NCBI GenBank assembly: GCA_002269645.1
Contig: NIVC01002395.1
Coordinates: forward strand, 62,001 to 126,000
Direction of reading: 5' to 3'
Length of the DNA stretch: 64,000 nt
Origin: Macrostomum lignano
Taxonomy: Eukaryota
Each line of letters opens with the position of its first letter. Within the stretch, counting starts at the first letter, position 1. The notes beneath the pieces were generated by a model. The model did no database searches and was not told the DNA's origin. It saw only the letters and a program-made list of their open reading frames with translations. A program made the position numbers and the translations under genes. Positions 1-64,000 of this stretch are shown here, in pieces.

Positions 1-3000
1 TAACGCGTCACCAGCACAGTCTCGGCTGGATTAAACCAGGACGGCGAGTCGCCTTCCCGACGATCCTCGCCGATAACGCCGTGGAATAGCAGCGGCAGGT
101 GAGGATTAGGCAGACTCGGCCAGGTGAGAAACCGGTTGCCAGAGGCCGGATCAACGCACGGGATTAGCTCAGAGTGGTAGAACAGACTCGAGTACACTTG
201 CAGCAGGCCCGGGTGACTGCGGTAGTTCTGCAGCAGCTTCGTGACCAGCAGGGGGTCGTAGCCGTCGTCCGGGTAGCGGCCGGGACAGCGAGCGTAGGCT
301 GGCGAGGACTCGAGCAGGCGGTGCAGCAGCGACTCGCCAAGGCCGAACTTCTGCGCCCAGGGGGACTGGACCACCGGGCCCAGCTGCATGGGGTCGCCAG
401 CCAGCACGACCTTTTAATTGGGGGGGTAGGGGAGAGTGTCGTTTCAGGTAACACTGGTAAAACAGGAAAGAAGTGACTCTAAGACGACTCTAAAACGACA
501 AGATGTCACGATAGAAGTCGCCAAAAAGTCAACGAGTCGCCTAAGAGACTCACTTTTGTCTGCGTCTGATGTAACGGGATGTCGCGGGATATGGCAAGGG
601 AAATTTTTCAAAAGTATCTCCGATCCCCGTGCACCTCCTGAGCAGAGCCGCCGAGACTGGGCCAGGTCTTTGACCAGGCCTGCTGACTCTCGCTCTGCTG
701 CACCCCCTGCTGCCTCGGCTCCGTCTCCCACGCCGCCACGCATGCCTTTCCGGAGCCCCTCTCTGTACCTCACCCGCTACCCTGTTTCCCAGGCGTTCTA
801 CCCTATCTATCATGTACTTTTCCCGCTTCCCATCTTTTTGTCTCTTTTTGCACTGTTTTCCTGCGCTGTCCCCCTCTTCTGGTACCTACTGACGGTACTT
901 TGTGCGCTCACCGTCACCCCATCCCTTACTAAAACTCCGAAACGGTGACGCAAGTCTTGTGACCCCTTTTTCCCCTCGATGACTCATGCTTCAAGAGTCA
1001 GTTTGAAGCATTTTATTGCCTGCGATGCGACTCTGAGGCCGTAAGGTCATATCTGAGGCCAGAGTTGCTGTGGAGTCTTCCAGGCACCCACTGGCGCAAC
1101 GCCTCTGGCGAAATAATCCCACATCCAGCAGCGCTGAGGCGATTCTGCTCATTCCGCTGACTCCTGAGCTCTTTGCTATAGGGGCGTAGATGAGAACTGA
1201 TAAGAATTGGGGGGGGGGCGCAGACTGCTACTCCTAACCCGAACCCGACCAGCCTCTATCACCTGCTCGCTAGCCAGACTAATAGGCAGCAACAGCTCTG
1301 GCTCGGTGGCCTGGCCAGCTTCATCAATCAGCGCGTGCGTGAAGTGGCCTCTGCGCAGTCGGAGCCCGTGTAGCCAGCCGGTGGTGACGCAGGTGGCCAC
1401 CAGGACGCGGTGCATCGCGGCTCGTCCGAGTCGATCCGGCCCGACCGACGCGGCGGCCACTGCCGGTGTCGTCACCGACTCGACGTCTTTCCGACGAGCG
1501 GCGTTGAGCCGCACCAGCTGTCCGGCGGACACCCGGCCGGACGCGAGCAGCCGGTCAGCCAGCTGGTCAGCGGCCGAGTTGGACGGGGCGCAGACGAGCA
1601 GGCGAGAGTCGGGCAGGCGGTTAAGCAGCTGCAGGGCGCACTCGACCAGGGTGACGGTCTTGCCCGTGCCCGGCGGTCCGAACACCACGTAGGGCCGCGG
1701 GCGACGCCGGCCGGCCAGGACTCGGCGGACGGCGCAGCGCTGGCGCTCGTTCAGCCGGCTGTTGAAAAACTCCAAACTGCGGCAACACGCCTGCGGCGGT
1801 TTAACGTCGGCGGCGTCGAGCTCCGGGAAGAGGGTCGGCCAGGGCAGCGAGCTGGACGAGCCGGCCAGCGACACAGCGTGATGGCAGCGACGGTAGCCGG
1901 TGCGGTTGACGCAGAACTGCACGCTGAAGGTGCACGGCGACTGGCTTAGCAGCGTCTGGGCCAGGGCCGAGTGCAGGTGCGGATGGAACTTCAGCAGAGC
2001 CTGGCTGCAGCGCAGCTCGTGCACGTAGCCTTCGTAGCCTGGGTCGGCGGGGCGCGAGTTCAGGGCCTCCAGCTGCTGAAGGCTGGCGTTGGGACGGGCC
2101 CGGACCTGCGAGGGGATCGACGATGAGATTGATAATGAGACTCGGGTGATGAGATTGATGAGACTCGGGTGATGAAATTGATGAGACTCAGGTGATGAGA
2201 TTGATGAGACTCAGGTGATGAGATTGATGAGACTCAGGTGATGATATTGATGAGACTCAGCTAATGAGATTGATGAGAATCAGGTGATGAGATTGATGAG
2301 ACTCAGCTAATGAGATTGATGAGAATCAGGTGATGAGATTGATGAGACTCAGGTGATGAGATTGATGAGACTCAGCTAATGAGATTGATGAGAATCAAGT
2401 GATGAGATTGATGAGACTCAGGTGATGAGATTGATGAGACTTAGATGATGAGATTGATGAGATTGATGAGAATTTAGTCATGATTTGAGAAGATTACTGA
2501 GAGTTGATGAGTGCTGAGAATATTGATGCGTAGGAACCGCATAGAGAAACCACTTCAAAGCCTCAAAGCTAACAAAAAATCGGTTTCTGCAAGCAAATGA
2601 AGCCATCCCAATTCCATAGCAACGAGTTTACCTTGTCCCCAAACAGTAGGCTGGGCCTGCCCTCGGCCAGTCCGGGCACCTCCAGCGCCAAGTACTGCCG
2701 TCCGGGCCCGGCCGGTTCCAGCGTGGCCAAGTCCAGGCTGTACTGGCGCAGAGACAGCGCCTCGGCCAGCTCCTCCAAGTGCAGCAGGGCGCTCAGTTTG
2801 GCCGCATAGCAACGGCCCGGCGACAGCGGCTCGGCCAGACTCGGCCAGCCGGCCAGAAGGCGCCGCTCGATTTCCGCTTCGTCGTCGTCTTTGTTGTCGT
2901 CTCCGTCGCCGTCGCCATCGCCGGCGCCCAGGATGAGGCGGGCCATGGACGGCGGCGGCTGGTGCTGGCCGAGGCGGTGCGGCAGCCGGATGGTCTCGGG

Positions 3001-6000
3001 GCCGCGGGCCGGCCGAACACCGGGCAGGACTCGGGCGGAGTCGACGTCGCCGGTGTCGTAAATCTGGCTGTCGAAGCCGGCGACGTGTCGGCGAGCGCCG
3101 CGGCCGAAGCTGGCGTACGGCCTCGGAGTTGTTGCCGATGACGCCGCCGACTGCAGAGGGCCCGAGTCGCAGAGCGGATCGGCGACTGTGACTGTGAGCG
3201 ACAGGCCGACTGAGAACTCGGCGAATTCCACGATGCACAGCTGCGTGTCCGTGCCGGGCAGGCGGCAGAGGCAGCGGATGAGCATCTGGATGGGGGAGGA
3301 TAAGGGGGCGGATGAGCATCTGGATGGAGGATGAGGGGGCGGATGAGGATCTGGATGGGGGGATAAGGGAGCGGATTAGGGGCGGATAAGGGGGCGGATG
3401 AGGATCTGGATGGAGCGGAAAAGTAGGCAGATGAGGATCTGGATGGGGCGGATAAGGGGAGGATGAGGATCCGGATAGGGGGATAAAGAAGCGGATGAGG
3501 ATCTGGATGGGCGGATGGGGATCTGGATGGGGCGGATGAGGATCTGGATGGGGATGGGGGCGATTCAGGGGGCGGATGAAGCTCTGAATGGAGCGGATAA
3601 GGGGGCGGATGAGGATCTGGATGGAGGATGAGAGGGCGGATAAGCATCTGGATGGGGGGATAAGGGAGCGGATTAGGGGCGGATAAGGGGGCGGATGAGG
3701 ATCTGGGTGGAGCGGAAAAGTAGGCAGATGAGGATCTGGATGGGGCGGATAAGGGGAGGATGAGGATCCGGATAGGGGGATAAAGAAGCGGATGAGGATC
3801 TGGATGGGCGGATGGGGATCTGGATGGGGCGGATGAGGATCTGGATGGGGATGGGGGCGATTCAGGGGGCGGATGAAGCTCTGAATGGAGCGGATAAGGG
3901 GGCGGATGAGGATCTGGATGGGGCGGATGGGGATCTGGATGGGGCGGATGAGGATCTGGATGGGGATGGGGGCGATTCAGGGGGCGGATGAAGCTCTGAA
4001 TGGGGCGGATGAAGCTCTGAATGGGGCGGATAAGGGGGCGGATGAGGATCTGGATGGGGCGGATGGGGATCTGGATGGGGCGGATGAGGATCTGGATGGG
4101 GATGGGGGCGATTCAGGGGGCGGATGAAGCTCTGAATGGGGCGGATAAGGGGGCGGATGAGGATCTGGATGGGGCGGATGAGGATCTGGATGGGGCTGAT
4201 GAGAATCTGGATGGGGATGGGGGCGATTCAGGGGGCGGATGAAGCTCTGAATGGGGCGGATAAGGGGGCGGATGAGGATCTGGATGGGGCGGCTAAGGGG
4301 GCGGATGAGGATCTGGATTCGGCGGCTAAGGGGGCGGATTAGGATATGGATTATTAAATTATTTTATTCAAAATAACTAAATTTCTCAAACCTCCACAGA
4401 ATCGCCAGGAGAAACAGTCAGCCTCGCATCGCCCTCTTCCTTGACCACACAGAACTGGTCATTGGTAGCCGAGTCTACCCGAGCGCCAAGCCACACAATA
4501 GGCTCATCTCCCGCATTTGTAATGGAGACTTTGCGCTCCAAATCTGAGCCCAAGCTTGCCCGACTAAAATTACAAATAGGCGGCTGAAACTGGACACCGG
4601 CAGCGTGAGGGTCGGTCAAGAAGCTGCCAGCAGACACCGTCAACAGGTGGGATTCGTGTGGCACCATGGTGCCGAGGTCCCACATCTGCGACCAGGTGTT
4701 GCCAGTCTGGGCCTGGTCTTCTTCGCCAAGATGGACAACCACAGCCCGATAGTTGCAAGTGCGGCTCTGGGGCGGGATTATGTTGAGCGGTTATCGATTC
4801 ATTATTTAATTACGGCACCGTCTTAAAATGACAAAAAACTCGTTTTCTCCTACTAACAGTAGATTAAGGACAAGCGAACATCGTTATTCGTTAGGATACG
4901 TATTTTATTAATTGCAAATGAAGACAGTCAGTTTAATAGTAGAAGAGAGAGGGGTTTCATGACTAAAATTCGCACTGTCTACCTGTCATATAGGAGCTTT
5001 TTAATTCACCCTGGCGCATTTTAAGCGACATTGTCACACAACCGGCGAGAGGCATTACTGCTCATTCCACAGACTCCCCTGAGCAGGCACACAAGCGCGC
5101 GGATACGTACGCAGTCATACGCACAGGCACACACTCACACAGGAGTGTACAGTGGCCCTAACTTCATTTATCTTTAGGCATGTACACTTCACTGCGGCTT
5201 GGGGGTTGAGCCTCAAGGGCGTTAATTGCACGAGCAGAGCCAAGCCGAGATCCCAATTCAGCCCCCAAATTAATTTGACTGCACTTGGAATCGAGCCTTA
5301 AAGGCTTTATTTCGCTGTCTATTTGTTATTTGTAAAGAACAAGGATTCTATCCAGATGTCCCCCATCGGGGGGCGAAGATTGCTAGTAAATTTTACTAAC
5401 TAGTTGTAAAGTTTTTACGGAGGCTGTGAAAATTGTCTTCGGTTTTTCAAACATACAAAAAAATAGGAAAGCAATCTTTTCCTCTATTAACAGTAGATAA
5501 CGCGAGTATTAATATATTTTTATAAAGTTCGTACCTGCACAGACTCGATGGCTACGCCGTGCACGGGATCGCCGCGGCGCAGACGCTGTGCCCGAGGCTG
5601 CACAGCCCCGGCATGGAAGTAGACCTCGCCATTGGCGTAGCCGTGACTGGCCGCCATAGAGGTGACTCGGCCGGAGAAGCGCATCATACGGAGCGGTTGA
5701 ACTCGAGTGACCTTAGCCTGCTCCTCCGTCCAGTCCAGCTCGGCCGTCACCCAGTCGCCCACAAACGGCCGATAGGACTCCGGCCACGCCAGTTCCATGG
5801 AGAACTCCAGCGAGTTTTCTAGCACTCCAGTCCTGCTCCTCTGATTGCAACTGCTGACTATGGTAACCAGATTACTGGGCTTCGGCTTCTGGCGGGCCTC
5901 CAACTGAGCCAGCCGGTTCAGTAGGACCTGGTCCGATGTCTTCGGAGTCCAGTTGTCGTCCTCCTCCTCCGCAGCGTCGTCCGCGCCTTCGACACCAACA

Positions 6001-6176
6001 ATTTCATCGCCGATGTTGTTCGCATCGGAGTCGACATCCTCTAACTGGCCAAGGATGTCGTCGTCATCGTCTATGCTAGCGTCGGAGTCGAGTGCCAGAA
6101 TCCAGAGATGCTTGAGCGCCAAGGACAGCGCCAATAGTAGGCGTTGACCTAGCAGCTCCAGTGCTAAGAATTGCAT
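1..6176 (-). CDS. MOV10L1: MOV10L1/Armitage-like SF1 (UPF1-like) RNA helicase, 3'-partial. Exons (minus): 5535-6176, 4392-4766, 2632-3285, 1263-2105, <1-410
   Basis: Walker A GPPGTGKT, Walker B DEAGQ, then VVLAGDPMQLGPV, LLQNYRSH and WFNPAE in the exon at 1-410 (read manually on the reverse strand). All four introns are GT-AG and phase 0. N-terminal segments (RPFVGDWVTAEL, RRGDPVHGVAIESVQSRTCNYRA) resemble the OB/S1-like region of MOV10L1/Armitage rather than MOV10. Family call is firm; the paralogue call is from recalled similarity. Confidence 0.88.
427..1204. mobile_element. ~780-bp GC-rich insertion of unknown class in a helicase intron
   Basis: Flanked by direct repeats AATTGGGGGGG (416-426 and from 1205). 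Removing it leaves a ~63-nt intron. No terminal inverted repeats and no recognisable protein. Confidence 0.5.
2122..2512. repeat. Intronic minisatellite, ~23-bp unit GATGAGATTGATGAGACTCAGGT
   Basis: Tandem copies read directly, in helicase intron 2106-2631. Confidence 0.95.
3286..4342. repeat. Intronic G-rich minisatellite (core GGATGAGGATCTGGATGGGGC) with ~300-bp higher-order duplication
   Basis: Tandem copies. The marker TAAGGGAGCGGATTAGGGGC occurs at 3364 and 3661. Confidence 0.95.
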
Positions 6177-6678
6177 TATTGCTGGTCGCAGTTGAGAGAG
6201 ACTGTAATGAATAGATTTTAAATGTGTGGCAAAGTTCCATTCAAATTTTAGAATGTGCGTCGCTGTATTAATTTAACTCCACTCGTTTTAACCATACATA
6301 TAAAGTCCGAGTCAATGACGATTATGCGTAAGACAGTGCCTATTAAGTTCTTTTCGATACATATCGGCCATAAAATTTATTTCTAACTTGGCGACACTGG
6401 CCTAGCTTATTAAATTATAAAATCACAGCGAAGCAGGGCCATAATTTTTTACTAAAAAATACCCTGGAAATAGCAGATTTGGACAATATAAATAGCCTAT
6501 TCATATCATTAATAAAATAATAGTATGCTAGATTTACTAGCTCACTAGTAGTTTTTTGCCGTAAAAGGACGTAAAGAATATGAAAAATCAAAGCGAAAAA
6601 TTAAAACAAGTTACTGACATTGTCAGAAAATAAAATGATTTTTTCGATAAATTTGTCGAATTTGTGGCCAAAAATTCA

Positions 6679-6750
6679 TTCCCTGACCGGGAGTCGAACC
6701 CGGGCCACCTGGGTGAAAACCAGGGATCCTAACCGCTAGACCATCAGGGA
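6679..6750 (-). tRNA. tRNA-Glu(TTC): tRNA-Glu, anticodon TTC
   Basis: Reverse complement is TCCCTGATGGTCTAGCGGTTAGGATCCCTGGTTTTCACCCAGGTGGCCCGGGTTCGACTCCCGGTCAGGGAA (72 nt). Anticodon stem CCTGG/CCAGG with loop TT-TTC-AC, A and B boxes present, TTTTT terminator a few nt downstream, TTTATAAA about 30 nt upstream. Confidence 0.97.
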
Positions 6751-7522
6751 CCTATAAGCAGCCGAAGTTAAAGTGCTTTATAAACAGTTCAATCATATAA
6801 TTCTTTCCTAGATTAACAACAAAAACAAGTTAAGATTGAGTTTCGATTCATTTATTAAATTATACACAAGAAACAATTCCAGGCACAGTTTGTTGTTTAT
6901 ATTTGGGTGAAATTGACAAGCAAGACGTTACATGAGGAGCAAGAAAGCCGAAGCTTAACTTTTTCAGGTAAAATACCACTAGTTCATAATAAAGAACTAT
7001 AAGTATAAAGTGCGAAAATGTTGCTTGGTGTATTAATATGTTATGAATATATAAACTATACTAAAGTTAAAGAAATCTTGGAGTAAAAATTCTAAACCTA
7101 GCCGAAGTCGTTAACAGCGTCAGCGGACGCTGATTGATTAAATTTCGAATGCATTTGGCCTTTAATTAGACACTGATAGTAGCATGAATGGAGTTTTTCG
7201 CGATTTATGCTTGAAAGAATACGAAATAATTGTTATTGTAGTTAGCTTTTAATTTTCAGTCGAAAAACTCTGAAGGAAGATGCAATAAGCAATTAGCTAT
7301 TGTTTAACTGTATACTACTCGTAAAGTAATAATTTTCTTTGAGGTTGCAATCAGATTGATTTGATAGAATAGCTTAGATAACATTGCCTCATAGGTTAGG
7401 AATGCTAAACATAAATACTTGCTACAGGGAATTGCCAAGACTAACACAAAGCGAGAGACTTTGAACTAAGCATAATAATTGGCAACTTGGACACCGACAA
7501 CAGGATGCACCGACGAGTCTTA

Positions 7523-7830
7523 GGAAGCGCCAAATCGGATGCGTCGGGGGGCGCCAAATTCTGATGTGTCGAAGGGGGGCGCCAAATCTGATGTGTCGAA
7601 GGGGGCGCCAAATCTGATGTGTCGGACGGGGCGCCAAATCTGATGTGTTGGACGGGGGGCGCCAAATCGGGTGTGTCAGGGGCGCCAAATCGGGTGTGTC
7701 AGGGGCGCCAAAACGGATGTGTCAGGAGCGCCAAATTGGATGTGTCGGGGGCGCCAAATCGGATGTGTCAGGGGCGCCAAATCGGATGTGTCGGGGGCGC
7801 CAAATCAGATGTGTCAGGAGCGCCAAATAG
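7523..7830. repeat. Minisatellite, ~23-bp unit GGGGCGCCAAATCGGATGTGTCA
   Basis: Tandem copies downstream of the MED25 stop codon. Confidence 0.93.
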
Positions 7831-8048
7831 AACAGTTGGTCAGAAATTGCTATGCTTCAAATGCCCTACGCCAGCCAACCGACAGCTACATGAACATTAC
7901 GTGCAAGAAGCCGGTGCATTCGACAAGCAAACAACATTAAAATGCTTAAACAGCATTAATTTTAAACAAATCTATGCAACACTGTCATTAATTAAGTTAA
8001 ACATCTACACGGAAAGAATGCTGAATCATTAGCTTCGATTTAACGCTG

Positions 8049-10160
8049 TTAATAACGCTGTTGATCGTGAAATCCCATTTGAGGATTTCGCATCTGTTGA
8101 GGATCTAAATCAACGGTTGCCTGGTGATACATTTGCTGCTGCTGCTGCTGCGGCGCCTGCTGAGCCATTATAACCTGCTGCATCTGAGGCTGGCTGGACG
8201 CCTGATGAGGCGCATAGGAGGCTGGGACGTTTAACCTTGCTGGCGTTATCATTCGGCCCTGCATCGACTGCGGCCCTGGCAAGCGCTGCAGGGAGAGAGG
8301 GGTGAGAATATTTTGCTGCGAGAGCTAGATATGCCTGCCTTCTATACATGGTTGATCAGATAACGATTAGAATTAACTGCACGTTTATCAGATATCGATG
8401 AGAATTAACTGTGTGTTTGTACCAACATCGATTAGAATTAACTGTGTGTTTGTACTGATATCGATTAGAATTAACTGTGTTTGTACCAATATCGATTAGA
8501 ATTAACTGTGTGTTTGTAACGATATCGATTAGAATTAACTGTGTGTTTGTACCAATATCGATTAGAATTAACTGTGTGTTTGTAACGATATCGATTAGAA
8601 TTAACTGTGTGTTTGTAACGATATCGATTAGAATTAACTGTGTGTTTGTAACGATATCTATTAGAATTAACTGTGTGTTTGTAAAGATATCGATTAGTAT
8701 TAACTGTGTTTGTTTCGAAATTGATTAGAAATAAGTGTGTGTTGTACTGATATCGATTAGAATTAACTGTGTTTTATACCTATATCGATTAGAATTAACT
8801 GCGTGTTGTACCGATATCAATTAGAATTAACTGCGTGCTTATTCCGATATCGATTAGAATTAACTGCGTAATTTTCCCCAATATCGATTAAAATTAATTG
8901 CGCGCTCGTTTGGATATCGATTCTATCTAAAACACAACAAGAACTCACCAGATTGCCGTGCGTTGGTGTCTCCATGCGCGATATCTTCTGCGGCGGCCCG
9001 CCAGCAACCTGCTGCTGTTGCTGTTGCTGCAGCGAGCCCGGATGCGCCTGAATGATCATCGACTGAGAAGGAAGTTGAAAATGGAGTTTTAGTTAAAATG
9101 ATAGCTGTGTCACTTGCTCTTGGTGCATAGTTATATACTAGGGTGAGGGAATCGCACCTGACACTACTGAATCATCATGGAGGGGATGGCAGCATACTGA
9201 ATGATCATGGAGGGGATGGCGGCCTACTGAATGATCATGGAGGGGATGGCAGCATACTGAATGATCATGGAGGGGATGGCAGGCTACTGAATGATCATGG
9301 AGGGGATGGCAGGCTACTGAATGATCATGGAGGGGATGGCAGCATACTGAATGATCATGGAGGGGATGACAGCATATTAAATGATCATATAGGGGATGGC
9401 AGCCTACTGAATGATCATGGAGGGGATGGCAGCATATTAAATGATCATATAGGGGATGGCAGCCTACTGAATGATCATGGAGGGGATGGCAGCATATTAA
9501 ATGATCATGGAGGGGATGACAGTCTAGTGAATTATCAAGAAGGGGTTCACTGTTTTTCTGATATGATCTGGAAGGGATCTTAGACATGTTATCCCACATT
9601 GCAATAAAAAGGGGCAGTTTACATCAGGACGGAAGCCAAAAGTTAATTAATTCAATGCTTTTTAAAAATCAATAAAAATCAGTCTCATAATAAAAATGAT
9701 GTGGTAATAGTAAACAACCAATATAGAGAATTAATGTTAAAAATGAAAAATTAAAAAAAGAATTAATAACAAAAAATGGACATTATAAAAGTACAGTTTT
9801 TTAATGCACCATAGCCTTACGATCATACCTGTACCTTAATCTTTGGCGGAGTAACCTGAGCAACGTGATGCTGATAATTACTCAGCGACGATGTACTTTG
9901 TCGCTGGCTGGTTGAAAAATCCTATGCGTGCATAACGACGGCAGTTGCCATGGCAATAAATTATATCTGGTATTTATAGCTAACAGCCAACTACATGAGA
10001 ATAAGTAATTAAAACAAGATAAGTAGTTAAATGCACACATTTTAAGACAACACTGAGAGAGCTAGTGACACAATAGGATAGAACTAGTGTTAAAATATAC
10101 ACAAATGTTAATGTTAATAAATATTCTATAATCTAGCAGTGCTAGCGAGTGCAAAGATTG

Positions 10161-10212
<52 letters not shown>

Positions 10213-10213
10213 A

Positions 10214-10252
<39 letters not shown>

Positions 10253-10253
10253 A

Positions 10254-10308
<55 letters not shown>

Positions 10309-10309
10309 A

Positions 10310-10382
<73 letters not shown>

Positions 10383-10545
10383 CAGACAGAAAGACACAGA
10401 CAGAAAGACAGACAGACAGACAGACACAGACAGAAAGACAGACAGACAGACACACAGACACACAGACAGACAGACAGACAGACACAGACAGAAAGACAGA
10501 CAGACACAGACAGAAAGACAGACAGACAGACAGACACAGACAGAA

Positions 10546-10622
<77 letters not shown>

Positions 10623-10891
10623 CAGACAGAAAGACAGACAGACACAGACAGAAAGACAGACAGACAGACAGACACAGACAGAAAGACAGACAGACACAGA
10701 CAGAAAGACAGACAGACAGACAGACACAGACAGAAAGACAGACAGACACAGACAGAAAGACAGACAGACAGACAGACACAGACAGAAAGACAGACAGACA
10801 CAGACAGAAAGACAGACAGACAGACAGACACAGACAGAAAGACAGACAGACACAGACAGAAAGACAGACAGACAGACAGACACAGACAGAA

Positions 10892-10944
<53 letters not shown>

Positions 10945-10945
10945 C

Positions 10946-11008
<63 letters not shown>

Positions 11009-11027
11009 CACAGACAGACAGACACTA

Positions 11028-11060
<33 letters not shown>

Positions 11061-11069
11061 CAGACAGAA

Positions 11070-11100
<31 letters not shown>

Positions 11101-11101
11101 A

Positions 11102-11148
<47 letters not shown>

Positions 11149-11173
11149 AAGACAGACAGACAGACAGACAGAA

Positions 11174-11270
<97 letters not shown>

Positions 11271-11433
11271 CAGACAGAAAGACACAGACAGAAAGACAGA
11301 CAGACAGACAGACACAGACAGAAAGACAGACAGACAGACACACAGACACACAGACAGACAGACAGACAGACACAGACAGAAAGACAGACAGACACAGACA
11401 GAAAGACAGACAGACAGACAGACACAGACAGAA

Positions 11434-11490
<57 letters not shown>

Positions 11491-11491
11491 C

Positions 11492-11534
<43 letters not shown>

Positions 11535-11759
11535 CAGACAGAAAGACAGACAGACACAGACAGAAAGACAGACAGACAGACAGACACAGACAGAAAGACA
11601 GACAGACACAGACAGAAAGACAGACAGACAGACAGACACAGACAGAAAGACAGACAGACAGACAGACACAGACAGAAAGACAGACAGACACAGACAGAAA
11701 GACAGACAGACAGACAGACACAGACAGAAAGACAGACAGACAGACAGACACAGACAGAA

Positions 11760-11799
<40 letters not shown>

Positions 11800-14700
11800 G
11801 GACAGACAGACAGACAGACACAGAAAGTGCAAGACAAAGTACAACAAAAACAACAGAGAATATATCGAAGACAATGGGTGGCAGAGGTGCAGCACAAACT
11901 GACTACTGGTAGTTAGAAGCCACAGCTAAGCTACATAGACAGATATACACAGCAGCAACGGCAAAGAGAGACGGCAGACTACTTACCCCGGCAGGGCCGC
12001 CAATAGAATTCACTGGCACAGAAACGGCCGGCTTGACATGGTGCGCCGCGTAGGCGCCGGGCCCGGGCGCGCCGGGCGGGCCGCCGTAGTAACTGACCGC
12101 TGCGGCCGCCGGTTGCGGAATCTGCGCAACGATACGAGAAATTGGCAGAGATTCCTTGTAATACAGCAATATTCAAGGTGTAATAAATATAAGCCGTATA
12201 GCACTTCCTACCTCAAGTACTAACCGCGATCAACTGTGCTTAACTTTCAGTGAATCACTCGCCTAGCCACCCAGCCAGGCTCAAATTTTCTAATTTACGC
12301 TCGTAAATCGCTGAGAGGTCTCCGCTAATCACTTCCGCTAGGCGCTAGCCCACAGACACTAGAATCACTCGCAAAAAATGCACTCAGTCTACTCAGTTCT
12401 TTCAGTAGCAAAATTAGCGTTTTTATAGCTTTTATGAAAGTAAGAAAAAAATCTACAAGATATTCAGTTCCGAAGCTGAAACAAACGCCTCCGGCTTTCT
12501 ACAAGCAGACCCTTTGAATCAGCATCTGCATCCTGTTTTACAGACTCCAGACTGCCTGAGCCTCGGAAATAATTCTATGGGACTATATCCTAGATGCTTT
12601 GGAATAGAAAACTAGCAAAGTAAATCACTAATGTTAATAATTCACGTCTAAATTGGCAACATTGACCAAAAATAGTAGTAAATCTCAGGAGTCGTTAAAC
12701 CAGCAAAGCAGCTTGGCGCAACAAGAAGCAGATTTTGTAGAAGAAAAATTGAAATTAACAAACAAGCTTATTCTATACGATCTTTAGAGCATAGAGCAAA
12801 TTAATACCAGCAACTGGCATTGATAGGCGAGCCTTCAGGCACAAAATGAGGACATGGAAAAGCGAGTAAAAATTCTAGAGACTAAAAACTGCTTTTCTAA
12901 TAGTAGTACATCTTAGCATTTACTTTGATGTAAGTTTACCATTGCAGAGTGACAATTCGAATCCCAATCCCAGAGTGACAATTCGAATCACCATCCCAAT
13001 CCCAGAGTGACAATTCGAATCCCAATCCCAGAGTGACAATTCGAATCCCAATCCCAGAGTGACAATTCGAATCCCAATCCCAGAGTGACAATTCGAATCC
13101 CAATCCCAGAGTGACAATTCAAATCCCCTGCATTCCAATCCCAGAGTGACAATTCGAATCCCCTGCATTCCAATCCCAGAGTGACAATTCGAATCCCCAA
13201 CCCAATCCCAGAGTGACAATTCAAATCCCAATCCCAGAGTGACAATTCAAATCCCCTGCATTCCAATCCCAGAGTGACAATTCAAATCCCCTGCATTCCA
13301 ATCCCAGAGTGACAATTCGAATCCCCAACCCAATCCCAGAGTGACAATTCAAATCCCAATCCCAGAGTGACAATTCGAATCCCAATCCCAGAGTGACAAT
13401 TCGAATCCCAATCCCAGAGTGACAATTCGAATCCCAATCCCAGAGTGACAATTCGAATCCCAAGAATCCCAATCCCAGAGTGACAATTCGAATCCCAATC
13501 CCAGAGTGACAATTCGAATCCCAATCCCAGAGTGACAATTCGAATCCCAATCCCAGAGTGACAATTCGAATCCCAATCCCAGAGTGACAATTCGAATCCC
13601 AATCCCAGAGTGACAATTCGAATCCCAATCCCAGAGTGACAATTCGAATCCCAATCCCAGAGTGACAATTCGAATCCCAATCCCAGAGTGACAATTCGAA
13701 TCCCAATCCCAGAGTGACAATTCGAATCCCAATCCCAGAGTGACAATTCGAATCCCAAGAATCCCAATCCCAGAGTGACAATTCGAATCCCAATCCCAGA
13801 GTGACAATTCAAATCCCCTGCATTCCAATCCCAGAGTGACAATTCGAATCCCCAACCCAATCCCAGAGTGACAATTCGAATCCCAATCCCAGAGTGACAA
13901 TTCAAATCCCCTGCATTCCAATCCCAGAGTGACAATTCGAATCCCCAACCCAATCCCAGAGTGACAATTCAAATCCCAATCCCAGAGTGACAATTCAAAT
14001 CCCCTGCATTCCAATCCCAGAGTGACAATTCGAATCCCAAGATTCCCAATCCCAGAGTGACAATTCGAATCCCAAGATTCCCAATCCCAGAGTGACAATT
14101 CGAATCCCAAGATTCCCAATCCCAGAGTGACAATTCGAATCCCAAGATTCCCAATCCCAGAGTGACAATTCGAATCCCAAGATTCCCAATCCCAGAGTGA
14201 CAATTCGAATCCCAAGATTCCCAATCCCAGAGTGACAATTCGAATCCCAAGATTCCCAATCCCAGAGTGACAATTCGAATCCCAAGATTCCCAATCCCAG
14301 AGTGACAATTCGAATCCCAAGATTCCCAATCCCAGAGTGACAATTCGAATCCCAAGATTCCCAATCCCAGAGTGACAATTCGAATCCCAAGATTCCCAAT
14401 CCCAGAGTGACAATTCGAATCCCAATCCCAGAGTGACAATTCGAATCTCCATCTCCAATCCCAGAGTGACAATTCAAATCCCCATCCCAATCCCAGAGTG
14501 ACAATTCGAATCCCAAGATTCCCAATCCCAGAGTGACAATTCGAATCTCAAGATTCCCAATCCCAGAGTGACAATTCGAATCCCAAGATTCCCAATCCCA
14601 GAGTGACAATTCGAATCCCAAGATTCCCAATCCCAGAGTGACAATTCGAATCCCAAGATTCCCAATCCCAGAGTGACAATTCGAATCCCAATCCCAGAGT

Positions 14701-15498
14701 GACAATTCGAATCCCCATTTTCAGCCCGGTAAAGTGCTGGATTAGAGCCTACCCAGCTCAAAATGACGCATTAAAGGCGGAGTTAAAAATATCCCAAGAA
14801 CCAACAAATTTAAAAGGCTAAATTGCTATTAATCGCAAAAAACTGAACTATAACAGCGGGGGGAGAATAATAGGAAAATGAAACAGAACTATTTCATAGT
14901 TGGGCAGCAACAAAATCTTACTGTCTTGATAATTATTTGTGATGAAGCGTGCGGCAGCTGGAAACGGAACAAAGAGCAAGTAAAACATTTGAATATAATA
15001 ATTATAACAGTCAACAACTTAAATTTAAGTGACAATTTCAGCCTTTAGGAGTCTATATAATACTTACATGCATATTCGATTCCTTATTAAAACGTCTATT
15101 TAAAAAAATTGAATTACACAACATATCGGCGATATATAAACAATTTTGTAAAAGACGGATATTTAATTAACAATTCGTTTTTAAATCAATCAAGTTTCGT
15201 TGCCAATTTTTAGATTAAGGGCATTGCTCGATTATAATCACTGAGTCGCTGAACTTTAATTAGATGACGAGGCAATTTTTACCAATTTAAATTTGAGATT
15301 TTTTACTCCGGCCTTTTACCCCATTAACAGATGTCACAACAGCTTACCGCTTGAAATTGCACAGTCGGAATTGGATGCTGGCCAGGCTGTAAAGCGTATT
15401 GATGCCCCGACATCGGCTCGGTAGTGTAGCCGATCATTGTAGGCGCCTGCTGAATTGACATTGGATGCTGTTGCTGCTGCTGTACCTGCTGTTGCTGT

Positions 15499-15554
<56 letters not shown>

Positions 15555-16351
15555 CTGCTGTCGCATGCTAGCCTGCACATCGGCAAGAAACTTGATCTGA
15601 TCTGGTGGTATAGTAGCCACAACGCGATTCAACTGCGGCTCGTAGCGGGCTACTAAACAGCGGGCAAGATTTGGTCCGTTGCGGGTGTTCTTCAGGTCGC
15701 ACAGTATCAGGCCCATCTGGGAATTCAATTGTGAATTAGATTATATGCAGATAGTTGAATACCTGTCACTGAAATCTATAGTGCACCTGTTGAATACCTG
15801 TCACTGAAATCTATAGTGCACCTGTTGAATACCTGTCACTGAAATCTATAGTGCACCTGTTGAATACCTGTCACTGAAATATATGTGTACCTGTTGAATA
15901 CCTGTCACTGGAATCTATGTGTACCTGTTGAATACCTGTCATCACTGAAATCCATGTGCCCCCCCCCCAAGCAACAGAACAATTAACAAATAAAGCACTC
16001 ACATTCGGTCCAGTCACATTGGAGACCGGAGCGGTAAACATTTCAATAAAAGCCGGCATCTCCTCACTATTGACGGGAACAATGTGCACCCGGTAAGCGT
16101 TCTGGAAGTTTCTAAAATATTCCTCAATAGTGGAATGAATTTCGCCTTTCAATAAAGCGCACGTGGCCACTTTTCTGGCCTGCTCGAAGCAATGGAAATT
16201 CCACGGATTAGCCGGCTGATCTGGCGGCGTGAAGTCTAAAAATCTGATCGTGAATTGCGACTGGCCAGTCTGGGGCCGGCTGGAGGATTGGCTGAATTCG
16301 AACCGGCCCTGCCACATGATGCGAGGCACTACTTGTTGCTGCTGCTGCTGA

Positions 16352-16383
<32 letters not shown>

Positions 16384-19300
16384 TTGATGCTGCTGGTGCA
16401 AGCTCTGAAACTGATTCTGCTGCTGTGTGGGCGGCACCTGAGGCGGCTGCTGCTGCTGCTGCTCGATTGAAACAGGAGCAAGTTCAATAGAAGGATGTTG
16501 CTGATGCTGCTGTTGTTGTTGAAGCTGCTGTTGTTGCTGATGCTGTTGAAGCTGCTGTTGCGATTGGTGAGGCTGCGAATGTCTGAAAAAAGCATGCGAA
16601 TTTTGATATGCCACTGAAAGAAAACATGACCAACAGGACATGTTTGAAGTAAAGTAGGACCTATTGAAGGACATTATGACCCATTAAAGAACAGTATGAC
16701 CATATTGAAGGACAGTATGACCACAATGAAGGATAGTAAGACCCATTAAAGAACATTATGACCCATTAAAGAACATTATGACCCATTAAAGAACAGTATG
16801 ACTTATTAAAGGACAGTATGACCCATTTAAGGACAGTGACAGTAACCAAATTCAAGGACATTATGGCCCATTGAAGGACAGTATGACCACATTAAAGGAC
16901 AGTATGACCGCATTCAAGGACAGTATGACCGCATTCAAGGACAGTATGACCACATTGAAGGACAGTATGACCACATTGAAGGACAGTAGGGCATTGTAGG
17001 ATAGGATAGATAACCTCTGTATGATCTACATAAAATACAGAATGACCACCTTGTATGACAGTATGACTTTTTAAAGTTCAGAATGACCTTCAAGGACAGT
17101 ATGATCGTTTTGAAGAACCGTATGATCACTGTAGGACAGTATGAATACTATGACACCTGAAGGACAGCATGACCATTACAAGCATGGTTATGAATGAAGG
17201 ATCAAGTGCCGCGAGATTTACCTGGCCGTGAAAACCGCAGGCGGTATTCGCACCAGTTCCCATCTAGGACTGCACTTGGCTTTATCCAAAGTTGCCGACA
17301 AGCCCTGTTGATTGACCTTATCGTAGAGTTCAATCAGCTGATCATTGCGCCTCGGCGACAGCACGGCCAGGGTGACGGACTGCGAGCTGAACGCGGCCTC
17401 CAGAGCTGAGATTCCGTCCGCGGATAGTCGGCTGTGCACCACTAGGAGGGCGTGACGCCTTGTTGACGGGCACCGGCCGGCTCGATACTCCGCTAGGGAG
17501 GCGAACTCTTCGGACACCAGCTGGGCTAGCAGAGCGGAGCTGACGCATTCCTCTCTGCGGACAGGGGGCGCGAAATTCATCTTCTAGAGGTAAGACAGGC
17601 GGTAGGGGTAACGTTGTGAAACATTCACCAGACAGAAGGCCTGAGGGCGCAAATGGGAAAGTGGAAGGGTATGCAGAGAGAGGAGGGTATAGACAGGGTG
17701 TGCAGGGAGAGGAGGGTATGGAGAGGGTGTGCAGGGAGAGGAAGGTACAGAGAGTATTCAGGGAGAGGAGGGTATGGAGAGGGTGTGCAGGGAGAAGAGG
17801 GTATAGAAAGGGTATGCAGGGAGAGGAAGGTACAGAGAGTATTCAGGGAGAGGAGGGTATAGACAGGGTGTGCAGGGAGAGGAGGGTATGGAGAGGGTGT
17901 ACAGGGAGAGGAGGGTATGGAGAGGGTGTACAGGGAGAGGAGGGTATGGAGAGGGTGTACAGGGAGAAGAGGGTATGGAGAGGGTGTGCAGGGAGGAGGG
18001 TGTGCAGGGAGGAGGGTGTGCAGGGAGGAGGGTATGAAGAGGGTATTCAGGGAGAGAAGGGTATGCAGGGAGAGGAGGGTATAGAGAGGGTATGCAGGGA
18101 GAGGAGGGTATAGAGAGGGTATGCAGGGAGAGGAGGGTATAGAGAGGGTATGCAGGGAGAGGAGGGTATAGAGAGGGTATGCAGGGAGAGGAGGGTATAG
18201 AGAGGGTATGCAGGGAGAGGAGGGTATAGAGAGGGTATGCAGGGAGAGGAGGGTATAGAGAGGGTATGCAGGGAGAGGAGGGTATGTTTAACAGAGTCAA
18301 CTATTGCAATATTTGGCGGACGATAACAAAAACACGAGGGCTCAAAAGCAAGAATCAGTCGATATATATATTTTAATATTAGGCATGCACAAAGTACGTG
18401 CGTACATTACAATCGATAAATTAAAAGGCAACTTGAGCGTGCCCCCAACCCCCCAGCGCAGGCCAACCCCAAAACCGCAAATGCAAACTCTCAATATCAA
18501 GTCATCACAGTATGGAAAGGGTATGCAGAGAGTTGAGGGTATGCAGGGAGAGGAGGGTATGGAAAGGGTATGCAGAGAGTTGAGGGTATGCAGGGAGGGG
18601 AGAGTATGGAGAGGGTATGCAGGGAGGGGAGAGTATGGAGAGGGTACGCAGAGGTAGGTGAGGAAGATGTGTGAAAATGAAACTCAAGCGGAAACCTGTG
18701 CGGGTCCGGGTAGCGATCGAATTGGGCAGCCTCCAGCAGCTTCATCACTCGATGAATCATCGGAGTGCGATCGCCGAGCCTGTCGCTGAAGGACTCCTTG
18801 GCGATGTCCCGATTGAATGAGACGACGCGAAATAACGAGGTGAACTCGTCGCAGCCGAAGTCAGACTTAAGGCCCTCGGCGCCATTGAGACTCTCCAAAT
18901 AGGGCTTGATATAGTGCTGCAGTGCATGGCTCATGTACCTGCGAGGATTGCGTCATTGCGTCGTGGTGATTGAAATCAATAATAGACTCCCAAATCTCCC
19001 TTCATTCAGTTGCGTCTACTCTCCCAGTCTCATCTCCAACTCCCATCTGCTCTCCCAGACTCATTCTCCAATTCCCATCTACTCTCCCAGTCTCATCCCC
19101 AACTCCATCTACTCTCCCATTCTCATCCCCAACTCCATCTACTCTCCCAGTCTCATCCACAACTCCATCTACTCTCCCAGTCTCATCTCCAACTCCATCT
19201 ACTCTCTGTCTCATCCTCAACTCCATCTACTCTCCCAGTCTCATCCCCAACTCCATCTACTCTCCCAGTCTCATCCACAACTCCATCTACTCTCCCAGTC

Positions 19301-19746
19301 TCATCTCCAACTCCATCTACTCTCTGTCTCATCCTCAACTCCATCTACTCTCCCAGTCTCATCCCCAACTCCATCTACTCTCCCAGTCTCATCCCCAACT
19401 CCATCTACTCTCCTAGTCTCATCCCCAACTCCATCTACTCTCCCAGTCTCATCCCAACTCCATCTACTCTCCCAGATTCATCTCCAACTCACATCTACTC
19501 TCCCAGGCTCATCTTCAACTCCTATCTACTTTTCCAGACTCATCTCTAACTCCCATTTACTCTCACAGACTCATCTTTCTGCATTTATCATCAGTGTCAC
19601 CTCGAGTTAATTAGTTTAACTCACTTAGTAGTGCCACTAAATACTCGAACATTCTCAATCAATAGCACAGAGTCCACTGGGTGTAGCTTAGCAGCAAATT
19701 CCTTCACCTTTTCTTCATATTTGGCAATGTTTTCAATGTGCATCAT
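8049..19746 (-). CDS. MED25: Mediator subunit 25 (VWA + polyQ + ACID domain + Q/P-rich tail), ~720 aa. Exons: 19625-19746, 18696-18938, 17222-17554, 16003-16582, 15348-15716, 11987-12121, 8949-9062, 8049-8315
   Basis: All junctions are GT-AG with matching phases (2,2,2,0,0,0,0); total 2163 nt. VWA similarity: [44 protein letters not shown] and [31 protein letters not shown] similarity: [22 protein letters not shown] and [26 protein letters not shown]. These match MED25 motifs as I recall them. Confidence 0.88.
8362..8900. repeat. Intronic minisatellite, ~33-bp unit TATCGATTAGAATTAACTGTGTGTTTGTACCAA
   Basis: Tandem copies in MED25 intron 7. Confidence 0.95.
9140..9540. repeat. Intronic minisatellite, 30-bp unit TGAATGATCATGGAGGGGATGGCAGCATAC
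   Basis: Tandem copies in MED25 intron 6. Confidence 0.95.
10163..11823. repeat. (GACA)n microsatellite with GAAA/CACA variants and a ~885-bp higher-order duplication
   Basis: Read directly. The variant pattern at 10381 recurs at 11269. Confidence 0.98.
12945..14712. repeat. Intronic minisatellite, 26-bp unit CCCAGAGTGACAATTCGAATCCCAAT with ~35-38-bp variants
   Basis: Tandem copies in MED25 intron 5. Variants insert CCCAAGATT or CCCCTGCATT. Confidence 0.97.
15754..15955. repeat. Intronic minisatellite, 35-bp unit TCACTGAAATCTATAGTGCACCTGTTGAATACCTG
   Basis: About 5-6 copies in MED25 intron 4. Confidence 0.93.
16660..17175. repeat. Degenerate intronic minisatellite, ~21-bp unit AGGACAGTATGACCACATTGA
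   Basis: Tandem copies in MED25 intron 3. Confidence 0.9.
17665..18655. repeat. GA-rich intronic minisatellite, ~29-bp unit GAGAGGGTATGCAGGGAGAGGAGGGTATA, in two blocks (17665-18285 and 18510-18655)
   Basis: Tandem copies in MED25 intron 2, split by ~220 bp of unique sequence. Confidence 0.92.
19010..19575. repeat. Intronic minisatellite, 30-bp unit CTCCATCTACTCTCCCAGTCTCATCCCCAA
   Basis: Tandem copies in MED25 intron 1. Confidence 0.95.
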
Positions 19747-20761
19747 AGGTGGAAACAGAAAATTTTGCCAATGAATTTTGACAAACTATTTCAATTTCAT
19801 AGGTATGATACATTATATTATCAATCATAATCATTATTCAAAAGATTAGACTATTGTAGCAAATATTGGTATGTATAAGTAAATATAACTATTCAACTAT
19901 AGAGAAAACTATAAAAACTGGGCCAATGTACTTTTACATACTTTCAGACTCCTAAATCTAATAAGACAATATAAGCTTTTATAACTGGTATAAAAGTAGG
20001 GTGGTCAAATTAGACTAAGTGATCCTTACAACAATATGTGATTCTCCAATATGACTATCAATAAATGGTCATTTATGAAAGTATCAATGTGTCACACTAA
20101 TATGACTATCAAGCAACCATAGCAACTAGTTAATCTTGATTTATTCTAGCTTATTGACAATTAAATGAAAAAAACTATTTTAGTTCATTGACTATATTTA
20201 ATGCAGCAACAACTATACTTGAAAGTTAGCAAATACAAAGAACCAATAGAAAAAAAGTTCTATAGTAAGTCACTAAGCAACCCTATTGGAATAAATTCTC
20301 ATGGTCCACAGACGCGCGACAAACATCATTTGAGTGCCAGCAAACAGGTAAATAGCGGGAGTAATTATGAACACATTGCCTCGTCAGCTAATAAGTAGTT
20401 TAGTTCTGCACAGCTTGTCTATTATATTAAAATAAACAATGGGATAAACTATGACCAACTTGCCTAAGCTGTGCACTTCATTATCCTGTAAGATAATAAG
20501 CAGTTTACTATTTTTCACATGGCAGAAATTTGCAGAAAATGCAGAACTTTGTATTCCCTCTCACCTTGGCCTGCAGACTGGCAGTTATTAAAATGTTTCT
20601 TGAACTAAAACTGCTGTAAAAAATTGGCAGCTTCTCAACATTGAACAGAGTGCAGATACAGATACAGATACAGAGTACAGATAGAATTGTGGGATTAGGC
20701 CAGAATCCCAAGATTTTGAATCTTGGGATTTTGATTAGGCCTAAATCTTAAGATCACAATT

Positions 20762-20950
20762 GTCTAGGATTTGAAAATGGGGGGGCCAAGGGGGCGATGG
20801 CCCCCCCTTAGCTGCCTCAAAAAAAATTCTGCTCTTGGCATTTGGCCCCCTTCTAAGTAAAGAAAGGGCTTGGACCTTGGGGTGGGTTCCTACTCGGGGC
20901 AGTATGAAAAAAGTTGCCCCCCCCTCAAGAAATTCCTGGATCCGCGCCTG
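20762..20950. mobile_element. Truncated MITE-like element ending GGATCCGCGCCTG, with G/C runs
   Basis: The terminus resembles the CAGG(C/G)GCG-type inverted repeats of other copies in this window. The other end is eroded. Confidence 0.5.
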
Positions 20951-21983
20951 CCTAGGATTGGCAAAACTTGGGATTTTGTATTCTCTACTCTAAACATATC
21001 ATAGGGCCTATTTTATGCAAATAACAAAAATATTAACCATATTATAAAATTCAATTTAGATATTTTATCTCTAACAGAGACCTAGGCCTATCTATAAGTT
21101 TCAATAACTTCATTTTCCTTTGACACTTTGAAGGATACTAATAGGCTATCTGCATAAGGTAAGCCTATGGCTATGAAATCAGTGTATTTTCATATTATCT
21201 GTAGTAATATGCAACTTTATTCTGCCACTTTATTTGCAACTTTAATTAGTCTTTGAAACACAATGTGATTACTGATTACTAATTTAATAGGCCTAGCTGT
21301 TCTGCCCATTGCATTTCAATGATAATAATCAATGCGAAGACAAAGAGTTGGCAGACCAATTGTTGTTATTGGATAGGCCTATAGCAGGGCAGGACATTAT
21401 TGGCATGGAGATGGAGATGGAGCCATGCAGATAATTTTTTGGCATACTTAAGCCTTAAAGTTAGCAGATCAATTTTAGGTCTAAGCTATACTGTCAGATG
21501 AGTGTACATAGGGCATTATTAGCACATCGCCATTCGCCATGTGGATAGTTTTTTCGTTATCGGCATAGGACTGTAGGAATAAGCACTGCTAATGCTATAT
21601 ATCAAATCATCAGGCTTTGCTTTCGCCTATCGCCTTTAGTTTTCAATAGTTTTCGGATATAGTTTACGGTTCACTAGAACATTTTGTATAAAATCTATTT
21701 GAAATTATTTTTCTTAGAAAGCTCGACAAGGTGCCGATGGGTGAAAGAACGATCGTGATAATTGTAAATATGATATTACCTTCACGTCAAAAATTATATT
21801 CTCAGCATCTATGCTTTGTTTTAATTAAACAGCGGCTAAGGTTTTAGTATAATCCTGGAGCAATTTTGGTACAGATTATATAAATATGAATGTTCTTTCA
21901 AACTTGAATCCAACCTCAACGCGGCTCAACTTAACTCAAGCCTATCCTCTGATCTTTCCTGCATACTCTGAATAATGGCCTTT

Positions 21984-22576
21984 GTTTGTTTGTTAAACGA
22001 AAGGGTCCTAAGCGGGACCCGCGGATCGCGGAAGGGCTCTGCCGCGAGGGGCACTGCCAGGGGCACAACATTAGCTGTTTTTAGAGCCCGAGATACCCCG
22101 AGAGAGATGGAAATTGGGCCCGGCATAAAGCGCGGGAGGGCGAAGTCGACCCAAGCCTACGGTACAAGACACCGCCAAACCAACAGTGGAATCAGGGACG
22201 GTGCTAGGACCGAATCCACTCAGGCTACCCCCCCCCCCGCAAACAAGTCCTCGGGAGTGCGCGAAAAACAGAATTGGATATATACTACTTAAAGCCGTCC
22301 AAGAGCGGGGAAACCCAGAAGTCTTGGAAAGGGCTAACTATTGGAGCGAGTCTGGAAGGCTTGTATCCGAGGGGGAGACTCTAGGCGGATATAGCAACAC
22401 CTCTATTGCTACCAACCCAAGGGCATCGCCTATCCAGCTCATTATTGGGGGCCAGGCCAAGGGGTCGGGAAGAGGCACCAGGGGCAAGAGGACACCGGAC
22501 TCAGCCGGTTGTCCCCGGTACGGGTCGAACATCCTTCCCAGGACACCAATCCACTGTCAGGATGAGAGCTCTCATC
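21984..22576 (-). mobile_element. ~590-bp insertion with a 16-bp target-site duplication, probably a non-LTR retroposed element
   Basis: CTGAATAATGGCCTTT occurs exactly at 21968-21983 and 22577-22592. (AACA)n tail and two GC hairpins at the minus-strand 3' end. A 24-bp palindrome sits at the other junction. Confidence 0.75.
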
Positions 22577-23876
22577 CTGAATAATGGCCTTTACAACAAA
22601 AAAATTTGGCACGCAGTTCAAGGCAAGGATCCCACTGGAGTGTAACTGAATCTGAAAAATCAACTTAAGGGGATAAATTTCAAATTTTGTGACCATACTC
22701 TTAAGCCGCCTAGACTTCTTCATGTTTTACTGGTAGATCGAGCGATGCCCCACACAATAATTCATAGATACCACCAATAATTAATGATCAGACTACACGC
22801 GTACCTGTGCATACATCTGCAAAACAGCCGAGCAAAACAGCTAGGTTACGGCACTCTTGGCATATGGGCCTGCGCAGATCCTGGTGGCTATTTTGAAGTC
22901 ATCGTAAAAACTAAATACACAGTTTTCACCAGCAATTGCTCGCTCTCTCTCTCGCACAAAAGCAGACTGCACGTCACCTAAGCTGATTCAGGAAGTGATC
23001 AGGTGCCTGCTGCTAGCTTTGCGGCAGTTGCACGCTCGGCGCTAATTCGTCGACTGCATACCTGCTCTGGCCACGACGCCGGTGCCCAAGCTCTGGAGGC
23101 TCATCGAGATCACGGGAAGCTGTTTTTGATCAAATTTCTTGTAAAGCCTAGCTGTTGCATTAGCTCGTAGCAGTGTGCTTTTTCTTGTTGCTGTTTCTGC
23201 AGATCTAAAGGAGAAATAAGCAGAAAGTTTTCTAGAGTCACGCCAATTTCATTAGCAAATAATGATTATTTTTTTAAACCCATCTAGAAACAATTTATAT
23301 ATACGTGTTACATGTATGCTACTTTTAGTAGCCTAATTCGTTTACGAATGTATAATATTATTATGTACATGCAAAACAACTTTGTATTACAATTAAGAGT
23401 AAGTTAAACGCGCATGATGCTATTTAAATGTCCTCTTCAATACTTCCTGAGTGTGAATAAAGCCTTGCAAATTATTTCGTCAACAGTGGCGCTCACATAC
23501 CAGGAAGGGCTGTCTCTATAGGTGCTGGTGCCCAGTGGCGAATCTAGTATAGAATTTCATTTTTTGGGGTTGGGCAGTCCAAGTTTGGGGCGCCGACATG
23601 AGTATGAGGGGCGCCAATTTTTAAGCTATGGGGGGGCAAATATGCGTGTAGGGGGCGAAACATCAAGTTTAGGGGCCGAAAAATGCGTGTATAGTAGTAG
23701 TAGTAAGTATAGTAGTAGGCAAAAAGCCTGTTTAATTGGCCAATGTTAGTCGATGCATTTAATACTTGTTTAAAAGGTTGGATACTTTTAAATGATGAAT
23801 GAATACGAGTTAAGATATTTGTATTAAATATGGTATTTGAAAGAGCGTCTGGAATTTTTTACGGTATTTTCGAATG

Positions 23877-24100
23877 CAGGCGCGTCGCCACCGGGGGGAC
23901 AGGGGGGACATGTCCCCGCCCAGTAAAGCTCTGAGTCGTTGTGGTAATCAATAATTTTTCTTCAGGGCGCCAAAATGAGTACCTGCGGCGCTAAAATGAG
24001 TGCCTGCGACGCCAAGATGTGTCAAAATTTAGTCATGTTCATGTACATTTTAAATTCTTGGCTTTGTCCCCCCACCATAAAATCCATGGCGACGCCTCTG
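23877..24100. mobile_element. hAT-type MITE, 224 bp
   Basis: Terminal inverted repeats CAGGCGCGTCGCCA / TGGCGACGCCTCTG (12/14). Flanks TTCGAATG and TTCGAACG form an 8-bp duplication with one mismatch, the size typical of hAT elements. Related partial copies lie at ~30180-30312 and 31230-~31480. Confidence 0.8.
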
Positions 24101-24982
24101 TTCGAACGAACTATAACGGCTAACAACAGAACGACAAGAAATTAAGTAGGGGATTACAAAAAACAGGTACTGCATGATTTTGATGCAAAACGGTTCATCC
24201 AGAATGCGATTTATAGATCAGAGGGGGGGGGGCGGAAAATCAAGTTTAAGGGGCGCAAACTTAGGTTTTTGGGGGTGCAATATGTTCTATCAAGATATTT
24301 TGGGGGCAATCGCTCTCGCCCCGACCCCCCTTCCCCCCTAAATCCCCTGCTGGTGCTCCTAGTGCTGGCCCACCTGGTGCTAGAGCCCTATAGTACTACT
24401 GTACTAGTATAACCTTCTAAAATAATATTATTGCAGTCGATATATAGGATATAGAAATTAAAGATCGACTGAATAAAAGTGCATGACTGCGTTAATCCAA
24501 ATTGCGCAAGTTATTGATCGGTGCAAGCCTAAAAATTGCATGGCCATCTGCAACTATCAATTGCAAAATTATCTCAGAAACCTAATAGCTTGCAGCAATT
24601 GTTCTGTAGTACATTGCTGAACAGATCGAGATGAACTTTTATAAAAAAAACTGAAACTCGACAAAAACGATAAAAATTGTGTCGGATAGGCGGCCCAACA
24701 ACCCCACCGTTGCCCATGCAGGCCTCGTAGCCAAGTAGTGCCCTTGCACTTGTTGCTGCTATTTGGATAGTATATGCAGCAAATAGCCATATCGTAGCTG
24801 TAACTGCAGTTTCGTAGTCTGGGTTTGTGGGGTGGGCCCAGACTTAGGCTATAGAGCTATAGAAGGCGATGAAGTGGTCAAATGCGTAAGCACCGCTCGC
24901 AAAAATAGAATTTGCATGGCATAGATTGGCTTATGGGCTTGTGCCAGCAGCTGTAGTATAACCTAATACACAGTTTTCACCT

Positions 24983-25020
<38 letters not shown>

Positions 25021-25404
25021 CAAAAGCAGACTGAATCGCTATATACTATTCAAAATAATTTCAGCTCGGTTATCTCTGCCTACGAACCCCTGCCCGGCGC
25101 TGGCGGCCCGGGATTGGCTGAAAATTCGAGTCACATCCGGGGGCCGCTCGGATAGAAGAGAAGATCGAGTCTGCTATTCTTCGAATGCGGTTTGTCTGAG
25201 GGCTAAAACAGATTTTAATTGCCAGCCCTAAACCACCCCACCCCACCAAACTTCGCGGGCGAATTTACCTTTTTACAATTTATGGTTGTCATGCGGGGTA
25301 AGAGAACTATGCAAGATCACGCGCGCAAAGCAGAACACTGCCACGTCTCGAGCAGTTTCTTATTAGAAGCAACATTTTTTGTCGATTGACTTGGCGCCTT
25401 TTGG

Positions 25405-26390
25405 ATAACTCTACCAATTCAAAATGACACTCTACCAATTTAAAATGGCACTCTACCAATTCAAAATGACACTCTACCAATTTAAAATGGCACTCTACCA
25501 ATTCAAAATGACACTCTACCAATTTAAAATGACACTCTACCAATTCAAAATGACACTCTACCAATTTAAAATGGCACTCTACCAATTCAAAATGGCATGA
25601 ATCTAACAATTCAAAATGACACTCTACCAATTCAAAATGGCATGACTCTACCAATTCAAAATGACACTCTACCAATTCACAATGACACTCTACCAATTCA
25701 AAATGACACTCTACCAATTTAAAATGACACTCTACCAATTCAAAATGACACTCTACCAATTTAAAATGGCACTCTACCAATTCAAAATGGCATGAATCTA
25801 ACAATTCAAAATGACACTCTACCAATTCAAAATGGCATGACTCTACCAATTCAAAATGACACTCTACCAATTTAAAATGACACTCTACCAATTCAAAATG
25901 ACACTCTACCAATTTAAAATGGCACTCTACCAATTCAAAATGGCATGAATCTAACAATTCAAAATGACACTCTACCAATTCAAAATGGCATGACTCTAAC
26001 AATTCAAAATGACACTCTACCAATTCAAAATGACACTCTACCAATTCAAAATGACACTCTACCAATTCAAAATGACACTCTACCAATTCAAAATGACACT
26101 CTACCAATTCAAAATGACACTCTACCAATTCAGAATGGCATGACTCTACCAATTCAAAATGGCATGACTCTACCAATTCAAAATGGCATGACTCTACCAA
26201 TTCAAAATGGCATGACTCTATCAATTCAAAATGGCACTCTACCAATTCAAAATGGCACTCTACCAATTCAAAATGGCATGACTCTATCAATTCAAAATGA
26301 CACTCTATCAATTCAAAATGGCATGACTCTATCAATTCAAAATGGCACTCTACCAATTCAAAATGACACTCTACCAATTCAAAATGACAC
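25405..26390. repeat. Minisatellite, 21-bp unit CAATTCAAAATGACACTCTAC with 24-bp variants
   Basis: Tandem copies. It produces the spurious ORF 25307..26410. Confidence 0.97.
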
Positions 26391-26779
26391 AACTTATACA
26401 AAAAGGCCACGATCTACGAGTCTAAAAGCGAGATCTACTCATCTAAAGTGGCACATTACTATAAAATGGCACTCTACTTTGCCATTTTAGACTGGTAAGT
26501 ACTATACGAAGATAGTACTTTGTACTTAGTACTATCCAAAGCGGTGCTGTAGCTGTACTATAAAATAGCATGAAAGTACAACTGTGATCTAATAGAAATA
26601 AATTCAGCAATAGATCATTTCAATATTTTACAAGTAAGTCTGTCCGCATCATATTTTTTATGCCCAAATGTCCTAGAAAATAAGACTGTCAAAACGAAAA
26701 CCGAAAATTTTAATAAAGCTAGCTGAAGTCGTATCACTGAATTGGGATTATAATTTCGTCCCAATCCGCCCTCTCTCAA

Positions 26780-26946
26780 GACTTGTGTCTCTTCTCTTTC
26801 TCTCCTTTCCTTTCTCACATTCTTTCTCCCCTCCTCTCCCCCTCACCTCTCTCATCTCCCTTTCTCATTTCCCCTCTCTCCTCTCTCCTCTCTCCTCTCT
26901 TCTCTTCTGTATGGCCCTGAAGTCGCAAAAGTTTGCCCAACCCCTG
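26780..26946. mobile_element. CT-rich tract ending in a hAT-like terminus AAGTTTGCCCAACCCCTG
   Basis: The reverse complement matches CAGGGGTCGACAAACTT at 35175, which also precedes a CT-rich tract (35268-35570). Probably remnants of one MITE family. Confidence 0.5.
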
Positions 26947-28699
26947 AGCTAGATCCACTGTCAGTGCCAGTCATTTTCAGCGCAAAAATTCCAGCGCTAA
27001 CGGCAGACGCTGTTGTAGTTGTAATAGCAGCAATGGTGACAGACCAACCCTATTACTCTATCCAGCCAGTATTTGAGTCCCGTCGGGGTTGTGAGTCAGA
27101 AATGGCTGACAGTGCGCAGTAAATTACAAAAGAACATATAAGACACAGGGACACAGGGAGGGCAGAGAAGGGGCAGCTGCCCCCCCCCTCTGTTGGCATT
27201 CAACAGTCGCTTAATACCTTATTTGGAGTTAAGAGGCTCGATTTCTAAGAAATGATATCAGTTGATCAGTGAAGCAATTATATCAAACAGGGGCAGGAGT
27301 TCATGCTCATTGTCCAGTCAGGATTATTAGATGTGTCCATAAACTCCTGACCATGCTTGAAACATTGTTGCCTTCACATCTGGTTAATATAGTGCGCAAC
27401 TATTTATAATAATCTGATCGTGACTTGACCTCTATAAGCTATAACTTACCTTACAAGTTGAGATTCTGATGCTCAAACAGTATCGGAGGCTCTCTATAAG
27501 CGCAGCTTACTGGCTGCAGTAGCGACTAATACCCTGTCTGCTTTATATATTGTAGTACGACAAGAGCGCGCCAGTAATTTCTCGGAAATCCTAACTCGTC
27601 CCGCCCTGGCCGCTCATTCGCTGAAACCCGAAGTTCCCTTTTTTGAAGTTCAGTTTTATGCTAATAGTCCACAGAACAACTAGAATGTACATTAGTATAG
27701 TGTACACTGACCGCAACCCCCACCCCCTGGCCCTTACACTGTAGATGCGGATATAATGGTCACGTGACATCTGTAAATTCTACGATTAGCTGAAGATATA
27801 TTTTAGCTTTAAAAAAGTGGTCGCATGCGTACGTACGGTGTGAGCTGTGAGACTTGTGAGTTGTATGGACAGCAATTGGTAGCTTGTGCGCCTGTCATTG
27901 TGTTGTGCGTCTGTCTGTCGCAAAAGCACAATTGCGGGCTTGCAGCTATAATATTTTAACTTTATACTGCGGGGCTAGATGAGAAAATCCTGGCGGTAGA
28001 CAGCCACCCCACCCCGATTTGCATTTCTTGCATTCTTTTATTTAGCTTGAACTTGAATTATTGTACATTAGAGTCTGCCCCGCGCGTACATTGTTGTATC
28101 AGTACATGCATAGACTGTACAATGTGCATGGCGCGCTCTTACAGCAAAAACTGGAACTTCGGTTTTATGCATGCGTGTTAGGCGGTACAACAGTACCGAC
28201 TTACAAGGTTGCAAAGCAGTTGCACGCAAAGCATGCACGAGCAGTGGAAAGATTGTACGAAAGTTAATATTAGCTTCCAAATTTAGCCATGCCGTCAGTC
28301 AGGTCATCAATAATTGCATCAAAAATATTTTCCGACCAAAAACATTGTGACACAAAGCTCGTTGTTCCTTGTTTCTGTGCTCTTCTATCGATTAATTGCT
28401 ATAATTGCCAGTGCTATTAATAGTTTTGACGAGTATTTAGTAGAACGAAAGTTCCTTTATTCATGCCTTAAGCTATGCACGTCAAAATTTGGTGCAAACG
28501 TACCTGGCTGCACTACTACACAACGACAGCCGGAAGCTGAGTTGAAGACCTGCGGGTCAATTTACATGTACATGTGCAAAGTACGCGATATAAATCGTAA
28601 CTAAATGTATAGCAGCAGAGCTGGAGTACTTCATTCTTTCAGATCTAAAAATCGAAAATCGAAAAATTTAGTTAATAAATTTTTAGTTAAATTTATTAA

Positions 28700-29605
28700 C
28701 TAAAATCGCCATCTGACCCATCAAACCCACTAGAATCGCCATCTGACCCATCAAACCCACTAGAATCGCCATCTGACCCACAGTACCAAACCCACTAGAA
28801 TCGCCATCTGACCCATCAAACCCACACTAGAATCGCCATCTGACCCATCAAACCCACTAGAATCGCCATCTGACCCATCAAACCCACTAGAATCGCCATC
28901 TGACCCATCAAACCCACTAGAATCGCCATCTGACCCACAGTACCAAACCCACTAAAATCGCAATCTGACCCACTAGAATCACCATCTGACCCACCAAATC
29001 CACTAAAATCGCCATCTGACCCACCAAATCCACTAAAATCGCCATCTGACCCACCAAATCCACTAAAATCGCCATCTGACCCACCAAATCCACTAAAATC
29101 GCAATCTGACCCACTGAAATCGTAGAATCCACTAAAATCGCCATATGACCCACTAAAATCACCATCTGACCCACTAGAATCGCCATCTGACCCACAGTAC
29201 CAAACCCACTAAAATCGCAATCTGACCCACTAGAATCACCATCTGACCCACCAAATCCACTAAAATCGCCATCTGACCCACCAAATCCACTAAAATCGCC
29301 ATCTGACCCACCAAATCCACTAAAATCGCCATCTGACCCACCAAATCCACTAAAATCGCCATCTGACCCACCAAATCCACTAAAATCGCCATCTGACCCA
29401 CCAAATCCACTAAAATCGCAATCTGACCCACTGAAATCGTAGAATCCACTAAAATCGCCATATGACCCACTAAAATCACCATCTGACCCACTAGAATCGC
29501 CATCTGACCCACAGTACCAAACCCACTAAAATCGCAATCTGACCCACTAAAATCGCAGAATCTACTAAAATTGCAGAAATCCACTAGAATCGCCATCTGA
29601 CCTAT
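28700..29605. repeat. Minisatellite, ~28-31-bp units with core AGAATCGCCATCTGACCCA
   Basis: Tandem copies with block duplication. Confidence 0.96.
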
Positions 29606-30337
29606 CAAACAAAAAACAAAAAAACAAAACAAAATCGTTGCTCCTCTGACTCCTATAAAATTACTCCTGACTCAACTCTCGTTCGTTTCACATTACTTAC
29701 ACATCATGTAAAATATTTCTACGGATTTCTTGCATATTACGAAAAAATATAACTCATCTACTTAAAAATAGTCGAAGTCCTACTTAAAGTATTTATGAAA
29801 TGAGTCATGAATTTTAATTGGCATTGTTGAGTACGCGCTTGCATGCGAGATAACACGGCATGGCATGTACATGCAGAAAAGCAAAACCGAATTTTGAATT
29901 AATTGATATGAGTTGCTGCGCGCACCTCGGGTCTGTCTAGCTCGGTTGCTGCTAACTACGCTAAGTTCGGTAGGTGGAAGGTGCAGAATTACACAAGCGC
30001 GTAGGCGGGCGCGCTGCACAGAAAACGGTCAGCTGTGTTTATAGATAATGACAATTTGACAAAACTATTAGCTGCATGTATAAGATTTAGTGTTGTAGAC
30101 TTGTGTCTAAATGTTATTTTTAATCATAACTGAATTTCTACTGTTCATATGCACTACATTTTTTTGAGAATTGGTGCTTGTTAGAACTCATTTTGGCGCT
30201 ATTTGGCGCCCTAAAGCGAAGTTTGACTTCCACAATGGGCAACAAGGTGGGGTGGGGGGGACTAAGCTTCATTGGCATGTCCCCCCTGTTCTCCGCGATG
30301 GCGACGCCTCTGATGAGATGTACATCTACATATTGCA

Positions 30338-30636
30338 TAATAATAATAATAATTGATTACACGTGCCTTAATGGGCAAATGCGCAACCGACAGCTCAGCC
30401 GCAGCTATTGCGCGGCGCATCTGAAGGCTGCGTACGGCTGTTCAGTCCAAGGACTGGGGGGTCGCCATCCTCAATTACCCCAGCTATAATGCTGGCACCG
30501 ATTTTACAGCTGGGTGAACTGAAGCAATGCAGAGTTGTGTCTTGCTTAAGGACACAAATTGTTCCAGTGGGTCGAGAGTCGAACCCCCGATCTTCAAGTT
30601 GTGAGTCCGACGCTCTGACCACTGGGCTACAACCCC
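30338..30636 (-). mobile_element. tRNA-derived SINE with a CORE-like central domain and (ATT)n tail
   Basis: Head GGGGTTGTAGCCCAGTGGTCAGAGCG...GGGGTTCGACTCT contains A and B boxes. The segment TGTGTCCTTAAGCAAGACAC..CTTCAGTTCACCCAGCTGTAAAATCGG resembles the MIR CORE consensus. Tail repeats at 30338-30353. Confidence 0.85.
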
Positions 30637-32437
30637 TTAGTGGTCATGCATGCAACACATGCATGGATATTGCATATGTAACATGTACTGTAAGGACTAC
30701 AAGAATGCTTAGATTAGTACATGTACAAATTAGTATAGTATAAGTATCTGAATTACATGTGTACTGTACAAGGTCGAGACATAAATTTATTAGTAGCTTG
30801 TGCTAAAAATTAGATTGGCACGGCCGTGCCATTGAGTCAATAAACAGTAAACAGTAATATGACTCAAGCAATTGCGAGTAAAACAACTCAAAGCCGTCAG
30901 TTCTTGGTTTAAACTTTTTTCCGACGAACAAGACAAATTAAATGAAGACTTTGGATATAGCTACTTACTGAAATAAGTAGTACTAATGTGACTTGATGTA
31001 GCTAAACCCACAGATACTATAAACATATTTTATATCTGTTTATAGTATCTGTGGCTAAACCTAATAAATGCTCAAATTTGAGCAACAACTGTAAGTCTAA
31101 TGAGAGATCTGTAATTCCATTAATTTTATGCCTTTCGTTACGGCTGACTACAGGGGATGTTGCTCGGGAGGGCTGCGGGCTGACGGCAATTCAAGGGTGT
31201 ACAACCGCCCCGACTTTCTAATCGTCAAGCAGGGGCGGCGCCACCACAGTAAAAGCTATGGCACCCTTGTGACCCGTTGTGGAATCCAATAACTTTGTTT
31301 CAGGGCGCTAAAATATTGTACGTGGCACCAAAAAGAGTGTCTGCAGCGCTAAAATGAGTGCCTGTGTCGCTAAAATGAGTGTCTGCAGCGCTAAAATGAG
31401 TGCCTGCGGCGCTAAAATGAATGCTGACAACACCGATTTTCAAAATAATGTACATGTAGCAATTTAGTCTGCATGTACATGTACACTCCTCATGGCTGTG
31501 AATTGCATAACTCAGCATCAGCAGCAAATTTTCATGCACACAAGCCAAAATACGCGTTTACCGCGCTGAGCTGCTCTGCCCCGGGGCCCGAAGCTTTACC
31601 CTACGTAAAAGAAGAAAGGCTGCAAATAATATAAAATGAAACTCAGAAATTAGCATATTAATAATAGCAGCTATTTTTGAGGTGGCCAACAGAAACGGTG
31701 CATCCTGCATCCGCCATAACGGAGCGAGAATGAACGCACAAATAAATCCGTAAGAATTCATCCATCCATCGCTTGTATATTTTTGTTAATATACGCAAAC
31801 AGTTATTCTTTTGGTAGTTGGTTGTGGCAAATAGATAAAATCGAAATTCTTTCTACCACTACAGATGTTATTCATATATATTTAACTATTAATATAGAGT
31901 AAAATACGGTACTAAGTTTTTTAAAAGATTTGCTGGTAAAGGATTTATAAAGCTTGTTGTTGTCCACCCAGTATATGTGTTAATTCACAAAACTGGCTAA
32001 ACGATTCAGCACACACTACTGACAGCCTAAGTTTACATAGTAGTATATTAATTTATATTAAAATTAGAGCTACAAATACATTAACTAATAACAATCAGAT
32101 TAGAAAGTAGGGCCTATTTTAATATATATAGTGTAGCAAAGTTCAGTAGTAGCTAACCCATATCTGAGACACAGAGAGAGAGGGAGGGAGGGAGTTGATG
32201 GAAACGGAAGCAACTAGTCAGTATCTAGTCATTTCATTACGCGCTAAGTGTAAATAAAGTCCGCTAACTTGGTGAAGTTTGAGAAGCAACGAAGCGGGGG
32301 AAAAAGCAACAGAAGAAGACGGTAAAGATCGGAGATACAGACAGAGAAGAATAGCCTAAATCAGTGCGTCTTTGTCAGCACTCTTAACCCGCAGATCCCC
32401 CCTGCCCAAACAGTGTTTCAATAGCTAGACAGGCTGC

Positions 32438-35038
32438 TCAAGTGTAGAACTTCCTAGGCGGCCGATTCTTGTAGGCGATTTTTCGCGACTTCAAATAAGT
32501 GAACACGTGGCGCTTAGCGAACCAGCTGCAGGCCACCAGCACCAAAGTCCAGGGCAGGACCTTCAGCGCTATGCGTTTCCTATCGTCGTGCTCCATCTCG
32601 GACGTGAACGTCAGGAAAGTGGCGACGTCCTTGGCTAGCTGGCTCTGCGTAGCCGGCGTGCCGTCCTCGTACTCGATGATCTCGTTGTACAGCGCCTGCG
32701 GATGGGTTGGTTGGCTTAGGCTTTGTTGCAACCGAATATGGCCTAGGAGGAATCTGTACTGTTTATCCACTAGATCACATAAAACAAACGTCTGAAGGAC
32801 GCTGCTTCTTATGAACTAAACTCAGATTTCCAGGAATCCCCCATCAACCCATCAACCATTCTTAATGACTCAATTCCCGATTTCCAGGAATCCCAGACCT
32901 GATTTCCAGGAATTCCTTTCTCGATTTCCAGGAATTTCATTCCCGATTTCCAGGAATTCCATCCCCGATTTCCAGGAATCCCATTCCCCGATTTCCAGGA
33001 ATCCCATTCTCCGATTTCCAGGAATCCCAGACCTGATTTCCAGGAATTTCATTCCCGATTTCAAGGAATCCCATTCTCGATTTCCAGGAATCCCATTCCC
33101 GATATCCAGGAATCTCATTCCCGATTTCCAGGAATCCTGTTCCTGATTTCCAGGAATCCTGTTCCTGATTTCCAGGAATCCTGTTCCTGATTTCCAGGAA
33201 TCCTGTTCCTGATTTCCAGGAATCCTGTTTTTGATTTCCAGGAATCCTATTCCTGATTTCCAGGAATCTTATTCCTGATTTCCAGGAATCTCATTCCCGA
33301 TTTCCAGGAATCTTATTTCTGATTTCCAGGAATTCCATCCTGGGATTTCCAGCTACCCCATCACCTATTTTCGTTTATCCCACCCTAATATCCAGGAAGT
33401 CTATCCATAGTATTCAGGAACTTCAACCCCTATTTTCAGATATTAGCATTTATATCAGCATATCAGCATTAATCACAACATCAGCATCAGCATTGGGATT
33501 TTAATCCCAATTTCTAGGAATTTCAAACACACATCGAAATAATCTCGTCCCCTTACTAATTCAGTAACCATACAGTCTGATTTATTTGAATCACAATGAC
33601 CACACTATTTCCTAGATCCCAACACGTAAATAGCAATTGTAGTTCTGATACAGAATACAACGGAATTTAGACTAAAACTTCAGACTCCCAACCTGAGCCA
33701 TAGCGATAGCGCCGCCAGGAAAGTACGGATTATAATAGAGGCCCTCGCCGACCAGCCGGCCCGCGGGCGGATCCATGTAGCCGGTCAACAGGTGGAACAG
33801 GTAGTCGGCGCCGCCGTGCCTGGCGGCCACGATGAAGCTCAGATCTGGCGGAGCGGCGCCACCGTTAGCAGCCTTGGCGGCCTCCACATTGGGATAGGGA
33901 TTCGGGAAGAAGTCGCTCAGCTTGCCGGGCCGCTCAAACATCTGGCCAGTCTCGTCCGGCCCGTCCTGCACCTGGATCTCGGCGGCCTCGGCCTTGGCCT
34001 CCTCCTCAGTTAGGCAGACGCCAACAAGGTGACGGTAGGCGATGAACTTCATGCTGTGGCAGGCGGCGCACACCTGGGAGAGAGCGGCAATTTTAATGAG
34101 TTTTCTGGGTCATAGGGCGATTCTGTACAGGTGGGTTGGGTCAGAGGGCGATTCTGTACAGGTGGGTTGGGTCAGAGGGCGATTCTGTACAGGTGGGTTG
34201 GGTCAGAGGGCGATTCTGTACAGGTGGGTTGAATCAGAGGGCGATTCTGTACAGGTGGGTTGGGTCAGAGGGCGATTCTGTACAGGTGGGTTGGGTCAGA
34301 GGGCGATTCTGTACAGGTGGGTTGGGTCAGAGGGCGATTCTGTACAGGTGGGTTGGGTCAGAGGGCGATTCTGTACAGGTGGGTTGGGTCAGAGGGCGAT
34401 TCTGTACAGGTGGGTTGAATCAGAGGGCGATTCTGTACAGGTGGGTTGAATCAGAGGGCGATTCTGTACAGGTGGGTTGAATCAGAGGGCGATTCTGTAC
34501 AGGTGGGTTGAATCAGAGGGCGATTCTGTACAGGCAGGTTGGTTGGATCAGAGGGCGATTCTGTACAGAGATGATAAAGACTTGGCTTGGGTCAGAGGGC
34601 GATTCTGTACAGAGAGATTATAAAGACTTGGCTTGGGTCAGAGGGCGATTCTGTACAGAGAGATTATAAAGACTTGGCTTGGGTCAGAGGGCCTTTTTCG
34701 ACACGATTGGGGTTCAGGTTTTTGACCTTCAAAATTAACATCAAACTTGATGAATTAACATTCAGAATCATTTGAGTTTTACTCAAAGTTAACTCAGAAG
34801 AACAATCTTAGAAACAAAAGCCCGAACAGACCTGCTTGAACACAAAGTAACCCCTGCGCACAGAAGCGGCATCAAGAGAGGAGAACCAGCCATTGTGCGA
34901 CCAGGGCAAGTGAGACGAATGCAGCGTCAGCTCGGTGGCGAATGCCGGCGTGCTCAAATAGAGAGCGGCGCCGCTTCCGGCGCCTAGCGCGCCAGCGGCC
35001 AGTGCGGCGCGTCTGCCTAATTGAAGCCAGCGACTCAT
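32438..35038 (-). CDS. CYC1: Cytochrome c1, heme protein, mitochondrial (281 aa). Exons 34832-35038, 33693-34073, 32438-32695
   Basis: Heme motif [45 protein letters not shown]|[24 protein letters not shown] and a C-terminal membrane anchor. Phase-0 GT-AG introns. Confidence 0.97.
32825..33350. repeat. Intronic minisatellite, ~22-bp unit GATTTCCAGGAATCCTGTTCCT
   Basis: Tandem copies in CYC1 intron 2. Confidence 0.94.
34113..34692. repeat. Intronic minisatellite, 31-bp unit GGGTCAGAGGGCGATTCTGTACAGGTGGGTT
   Basis: Tandem copies in CYC1 intron 1. Confidence 0.97.
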
Positions 35039-35920
35039 TGGGACGCGAGTGGGTGACGAAACGGCAGCAAGAGGCGCGCGATTTGGATTAATGAACTAAT
35101 GAATCGAACCCAGGCGGTGCATTTCCGGGAGAGTCAGACACGTTTATTGCTGCGCTAGTCTCCTCCTCCTAAGCCAGGGGTCGACAAACTTCGGTCTGCG
35201 AAACCTCTGTGGGCCCTCGGGTCCTTTGAAACTTCACAATAGCAATGCGGCGAGCTTAAGGCTTGTTTTCCCTCTTCTCTCCTCTATCCCCTCTCTCCCC
35301 CCTCTTCTCTCCTCTATCCCCTCTCTCCCCCCTCTTCTCTCATCTATTCCCTCTCTTCTCTTTACCATCTTCTCTCATCTATCCCCTCTCTTCTCTCCCC
35401 TCTTTCCCCCATCTTCTCTCCCCTCTTTCCCCCATCTTCTCTCATTTATCCCTTCTCTTCTCTTCTCTCCTGTCTATTCTCTCCTCTCGCTTCCCTCTCT
35501 TCTTTTAATCTCTCATCCCATCTCTCGCCTCTCTCCTCTTCTCTCTCATCTCACCCTCTATTCCCTTTGCTCGGAGCCAAGAGTTGGATTGTTTTTTTTT
35601 GTCACTTTATTTATAGTCCAGTCTATAAATAAATAAATAGGCAGAAACAAGGGCAAAATCGCATGCCTCATTATCCTCATTTATTCAAGATACAATGCGA
35701 GTACATCAGAAAAGGCAATTGCCAATTAATGATTATTTATAACTAGCTGAAACAATATTACAAAACTAAAATGTTAACAATTAAACAGTACCAATGAACA
35801 AACAGGGCTGCTAGCTAAAAGATGCTTAAACGCGATTACAAAAATTTCCCTCACAAATTTAGCATCGATATTTTCGCATTTCTACTGTTAGTAGCCGCAA
35901 TCGTGCCAAGACCACGGCTC

Positions 35921-37093
35921 TCACGGCTCAACAGCTTTGGCTTTGGCCGGTTTAACATCAAAATCGACGCCTTTCGGTCCGAACTTGTCCCAGAACTCAC
36001 GCAGCATCCGTTTCATAGCGTAGGCGTCCTCGCCGTCGGCGTAATATTTCGGCTCGGTTTCGCTAATACGAAAGCCGAGCGTCTTTTTGTACAGCTGCAA
36101 CGCTGCCCGATTGCTGACGCGGACGTGCAGCGACACGTAGCGAGCGTGGAAGCTCTCCACCATGGCGCGAGAGGCCTGAAGTGATTGGGTGTCGCATTGC
36201 GTTTGACTAGCTTTGACTCGTTATTATACTTGGTTGATTAAGGTCACAGCAATGGAAATTTCTCTGTTTGTCAAGTTCCAAAGGGGAATTACACATCTGG
36301 TGATTTGGTGAAGGTCGAAATGGGAATTCCCCAGTTGGTCAAGGTTACTGCCATGGAAATTACCCAGTTAGTCAAGGTCGAAATGGGAATTCCCCATTTG
36401 GTCAAGGTCGAAATGTGAATTCTCTATTTGATCAAGGTCGAAATGGGAGTTTCATATTTGATCAAGGTCGAAAAGGGAATTCCCCATTTGGTCAAGGTCG
36501 AAAGGGAAATTCCCCATTTGATCAAGCTCGAAATGAGAATTCCCAAGCTGGTTGGTCAAGGTCGAAATTGGAATTCCCCAGTTAGTCAAGGTCGAAACGG
36601 GAATTCTCCAGTTAGTCAAGGTCGAAATGGGAATATTCCCCAATCGGTAAAGGTCACTGCCGTGAAATACCTCAGTTGGTCAAAAGGGATTCCACTATTG
36701 GTCAAGGTCCAAATTGGCATTTATTTCCTGATTTTTAGAACATTTCAGTGAGAATTTTCCTGACGGTTATGGACCATCTGTTCAACCTATAGTAGTCATC
36801 ATCAGTCCTACAGACCTGATCCATGAGCTTCTGCGCAATGCCTAATCGGCGATAATTTCGCTTGACAGCCAGCGAGGTAATGTGACCGTGTGGCTGGTCC
36901 TCGGGTCCTCCTCCATCTTTGCCAACACGTAGCCAACAATTTCGCCATCAAGATTCTCAGCTACGAATGATAACTGAGGCCAAGAGAGGCCGTGGTACAG
37001 ATAATATTTCATCTGGTAATTTTCTGGCAAGCACTGCAGGTTGCAGTCCTGCATGTTCATCAGGTCAGCGGGCGTGGCATTTCGAATATTCAT
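35921..37093 (-). CDS. NAA10: N-alpha-acetyltransferase 10 (NatA catalytic subunit), ~177 aa, with an apparent 1-nt frameshift. Exons 36816-37093 and 35921-36175
   Basis: [42 protein letters not shown], then in the shifted frame [29 protein letters not shown]|[39 protein letters not shown]. Exon 1 is 278 nt, one short of a multiple of 3. Confidence 0.95.
36295..36720. repeat. Degenerate intronic minisatellite, ~30-bp unit GGTCAAGGTCGAAATGGGAATTCCCCATTT
   Basis: Tandem copies in the NAA10 intron. Confidence 0.9.
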
Positions 37094-37557
37094 TTTGCAG
37101 AAAAGGTGTAGATAAAAATATGGATATTGATATATTCTCAAGGAGTTCTGTTTCAGTCAAATGTTCTCCTAGATTTTCTATGCATTTTGGTACCTGTGCA
37201 TTTCAGTACCCCAGTTTTTATGTCAAAATAATAATAAAAATAATCCTATAACAAATATAATAATGAATTTACAAAAAAATAATGTTTCTAATAAAAGTAG
37301 TATCTATTTTGTTAAGCTGGCATGTTTTTTAAATTTAGAAAAATCCAATCAATTTAATTGCATGGCATGCTTCATTTGCTGTATCCTATATATACAAATA
37401 CAAGGCTGCACCTAGCAAGCGTGCTATGAAGACTTAGTTAAGTAGAGATAAAAGCTATCAATGATATAGTATGCATTTTGATTGAAACTATCGAACTAGT
37501 CTATTTTAGTATTGATTTCTTGAATCACACAATCTTATATAAATTGAAACCATACAT

Positions 37558-37711
37558 GCGCAACCTTGGGAATCACTCAGCCATTTCTATTGGCAACACA
37601 CATGTAAGTTGCTATTGGCTGAGAGCACTCACGTGATTACCATTTCATCCAATAATGACTTACATATGTGTGTTGCCAATAGAAATGGCCAGGTGAATCC
37701 CTAGGTTGCAC
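37558..37711. mobile_element. ~154-bp foldback element (MITE-like)
   Basis: Arms of ~50 nt are inverted copies and include the exact pair GCCATTTCTATTGGCAACACACAT / ATGTGTGTTGCCAATAGAAATGGC. Confidence 0.75.
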
Positions 37712-40700
37712 TTAAGCATGATTGAAACAAAAGCATCTTTTTAAATTAAAATAATAGGTCAGCTTAACAAACTAAATAATACCTTCGTTTTTTAAATAAA
37801 TAAGTATTGCAAAGACAAAGTAGTTACTGCTAAACCTGATGCATGCGCATGGGCATTTTGGCGGACGGCGTCCGGCGCGGATCTAATACGGCGCGGCGCG
37901 GCGCATACGCGCGCGGCGATTAGTACGGCGCGGCGCAGTACTAATTAGATGCCGAGGCATTTAGGCTTGATAAGACAGTCATAGTTACTCCTGCCGTTTA
38001 CCCAAAACTGCGTTAACTTTGCTTTAGGTTTCTTTCACAGGTAAGTCATTTCACAGCGTGGCGCAGGTTGTGTAGGCGTCTGGCGTACTTAAGCCATGCG
38101 CTGCAATAGGGCTGCTAAATTAAGGGCTAACTTTTTATATTTTTTGTCCAATTCTAATTTATAATTTAGGCATCAAGAAACAAACTCAGACACCAAAATC
38201 CTAGGCACAAAAAAGTACAAAAAGCACAGGCATTGAAAAGTGTGGATACCCTGCAAAAAAACTAATTTTAATAAAAGTTGAAAGCTATAGTCCAGATTAT
38301 GCTGGGTGCATGCCCAAACAAAAATTTGATAGTTACAAATGCACCCCAAAAAAATTGAATGCATGCCCACTCTTAAAACTCCACCCATGTTGCAACAATA
38401 AATGAACTTTTTTACATTGTGACAATAAATTACCTTTTTTCATTGTGTAATAGACCCTTATTGACAAATAATTTTTCTACTTTTTTGGTGATACTATTTA
38501 TAATAAAAAATTGATACATGCAAAAATTGTTTAAATGCCTTATTATGAGCTCAAAAACCTAGAAAGTGGGAAATTTATGCTTAAAAATGAACTTTTTTAA
38601 AACTTTTTTCTACTTTATAATAACTCTTCTGCATGATTCTAAAGTGTACACTAGGTGTATTTTCTTAAGAATGATGCATACCAACTGTGCATGCTTACTT
38701 TTGGCATGCAAGGCCAATGCATGTCTAAATTTTTGGGCATATACTACATAGGCCTAATCCAGAGTGTGGATTGAAAGCAAGTGTTTTGCAAATGAATAAC
38801 TTTGTAAGGCAATCAGACATTCATAGAATAAAAACAAATATAGATTATATATATATAATACATTATCAAAAAAAAATTTTTAAAAATGGGAGGCTTATAA
38901 TAAATAGGCCCTATGCCATATGGCTTGCCTTTATTATTGACATTAGGGACTATAGGCCTATTAGGATAATAACAAAATAAATCATATTTTTCATAGATAT
39001 GGCTTATTAATTTAAAGCTAACACTTACAAAAAGTAGAGACTTTGTCTTTATAAATTTAAAATTGAAAACAATAAGTTTGAACAAAAGTCATTGTAATAT
39101 AAAGATAAAGCAAATATAATATTAAAAAGATAGGTATTTGTCATTGCCTTGACCAAACTAGTCTGTGACTAAATAGGCCTAGACTTGGGGGTGAAACATC
39201 TGTAACTAAAAGAGTTTATAGGGGCAAAAACAACTGGTTACCTAAGTAATAGACTAGGTAGAATTGTGATCCAGATCTAGTAGGCATCTTGCTCTTAATG
39301 TAGGCCATCGCCATTATAGGCTATAGCATTTAGGCATATAGGGCTTAGGTTTAGGCCTACTTTTCATAGAATTTCATATTTCTTAATATATTATTAATTA
39401 TATATAGGTATAGAATCTCATAAATTCTCATATTTTCATAAAAACTTAAAACTAGTTGTCGTTGTAATGTAATGACAATGTAATAAAAACTAACATAAAT
39501 GATAACTATCAGTGATACAGACAGACAGATTAAAGGCATTAAGGCTTTTTCTGAATTTTCACAAGCTTTTTGACTGCAGCAAATAAATTCAAGTTAAATA
39601 CAATAATCTGAATTAAAAAGATCAAATTATCATTAGTTAGATTTTAATTTAAAAAGCACAACAATTTTACCCGGGTCGTAAATTCTCAAAAGCTATAACA
39701 CAAAAGGGAGTATAGCAGTCCTGTCTAGAAAGTAAATTGTTTTTTCTCAAAACAGAAAGGGCACCCAGGTTTGCTTTCAATAAAAAAGCACACTCAATGA
39801 TTACCTAATCCAAATTAAATTTGTTATCGAAAGAGGCGAAAATTCATGCGTTATTCAAAAGTTCTTTTATTGAAAGGTTCGAGAGCTATCGATCGACTGA
39901 CTGACTGCTAAACCTGCGGTGTCGACGTAACACCGACCTCTGATCCATGCCTTATCTTTCTTATAATTCCATGATATCGTATCGTGATCGTCTCAAGATA
40001 AATAAATCTTAAACTAAAGTGAAACTGAAACCAATCGCAATCGCCGCGATGCTGAAAAATAAAAATACAATCGAATCATTTTTTTCATGCGGTCAGCCTG
40101 AGCTTAGTAGCCCCTGGTATTAGCAAACTCTTGTAATTAAGCGTCAGTTTCCGTTTTACAAATGTTATTACTAATACTTTTGTAGTTTGGTTTAAACCTA
40201 ATCTGTTTAATTGTTTAACTTTTAGTTTAGTACCTTTTAATGAGTCATTGACAAAAGACTAGGGGCCTATAACACTGACAGGCCTCCAGACTGGGTCCTA
40301 CCCCTCTAGGCTATATTTAGGCCGATCTTCAACAACAATAAAGTCGCCACCTTTTAGAGTGTGCTAGGCCCTATAAATTATAGCTCAGTATTGACTTAGT
40401 TTTAAGTGACACAATTTGTGCCATGCGATGCAGAGTTGGGCTAGGCCTAACGCTGCCTAAGGAGAGATTGGGAAGAGTAGAGGGTAAAGATTGGATGGAT
40501 TAAAGCTTCTGACCAGTTTTCATTGTTTTTTCAAGCATTTTTTATCAATATGGATGGCTATATAATAAATGCTAGTCAAAATGGGCAATGGCTAAAGTTT
40601 TATCACTATATTTTATTTTCTAATAGCTAGCCTAGGCTCTATTCTATATGGCTATGCCTATAGAAATATGGATCTAGTAATGCCTTACCCTTATAAATGT

Positions 40701-41009
40701 ATATAAAAATATGAGGCCTACAATGTATTTTTCCTATCTAAAAATGAAATTTTTGGGACAAAAAATGCTAGGCCTATAACTTTTTTATTACTCAACCAAA
40801 ATTAATAAGTGAAGCTATTTTGTAATACTATTATTGTCCATATAAGGGTTTCACAACAGATATTTAGACAGACATTCAAAGTGATTGTAACTTTTAACAA
40901 AATTGAATCACTTCAACTATCTTTTAGGCAAATATTTACGTAAGTGTTGGGCGTCTAATAAGCTTTAATTTATTTACTGAAATAAAAAGCTTTCTGACAC
41001 ATTGATTGA

Positions 41010-41340
41010 CATACTTTTTATGTATGTCTTTAAAATGACACCTTAGGCATCGCAAAAGACAGCTTTGATGCTAAGATATTCAACACTAAACATTGCTTTG
41101 CACAAACTCATTCAGAAATTTCACTGATTTGTTTATCAATATTTGTGCAGCTGCCGTGTCCTTGTTTTTCATCAGAATCTTGTCAAATTCCAGTCATGTC
41201 TATATGCATGTCTCAGCTTTAAAATGACACATCAGGCATCACAAAAGACAGCTTTGATGCTGAGATATTCAACATTGAACATTGTTTTGTTCGAATTCAC
41301 ATTCAGAAATGTCACTGATTTTTGTGTTGAATACTAAGTC
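41010..41340. repeat. Two-copy degenerate tandem duplication, period ~189 bp
   Basis: AAAATGACAC..GGCATC.CAAAAGACAGCTTTGATGCT.AGATATTCAACA occurs at ~41032 and 41221. Confidence 0.85.
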
Positions 41341-41797
41341 TTTGGACTAAATAGCTTTATGCAGCCTTGAGATATACCATGCAATAGTTGTAGCTAAGCT
41401 ATTGGGTGTATGTTAATTATTTAAATTTGGATAGGTATAATCACTTATTATGAATTTTATATTTTTAGCTACTTAAACATCTAAAAATGCATAATTTTTT
41501 AACACTTTAATGTTATTATTTTTAAAATAGTTTTTCAAGGCCTAATGAAAATGCTATTGGAACCCTAAATCCTATAAAAATCTCTACCATTATCTTAAAT
41601 ATCTATGTAATTGCTTGCCAATTCAATCTTACATTACACAATTATATATACTAGTATGTACATGTATTGTAATAGGGCTTTATATAAATTTATTAAGTGC
41701 CTTTGAGTCATTTATTCTTTTTGTTTAAATTTAGCTATTTTCCTATCTGTTAGTCATTTTAATTTGAACTTTTTATGACTCAAGAAAGCTACAAAAT

Positions 41798-44575
41798 ATG
41801 AACAGTCAATCAACTGCAGTTCATGAGCTGCCTATTGTTCAGGCCAAAAGCGATGACCTCAAAGCCCAATTGAAGGCGCAGTATGAAAATGTGAAGCAAC
41901 TGAATTCTAGTGCTTTGGTCAAAGGTGACACCTGGGCTGTGGTGTCAGCGCGTTGGGTGAAGCTGTGGAAAGAATATGTTGGTGCTGAAGCTTTCTATGC
42001 AAACAAGCTGGGCGATGAGAACTATCACCCTGGACCAATTGACAACTCTGACCTCATTGAACCCGATGGGAAATTAAAGGAGGGTCGGTTGGCCGAGATC
42101 GACTACTTTTTCATGCACAAAGAAGCGTGGGATCTGCTGGCCGAGTACTACAAGACCAAGCAGTCAGAACCAATCTTTCGCAAAGTAATTGAGAAAGGAA
42201 AATTCACACGAACCGTAGAAGTCGAGGTCTACCTGTTGGACATGAAGCTGGCAGAGCTGGCCAACCCCGACAAGGTCATCAGCCATCGGTTCTCACGCGC
42301 CTCCCTGTTCTCTGAAGTCGAATCCACCATGAGGTCGCTGTTCAAAGTGCCCGACGATCGAGAGACGCGACTGTGGGTGTCGCTTAGCGGCACGCACTAT
42401 GAGTTACTTACTGACAAAGATCAGGCTCTGGAGAACCAGGTGTACAATAATCAGTACCTGGTGCTAGAGGTGAAGGGTACCGACGATAAGTGGCCACGCG
42501 GAGACGCACCGGGAAGCTTTACCATATCTCAAAACAGCAGCTACCTGCAAGGCACCGGTGGTCGGTTCAGCGCAGCCTCCTTTGCCAATGCCGGCTCTGG
42601 CAGTCAGGCGTCCGGCAGCGGCAGCAGCCAGCTGGAGCAACGCCGCAGCGCGACGCCCGGCTTGTGCGGTCTGTCCAACCTGGGCAACACGTGCTTTATG
42701 AACTCGGCTCTGCAGGCTCTGAGCAATGTTCAAATGCTCACTGAGTACTTTCTGTCTGAAAAGTGGAGGGAGGAACTGAATCCGGACAATCCCCTTGGCA
42801 TGCACGGTGAAATCGCCAGGCGGTACGGAGAGCTGATCCGGGATATGTGGTCTGGTAAGAATTGGCACATCTCGCCACGTAGTTTCAAGTATGCTGTAGG
42901 GCAGTTTGCTCCGCAGTTCTCCGGCTTTCAGCAGCAGGACGGCCAGGAGCTCATGGCGTTTCTTCTCGACGGCCTGCACGAGGACTTGAACCGCATCAAG
43001 AAGAAGCCCTACGTTGAATTAAAAGATGCTGACGGCCGTAGCGACCACGTGGTGGCGAAAGAGGCCTGGAACGACTACAAGTTGCGCAACGATTCCATTA
43101 TCGTTGATCTGTTTCACGGTCAGCTAAAGTCCACGCTTATCTGTCCTGATTGCCGCAAGGTGAGCGTCACCTTTGATCCATTTTGCTACCTAAGCCTGCC
43201 GGTACCCAAGGAACGCAATCGACTATTGGCATTCTTCTTTGTTAGCAAGGATCCAACTAAGCCGCCATTGAAATGCAAAGTGCAGGTTCCCATTGAGGGC
43301 CAGATTACCGATCTGTGCAAGGCCATTGGCCAGCAGTTCAAGGTGAAGCCTGACCACCTGCTTGTTGCCGACGTTTACAACAATAAATTTCACAAGGTGT
43401 ACGCTTCGGACGATTCCTACACCAGCATATCAAACGAGCGCGATTACATCTACGTGTACGAGCTGGACGCACCTGCCAATAGCACCAAACATGCCGTAGT
43501 GAAGGTTTACTTCGTCACCACGGCCAAGTATTCGCACGCATTCGGCCTGCCAATTGTGTTCTCCGTGCCGCTGACTGACATCACTTACGCTAACCTGTTT
43601 CAAACGGTTACAGAGAGGTCTTGTAGAATGCTGACGCTTAATTCGCCGGATCCGAAGAGCGCCACCTGGTGGAAGGACCATTCGTCAACTAAAGACGACG
43701 AGGGCATCTGCGACAGCGGCGAAGATGATGAAGCATCTCCGCAGAGCCCGCCGCCATTGTTTGTTCTTCGCCGATCGAACGCCAACCTGACAACTGAAAA
43801 CGAGCTGCTTGAAGCCAATTCCAGTGAAGCAGAACCGCTGTCGGTCTCCTCCGACCTCTACTTAATGGCTCGCTTTCATCCAAAGGCAAAGTTCTACTTT
43901 TGCAACGAGCAGAACGCTGTTCACTTTGAACGTCACTCGTCCGCTAGTATGATAATGCAGAAGCGGACGCACCACCTGGAGGACTGTCTGAAGCTATTCA
44001 CCGAAGAGGAAAGGCTAGGCAAGAAAGACGCCTGGTATTGTCCGAAGTGCAAAGATTTCAAATGCGCCTCAAAGAAATTTGACCTGTGGTGCATGCCCAA
44101 GGTGCTAGTAATCCATCTAAAGCGATTCCATTACGATCGTTACTATCGCAACAAGATTGACGATCTAATTGAATTTCCAACTCGCGGCTTGGACATGACC
44201 AACTGGCTGCTGAATCCGGAGGTGCAGGACTGCGCCACGTACGATCTGGTCTCGGTAGCCAATCACTATGGCTGCCTTGGGGGCGGCCACTACACGGCCT
44301 ACGGTATGAATTATCGCACTGGCAAGTGGCACTACTTTGACGACAGCAGCGTCAGGGAGAGCAGCGAGTCCGAAGCGGTCACAAAAGCCGCTTACGTGCT
44401 GATTTATGTCCGACGCGATCTCATGCCGCGGCTTGGCGATTCGTCGACCTCCGTTGATGGCGTCGCTGCCGATGCAGCTTCGCCAGGTGGCGCCGATCGA
44501 ATCGACACGGACGACGATGATATCACCGACAAGAAGGACGGCGGCAGCCAGCCGGAGCCAATGGAAGTCAATTGA
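41798..44575 (+). CDS. USP15: Ubiquitin-specific protease of the USP4/11/15 family (DUSP-UBL-split UCH domain), 925 aa, single coding exon
   Basis: Cys box GLSNLGNTCFMNSALQ, QQDGQELMAFLLDGLHEDLNR, zinc pairs CPDC/CPKC, His box HYGCLGGGHYTAY and WHYFDDSSV. N-terminal DUSP with PGPIDNSDL. Which of USP4, USP11 or USP15 cannot be resolved from sequence. Confidence 0.93.
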   Translation: MNSQSTAVHELPIVQAKSDDLKAQLKAQYENVKQLNSSALVKGDTWAVVSARWVKLWKEYVGAEAFYANKLGDENYHPGPIDNSDLIEPDGKLKEGRLAEIDYFFMHKEAWDLLAEYYKTKQSEPIFRKVIEKGKFTRTVEVEVYLLDMKLAELANPDKVISHRFSRASLFSEVESTMRSLFKVPDDRETRLWVSLSGTHYELLTDKDQALENQVYNNQYLVLEVKGTDDKWPRGDAPGSFTISQNSSYLQGTGGRFSAASFANAGSGSQASGSGSSQLEQRRSATPGLCGLSNLGNTCFMNSALQALSNVQMLTEYFLSEKWREELNPDNPLGMHGEIARRYGELIRDMWSGKNWHISPRSFKYAVGQFAPQFSGFQQQDGQELMAFLLDGLHEDLNRIKKKPYVELKDADGRSDHVVAKEAWNDYKLRNDSIIVDLFHGQLKSTLICPDCRKVSVTFDPFCYLSLPVPKERNRLLAFFFVSKDPTKPPLKCKVQVPIEGQITDLCKAIGQQFKVKPDHLLVADVYNNKFHKVYASDDSYTSISNERDYIYVYELDAPANSTKHAVVKVYFVTTAKYSHAFGLPIVFSVPLTDITYANLFQTVTERSCRMLTLNSPDPKSATWWKDHSSTKDDEGICDSGEDDEASPQSPPPLFVLRRSNANLTTENELLEANSSEAEPLSVSSDLYLMARFHPKAKFYFCNEQNAVHFERHSSASMIMQKRTHHLEDCLKLFTEEERLGKKDAWYCPKCKDFKCASKKFDLWCMPKVLVIHLKRFHYDRYYRNKIDDLIEFPTRGLDMTNWLLNPEVQDCATYDLVSVANHYGCLGGGHYTAYGMNYRTGKWHYFDDSSVRESSESEAVTKAAYVLIYVRRDLMPRLGDSSTSVDGVAADAASPGGADRIDTDDDDITDKKDGGSQPEPMEVN

Positions 44576-44693
44576 TTGACTATTAGACTGTCGCTATGTG
44601 CTTTTTTAATTTAAACACTGAAAGAGAAGTTACAAGGATGATTTAATTGACTCGAAACATTTGTTTGAAATTATTTATCGTAATATGAAAGAA

Positions 44694-46191
44694 TAGAATG
44701 GATTGCTAATCTAGCTAGTTCATTAATAAAAGCATGTAATGGATTGCTAATCTAGCTAGTTCATTGATGAAAGTATGGAATGGATTGCTAATCTAGCTAG
44801 TTCATTGATGAAAGTATGGAATGGATTGCTAATCTAGCTAGTTCATTGATGAAAGTATGGAATGGATTGCTAATCTAGCTAGTTCATTGATGAAAGCATG
44901 TAATGGATTGCTAATCTAGCTAGTTCATTGATGAAAGTATGGAATGGATTGCTAATCTAGCTAGTTCATTGATGAAAGCATGGAATGGATTGCTAATCTA
45001 GCTAGTTCATTGATGAAAGTATGGAATAGATTGCTAATCTAGCTAGTTCATTGATGAAAGTATGGAATGGATTGCTAATCTAGCTAGTTCATTGATGAAA
45101 GTATGGAATGGATTGCTAATCTAGCTAGTTCATTGATGAAAGCATGTAATGGATTGCTAATATAGCTAGTTCATTGATGAAAGTATGGAATGGATTGCTA
45201 ATCTAGCTAGTTCATTGATGAAAGTATGGAATGGATTGCTAATCTAGCTAGTTCATTGATGAAAGTATGGAATGGATTGCTAATCTAGCTAGTTCATTAA
45301 TAAAAGCATGTAATGGATTGCTAATCTAGCTAGTTCATTGATGAAAGTATGGAATGGATTGCTAATCTAGCTAGTTCATTGATGAAAGTATGGAATGGAT
45401 TGCTAATCTAGCTAGTTCATTGATGAAAGTATGGAATGGATTGCTAATCTAGCTAGTTCATTGATGAAAGTATGGAATGGATTGCTAATCTAGCTAGTTC
45501 ATTGATGAAAGTATGGAATGGATTGCTAATCTAGCTAGTTCATTGATGAAAGTATGGAATGGATTGCTAATCTAGCTAGTTCATTGATGAAAGTATGGAA
45601 TGGATTGCTAATCTAGCTAGTTCATTGATGAAAGTATGGAATGGATTGCTAATCTAGCTAGTTCATTGATGAAAGTATGGAATGGATTGCTAATATAGCT
45701 AGTTCATTGATGAAAGCATGGAATGGATTGCTAATCTAGCTAGTTCATTGATGAAAGTATGGAATGGATTGCTAATCTAGCTAGTTCATTGATGAAAGCA
45801 TGTAATGGATTGCTAATCTAGCTAGTTCATTGATGAAAGTATGTAATGGATTGCTAATATAGCTAGTTCATTGATGAAAGTATGGAATGGATTGCTAATC
45901 TAGCTAGTTCATTGATGAAAGTATGGAATGGATTGCTAATCTAGCTAGTTCATTGATGAAAGTATGGAATGGATTGCTAATATAGCTAGTTCATTGATGA
46001 AAGCATGGAATGGATTGCTAATCTAGCTAGTTCATTGATGAAAGTATGGAATGGATTGCTAATCTAGCTAGTTCGTTGATGAAAGCATGTAATGGATTGC
46101 TAATCTAGCTAGTTCATTGATGAAAGTATGGAATGGATTGCTAATCTAGCTAGTTCATTGATGAAAGTATGTAATGGATTGCTAATCTAGC
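44694..46191. repeat. Satellite of ~36 copies of a 41-bp unit GAATGGATTGCTAATCTAGCTAGTTCATTGATGAAAGTATG
   Basis: Tandem copies starting ~120 bp after the USP stop codon. Confidence 0.98.
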
Positions 46192-47064
46192 CAACACGGA
46201 AGTGTCAGTTTAGTTAGATCATTAGAAAATGAGGATTGCTAACACTACGTAAATATGGATGTAGAAGTTTAGGATATGCTAATCAGGCCAATCCTTTATT
46301 GTTTGCAAACTTTAAGTGCCAGCTTCACTCCCGATTCAATGTATCCCAACCATATTTTGTGTGTATGCTTTTGCTATGTAGAATCTGCAGGCATATGTCG
46401 AAGTTGAATGCTAAGGAGGCAGAGTTTCAATAGGCAACGCCTGTGACATTGCTATTCTCGATGCCCTCTGAAGTTTTATAAAGCCTTTCCCAGTTTCCCT
46501 CTCCCATGAAATCTGCTTATTGGCCGGCTTTTTTACAATCTTGTAACAATTGCTTCTAAATAATTAATTATATAGATAGAGACAACTGTTAGCGCCCCCT
46601 AAGCATCAATTGCACACGTCTTAGGTTGATGTATTATTATGTTCATACGCTGGCTCTGCTTTGGTTATATATAATTACTATTTTTATACCTGCTAATTGA
46701 TTGTCAGTCCTATTCACTACAATATTTATGCTCTGCTTATTCAAGAATTTTTCTGTTGTGAAATTGAAGCATCTGCAACTTGATGTGGACCTAACGCCTA
46801 TTTATTTTTGTGTAATTTTAATTCATGCGTCATGTTTCTAATCTGGTTTTACTCAAAACTTTTGTAAACCTACCAGAAACCTTATCTTCACCGCGTAAAA
46901 CCTAACAATATCATTTTCTTGGCAATTAATATTTTATTTTTGTTGTTTGTTATTTTTGTTTGCAGGGTGTAATGAAAGTTCAAGTTGATATAAAAAATTT
47001 ATATTCTATTGTTCTCCTAACTTGTAATGAAATTTAGGGATTTAAAATATGATTTTGACTTATA

Positions 47065-47353
47065 CGAGGGCTGTCCGGAAAGCAGTGTTACTGGTGATCT
47101 TAGCTTATCATTAGTAAGCCGCAGGTCCACACAAGTCTTTAATTGGACGTCAATTTAACAGTTGAAAATTGAGCAATCAAAGAATTCTACCCCTTTGTAT
47201 ATAGCCAATTGTCTCTGAACTTTGATTCATCTTACAGAAGAGACTTGACGCTTTCCAGCGGCACCAACTGTGTGGGCCTGCGGTTTACTAACGATGGGCT
47301 GCGATCAACAGTCTAAATATTCTATAATAATACTATTTTCCGAACACCCCTTA
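47065..47353. mobile_element. Degenerate Tc1/mariner-type MITE, ~290 bp
   Basis: TA|CGAGGGCTGTCCGGAAAG ... TTTTCCGAACACCCCTTA|TA: 13/18 inverted match with TA on both sides. Confidence 0.45.
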
Positions 47354-48837
47354 TAATTTATTGGCTCATCACCATTTATTTTTTACTTTTCTTCTGGGTT
47401 TCTTCGAATAATAAAATTCCAAAAAAACGAATTTTTGGGTTTATTTTATTTCATATTTATTCAGGATCTTTTTAAAATTCGACCCCTATCCAAGTTTCGT
47501 AGTTTTTCTGCCTTTTGTTTCTTCATGTTCTAAGACCGAAAAAATAAACCAACAGGCTAATAACCCATATGTATGGTTTGTTATTAATTGTTATTAACGT
47601 AGTTAAGACCGTCTTTCTTTTTAATTGAAAATTTCCGTTGAAGCGTAAAATATATTCGTCTTTGTCGCTTTAAATTTGTCTCATTTCCGTTTATTTTCTC
47701 TGTTTAGATAAAAACAGTACCCTTAAAATCAATTGTACATTGACTGGCTTTTATAGGTACAACACTGCCCGTACGCAACCTAGCCAACCCACGGCGCCCG
47801 CCACCCCAATCTCTACCCCATGTTGTACATTCGCCCAGCTGAATAAGCCCGCACCCCCTTCTAACCGCGGCTTCACCGCCCACGTGAATGTACATATGCG
47901 ATAAAAGCTCTTATCTTTACAACGCCTCAGGCTCACACTTGGGCTAGGTCTCCTAACCAAATAAGGCAATGGTAAGGAGTTATTAAAAACATTATAAACA
48001 AATGGCACTAAAGCTCACATTACTACTAATAGTTCCACGGGTCAAAAATTGTCAAATCAATGTACAGTTTGTTCAAACCCGTTAAAATTTATTCAAGCAA
48101 TCTTTGGCTCGCGGAGCTACAAGCAGTAATGTGAACGGGTCTTTAAGTGAAGCTGTATTGTTGATTTTATTCAAACTGCAACTTTCACATTGGTCCATGG
48201 ACCAAATTAATCCACCGTACTCTGGGCCATATTCTGGGGTATGTTGTTCGTAGAAAAATAAGATTTTCTTCTTTTCAATTCACTAGGATGCCCAATTGCC
48301 GAATCTATTTTCAGTTTGTCTTTTTTTAAAGTCTTGTTGATATACATAAAAATTGATTTCTTAACAATAAACCAACTGGTCATTGCTTTTTGTATGTCAT
48401 AACTTTCTCTGTTAAAATTTGTTTTCTAAGATTAGGAAGCTATATATTAGGAAGTTCAGGTATATAGTTTTAATCTGGGCTCAAAATCTTGCTACCAAAT
48501 CCCATAGCAAACTGATCAAGTTGGGAATTTCTCATCCCTTTGGATGCATTGTTTGAAAAACTATCAAAGCGATTGCTTTTATTAATTTTCGATGATAGGT
48601 TGGTCAAATGAAAAAAGGACATTATTTAATTATTTTATTGCTTCAACTTAACATACCTTGCCACTTGCCACGTAGCGTTAGCAGCACATTAGAAATTGTG
48701 ACTATGAATCAAGATTTTCTTTCACTTCTTTTTGTTCGATAAAGACGTAAATTCTGTCTGCAAATAATGCATGACATAAACTGCTTGAGCGCACTGTGAC
48801 ATGCACAGCAATCCTTGAATTATTAAATCCGTGAGTT

Positions 48838-49548
48838 ATGGAACTGCAAGTCATATTGAAAGCGCAGTACAAAAATGTAAAGCAGCTGAATGCTATTGCA
48901 TTGGAAAAGGGCGACATCTGGTCCGTAGTGTCAGCGCGTTGGGTGAAGCGGTGGAAACAATACGTTGGTGCTGAAGCTGATTGTGCTAACAAGCTGGGCG
49001 ATGAAAACTATCACCCTGGACCGATTGACAACTCTGACCTTATTGACTCTGATGGGAAATTAAAAGAGGGCCGATTGGCTGCTGAAATCGACTACTTTTT
49101 CATGCACTTGGAGGCCTGGGAGTTGTTAGCCGAGTACTATGGTACCAAACAGCCAATGCCAATCTTTCGCAAAGTAATCGAGAAAGGAAGATTCACGCGC
49201 ACCTTGGAAGTCGAGGTCTACCTGTTGGACATGAAGCTGGCAGAGCTGGCCAACCCCGACAAGGTCATCAGCCATCGGTTCTCACGCGCCTCCCTGTTCT
49301 CTGAAGTCGAATCCACCATGAGGTCGCTGTTCAAAGTGCCCGACGATCGAGAGACGCGACTGTGGGTGTCGCTTAGCGGCACGCACTATGAGTTACTTAC
49401 TGACAAAGGTCAGGCTCTGGAGAACCATGTGAGCAATAATCAGTACCTGGTGCTAGAGGTGAAGAGTTCTAATGGACAGTGGCAGTGCCAAAGTGAGTCA
49501 AAAGTTTTTCTGTCACTATTTTTATGCAGTCTTAAAATTATATTTTAA
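48838..49548 (+). CDS. Partial USP4/15 duplicate (copy 2): DUSP-UBL only; possible exon 1 (48838-49492) of a tandem gene
   Basis: Open ORF aligning to about aa 20-235 of the full USP. Its 5' half is diverged and includes an in-frame 3-nt insertion. About 200 nt of the UBL half is identical to the full gene. Confidence 0.75.
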   Translation: MELQVILKAQYKNVKQLNAIALEKGDIWSVVSARWVKRWKQYVGAEADCANKLGDENYHPGPIDNSDLIDSDGKLKEGRLAAEIDYFFMHLEAWELLAEYYGTKQPMPIFRKVIEKGRFTRTLEVEVYLLDMKLAELANPDKVISHRFSRASLFSEVESTMRSLFKVPDDRETRLWVSLSGTHYELLTDKGQALENHVSNNQYLVLEVKSSNGQWQCQSESKVFLSLFLCSLKIIF

Positions 49549-49560
49549 AACATTCTAGAA

Positions 49561-50442
49561 TTGACCTCTGAAAATATGAACAGTCAATCAACTGCAGTTC
49601 ATGAGCTGCCTATTGTTCAGGCCAAAAGCGATGACCTCAAAGCCCAATTGAAGGCGCAGTATGAAAATGTGAAGCAACTGAATTCTAGTGCTTTGGTCAA
49701 AGGTGACACCTGGGCTGTGGTGTCAGCGCGTTGGGTGAAGCTGTGGAAAGAATATGTTGGTGCTGAAGCTTTCTATGCAAACAAGCTGGGCGATGAGAAC
49801 TATCACCCTGGACCAATTGACAACTCTGACCTCATTGAACCCGATGGGAAATTAAAGGAGGGCCGATTGGCCGAGATCGACTACTTTTTTATGCACTTGG
49901 AGGCCTGGGAGTTGCTGGCCGAGTACTACTCTACCAAGCAGCCAATGCCAATCTTTCGCAAAGTAATTGAGAAAGGAAAATTCACACGAACCGTAGAAGT
50001 CGAGGTCTACCTGTTGGACATGAAGCTGGCAGAGCTGGCCAACCCCGACAAGGTCATCAGCCATCGGTTCTCACGCGCCTCCCTGTTCTCTGAAGTCGAA
50101 TCCACCATGAGGTCGCTGTTCAAAGTGCCCGACGATCGAGAGACGCGACTGTGGGTGTCGCTTAGCGGCACGCACTATGAGTTACTTACTGACAAAGATC
50201 AGGCTCTGGAGAACCAGGTGTACAATAATCAGTACCTGGTGCTAGAGGTGAAGGGTACCGACGATAAGTGGCCACGCGGAGACGCACCGGGAAGCTTTAC
50301 CATATCTCAAAACAGCAGCTACCTGCAAGACACCGGTGGTCGGTTCAGCGCAGCCTATTTTGCCAATGCCGGCTACTCTGGGAAGGGTGCCGACGGTAAG
50401 TGGCCACGCGGTGACGCACCCGGAAGTTGTACCATATCTTAG
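49561..50442 (+). CDS. Partial USP4/15 duplicate (copy 3): DUSP-UBL plus linker, stops before the catalytic Cys box; possible exon 2 (from 49559)
   Basis: Near-identical to aa 1 to ~265 of the full USP and ends at TAG 50440-50442. It may instead be a pseudogene. Confidence 0.75.
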   Translation: MTSENMNSQSTAVHELPIVQAKSDDLKAQLKAQYENVKQLNSSALVKGDTWAVVSARWVKLWKEYVGAEAFYANKLGDENYHPGPIDNSDLIEPDGKLKEGRLAEIDYFFMHLEAWELLAEYYSTKQPMPIFRKVIEKGKFTRTVEVEVYLLDMKLAELANPDKVISHRFSRASLFSEVESTMRSLFKVPDDRETRLWVSLSGTHYELLTDKDQALENQVYNNQYLVLEVKGTDDKWPRGDAPGSFTISQNSSYLQDTGGRFSAAYFANAGYSGKGADGKWPRGDAPGSCTIS

Positions 50443-50903
50443 AACAGCAACTCAGCTCAGTCTACCCGGTCAGCGCAGCCTAACTTGTGACCAAGCACCC
50501 ACAATCGTAAACCGAGATACGAGTAGTTTTTTGTTAAAGTTGCTGATATTTTTTCAAATTACTTCTGATACTTACTAAAATATATTTGGTATATTTAACC
50601 CAATAGAAAATTTTATCGCTCAAGTATTTTTCTAAATTTCTACTTTATTATATTGTGTCCTAGAAAGTCGGATAGAATTACATGTTACTACTAACTAAGT
50701 AGCTTAAATCCTTTAGGATTTGTTTAAATAAAGAGTATCAATCCTGATAACATATAACAAATCATATTGCAGCGTGCAGAATCAATGTTGTCTTCATTAA
50801 AGAATGATTAGAAAAGGCATCGGATCAACAAGCTTCTGATTGGCTACAATTGAAATAAAGTAACCACAGCCAGCGCAAGCCAGCTACAGGCTCCGCTGCA
50901 GAA

Positions 50904-52713
50904 ATGGGCCCGTTCCCCTTTCGCCTGGTGCCTATGCTGGACGAGCAGCACGACATTCTAGTGCTGACTGGCCTGATTGGCCTGGTAGTGGTGCTGCTGG
51001 CCTACTATGCTTACAAGCGGCTGTACTGGTCCAGATCCATTCCTATACCTATCGATCTGCCCAAGCTGCCCAGGGTGCCATTGTTTAACGATACTCGGCC
51101 GCATTTTCGTAAACGCGATCGAATTCGTTATTGGGTTCGACGGGTGATGCGTCAGGCTCCGCTGCCCAATGTACTGTTGGAGGCCAGGCGGCAGAAACCT
51201 GCAGCGGCTGTGTCTAATATACTCAAATACCTGAGACAGGTGTGCTGTGGGGGCGCACTGCTGGATTCTGTGTTTAGTAATGTGGAGCTGAATGGGATTC
51301 TGCATGGTTTGATGCAGGACGCTGAATGAGATTCTGCATGATTTGATGAAGGAAGCTGAATAGGATTCTGCATGGTTTGATGCAGGACGCTGAATGGGAT
51401 TCTGCATGGTTTGATGAAGGAAGCTGAATAGGATTCTGCATGGTTTGATGCAGGACGCTGAATGGGATTCTGCATGGTTTGATGCAGGACGCTGAATGGG
51501 ATTCTGCATGGTTTGATGCAGGAAGCTGAATGGGATTCTGCATGATTTGATGCAGGAAGCTGAATGGGATTCTGCATGGTTTGATGCAGGACGCTGAATG
51601 GGATTCTGCATGGTTTGATGCAGGACGCTGAATAGGATTCTGCATGGTTTGATGCAGGACGCTGAATGGGATTCTGCATGATTTGATGAAGGAAGCTGAA
51701 TGGGATTCTGCATGGTTTGATGCAGGACGCTGAATGGGATTCTGCATAGTTTGATGCAGGAAGCTGAATGGGATTCTGCATGGTTTGATGCAGGACGCTG
51801 AATGGGATTCTGCATGATTTGATGAAGGAAGCTGAATGGGATTCTGCATGGTTTGATGCAGGACGCTGAATGGGATTCTGCATAGTTTGATGCAGGAAGC
51901 TGAATGGGATTCTGCATGGTTTGATGCAGGACGCTGAATGGGATTCTGCATAGTTTGATGCAGGACGCTGAATGGGATTCTGCATGATTTTATGCAGGAA
52001 GCTGAATGGGATTCTGCCTGACTACGGTATATCGGAATAAGTAGAATGGGATTCTAATACGATTCCACCTTCCTAATTAAAGGTCGGGCCCCGTGGCAGC
52101 GTTGGTCGCGTGCCGCTGGCCCGCGCTCGCATCTCGGCCATCCCGGACTACTTCCTGGAGCCCGAGGATCGCGACGCGGACGAGCCGACCATGCTAAATG
52201 AATTTTATCTGGCAATTAAATCCGTGCGAATATTCGGCAGTCTGGAGCGCTCCTTCATCATGGAGCTGTGCAAGTGCCTGGAGATCATGGAGCTTCGTGC
52301 CGGCGATGCCCTGTTTAAGATTGGCGACATCGATGGCGACATGTTCATTGTGCAGACCGGCCGCGTGCAGCTCTACATGACTGAGGACGGTGAGGCCCGC
52401 TTGTAGTGTGTTTCATGCCCGTGTGCTTTTTGGCAGCTTGCGGCTGATCCTGGGAATTCATGGAAGCTCAGCCACTTTCATCCTGTCTGTCTCTTTCTTT
52501 CTCTCCTCTCCCCTCTACGACTCATTCGAGATGTACATAGCGCCTGCGTACGTTTTTAATCCACATTTGCGCGCTCCTCACTCACACATCGAGCTATCGC
52601 ATTTATATCGGAGACCATCTCGCTTAAAAATATTTGCGTTCATAATCGCCCTGGGGAAGAATATCGGCACTTTGCTTGAATTGTCTGTCTATCTGTCTGT
52701 CTGTCTGTCTCTG

Positions 52714-52754
<41 letters not shown>

Positions 52755-52805
52755 GCCTGTCTGTCTGTCTGCCTGTCTGTCTGTCTCTGTGTCTGTCTGT
52801 CTGTG

Positions 52806-52842
<37 letters not shown>

Positions 52843-52963
52843 GTCTGTCTCTGTGTCTGTCTGTGTGTCTGTCTGTCTGTCTGTCTCTGTCTGTCTGTCT
52901 GTCTATCTGTCCGTCTGTCTGTCTGTGTCTGTCTCTGTCTGTCTGTCTGTCTGTCTGTCTGTG

Positions 52964-52996
<33 letters not shown>

Positions 52997-53019
52997 GTCT
53001 GTCTGTCTGTCTGTCTCTG

Positions 53020-53104
<85 letters not shown>

Positions 53105-56100
53105 GACTGACTCTCTGTCTGTCTGTCTGTGTCTGTCTCTGTCTGTCTGTCTATCTGTCTGCCTGTCTGTCTGTCTGTCTGTCTGACTGACTCTCTGTCT
53201 GTCTGTCTGACTGACTCTCTGTCTGTCTGTCAGTTGCCAACCCAGCCCGCCCCCCTTCAATCCGCAGGTGTGCAGCACCGATTCCACGAGTTCGGGCCCA
53301 ACCAGCCGGTCTACTCGCTGCTAAGCTTCCTAGACGTGCTGACGGGCCACCCGCGGCCCTATCGAACCCTGTCAGCAGAGGCGGTCACCGACGCCAAGGT
53401 GCTGCGCATTCCTTCCCGCCGTCTAGTTGGCCTGTTCGCCCAGCAGCAGTTCCAGCAGACCATGGTGCGCATAGTCCAGGTGATCACCATCCGACTGCAG
53501 CGGGTCACCTTTCAAGCCTTGAATAACTATTTGAGCCTGAGCACGGAATTGTTTAGCGCCGATAGGCAGTCGCTGCCGGACTGCGAGGTGCTCAAACTGC
53601 AGGGACGAATTGCTGAGCTGTCTGGCGTTCCCCTTCTGGTGTCGAGTAAAACAGCAGCTTCTGCCGCGGCTGCGTCTTCGTCTGGCGGAGCTGCTGAAGC
53701 TGCGGCTGCTGCTGCATCGGCCAGTCTGGGGGACAGCGGCAGTAGCGGTGAGTGCAGACCGGTTGTCTAGCCTGGTGGGCTGCTCTATAGATATTGATCT
53801 AGGCTGCTCTAGAGATACATACGCTGTTCCATAGATACTGATGGCTGCTCTATAGATGTTGATCTAGGCTGTTCTATAGATACTGATAGGCTGCTCTATA
53901 GATGTTGATCTAGGCTGTTCTATAGATACTGATAGGCTGCTCTATAGCTATTTATCTAGGCTGCTCTATAGATATTGATCTAGGCTGCTCTATAGATATT
54001 GATCTAGGCTGCTCTATAGCTATTGATCTAGGCTGCTCTATAGATATTGATCTAGGCTGCTCTATAGATATTGATCTAGGCTGCTCTATAGCTATTGATC
54101 TAGGCTGCTCTATAGATATTGATCTAGGCTGCTCTATAGATATTGATCTAGGCTGCTCTATAGCTATTGATCTAGGCTGCTCTATAGCTATTGATCTAGG
54201 CTGCTCTATAGATGTTGATCTAGGCTGCTCTATAGCTATTGATCTAGGCTGCTCTATAGATATTGATCTAGGCTGCTCTATAGCTATTGATCTAGGCTGC
54301 TCTATAGATATTGATCTAGGCTGCTCTATAGCTATTGATCTAGGCTGCTCTATAGATATTGATCTAGGCTGCTCTATAGCTATTGATCTAGGCTGCTCTA
54401 TAGATATTGATCTAGGCTGCTCTATAGCTATTGATCTAGGCTGCTCTATAGATATTGATCTAGGCTGCTCTATAGATATTGATCTAGGCTGCTCTATAGA
54501 TATTGGTAGACTACTATATATAAATTGATAGACTACTCTATAGAGATTGATAGGCTACTCTAGAGAGATGTATATAAATTACCGGAAGAGGTAGGTTGAC
54601 CACCCAGGAAATTGATAGACTAACTTGGGAAATTGAGGGCATTCATTGAAGAAAATTTGAAAGGTCATCAAGATCCGAAGACAGTCTTGAACTCAATAGT
54701 AGCTTAGCTCGCCGGTGACACCGCATCCCGCTCATCTGGTTTATTGTTTTCCAGCCGCCGGTGGTCAGTCTCTTATTGAACAGGCGCAGCAGCAGCAGCG
54801 GCATTATCACCAAGACCAGACACCGCCAGTCCGCGTGTACACCCGCTCCCGGTCTCGGTCTCCGTCGGCGGCGGAATCTTCCACCGCAGCGTCCGACGCT
54901 CAGACAGTTGCCGCCGCTGTCGCCGCCTCGCCCGACGCGCCTTCCGTTTCAGCTTCGAACGACACCGATACGGACTTCGACGCCGCGGTTGAGAAGGCGT
55001 TGGGCAATCGGCGTACTAAGAAAGGCAGTCTGGAAGGCTTGGAGATGGGCGAACTACCAAGGCGTCACATGTCGCTAAGTTTGCACTCAGGTGGAGGCGG
55101 CGGTGGCAGCGGCAGACGGCGGACATCGCGGGTGCCAGCAAACGAGCAGAGCGACGCGTTTCTGAGCACTTTGATGGCGGCGGCTAAGAAGGTAAAATTA
55201 GTGCGGCTCTGGCTTGAAGATGGGATGGGATTGATGGGTTCTCACTCTTGGACTCTTGGATAGGTAGTGTGGCCTGTGGGATGGGTTCTCAGATGGGTGG
55301 TGTTGGATGGGTTCTCAGATGGGTGGTGTTGGGTGCTTTCTTACTCGTAGATCAGAGGTGTGGGATGGGTGTTGGGTGGGTTCTCAGTGGGTGGTGTGGG
55401 ATGGGTTCTCAGATGATGGTGTGGGATGGGTTCTCAGATGGTGGTGTGGGATGGGTTCTCATATAGTGGTGTGGGATGGTTTCTCAGAAAGGTGGTATCT
55501 CAGTAGGTGGTGTGGGATGGGTTCTCAGTGGGTTGTATGGGATAGGTTCTCAGTGGGTGGTGTTTCTGTGTTCTTATATGGTGGTGTAGGATGGGTTCTC
55601 ATATGGTTATGTAGGATGGGTTCTCTGAAAAATCACTGCCATATAAATTTGAGCACTCAACGATTCCCCAATCCCCCATCCGCAGGACATTGCGGCAGTA
55701 TTCGGCCTGCCGGACGCCTCGCTACTGGAGGACCGGGTGACCCTGGCCAGGGTGAAGGCTGGCGCCAAGCTGGTCCGCCAGGGCGACCATTCGCCCAATC
55801 TATTCTTCGTAGTCAGTGGCCGCCTGCACCTGCTGCAGCAGTGCCACCCGCTGTCGGCCAGCGCGCCACCCGCAGTGAACACCCTGTACTCGGTGCTGCC
55901 CGGCGAGATGACCGGCATGATTTCAGCGCTGACTGGCGAAGCGTCGCTGTTCACCATCCGCTGCGAGGAGGAGGCCCACGTGGCTGTGATCACCTGTCGG
56001 GATTTCTACGCTGTGTTGCGCCAACAGCCCAGCGCCGCTTTACACGTGGCGCATTTTATTGTACGCCGAATGTCGCCGTTCCTTCGGCAGATTGACTTCG

Positions 56101-59100
56101 TATTGGATTGGCTGTTTCTGGAGTCCGGCAAGCCGCTTTATAAACAGGGCGACATTGCCAGCAATGTTTATATTGTGCTGCAGGGCCGCCTGCGGCAGGC
56201 GCACACAACGCCTGAGGGGCACAAGCAGCTCACTGGGGAGCTGGGCCGCGGCGACTGGATCGGCTTTCTGGAGGTATATTTGCCTGCTTTCTGCGGCTTC
56301 TCGGTGCTGTTTGGCCAGCCTCCCATATCCTCAGTTGCTGGGCCAGCCTCCCAGATCCTCAGTTGCTGGGCCAGCCTCCCAGATCCTCAGTTGCTGGTGG
56401 CCAGCCTCCCATATCCTCAGTTGCTGGGCCAGCCTCCCAGATCCTCAGTTGCTGGGCCAGCCTCCCATATCCTCAGTTGCTGGGCCAGCCTCCCAGATCC
56501 CCAGTTGCTGGGCCAGCCTCCCAGATCCTCCGTTGCTGGGCCAGCCTCCCAGATCCTCCGTTGCTGGGCCAGCCTCCCAGATCCTCAGTTGCTGGGCCAG
56601 CCTCCCAGATCCCCAGTTGCTGGGCCAGCCTCCCAGATCCTCCGTTGCTGGGCCAGCCTCCCAGATCCTCCGTTGCTGGGCCAGCCTCCCAGATCCTCAG
56701 TTGCTGGTGGCCAGCCTCCCAGATCCTCAGTTGCTGGGCCAGCCTCCCAGATCCTCCGTTGCTGGGCCAGCCTCCCAGATCCTCAGTTGCTGGGCCAGCT
56801 TCCCAGATGCTCAGTTGCTGGGCCAGCCTCCCAGATCCTCAGTTGCTGGGCCAGCCTCCCAGATCCTCAGTTGCTGGGCCAGCCTCCCAGATCCTCCGTT
56901 GCTAGGCCAGCCTCCCAGATCCTCAGTTGCTGGGTCAGCCTCCCAGATCCTCCGTTGCTAGGCCAGCCTCCCAGATCCCCAGTTGCTGGGCCAGCCTCCC
57001 AGATCCTCCGTTGCTGGGCCAGCCTCCCAGATCCTCCGTTGCTGGGCCAGCCTCCCAGATCCTCAGTTGCTGGTGGCCAGCCTCCCAGATGCTCAGTTGC
57101 TGGGCCAGCCTCCCTGATCCTCCGTTGCTAGGCACTCTACCAGAACCTGCATCCAATTCTAAATTCGCGCAGGTGTTCACCCTGCGCCCCCGCGCCACCA
57201 CGGTCATCGCTGTCCGAGACAGCGAACTCGCCCAGATCCCCGTTGACCTGCTGAACATGATCAAGCGCCGGCACCCGCATATCGTCACCCGGTTGATCAC
57301 AGTGCTGTCCCAGCGACTGCTAGGCAACATTGTTGACAATCCCGGCGGCTCAGGCCGCGGCGCCGACATGGTGGACCTGCACCGGGTGCCCATGGCCAAC
57401 CTCCGCTCCGTGGCGCTGTTCCCAGCCAGCTCGCGGGTGCCGCTCGAGGCCTTCGCCTTGGAGCTGCAGCACGCCCTGTCTATTGTTGGGCCCAGCATGC
57501 GCCTGACCTCGCAGATTGTGCTCAAACGGTTCGGTCGGCGGGCATTCGAGCGCGACAATGAGTATAGAATGACCAGCTGGCTGGCCCAGCAGGAGGACAA
57601 TCACCGGCTGCTGCTGTACCTGTGCGATCTCGAGCGCACCGTCTGGACTCGGCGTTGCATTCGACAGGCCGACTGTCTGCTGATTGTGGCCTTGGCCGAC
57701 GAGAAAGTTGACGCTATGAATCACGTTAAGCGGGTTAGTGTTGGGATTTGATTTTTATCTGCTTTTCTGTGTGGATTGGGGCTGGATTGTGTTGTGGATT
57801 ATGGAGTGGTTCTGGCTTGGGTTGTGGGGTGGATTGACGCTGTATTGTGGGGTGGATTGAGGCTGGGTTATGGGGTGGATTGGGGCTGGGTTATGGGGTG
57901 GATCGGGGCTGGGTTATGGGGTGGATTGGGGCTGGGTTATGGGGTGGATTGGGGCTGGGTTATGGGGTGGATTGGGGCTGGGTTATGGGGTGGATCGGGG
58001 CTGGGTTATGGGGTGGATTGGGGCTGGGTTATGGGGTGGATTGGGGCTGGGTTATGGGGTGGATCGGGGCTGGGTTATGGGGTGGATTGACGCTGTATTT
58101 TGGGGTGGATTGAGGCTGGGTTATGGGGTGGACTGGGGCTGGGTTATGGGGTGGATTGGGGCTGGGTTATGGGGTGGATTGGGGCTGGGTTATGGGGTGG
58201 ATTGGGGCTGGGTTATGGGGTGGATTGGGGCTGGGTTATGGGGTGGATTGGGGCTGGGTTATGGGGTGGATCGGGGCTGGGTTATGGGGTGGATTGGGGC
58301 TGGGTTATGGGGTGGATTCAAGCTGGATCATGTGATGTTAGGCGTGCTGTATCCCATTGTTTTCCTCACTTCTGTGTCTCCAAACCTCAGGTGGTGCTGC
58401 CGGACTCCAGCCGGTTGCTGAACATGCTGATCCTGCTGCACCGCGAATCAGTCGAGTACCCAACGCCAGGCAAGGCGGCGGAGCTTCTTAACAAAGCTTC
58501 CGAGCCGCACTTCGATAATCAGCTAGTTATCCAGCAGCATCTGCACATCCGGGTGCCTAAGCGCGTGTTCGCCCGGCGCAGTTCCAATCGAGTGCTGGAG
58601 ACCTACAGGGCTGTGCTGTCCGAGCCGCCCAATCCAATGTCGGACATGTGCCGGCTGGCCAGGGTTATCACTAGCACTGCCGTTGGCCTGGTGCTGGGCG
58701 GCGGCGGGGCCCGGGGCCTGTCGCATCTGGGCGTGATCCGCGCCCTGACTGAGGCTGGCATCCCTATCGACATGGTTGGCGGCACCTCGATTGGCTCTTT
58801 TGTTGGCGCTCTGTGGGCGGAGGAGACGCAACGATTGGACCGATTTCAGGTAATTTTTTTCAATTGACTCCCGAATAGCGGGATTGGACTAATTCAGTTT
58901 TCCAATCATTCCAATTATTTTATTTTTTTCACCTTATGCAATACCGAATTACAAATGGAATGAGAATATACAATATTTGCCCTACGCTCATTCTCTCTCC
59001 TCTCCCCTTCTCTCCCCCTCTCCCTCTCTCCCTCTCCCTCTCTCCCTCTCTCCCTCTCCCCTTCTCTCCCTCTCTCCCTCTCTCCCTCTCCCTCTCTCCC

Positions 59101-62040
59101 TCTCCCCTTCTCTCCCTCTCTCCCTCTCCCCTCTCCCCTTCTCTCCCTCTCTCCCTCTCTCCCTCTCCCTCTCTCCCTCTCCCCTTCTCTCCCTCTCTCC
59201 CTCTCTCTCCCCTTCTCTCCCCCTCTCCCTCTCTCCCTCTCCCTCTCTCTCTCCCCTCTCCTCCCTCTCTTATTTCTCTCCTCCCTTTCTCCCTTTCTCC
59301 CTTTCTCCCTCTCCTTCCCCTCCCTCTCTCCCTCTCGCCTCTCATTCTCCTCTCCCTCCCAGCTGCCTATTGCTTGCACTGCCTCATCCCCTTTTTCCCT
59401 ATTTCCCCAACTCTAAAGATGCATAATTCTTCCTGTTATCCTTATTCGTAGTAATAACCAAATTAATAAACTCACCCCATGCAACATTGGCCAGGACCGA
59501 GCCAGGAAATTCTCTCGCGAGATGAGCTCGCTGTGGAGCAAGCTGGCCGACCTGACCTACCCACAGACGGCCATGTTCACCGGGCGCGCCTTCAACCGCG
59601 GCATCGAGGCGGTATTCCGCGACAGAAACATTGAAGATCTCTGGCTGCCGTATTTCTGCATCACAACGGATATAACAAAGTCGCAGATGCGGGTGCACAC
59701 CAGCGGCTCATTGTGGCGCTACGTTCGAGCCAGCATGTCTCTGAGCGGCTACCTGCCACCCCTATGCGATCCGGAGAACGGCAACCTGCTTCTGGACGGC
59801 GGCTACGTCAACAACCTGCCAGCCGACGTGATGCGATCCAAGTACGGACCGTCCACCGTGTTTGCAGTGGATGTCGGCTCTCAGGATGAGACTAATCTGA
59901 CTAATTATGGCGACGAGCTGTCCGGCTGGTGGCTGCTTTATAAGAAGCTTAATCCCTTCTCTGTGCGGGTGAGTGCGCGTCTGCATTCTGATCTCAACAA
60001 GCCCTCTTTGGTCTTCAATAGCTACCTCAACACAATAGCTACCTCAACACAATAGCTACCTCAACACAATAGCTACCTCAACACAATAGCTACCTCAACA
60101 CAATAGCTACCTCAACACAATAGCTACCTCAACACAATAGCTACCTCAACACAATAGCTACCTCAACACAATAGCTACCTCAACACAATAGCTACCTCAA
60201 CACAATAGCTACCTCAACACAATAGCTACCTCAACACAATAGCTACCTCAACACAATAGCTACCTCAACACAATAGCTACCTCAACACAATAGCTACCTC
60301 AACACAATAGCTACCTCAACACAATAGCTACCTCAACACAATAGCTACCTCAACACAATAGCTACCTCAACACAATAGCTACCTCAACACAATAGCTACC
60401 TCAACACAATAGCTACCTCAACACAATAGCTACCTCAACACAATAGCTACCTCAACACAATAGCTACCTCAACACAATAGCTACCTCAACACAATAGCTA
60501 CCTCAACACAATAGCTACCTCAACACAATAGCTACCTCAACACAATAGCTACCTCAACACAAGTCCCCTTAGGTTCTTCCATAGCTACCACATCAAAGCT
60601 CTATCACTCTTAAATAGCTGCCACATCAAAGCTCTATCACTCTTCAATAGCTACCACATCAAAGCTCTCTATCACTCTTCAATAGCTACCACATCAAAGC
60701 TCTATCACGTACTCTTCAATAGCTACCACATCAAAGCTCTATCACTCTTCAATAGCTACCACATCAAAGCTCTATCACGTACTCTTCAATAGCTACCACA
60801 TCAAAGCTCTATCACTCTTCAATAGCTACCACATCAAAGCTCTATCACGTACTCTTCAATAGCTACCACATCAAAGCTCTATCACGTACTCTTCAATAGC
60901 TACCACATCAAAGCTCTATCACTCTTCAATAGCTACCACATCAAAGCTCTATCACGTACTCTTCAATAGCTACCACAGCAAAGCTCTATCACTTCCATAG
61001 CTACCACAGCAAAGCTCTATCACTCTTCCATAGCTACCACAGCAAAGCTCTATCACTCTTCCATAGCTACCTCGCCCCGCCCCGCTCTCCAGGTGAACGT
61101 GCCCAACCTGACGGAGATTCAGTCCCGCCTAGCCTACGTGTCCTGCGTGCGCCAGCTCGAGAGCGTCAAATCCGACGGCATCTGCGAGTACATGCGCCCT
61201 CCAATCGAAGCCTACGGCACTCTGCAGTTCGGCTCATTCGACGAAATCAACAACGTCGGCTACCGGTACTGCCTGGATCAGATCGAGCGCTGGGCCCGCG
61301 CCAAGAAGCTGCCAGTGTTGAAACGCCAGGTTGCCCAGGAGGTAGCCGACGTGCTGATGGCTGGCGGGCGGGAGGACGCCTCGCTGCGGTTCACCGACCT
61401 GGCCGAGATGGTCTGCCGGATCGACCGGCCTGCGGGAGCCGCCGCCGCCGCCGCCGGAGCCGCCGACGACAGCCCCGCTGGCCGCCGTTTTGCCAATTTT
61501 GTCGACTTCAACGACGACGACGATTGCGACAGCTACTGGTGCGGCGAGAATTTCGACGACGACGACGACGACGACTACGAAGAAGAAGACTCCGATGATG
61601 ATGACGGGGTCCACGGCAAAGCGGCCTGCTGGTCTGACGACGACTTCCTGCTGGAGGAGGACAGCGACACGGAGGCCGACGCCGCGGCCGCTGCCGCTTC
61701 ATCTGACTGCGGCGTCCGTGGCGGCGGTGCCAAACGATCTCAAGGCGGCGGGCCTGCCGCTGATGGCAGCGGCGCCGAAGCCGGCGGCGGCCTGAGCCGT
61801 CGGACTAAGCGACATCATTCCGATCCGGAGCTGTTCGGAGCCGACGTGGTTGCCGCCGCCGCCGCTGCAGCTGCCGCTGCTGTCGCTGCCGAAGGCTACG
61901 CCGGTGAAAATCGATTATTGTCGTCCGAAGCCCCGCCGGCTGGCCAGGGTGTTCGCCGACGCCGTCGTCTGCCGCGGCATCGACGTGAGCAGCAGCAGCA
62001 GCAGGAGAAGCGGGTGAAATTCGCTGAGCAGCAGCAGTGA
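50904..62040 (+). CDS. PNPLA6: Neuropathy target esterase / swiss cheese (N-terminal TM, cNMP-binding domains, patatin domain), ~1529 aa. Exons: 50904-51239, 52083-52389, 53268-53747, 54755-55191, 55686-56273, 57173-57733, 58391-58849, 59495-59968, 61093-62040
   Basis: TM segment plus [13 protein letters not shown], cNMP-type segments, GGGGARG, nucleophile motif GTSIG, DGGYVNN and [10 protein letters not shown]. All introns are GT-AG with matching phases; total 4590 nt. Co-orthologue of PNPLA6/7. Confidence 0.95.
51286..52020. repeat. Intronic minisatellite, 34-bp unit GCTGAATGGGATTCTGCATGGTTTGATGCAGGAC
   Basis: Tandem copies in PNPLA6 intron 1. Confidence 0.97.
52682..53230. repeat. (TCTG)n microsatellite
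   Basis: PNPLA6 intron 2. Confidence 0.97.
53780..54505. repeat. Intronic minisatellite, 24-bp unit GATCTAGGCTGCTCTATAGATATT
   Basis: PNPLA6 intron 3. Confidence 0.96.
55270..55625. repeat. Degenerate GT-rich minisatellite, core GTGGGATGGGTTCTCAG
   Basis: PNPLA6 intron 4. Confidence 0.88.
56318..57131. repeat. Intronic minisatellite, 28-bp unit CCAGCCTCCCAGATCCTCAGTTGCTGGG
   Basis: PNPLA6 intron 5. Confidence 0.97.
57770..58320. repeat. G-rich intronic minisatellite, 23-bp unit GGGGTGGATTGGGGCTGGGTTAT
   Basis: PNPLA6 intron 6. Confidence 0.96.
58990..59360. repeat. CT-rich low-complexity tract (CTCTCC)n
   Basis: PNPLA6 intron 7. Confidence 0.95.
60017..61070. repeat. Compound array: 17-bp AATAGCTACCTCAACAC (60017-60562), then 33/37-bp AATAGCTACCACATCAAAGCTCTATCACTCTTC (60580-61070)
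   Basis: PNPLA6 intron 8. Both units share AATAGCTACC. Confidence 0.97.
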
Positions 62041-62699
62041 TGTTTTACAGAATAATATCGCAATTCAAATTGGTGCGAGTTGCCGTTGACTTTTTTATAA
62101 CAAATACTATATGTACATTTCGCATAAACAGAGTTCATTTTTATTTTAGTTAAGTTTCGCTGTCAATAGCCTTTCCATCTACTAATAGTAGCTGTCTAGC
62201 TGCTTGCTTCTGTGTTTTTAGCAGTTTGATTTTTTGTAGAAGTTAATCACAATATTAATTTTCTTAGAATACTAGTTGCCTAGGAATAGTTTGTTTGTTG
62301 TTGTCCGACGTTTTAAAGTAGCTTTAGATTTGATTTAATGAGTGCGCCCGTGTACAGTTTGACTCTGATTGTACAGCTGGTTTTGCGAGTGCCTTGCCCC
62401 GGGGTTTTTTCGGCTTCAGCTTTTTAGTTCAGCTTCTCCTCGTAAAATCTCTATTGCTCCATAAATTCATTTCTGCCGCTTTGTATTTTTTGCTGAGAAT
62501 GTTCGTAGCATACTACTGCTTATTTTGTTTATCTTACTCTGCAGTAGTAAATATATAGAACCTAAAAAAGTTCAAAAAGGTCACATTTTGTTATACCGCA
62601 TCTTTCCCGAGTCAATTGTCATTGAAAAGTTTCTCGTAATTAATTTAATTCGTGCTTTGCTTGAGCTGACGTTAGGTTAGGTTGCAGTTTATGTGTTTC

Positions 62700-62904
62700 G
62701 CAAGGTGCTTAAAGATTGATTGATTGATAAATTTATTGATTGATTTTTACTGATTGTTTGATTGATTAATCGATCGATCGATCGATTGATTTACAAACAA
62801 TCGATTGATTTACAAACAATCGATTGATTGGTTGATCGATTAATTGATTGATTGACTGATTGATGGATTGATTGATAAATTGGTCGATTGATTTTCATTG
62901 ATCG

Positions 62905-62938
<34 letters not shown>

Positions 62939-63030
62939 CGATTTATTGATTGACTGATTGATTGATTGATCGATTGATCGATTAATTGATTGATTGATCA
63001 ATTGATTGATTGATTAATTGATTGATCGAT
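62700..63030. repeat. (GATT)n/(GATC) microsatellite between convergent gene ends
   Basis: Read directly. Confidence 0.93.
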
Positions 63031-63403
63031 TGTTCTGCTCAGTCCTCAGTCCATAACTAGCGACTTGCTAAGCAGATGAAGATTTTAAATCTCCGCTGTT
63101 GCAAAGAAAGTAGAAAATGAGGAAGCCTCAGTCGCAGCAATTTTTTTAAGTAAGAAAAAACCAATGGTTTGTCGAGTCGAGTTTTTTTGTGTCAAAAACT
63201 GCCCAGCCCAGTCCTGCGGTGGTACAGAAAATGAAAAAAATATGATGGCTCCTGCCGAGCCCAGTCAGTCCAATGACGATTGGCCGGCAATAAAAAACGA
63301 TCAGTTCTTCACAAAAAGCAAACTGTATAGTCAGTCGAACAAAGGAGAGGATTGGGCTCGGGAGAAAAAATGCTCAGTATTGTCCCAGCTGCTGGCTGAA
63401 GGA

Positions 63404-64000
63404 TCATCGCGCGACGCTCTGTGTGAGCTGCACCGGCTGCAGGCCGCACTGCTTCACGTCCGTCACGTCCTGGTCTGTAAGACGAAACGTGAATAACGGG
63501 CTGACGCTGCACTCTTCGATTGCTTTGACGGTGTATCGGCACCACCGGCTGACGCTGAACTCCTGGCCAAGCTGGCAGGGCGAAGACCGCGCCTTGCCGC
63601 CAAGTCGGGGCTCCTCCACAATCAGATAGCAGCTGGCGTTGCTGCCGTCCGAGTCGGCGTCGTTTGAAACATTTGACCTGCCAGCCTCGGATGGCAGCAG
63701 GCGGGCCTTCAGCTTGGCCAAATCAACGTCCAGGTGCAGGCAGATCCCGGCTTGGTACGTTGTTGCCGCGGTTGACGCGTCCAAGCCTTCGGACAGGCTG
63801 CTGGGATTGCGGCCGAGCCCGGAGTCGTCATGCCGACTGCTGCTTCGGCAGCCTACGCCAACGCCGCTGCCGACGCTGCCGCCGCACGAATAAGTCGACG
63901 CGTCGGCCGCCTCAAGAGCGGCGTTGGTAGCCGCCGCCGCAGCCGCCGCAGAGACGGATGTAGCCGTGGAGCCGCGGCTGGTGGAGCGCAGGCCGGCCTG
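63404..64000 (-). CDS. Terminal exon of an unidentified protein, 5'-partial (Ala/Ser/Gly-rich segment followed by a ~90-aa ordered-looking C-terminus)
   Basis: The frame is open from position 64000 to the stop at 63404, with GC-rich codon style like the other exons here. No recognised motif. Confidence 0.65.
   Translation of the reverse strand, partial: QAGLRSTSRGSTATSVSAAAAAAATNAALEAADASTYSCGGSVGSGVGVGCRSSSRHDDSGLGRNPSSLSEGLDASTAATTYQAGICLHLDVDLAKLKARLLPSEAGRSNVSNDADSDGSNASCYLIVEEPRLGGKARSSPCQLGQEFSVSRWCRYTVKAIEECSVSPLFTFRLTDQDVTDVKQCGLQPVQLTQSVAR

What the first reader, a model, noticed from the sequence alone, without database searches (positions are those of the whole stretch)
48838..50442. 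Two truncated USP copies can splice in frame into a catalytically dead tandem (DUSP-UBL)x2 protein
Seen: copy 2 ends ..TGC CAA A|GTGAGT (strong donor at 49493). A 66-nt AT-rich segment with a CTTAA branch-like motif ends CATTCTAG| (49558). Then AA completes AAA and runs in frame into copy 3 (TTG ACC TCT GAA AAT ATG..). The product is 218+1+293 = 512 aa: two DUSP-UBL modules and no Cys/His boxes. Copy 2 keeps its frame despite many substitutions and a 3-nt insertion. Established: in USP4/USP15 the DUSP-UBL unit binds partners such as SART3 and modulates catalysis in USP4. Inference: a lineage-specific bivalent decoy, adaptor or dominant-negative regulator encoded next to its parent enzyme. This is the best candidate for an undescribed system in the window.
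Basis: partly seen in the sequence, partly recalled or inferred. Interest (0 to 1): 0.75.

Follow-up and report, generated by a model that had tools for sequence, protein, structure and literature searches.

The report
Truncated USP gene duplicates in a flatworm
Two partial tandem copies of the front end of a flatworm deubiquitinase gene are real and could be spliced in frame, but comparison with sister loci shows a variable, recently neutrally evolving gene-fragment family, not a conserved two-module decoy protein.

Summary
The window is Macrostomum lignano contig NIVC01002395.1. An intronless, catalytically intact USP4/11/15-type gene lies at 41798-44575. It is followed by copy 2 (48838-49484), copy 3 (49571-50374) and a 71-nt fourth fragment. 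Each full copy has DUSP+UBL and no USP domain. Removing 49493-49558 (GTGAGT...TAG, 66 nt) gives a 512-aa ORF.

The two ORFs already share one genomic frame, split by a single TAA, so an in-frame GT..AG is guaranteed. Only the strong donor is unusual (1.5% of shuffled spacers). The "intron" is co-duplicated 5' flank from a ~790-bp tandem duplication.

Two homeologous loci in the same assembly differ:
- One keeps the tandem: a 73-nt intron, still in frame, but copy 3 has lost its ATG.
- The other has a single hybrid copy. This is the only one with an RNA-based gene model (BOX15_Mlig013358g2, 250 aa).

No tandem product is on record apart from a chimeric ab initio model. Recent changes in the truncated copies look neutral (16 nonsynonymous : 7 synonymous, against 0:5 in the parents). 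Older divergence shows partial constraint (omega ~0.2-0.3).

Most likely this is a gene-converting family of partial duplicates. It may encode a marginally useful single-module DUSP-UBL protein. No RNA data were available to test the splice.

The parts
41798..44575 (+). Parent gene: an intronless 925-aa USP4/11/15-type deubiquitinase (DUSP-UBL-USP with intact Cys and His boxes). It corresponds to GenBank BOX15_Mlig004366.
   Evidence: ORF. Pfam finds DUSP, Ubiquitin_3 and UCH. It is 99% identical to P0161 and identical to P0280 apart from a 6-residue 5' extension. The annotated gene span equals the CDS length, so it is a single exon.
48694..48837 (+). 5' flank of copy 2. Its first ~85 nt are the older homologue of the copy2-copy3 spacer. 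An in-frame TGA lies at 48832-48834, just upstream of the ATG.
   Evidence: It is 70% identical to 49484-49570 over 76 aligned nt, collinear at the 790-nt repeat period. Only 1.3% of shuffles score as high.
48838..49484 (+). Copy 2: truncated DUSP (about 48910-49176) plus UBL (about 49234-49485). It has a new ATG at 48838, has lost the parent's first ~18 codons, and carries an in-frame GCT insertion (codon 81).
   Evidence: The ATG and the copy-2-type 5' segment are kept at all three loci.
49485..49570 (+). Spacer, which is the tandem-duplication junction plus co-duplicated flank. It contains the putative 66-nt microintron 49493-49558 (GTGAGT...TTCTAG) and the only in-frame stop between the two ORFs (TAA 49546-49548). 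An alternative acceptor, CTGCAG|, ends at 49597 and would give a 105-nt intron.
   Evidence: The alternative acceptor is the one used in the ab initio model P0282.
49571..50374 (+). Copy 3: truncated DUSP-UBL plus linker, 97.5% identical to the parent, with its own ATG at 49576. A ~95-nt tract (about 49860-49955) is copy-2-like instead of parent-like.
   Evidence: At locus B the ATG is ATA and the same tract is parent-like.
50382..50452 (+). Partial fourth copy: a repeat of the post-UBL linker (50250-50320). It supplies the TAG stop of the copy-3 ORF (50440-50442) and contains a consensus donor, GACG|GTAAGT, at 50396.
   Evidence: 87% identical to parent 42472-42542. It is absent at locus B and present at locus C, where a TAG sits at the junction.
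50904..51240 (+). Context only: first coding exon of the downstream NTE/PNPLA6-like gene on the same strand, 462 nt after the copy-3 stop. An SL-acceptor-like CTGCAG ends 2 nt before its ATG.
   Evidence: (P0281).

Best explanation
The finding is a small, lineage-specific family of partial duplicates of the 5' end (DUSP-UBL module) of an intronless USP4/11/15-type gene of Macrostomum lignano. The copies lie in the 6.3-kb gap between that gene and the NTE/PNPLA6-like gene.

Shown:
- A ~0.8-kb piece of the parent was copied downstream and lost its original start.
- That piece was then duplicated in tandem with a ~790-bp period that included ~90-140 nt of its own 5' flank.
- Since then it has been reshuffled by gene conversion with the parent and by unequal crossing-over. 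As a result, the three homeologous loci of this recently polyploid genome now carry 2+ copies, 2 copies and 1 copy.
- The proposed 'intron' is the co-duplicated flank.

Inferred:
- The unit with any claim to function is the single-module ORF that starts at the copy-2-type ATG. That ATG is conserved at all three loci, and one locus carries an RNA-based 250-aa gene model.
- Copy 3 and the in-frame GT-AG are locus-specific by-products.
- The copies evolved for a long time under partial constraint (omega ~0.3 on their lineage). Since the loci separated, they have changed as neutral sequence would.
- So they are most likely transcribed, decaying or at best marginally useful gene fragments. If translated, the product would be a catalytically inert DUSP-UBL protein.
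For: Identity and anatomy:
- The window is identical to L003, Mlig_3_7 contig NIVC01002395.1.
- Homology blocks to the parent are given.
- The spacer is 70% identical to the 5' flank of copy 2, in repeat register.

Gene conversion:
- A 203-nt stretch (49206-49408) is identical in all three copies, although copy 2 differs at 14.7% of sites elsewhere (P ~1e-14).
- A 95-nt tract of copy 3 is copy-2-like in the window but parent-like at locus B.

Structural variation between loci:
- B has no fourth fragment, copy 3 has ATG>ATA, and the spacer has a 7-nt indel.
- C has a single hybrid copy.

Annotation:
- Only locus C has a gene model, PAA83135.1 / A0A267GAR1, 250 aa.
- The GenBank annotation is RNA-seq based (PMC5730564).
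- No CDS is annotated between the USP and NTE genes at loci A or B.

Selection:
- Private changes are 16 nonsynonymous: 7 synonymous in the truncated copies and 0:5 in the parents (Fisher p = 0.005). The estimated omega is ~0.9, and omega <= 0.3 is rejected at p ~0.01.
- The window's copy 2 carries derived changes at positions that are nearly invariant in the family: D191G, Y199S, D212N, P216Q, R217C.
Against: - The DUSP segment of copy 2 diverged from the parent with pairwise omega 0.17-0.18. This rejects 0.5 (2dlnL ~10) and 1.
- Polarised with an outgroup, the truncated lineage shows 11 nonsynonymous: 15 synonymous changes, below neutral (p = 0.001). The copies were therefore not free-running pseudogenes for most of their history.
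- No truncated copy has a frameshift or stop inside DUSP-UBL, and their Pfam scores equal the parent's.
- The old and recent N:S ratios do not differ significantly (Fisher p = 0.085), so a steady omega of ~0.4-0.5 is possible.
- The GTGAGT donor and an AG acceptor are kept at both tandem loci, and the fusion frame survives a 7-nt indel.
- Missing annotation at loci A and B could be caused by multi-mapping reads or by the pipeline's filters.
Confidence: 0.6

Rival explanations
1. The truncated copy is a functional single-module gene. The ORF starting at the copy-2-type ATG (236-250 aa, unspliced) would be expressed as a free DUSP-UBL protein. It would modulate the neighbouring USP in trans or compete for its partners. 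Copy 3 would be a redundant extra.
For: - There is an RNA-based gene model at locus C, Mlig013358g2, 250 aa, single exon (PMC5730564).
- The ATG and the copy-2-type 5' segment are conserved at all three loci.
- Long-term omega on this lineage is ~0.3, significantly below 1.
- Isolated USP4 DUSP-Ubl binds and activates the USP4 catalytic domain in trans (PMC4243247).
- DUSP-UBL-only isoforms and DUSP-UBL fused to RING/TRIM modules are widely predicted.
Against: - Recent substitutions look neutral, 16 nonsynonymous: 7 synonymous.
- The C-terminal ends differ at every locus.
- The window's copy 2 has changes at near-invariant UBL positions.
- Only one of three loci is annotated.
- No orthologue in another species could be examined.
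Confidence: 0.25
2. The 66-nt (window) or 73-nt (locus B) microintron is removed. The result is a 512-/484-aa (DUSP-UBL)x2 protein that acts as a bivalent decoy, adaptor or dominant-negative regulator.
For: - The strong GTGAGT donor is rare by chance in this spacer (1.5%) and is kept at locus B, where the acceptor is a better CAG.
- A 7-nt indel falls inside the putative intron, so the spliced frame is preserved even though the genomic frames differ.
- At locus B copy 3 has no ATG of its own, yet it stays open in the fusion frame.
- Microintrons with consensus splice sites and poor pyrimidine tracts exist in flatworms, including M. lignano (PMC6530080). GT[GA]AG is the dominant M. lignano donor (PMC8629364).
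- An ab initio model (A0A1I8I947) picked the same donor.
- A (DUSP-UBL)x2-RING protein is predicted in Lymnaea.
Against: - There is no RNA or protein evidence, and none of the four possible fusion products is on record.
- Locus C has no tandem at all.
- The linker peptide differs between loci (KLTSENMNSQ versus NLISEKISSR), and so do the tails.
- The in-frame property is trivial, because the ORFs share one genomic frame.
- The indel had a ~70% chance of landing inside the 'intron' anyway.
- Recent evolution looks neutral, including four private nonsynonymous changes in copy 3 at locus B.
- The five introns seen in the neighbouring gene are ~0.7-1.9 kb with CAG|G acceptors.
- The SART3 motif is not conserved.
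Confidence: 0.1
3. The tandem copies are an assembly artefact: mis-joined or collapsed reads from the highly redundant DV1 genome.
For: - Mlig_3_7 is a redundant assembly of a polyploid line with many repeats (PMC5730564).
- Stretches of 100% identity between copies could invite mis-assembly.
Against: - The tandem occurs on two separate contigs that differ by substitutions and indels throughout.
- The gene model from the earlier ML2 assembly reproduces the window's copy 2 and copy 3 residues exactly.
- Copy 2 has its own diverged sequence and flank.
Confidence: 0.03

Closest known systems
N-terminal DUSP-UBL module of USP4/USP11/USP15
   Same: Both truncated copies match Pfam DUSP (PF06337) and Ubiquitin_3 (PF14836) as well as the parent does, and in the same order. 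Best hits outside Macrostomum are USP15/USP4 at ~38-42% identity.
   Different: There is no USP catalytic domain. The SART3-contact motif GLFVKH reads GKFTRT/GRFTRT (PMC4914101). The parent gene is intronless.
BOX15_Mlig013358g2 (PAA83135.1, UniProt A0A267GAR1, 'DUSP domain-containing protein', M. lignano)
   Same: It is the homeologous counterpart on contig NIVC01000432.1. It has the same position between the USP and NTE genes, the same copy-2-type ATG and 5' segment, and DUSP+UBL only.
   Different: It is one hybrid copy of 250 aa, not a tandem, and parent-like from about codon 72 onwards. It ends at a TAG at the junction with the fourth fragment. It is annotated from RNA evidence, whereas the window's copies are not annotated.
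UniProt A0A1I8I947 (ab initio model from the ML2 assembly, 1925 aa)
   Same: It contains the window's copy 2 and copy 3 residue for residue, joined from the same donor at 49493.
   Different: It uses the acceptor at 49597 (a 105-nt intron). It chains USP + copy 2 + copy 3 + NTE into one protein, which the RNA-based annotation contradicts, since that annotation has separate USP and NTE genes.
Lymnaea stagnalis A0AAV2I8H1: (DUSP-UBL)x2 plus a C-terminal RING
   Same: Two tandem DUSP-UBL modules and no USP domain, in a predicted protein.
   Different: It carries a RING E3 domain, is ~37% identical, has an independent origin and is also unstudied.
TRIM/RING-DUSP-UBL fusions (Ruditapes TRIM36-like P0077; fish TRIM25-like P0435, P0289) and short DUSP-UBL-only predicted isoforms of vertebrate USP15/USP4
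   Same: The DUSP-UBL module is used without the protease domain.
   Different: These have a single module, attached to E3 domains or produced by alternative 3' ends of the full gene. They are not separate duplicated loci.
Duplicated (unprocessed) partial pseudogenes that undergo gene conversion with the parent gene
   Same: Truncated at both ends; mosaic identity tracts; copy-number differences between loci; a neutral recent substitution pattern.
   Different: No frameshift or stop within the retained domains. The older divergence shows omega ~0.2-0.3. One locus has a transcript-based gene model.
Flatworm microintrons (<75 nt)
   Same: The putative intron is 66/73 nt with a consensus donor and a weak polypyrimidine tract (PMC6530080, PMC8629364).
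   Different: Removal from RNA has not been shown. The window's acceptor is TAG, not the prevalent CAG.

Membership tests
USP4/USP11/USP15 deubiquitinases | N-terminal DUSP domain followed by a UBL domain | tested here: met
   Pfam matches PF06337 and PF14836 in the parent, copy 2 and copy 3. Bit scores are 60-63 and 55-59, with cut-offs of 29 and 24.
USP4/USP11/USP15 deubiquitinases | USP (UCH) catalytic domain with Cys and His boxes | tested here: not met
   Copies 2 and 3 have no PF00443 match, and homology to the parent ends at 42494 / 42596. The parent itself meets this feature (E = 3e-70). The copies are therefore derivatives of this family, not members.
USP4/USP15 SART3-binding DUSP-UBL | Linker motif GLFVKH (F127, V128, H130 of USP4) that docks into SART3 HAT-C | tested here: inconclusive
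   The aligned motif is GKFTRT (parent, copy 3) or GRFTRT (copy 2). Phe is kept; Val>Thr and His>Thr (PMC4914101). Binding cannot be tested here.
Spliceosomal microintron | GT...AG boundaries with a consensus donor, length under 75 nt | tested here: met
   AAA|GTGAGT ... TTCTAG|, 66 nt. At locus B: GTGAGT ... TTCCAG|, 73 nt.
Spliceosomal microintron | Removal from RNA (junction reads or cDNA) | not testable with these tools
   No RNA-seq data were accessible. Exact look-ups of the four possible spliced products found nothing. There is no gene model at loci A or B.
Non-functional duplicated gene fragment (unprocessed pseudogene) | Truncated relative to the parent, with loss of the original start and of essential domains | tested here: met
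Non-functional duplicated gene fragment (unprocessed pseudogene) | Disabling frameshift or stop within the retained coding region | tested here: not met
   All five truncated copies at the three loci are open across DUSP-UBL. Only the copy-3 ATG is lost, at locus B.
Non-functional duplicated gene fragment (unprocessed pseudogene) | Neutral substitution pattern (omega ~1) | tested here: inconclusive
   Recent private changes are 16 nonsynonymous: 7 synonymous, omega ~0.9. Older divergence gives omega 0.17-0.3, below 1. The two ratios do not differ significantly (p = 0.085).
Conserved tandem (DUSP-UBL)x2 protein gene | The same two-module structure at homeologous or orthologous loci | tested here: not met
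   Loci A and B are tandem, but locus C has a single copy. Other species could not be examined.

The most novel reading that the evidence does not exclude
At the two tandem loci, the 66/73-nt flank-derived microintron is really spliced. M. lignano would then make a 484-512-aa, catalytically dead (DUSP-UBL)x2 protein, born from a tandem duplication junction, that tunes or antagonises the neighbouring USP. This would be an example of a new two-module regulator and a new intron arising together from one duplication.
Probability: 0.08. Interest if true: 0.5.

Novelty: new member of a known kind. Interest (0 to 1): 0.25.

Why it matters
If the copies are decaying or marginal gene fragments, the locus is an ordinary but well-resolved example of three things. 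First, how partial tandem duplication, unequal crossing-over and gene conversion play out across the homeologous copies of a recently polyploid genome. Second, how a duplication junction can create a plausible intron by accident. Third, why ab initio gene models chain such fragments into chimeras (UniProt A0A1I8I947).

If the single-module or tandem product is functional, it would be a natural 'DUSP-UBL in trans' regulator of a USP15-type enzyme. That effect has so far been shown only in vitro, for USP4 (PMC4243247). M. lignano is a tractable model with RNAi and transgenesis, so the question is cheap to settle.

Tried and rejected
- **Protein search with the 512-aa fusion.** It returned nothing closer than 42% identity, and I first took the species to be absent from the database. 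One search, using the full parent, showed this was wrong: there are 99%-identical M. lignano entries. Absence of hits is therefore not evidence.
- **Exact look-ups.** The window's parent, copy 2, copy 3, the 512- and 499-aa fusions and the locus-B equivalents were all absent.
- **Homology between the parent's upstream region and the spacer or the copy-2 flank.** This was not significant. The similarity I saw by eye (TGAGTCA and others) was dropped.
- **A further USP fragment in the window.** None was found.
- **Rfam and tRNA scans.** They gave only a tRNA-Glu, which is irrelevant here.
- **Full-text search for Mlig013358 and Mlig004366.** No papers.
- **SL trans-splicing at 49558 as an alternative to cis-splicing.** The motif is TTCTAG in the window and TTCCAG, which fits YTNCAG, at locus B. 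The ATG at the end of the SL would be out of frame at both loci (PMC8629364). This stays possible but untestable.
- **A second full-length paralogue as donor of copy 2's diverged DUSP segment.** The only other M. lignano paralogue family is 48% identical, which is too distant.
- **Assembly artefact.** Rejected, as explained under the rival explanations.
- **Structure prediction.** Not run, because it could not discriminate between the hypotheses.
Full report
**What is there.** The region 48838-50442 holds two ORFs in the same strand and frame.
- Copy 2 runs 48838-49548 (236 aa). Copy 3 runs 49561/49576-50442 (293/288 aa).
- Both match Pfam DUSP and the USP4/15-type UBL (Ubiquitin_3), and neither has a USP domain.
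- 4.3 kb upstream lies a 925-aa intronless ORF (41798-44575) with DUSP, UBL and a complete USP domain.
- Removing 49493-49558 (AAA|GTGAGT...TTCTAG|, 66 nt) joins 655 + 884 nt into a 512-codon ORF with the predicted junction peptide.

**Source and annotation.**
- The full parent protein is 99% identical to Macrostomum lignano BOX15_Mlig004366g1.
- The window is base-for-base identical to Mlig_3_7 contig NIVC01002395.1 (locus L003).
- My first protein search, with the fusion as query, missed these entries, so its lack of close hits means nothing.
- The GenBank annotation of this assembly comes from genome-guided RNA-seq assembly (PMC5730564).
- At the window's locus that annotation has the USP gene as a single exon. 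It also has the downstream NTE/PNPLA6-like gene, starting at 50904. Nothing is annotated between them.

**Anatomy and origin.** BLAST defines three homology blocks to the parent:

| Copy | Window coordinates | Parent coordinates | Identity |
|---|---|---|---|
| Copy 3 | 49571-50374 | 41793-42596 | 97.5% |
| Copy 2 | 48841-49483 | 41855-42494 | 87.6% |
| Fourth fragment | 50382-50452 | 42472-42542 | 87% |

- Copy 2 has lost the parent's first ~18 codons. It starts at a new ATG with a TGA two codons upstream.
- The 86-nt spacer is not related to the parent's upstream region.
- The spacer is 70% identical, in register with the 790-nt repeat period, to the 5' flank of copy 2 (only 1.3% of shuffles score as high).
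- So the proposed intron is flank sequence that was co-duplicated when a ~790-bp unit (flank + truncated gene) was duplicated in tandem. The GTGAGT lies at the junction, and its older homologue reads TGAATC.

The three copies form a mosaic:
- 49206-49408 is identical in all three, although copy 2 differs at 14.7% of sites elsewhere (P ~1e-14).
- In 49071-49165, copies 2 and 3 share 14 states against the parent.
- Elsewhere copy 3 equals the parent.

This is the signature of repeated gene conversion.

**Is the in-frame splice remarkable?** Much less than it looks.
- The two ORFs are already in one genomic frame, separated by a single TAA (49546-49548).
- In 1000 shuffles of the spacer, an in-frame, stop-free GT..AG join was always available.
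- Only the strong GTRAGT donor is unusual, at 1.5% of shuffles.
- The intron length is acceptable for this organism. Flatworms, M. lignano included, have a class of introns under 75 nt with consensus sites and weak pyrimidine tracts (PMC6530080). GT[GA]AG and CAG are the dominant M. lignano motifs (PMC8629364).
- Against that, the five introns I could map in the neighbouring NTE gene are 0.7-1.9 kb with CAG|G acceptors. The mean intron length in the genome is ~1.1 kb (PMC5730564).

**Comparison with homeologous loci.** M. lignano is a recent hidden polyploid (PMC10468722), and the assembly holds two more copies of this neighbourhood.

Locus B (L001, NIVC01001481.1):
- It has the tandem.
- The donor is kept, the acceptor is TTCCAG, and a 7-nt insertion makes the 'intron' 73 nt.
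- The genomic frames of the two copies therefore differ, but the spliced product (484 aa) stays in frame.
- Copy 3 has lost its ATG (ATA). The fourth fragment is absent. The copy-2-like tract of copy 3 is parent-like there.

Locus C (L002, NIVC01000432.1):
- It has a single hybrid copy: copy-2-type 5' end, parent-type remainder, and a stop at the junction with the fourth fragment.
- It has no GTGAGT junction.
- This copy is the only one annotated: BOX15_Mlig013358g2 = PAA83135.1 = UniProt A0A267GAR1, 250 aa, single exon.

The only public sequence containing the tandem is UniProt A0A1I8I947. This is a 1925-aa ab initio model from the older ML2 assembly. It chains USP + copy 2 + copy 3 + NTE, using the donor at 49493, the acceptor at 49597 and a further donor at 50396. 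The RNA-based annotation contradicts that chain. None of the four possible tandem products is on record.

**Selection.**
- Copy 2 against the parent gives omega 0.28 overall, but the value is uneven along the gene.
  - In the DUSP segment (codons 7-123), maximum-likelihood omega is 0.17-0.18. This rejects 0.5 (2dlnL ~10) and 1 (2dlnL ~27-29). Differences by codon position are 13/10/36.
  - In the last 29 codons, omega is ~1 or more, with differences of 7/5/5 by codon position.
- The window's copy 2 has derived residues at near-invariant family positions: D191G, Y199S, D212N, P216Q, R217C.
- A Logan contig from a related species (L004, 71% amino-acid identity) polarises the DUSP changes. The truncated lineage has 11 nonsynonymous: 15 synonymous changes, below neutral (p = 0.001). 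The parent lineage has 2:9.
- Changes private to one sequence among the eight (five truncated copies and three parents) tell a different story. They are 16 nonsynonymous: 7 synonymous in the truncated copies. That gives omega ~0.9, compatible with neutrality and rejecting omega <= 0.3 at p ~0.01. In the parents they are 0:5 (Fisher p = 0.005).
- The old and recent ratios do not differ significantly (p = 0.085).

My reading is as follows. The truncated copies are clearly less constrained than the parent. They were not free-running pseudogenes over the long term. Since the loci separated, they have shown no detectable constraint.

**Function.**
- Isolated USP4 DUSP-Ubl has no DUB activity and does not bind ubiquitin. 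It does bind and activate the USP4 catalytic domain in trans (PMC4243247).
- SART3 binds the GLFVKH linker motif of USP4 (PMC4914101). That motif is GKFTRT/GRFTRT here, so SART3 binding cannot be assumed.
- DUSP-UBL without a protease domain is not rare in predicted proteomes. Examples are short USP15/USP4 isoforms, TRIM-DUSP-UBL fusions in a clam and in fish, and a Lymnaea protein with two DUSP-UBL modules and a RING.
- The proposed architecture is therefore not without precedent, although none of these proteins has been studied.

**Verdict.**
- Most likely (about 0.6): a gene-converting, copy-number-variable family of partial duplicates. At least one locus is transcribed. The tandem and its in-frame GT-AG are by-products of the duplication junction.
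- Real alternative (about 0.25): a functional single-module DUSP-UBL protein.
- The spliced bivalent protein (about 0.1) is not excluded, because no RNA data were accessible. It is not conserved among the three loci, however, and recent evolution gives it no support.
- A mis-assembly is very unlikely.

The finding is a new, unstudied member of a known kind (truncated duplicate of a multidomain enzyme gene) and is of modest interest.

Noticed in passing
window 50390-50402: A single A>G change in the fourth fragment creates a perfect donor, GACG|GTAAGT (the parent reads GACGATAAGT). The ab initio UniProt model A0A1I8I947 uses it to splice copy 3 onto NTE exon 1, producing a 1925-aa chimera of USP + copy 2 + copy 3 + NTE.
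   Followed up: partly
L002 about 6550 (equivalent to window ~44279): The parent USP at homeologous locus C has a 1-nt deletion in a G5 run inside the His box. Its annotated product is truncated to 842 aa (P0278). This could be a long-read assembly error or real inactivation of that homeologue.
   Followed up: partly
window 42197-42214 (parent), 49183-49200 (copy 2), 49975-49992 (copy 3): The SART3-docking motif of human USP4 (GLFVKH) reads GKFTRT or GRFTRT in this flatworm gene and its copies. Mollusc, brachiopod, spider and frog USP15 keep G[MT]FVKH.
   Followed up: partly
L004 1-1019 (Logan contig of run SRR31628392): This is the orthologue of the parent's N-terminus in a related, unnamed species (71% amino-acid identity). 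The reading frame breaks at CAG|GTGCGT right after ...ALENQ. That suggests an intron which the intronless M. lignano gene lacks. TTTCCAG (the SL-acceptor motif) lies 8 nt before its ATG.
   Followed up: no
proteins P0288, P0289, P0077, P0435 (not in the window): Lymnaea stagnalis A0AAV2I8H1 has two DUSP-UBL modules plus a RING finger. Fish TRIM25-like and clam TRIM36-like predicted proteins carry a C-terminal DUSP-UBL. The module has been recruited repeatedly away from the protease.
   Followed up: partly
window 50884-50903: The NTE/PNPLA6-like gene has CTACAG and CTGCAG (the M. lignano SL trans-splice acceptor motif YTNCAG) ending 14 and 2 nt before its ATG. It lies only 462 nt downstream of the copy-3 stop on the same strand. 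By the published <1 kb criterion this spacing would count as operon-like.
   Followed up: no
window 44562-46190; 51151-52130; 52590-53290; 53789-54650; 56259-57200; 57680-58430; 59897-60660; 10062-11900; 13221-14705; 25307-26490: Long minisatellite and microsatellite arrays (units of 41, 34, 8/12, 24, 28, 23 and 17 nt, among others) fill most introns and intergenic spaces. One starts exactly at the USP stop codon. They generate many spurious long ORFs.
   Followed up: no
window 48015-48134: A 121-nt imperfect palindrome (66% self-complementary) lies about 0.7 kb upstream of copy 2.
   Followed up: no
window 6679-6750 (minus strand): tRNA-Glu (anticodon TTC). It is the only Rfam or ARAGORN hit in the window.
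   Followed up: no
window 49493-49590 versus L001 16765-16870: The spacer and the first ~15 nt of copy 3 differ by ~15-29% plus a 7-nt indel between loci A and B. The flanking copy-2 coding sequence and upstream flank differ by about 1-2%.
   Followed up: partly
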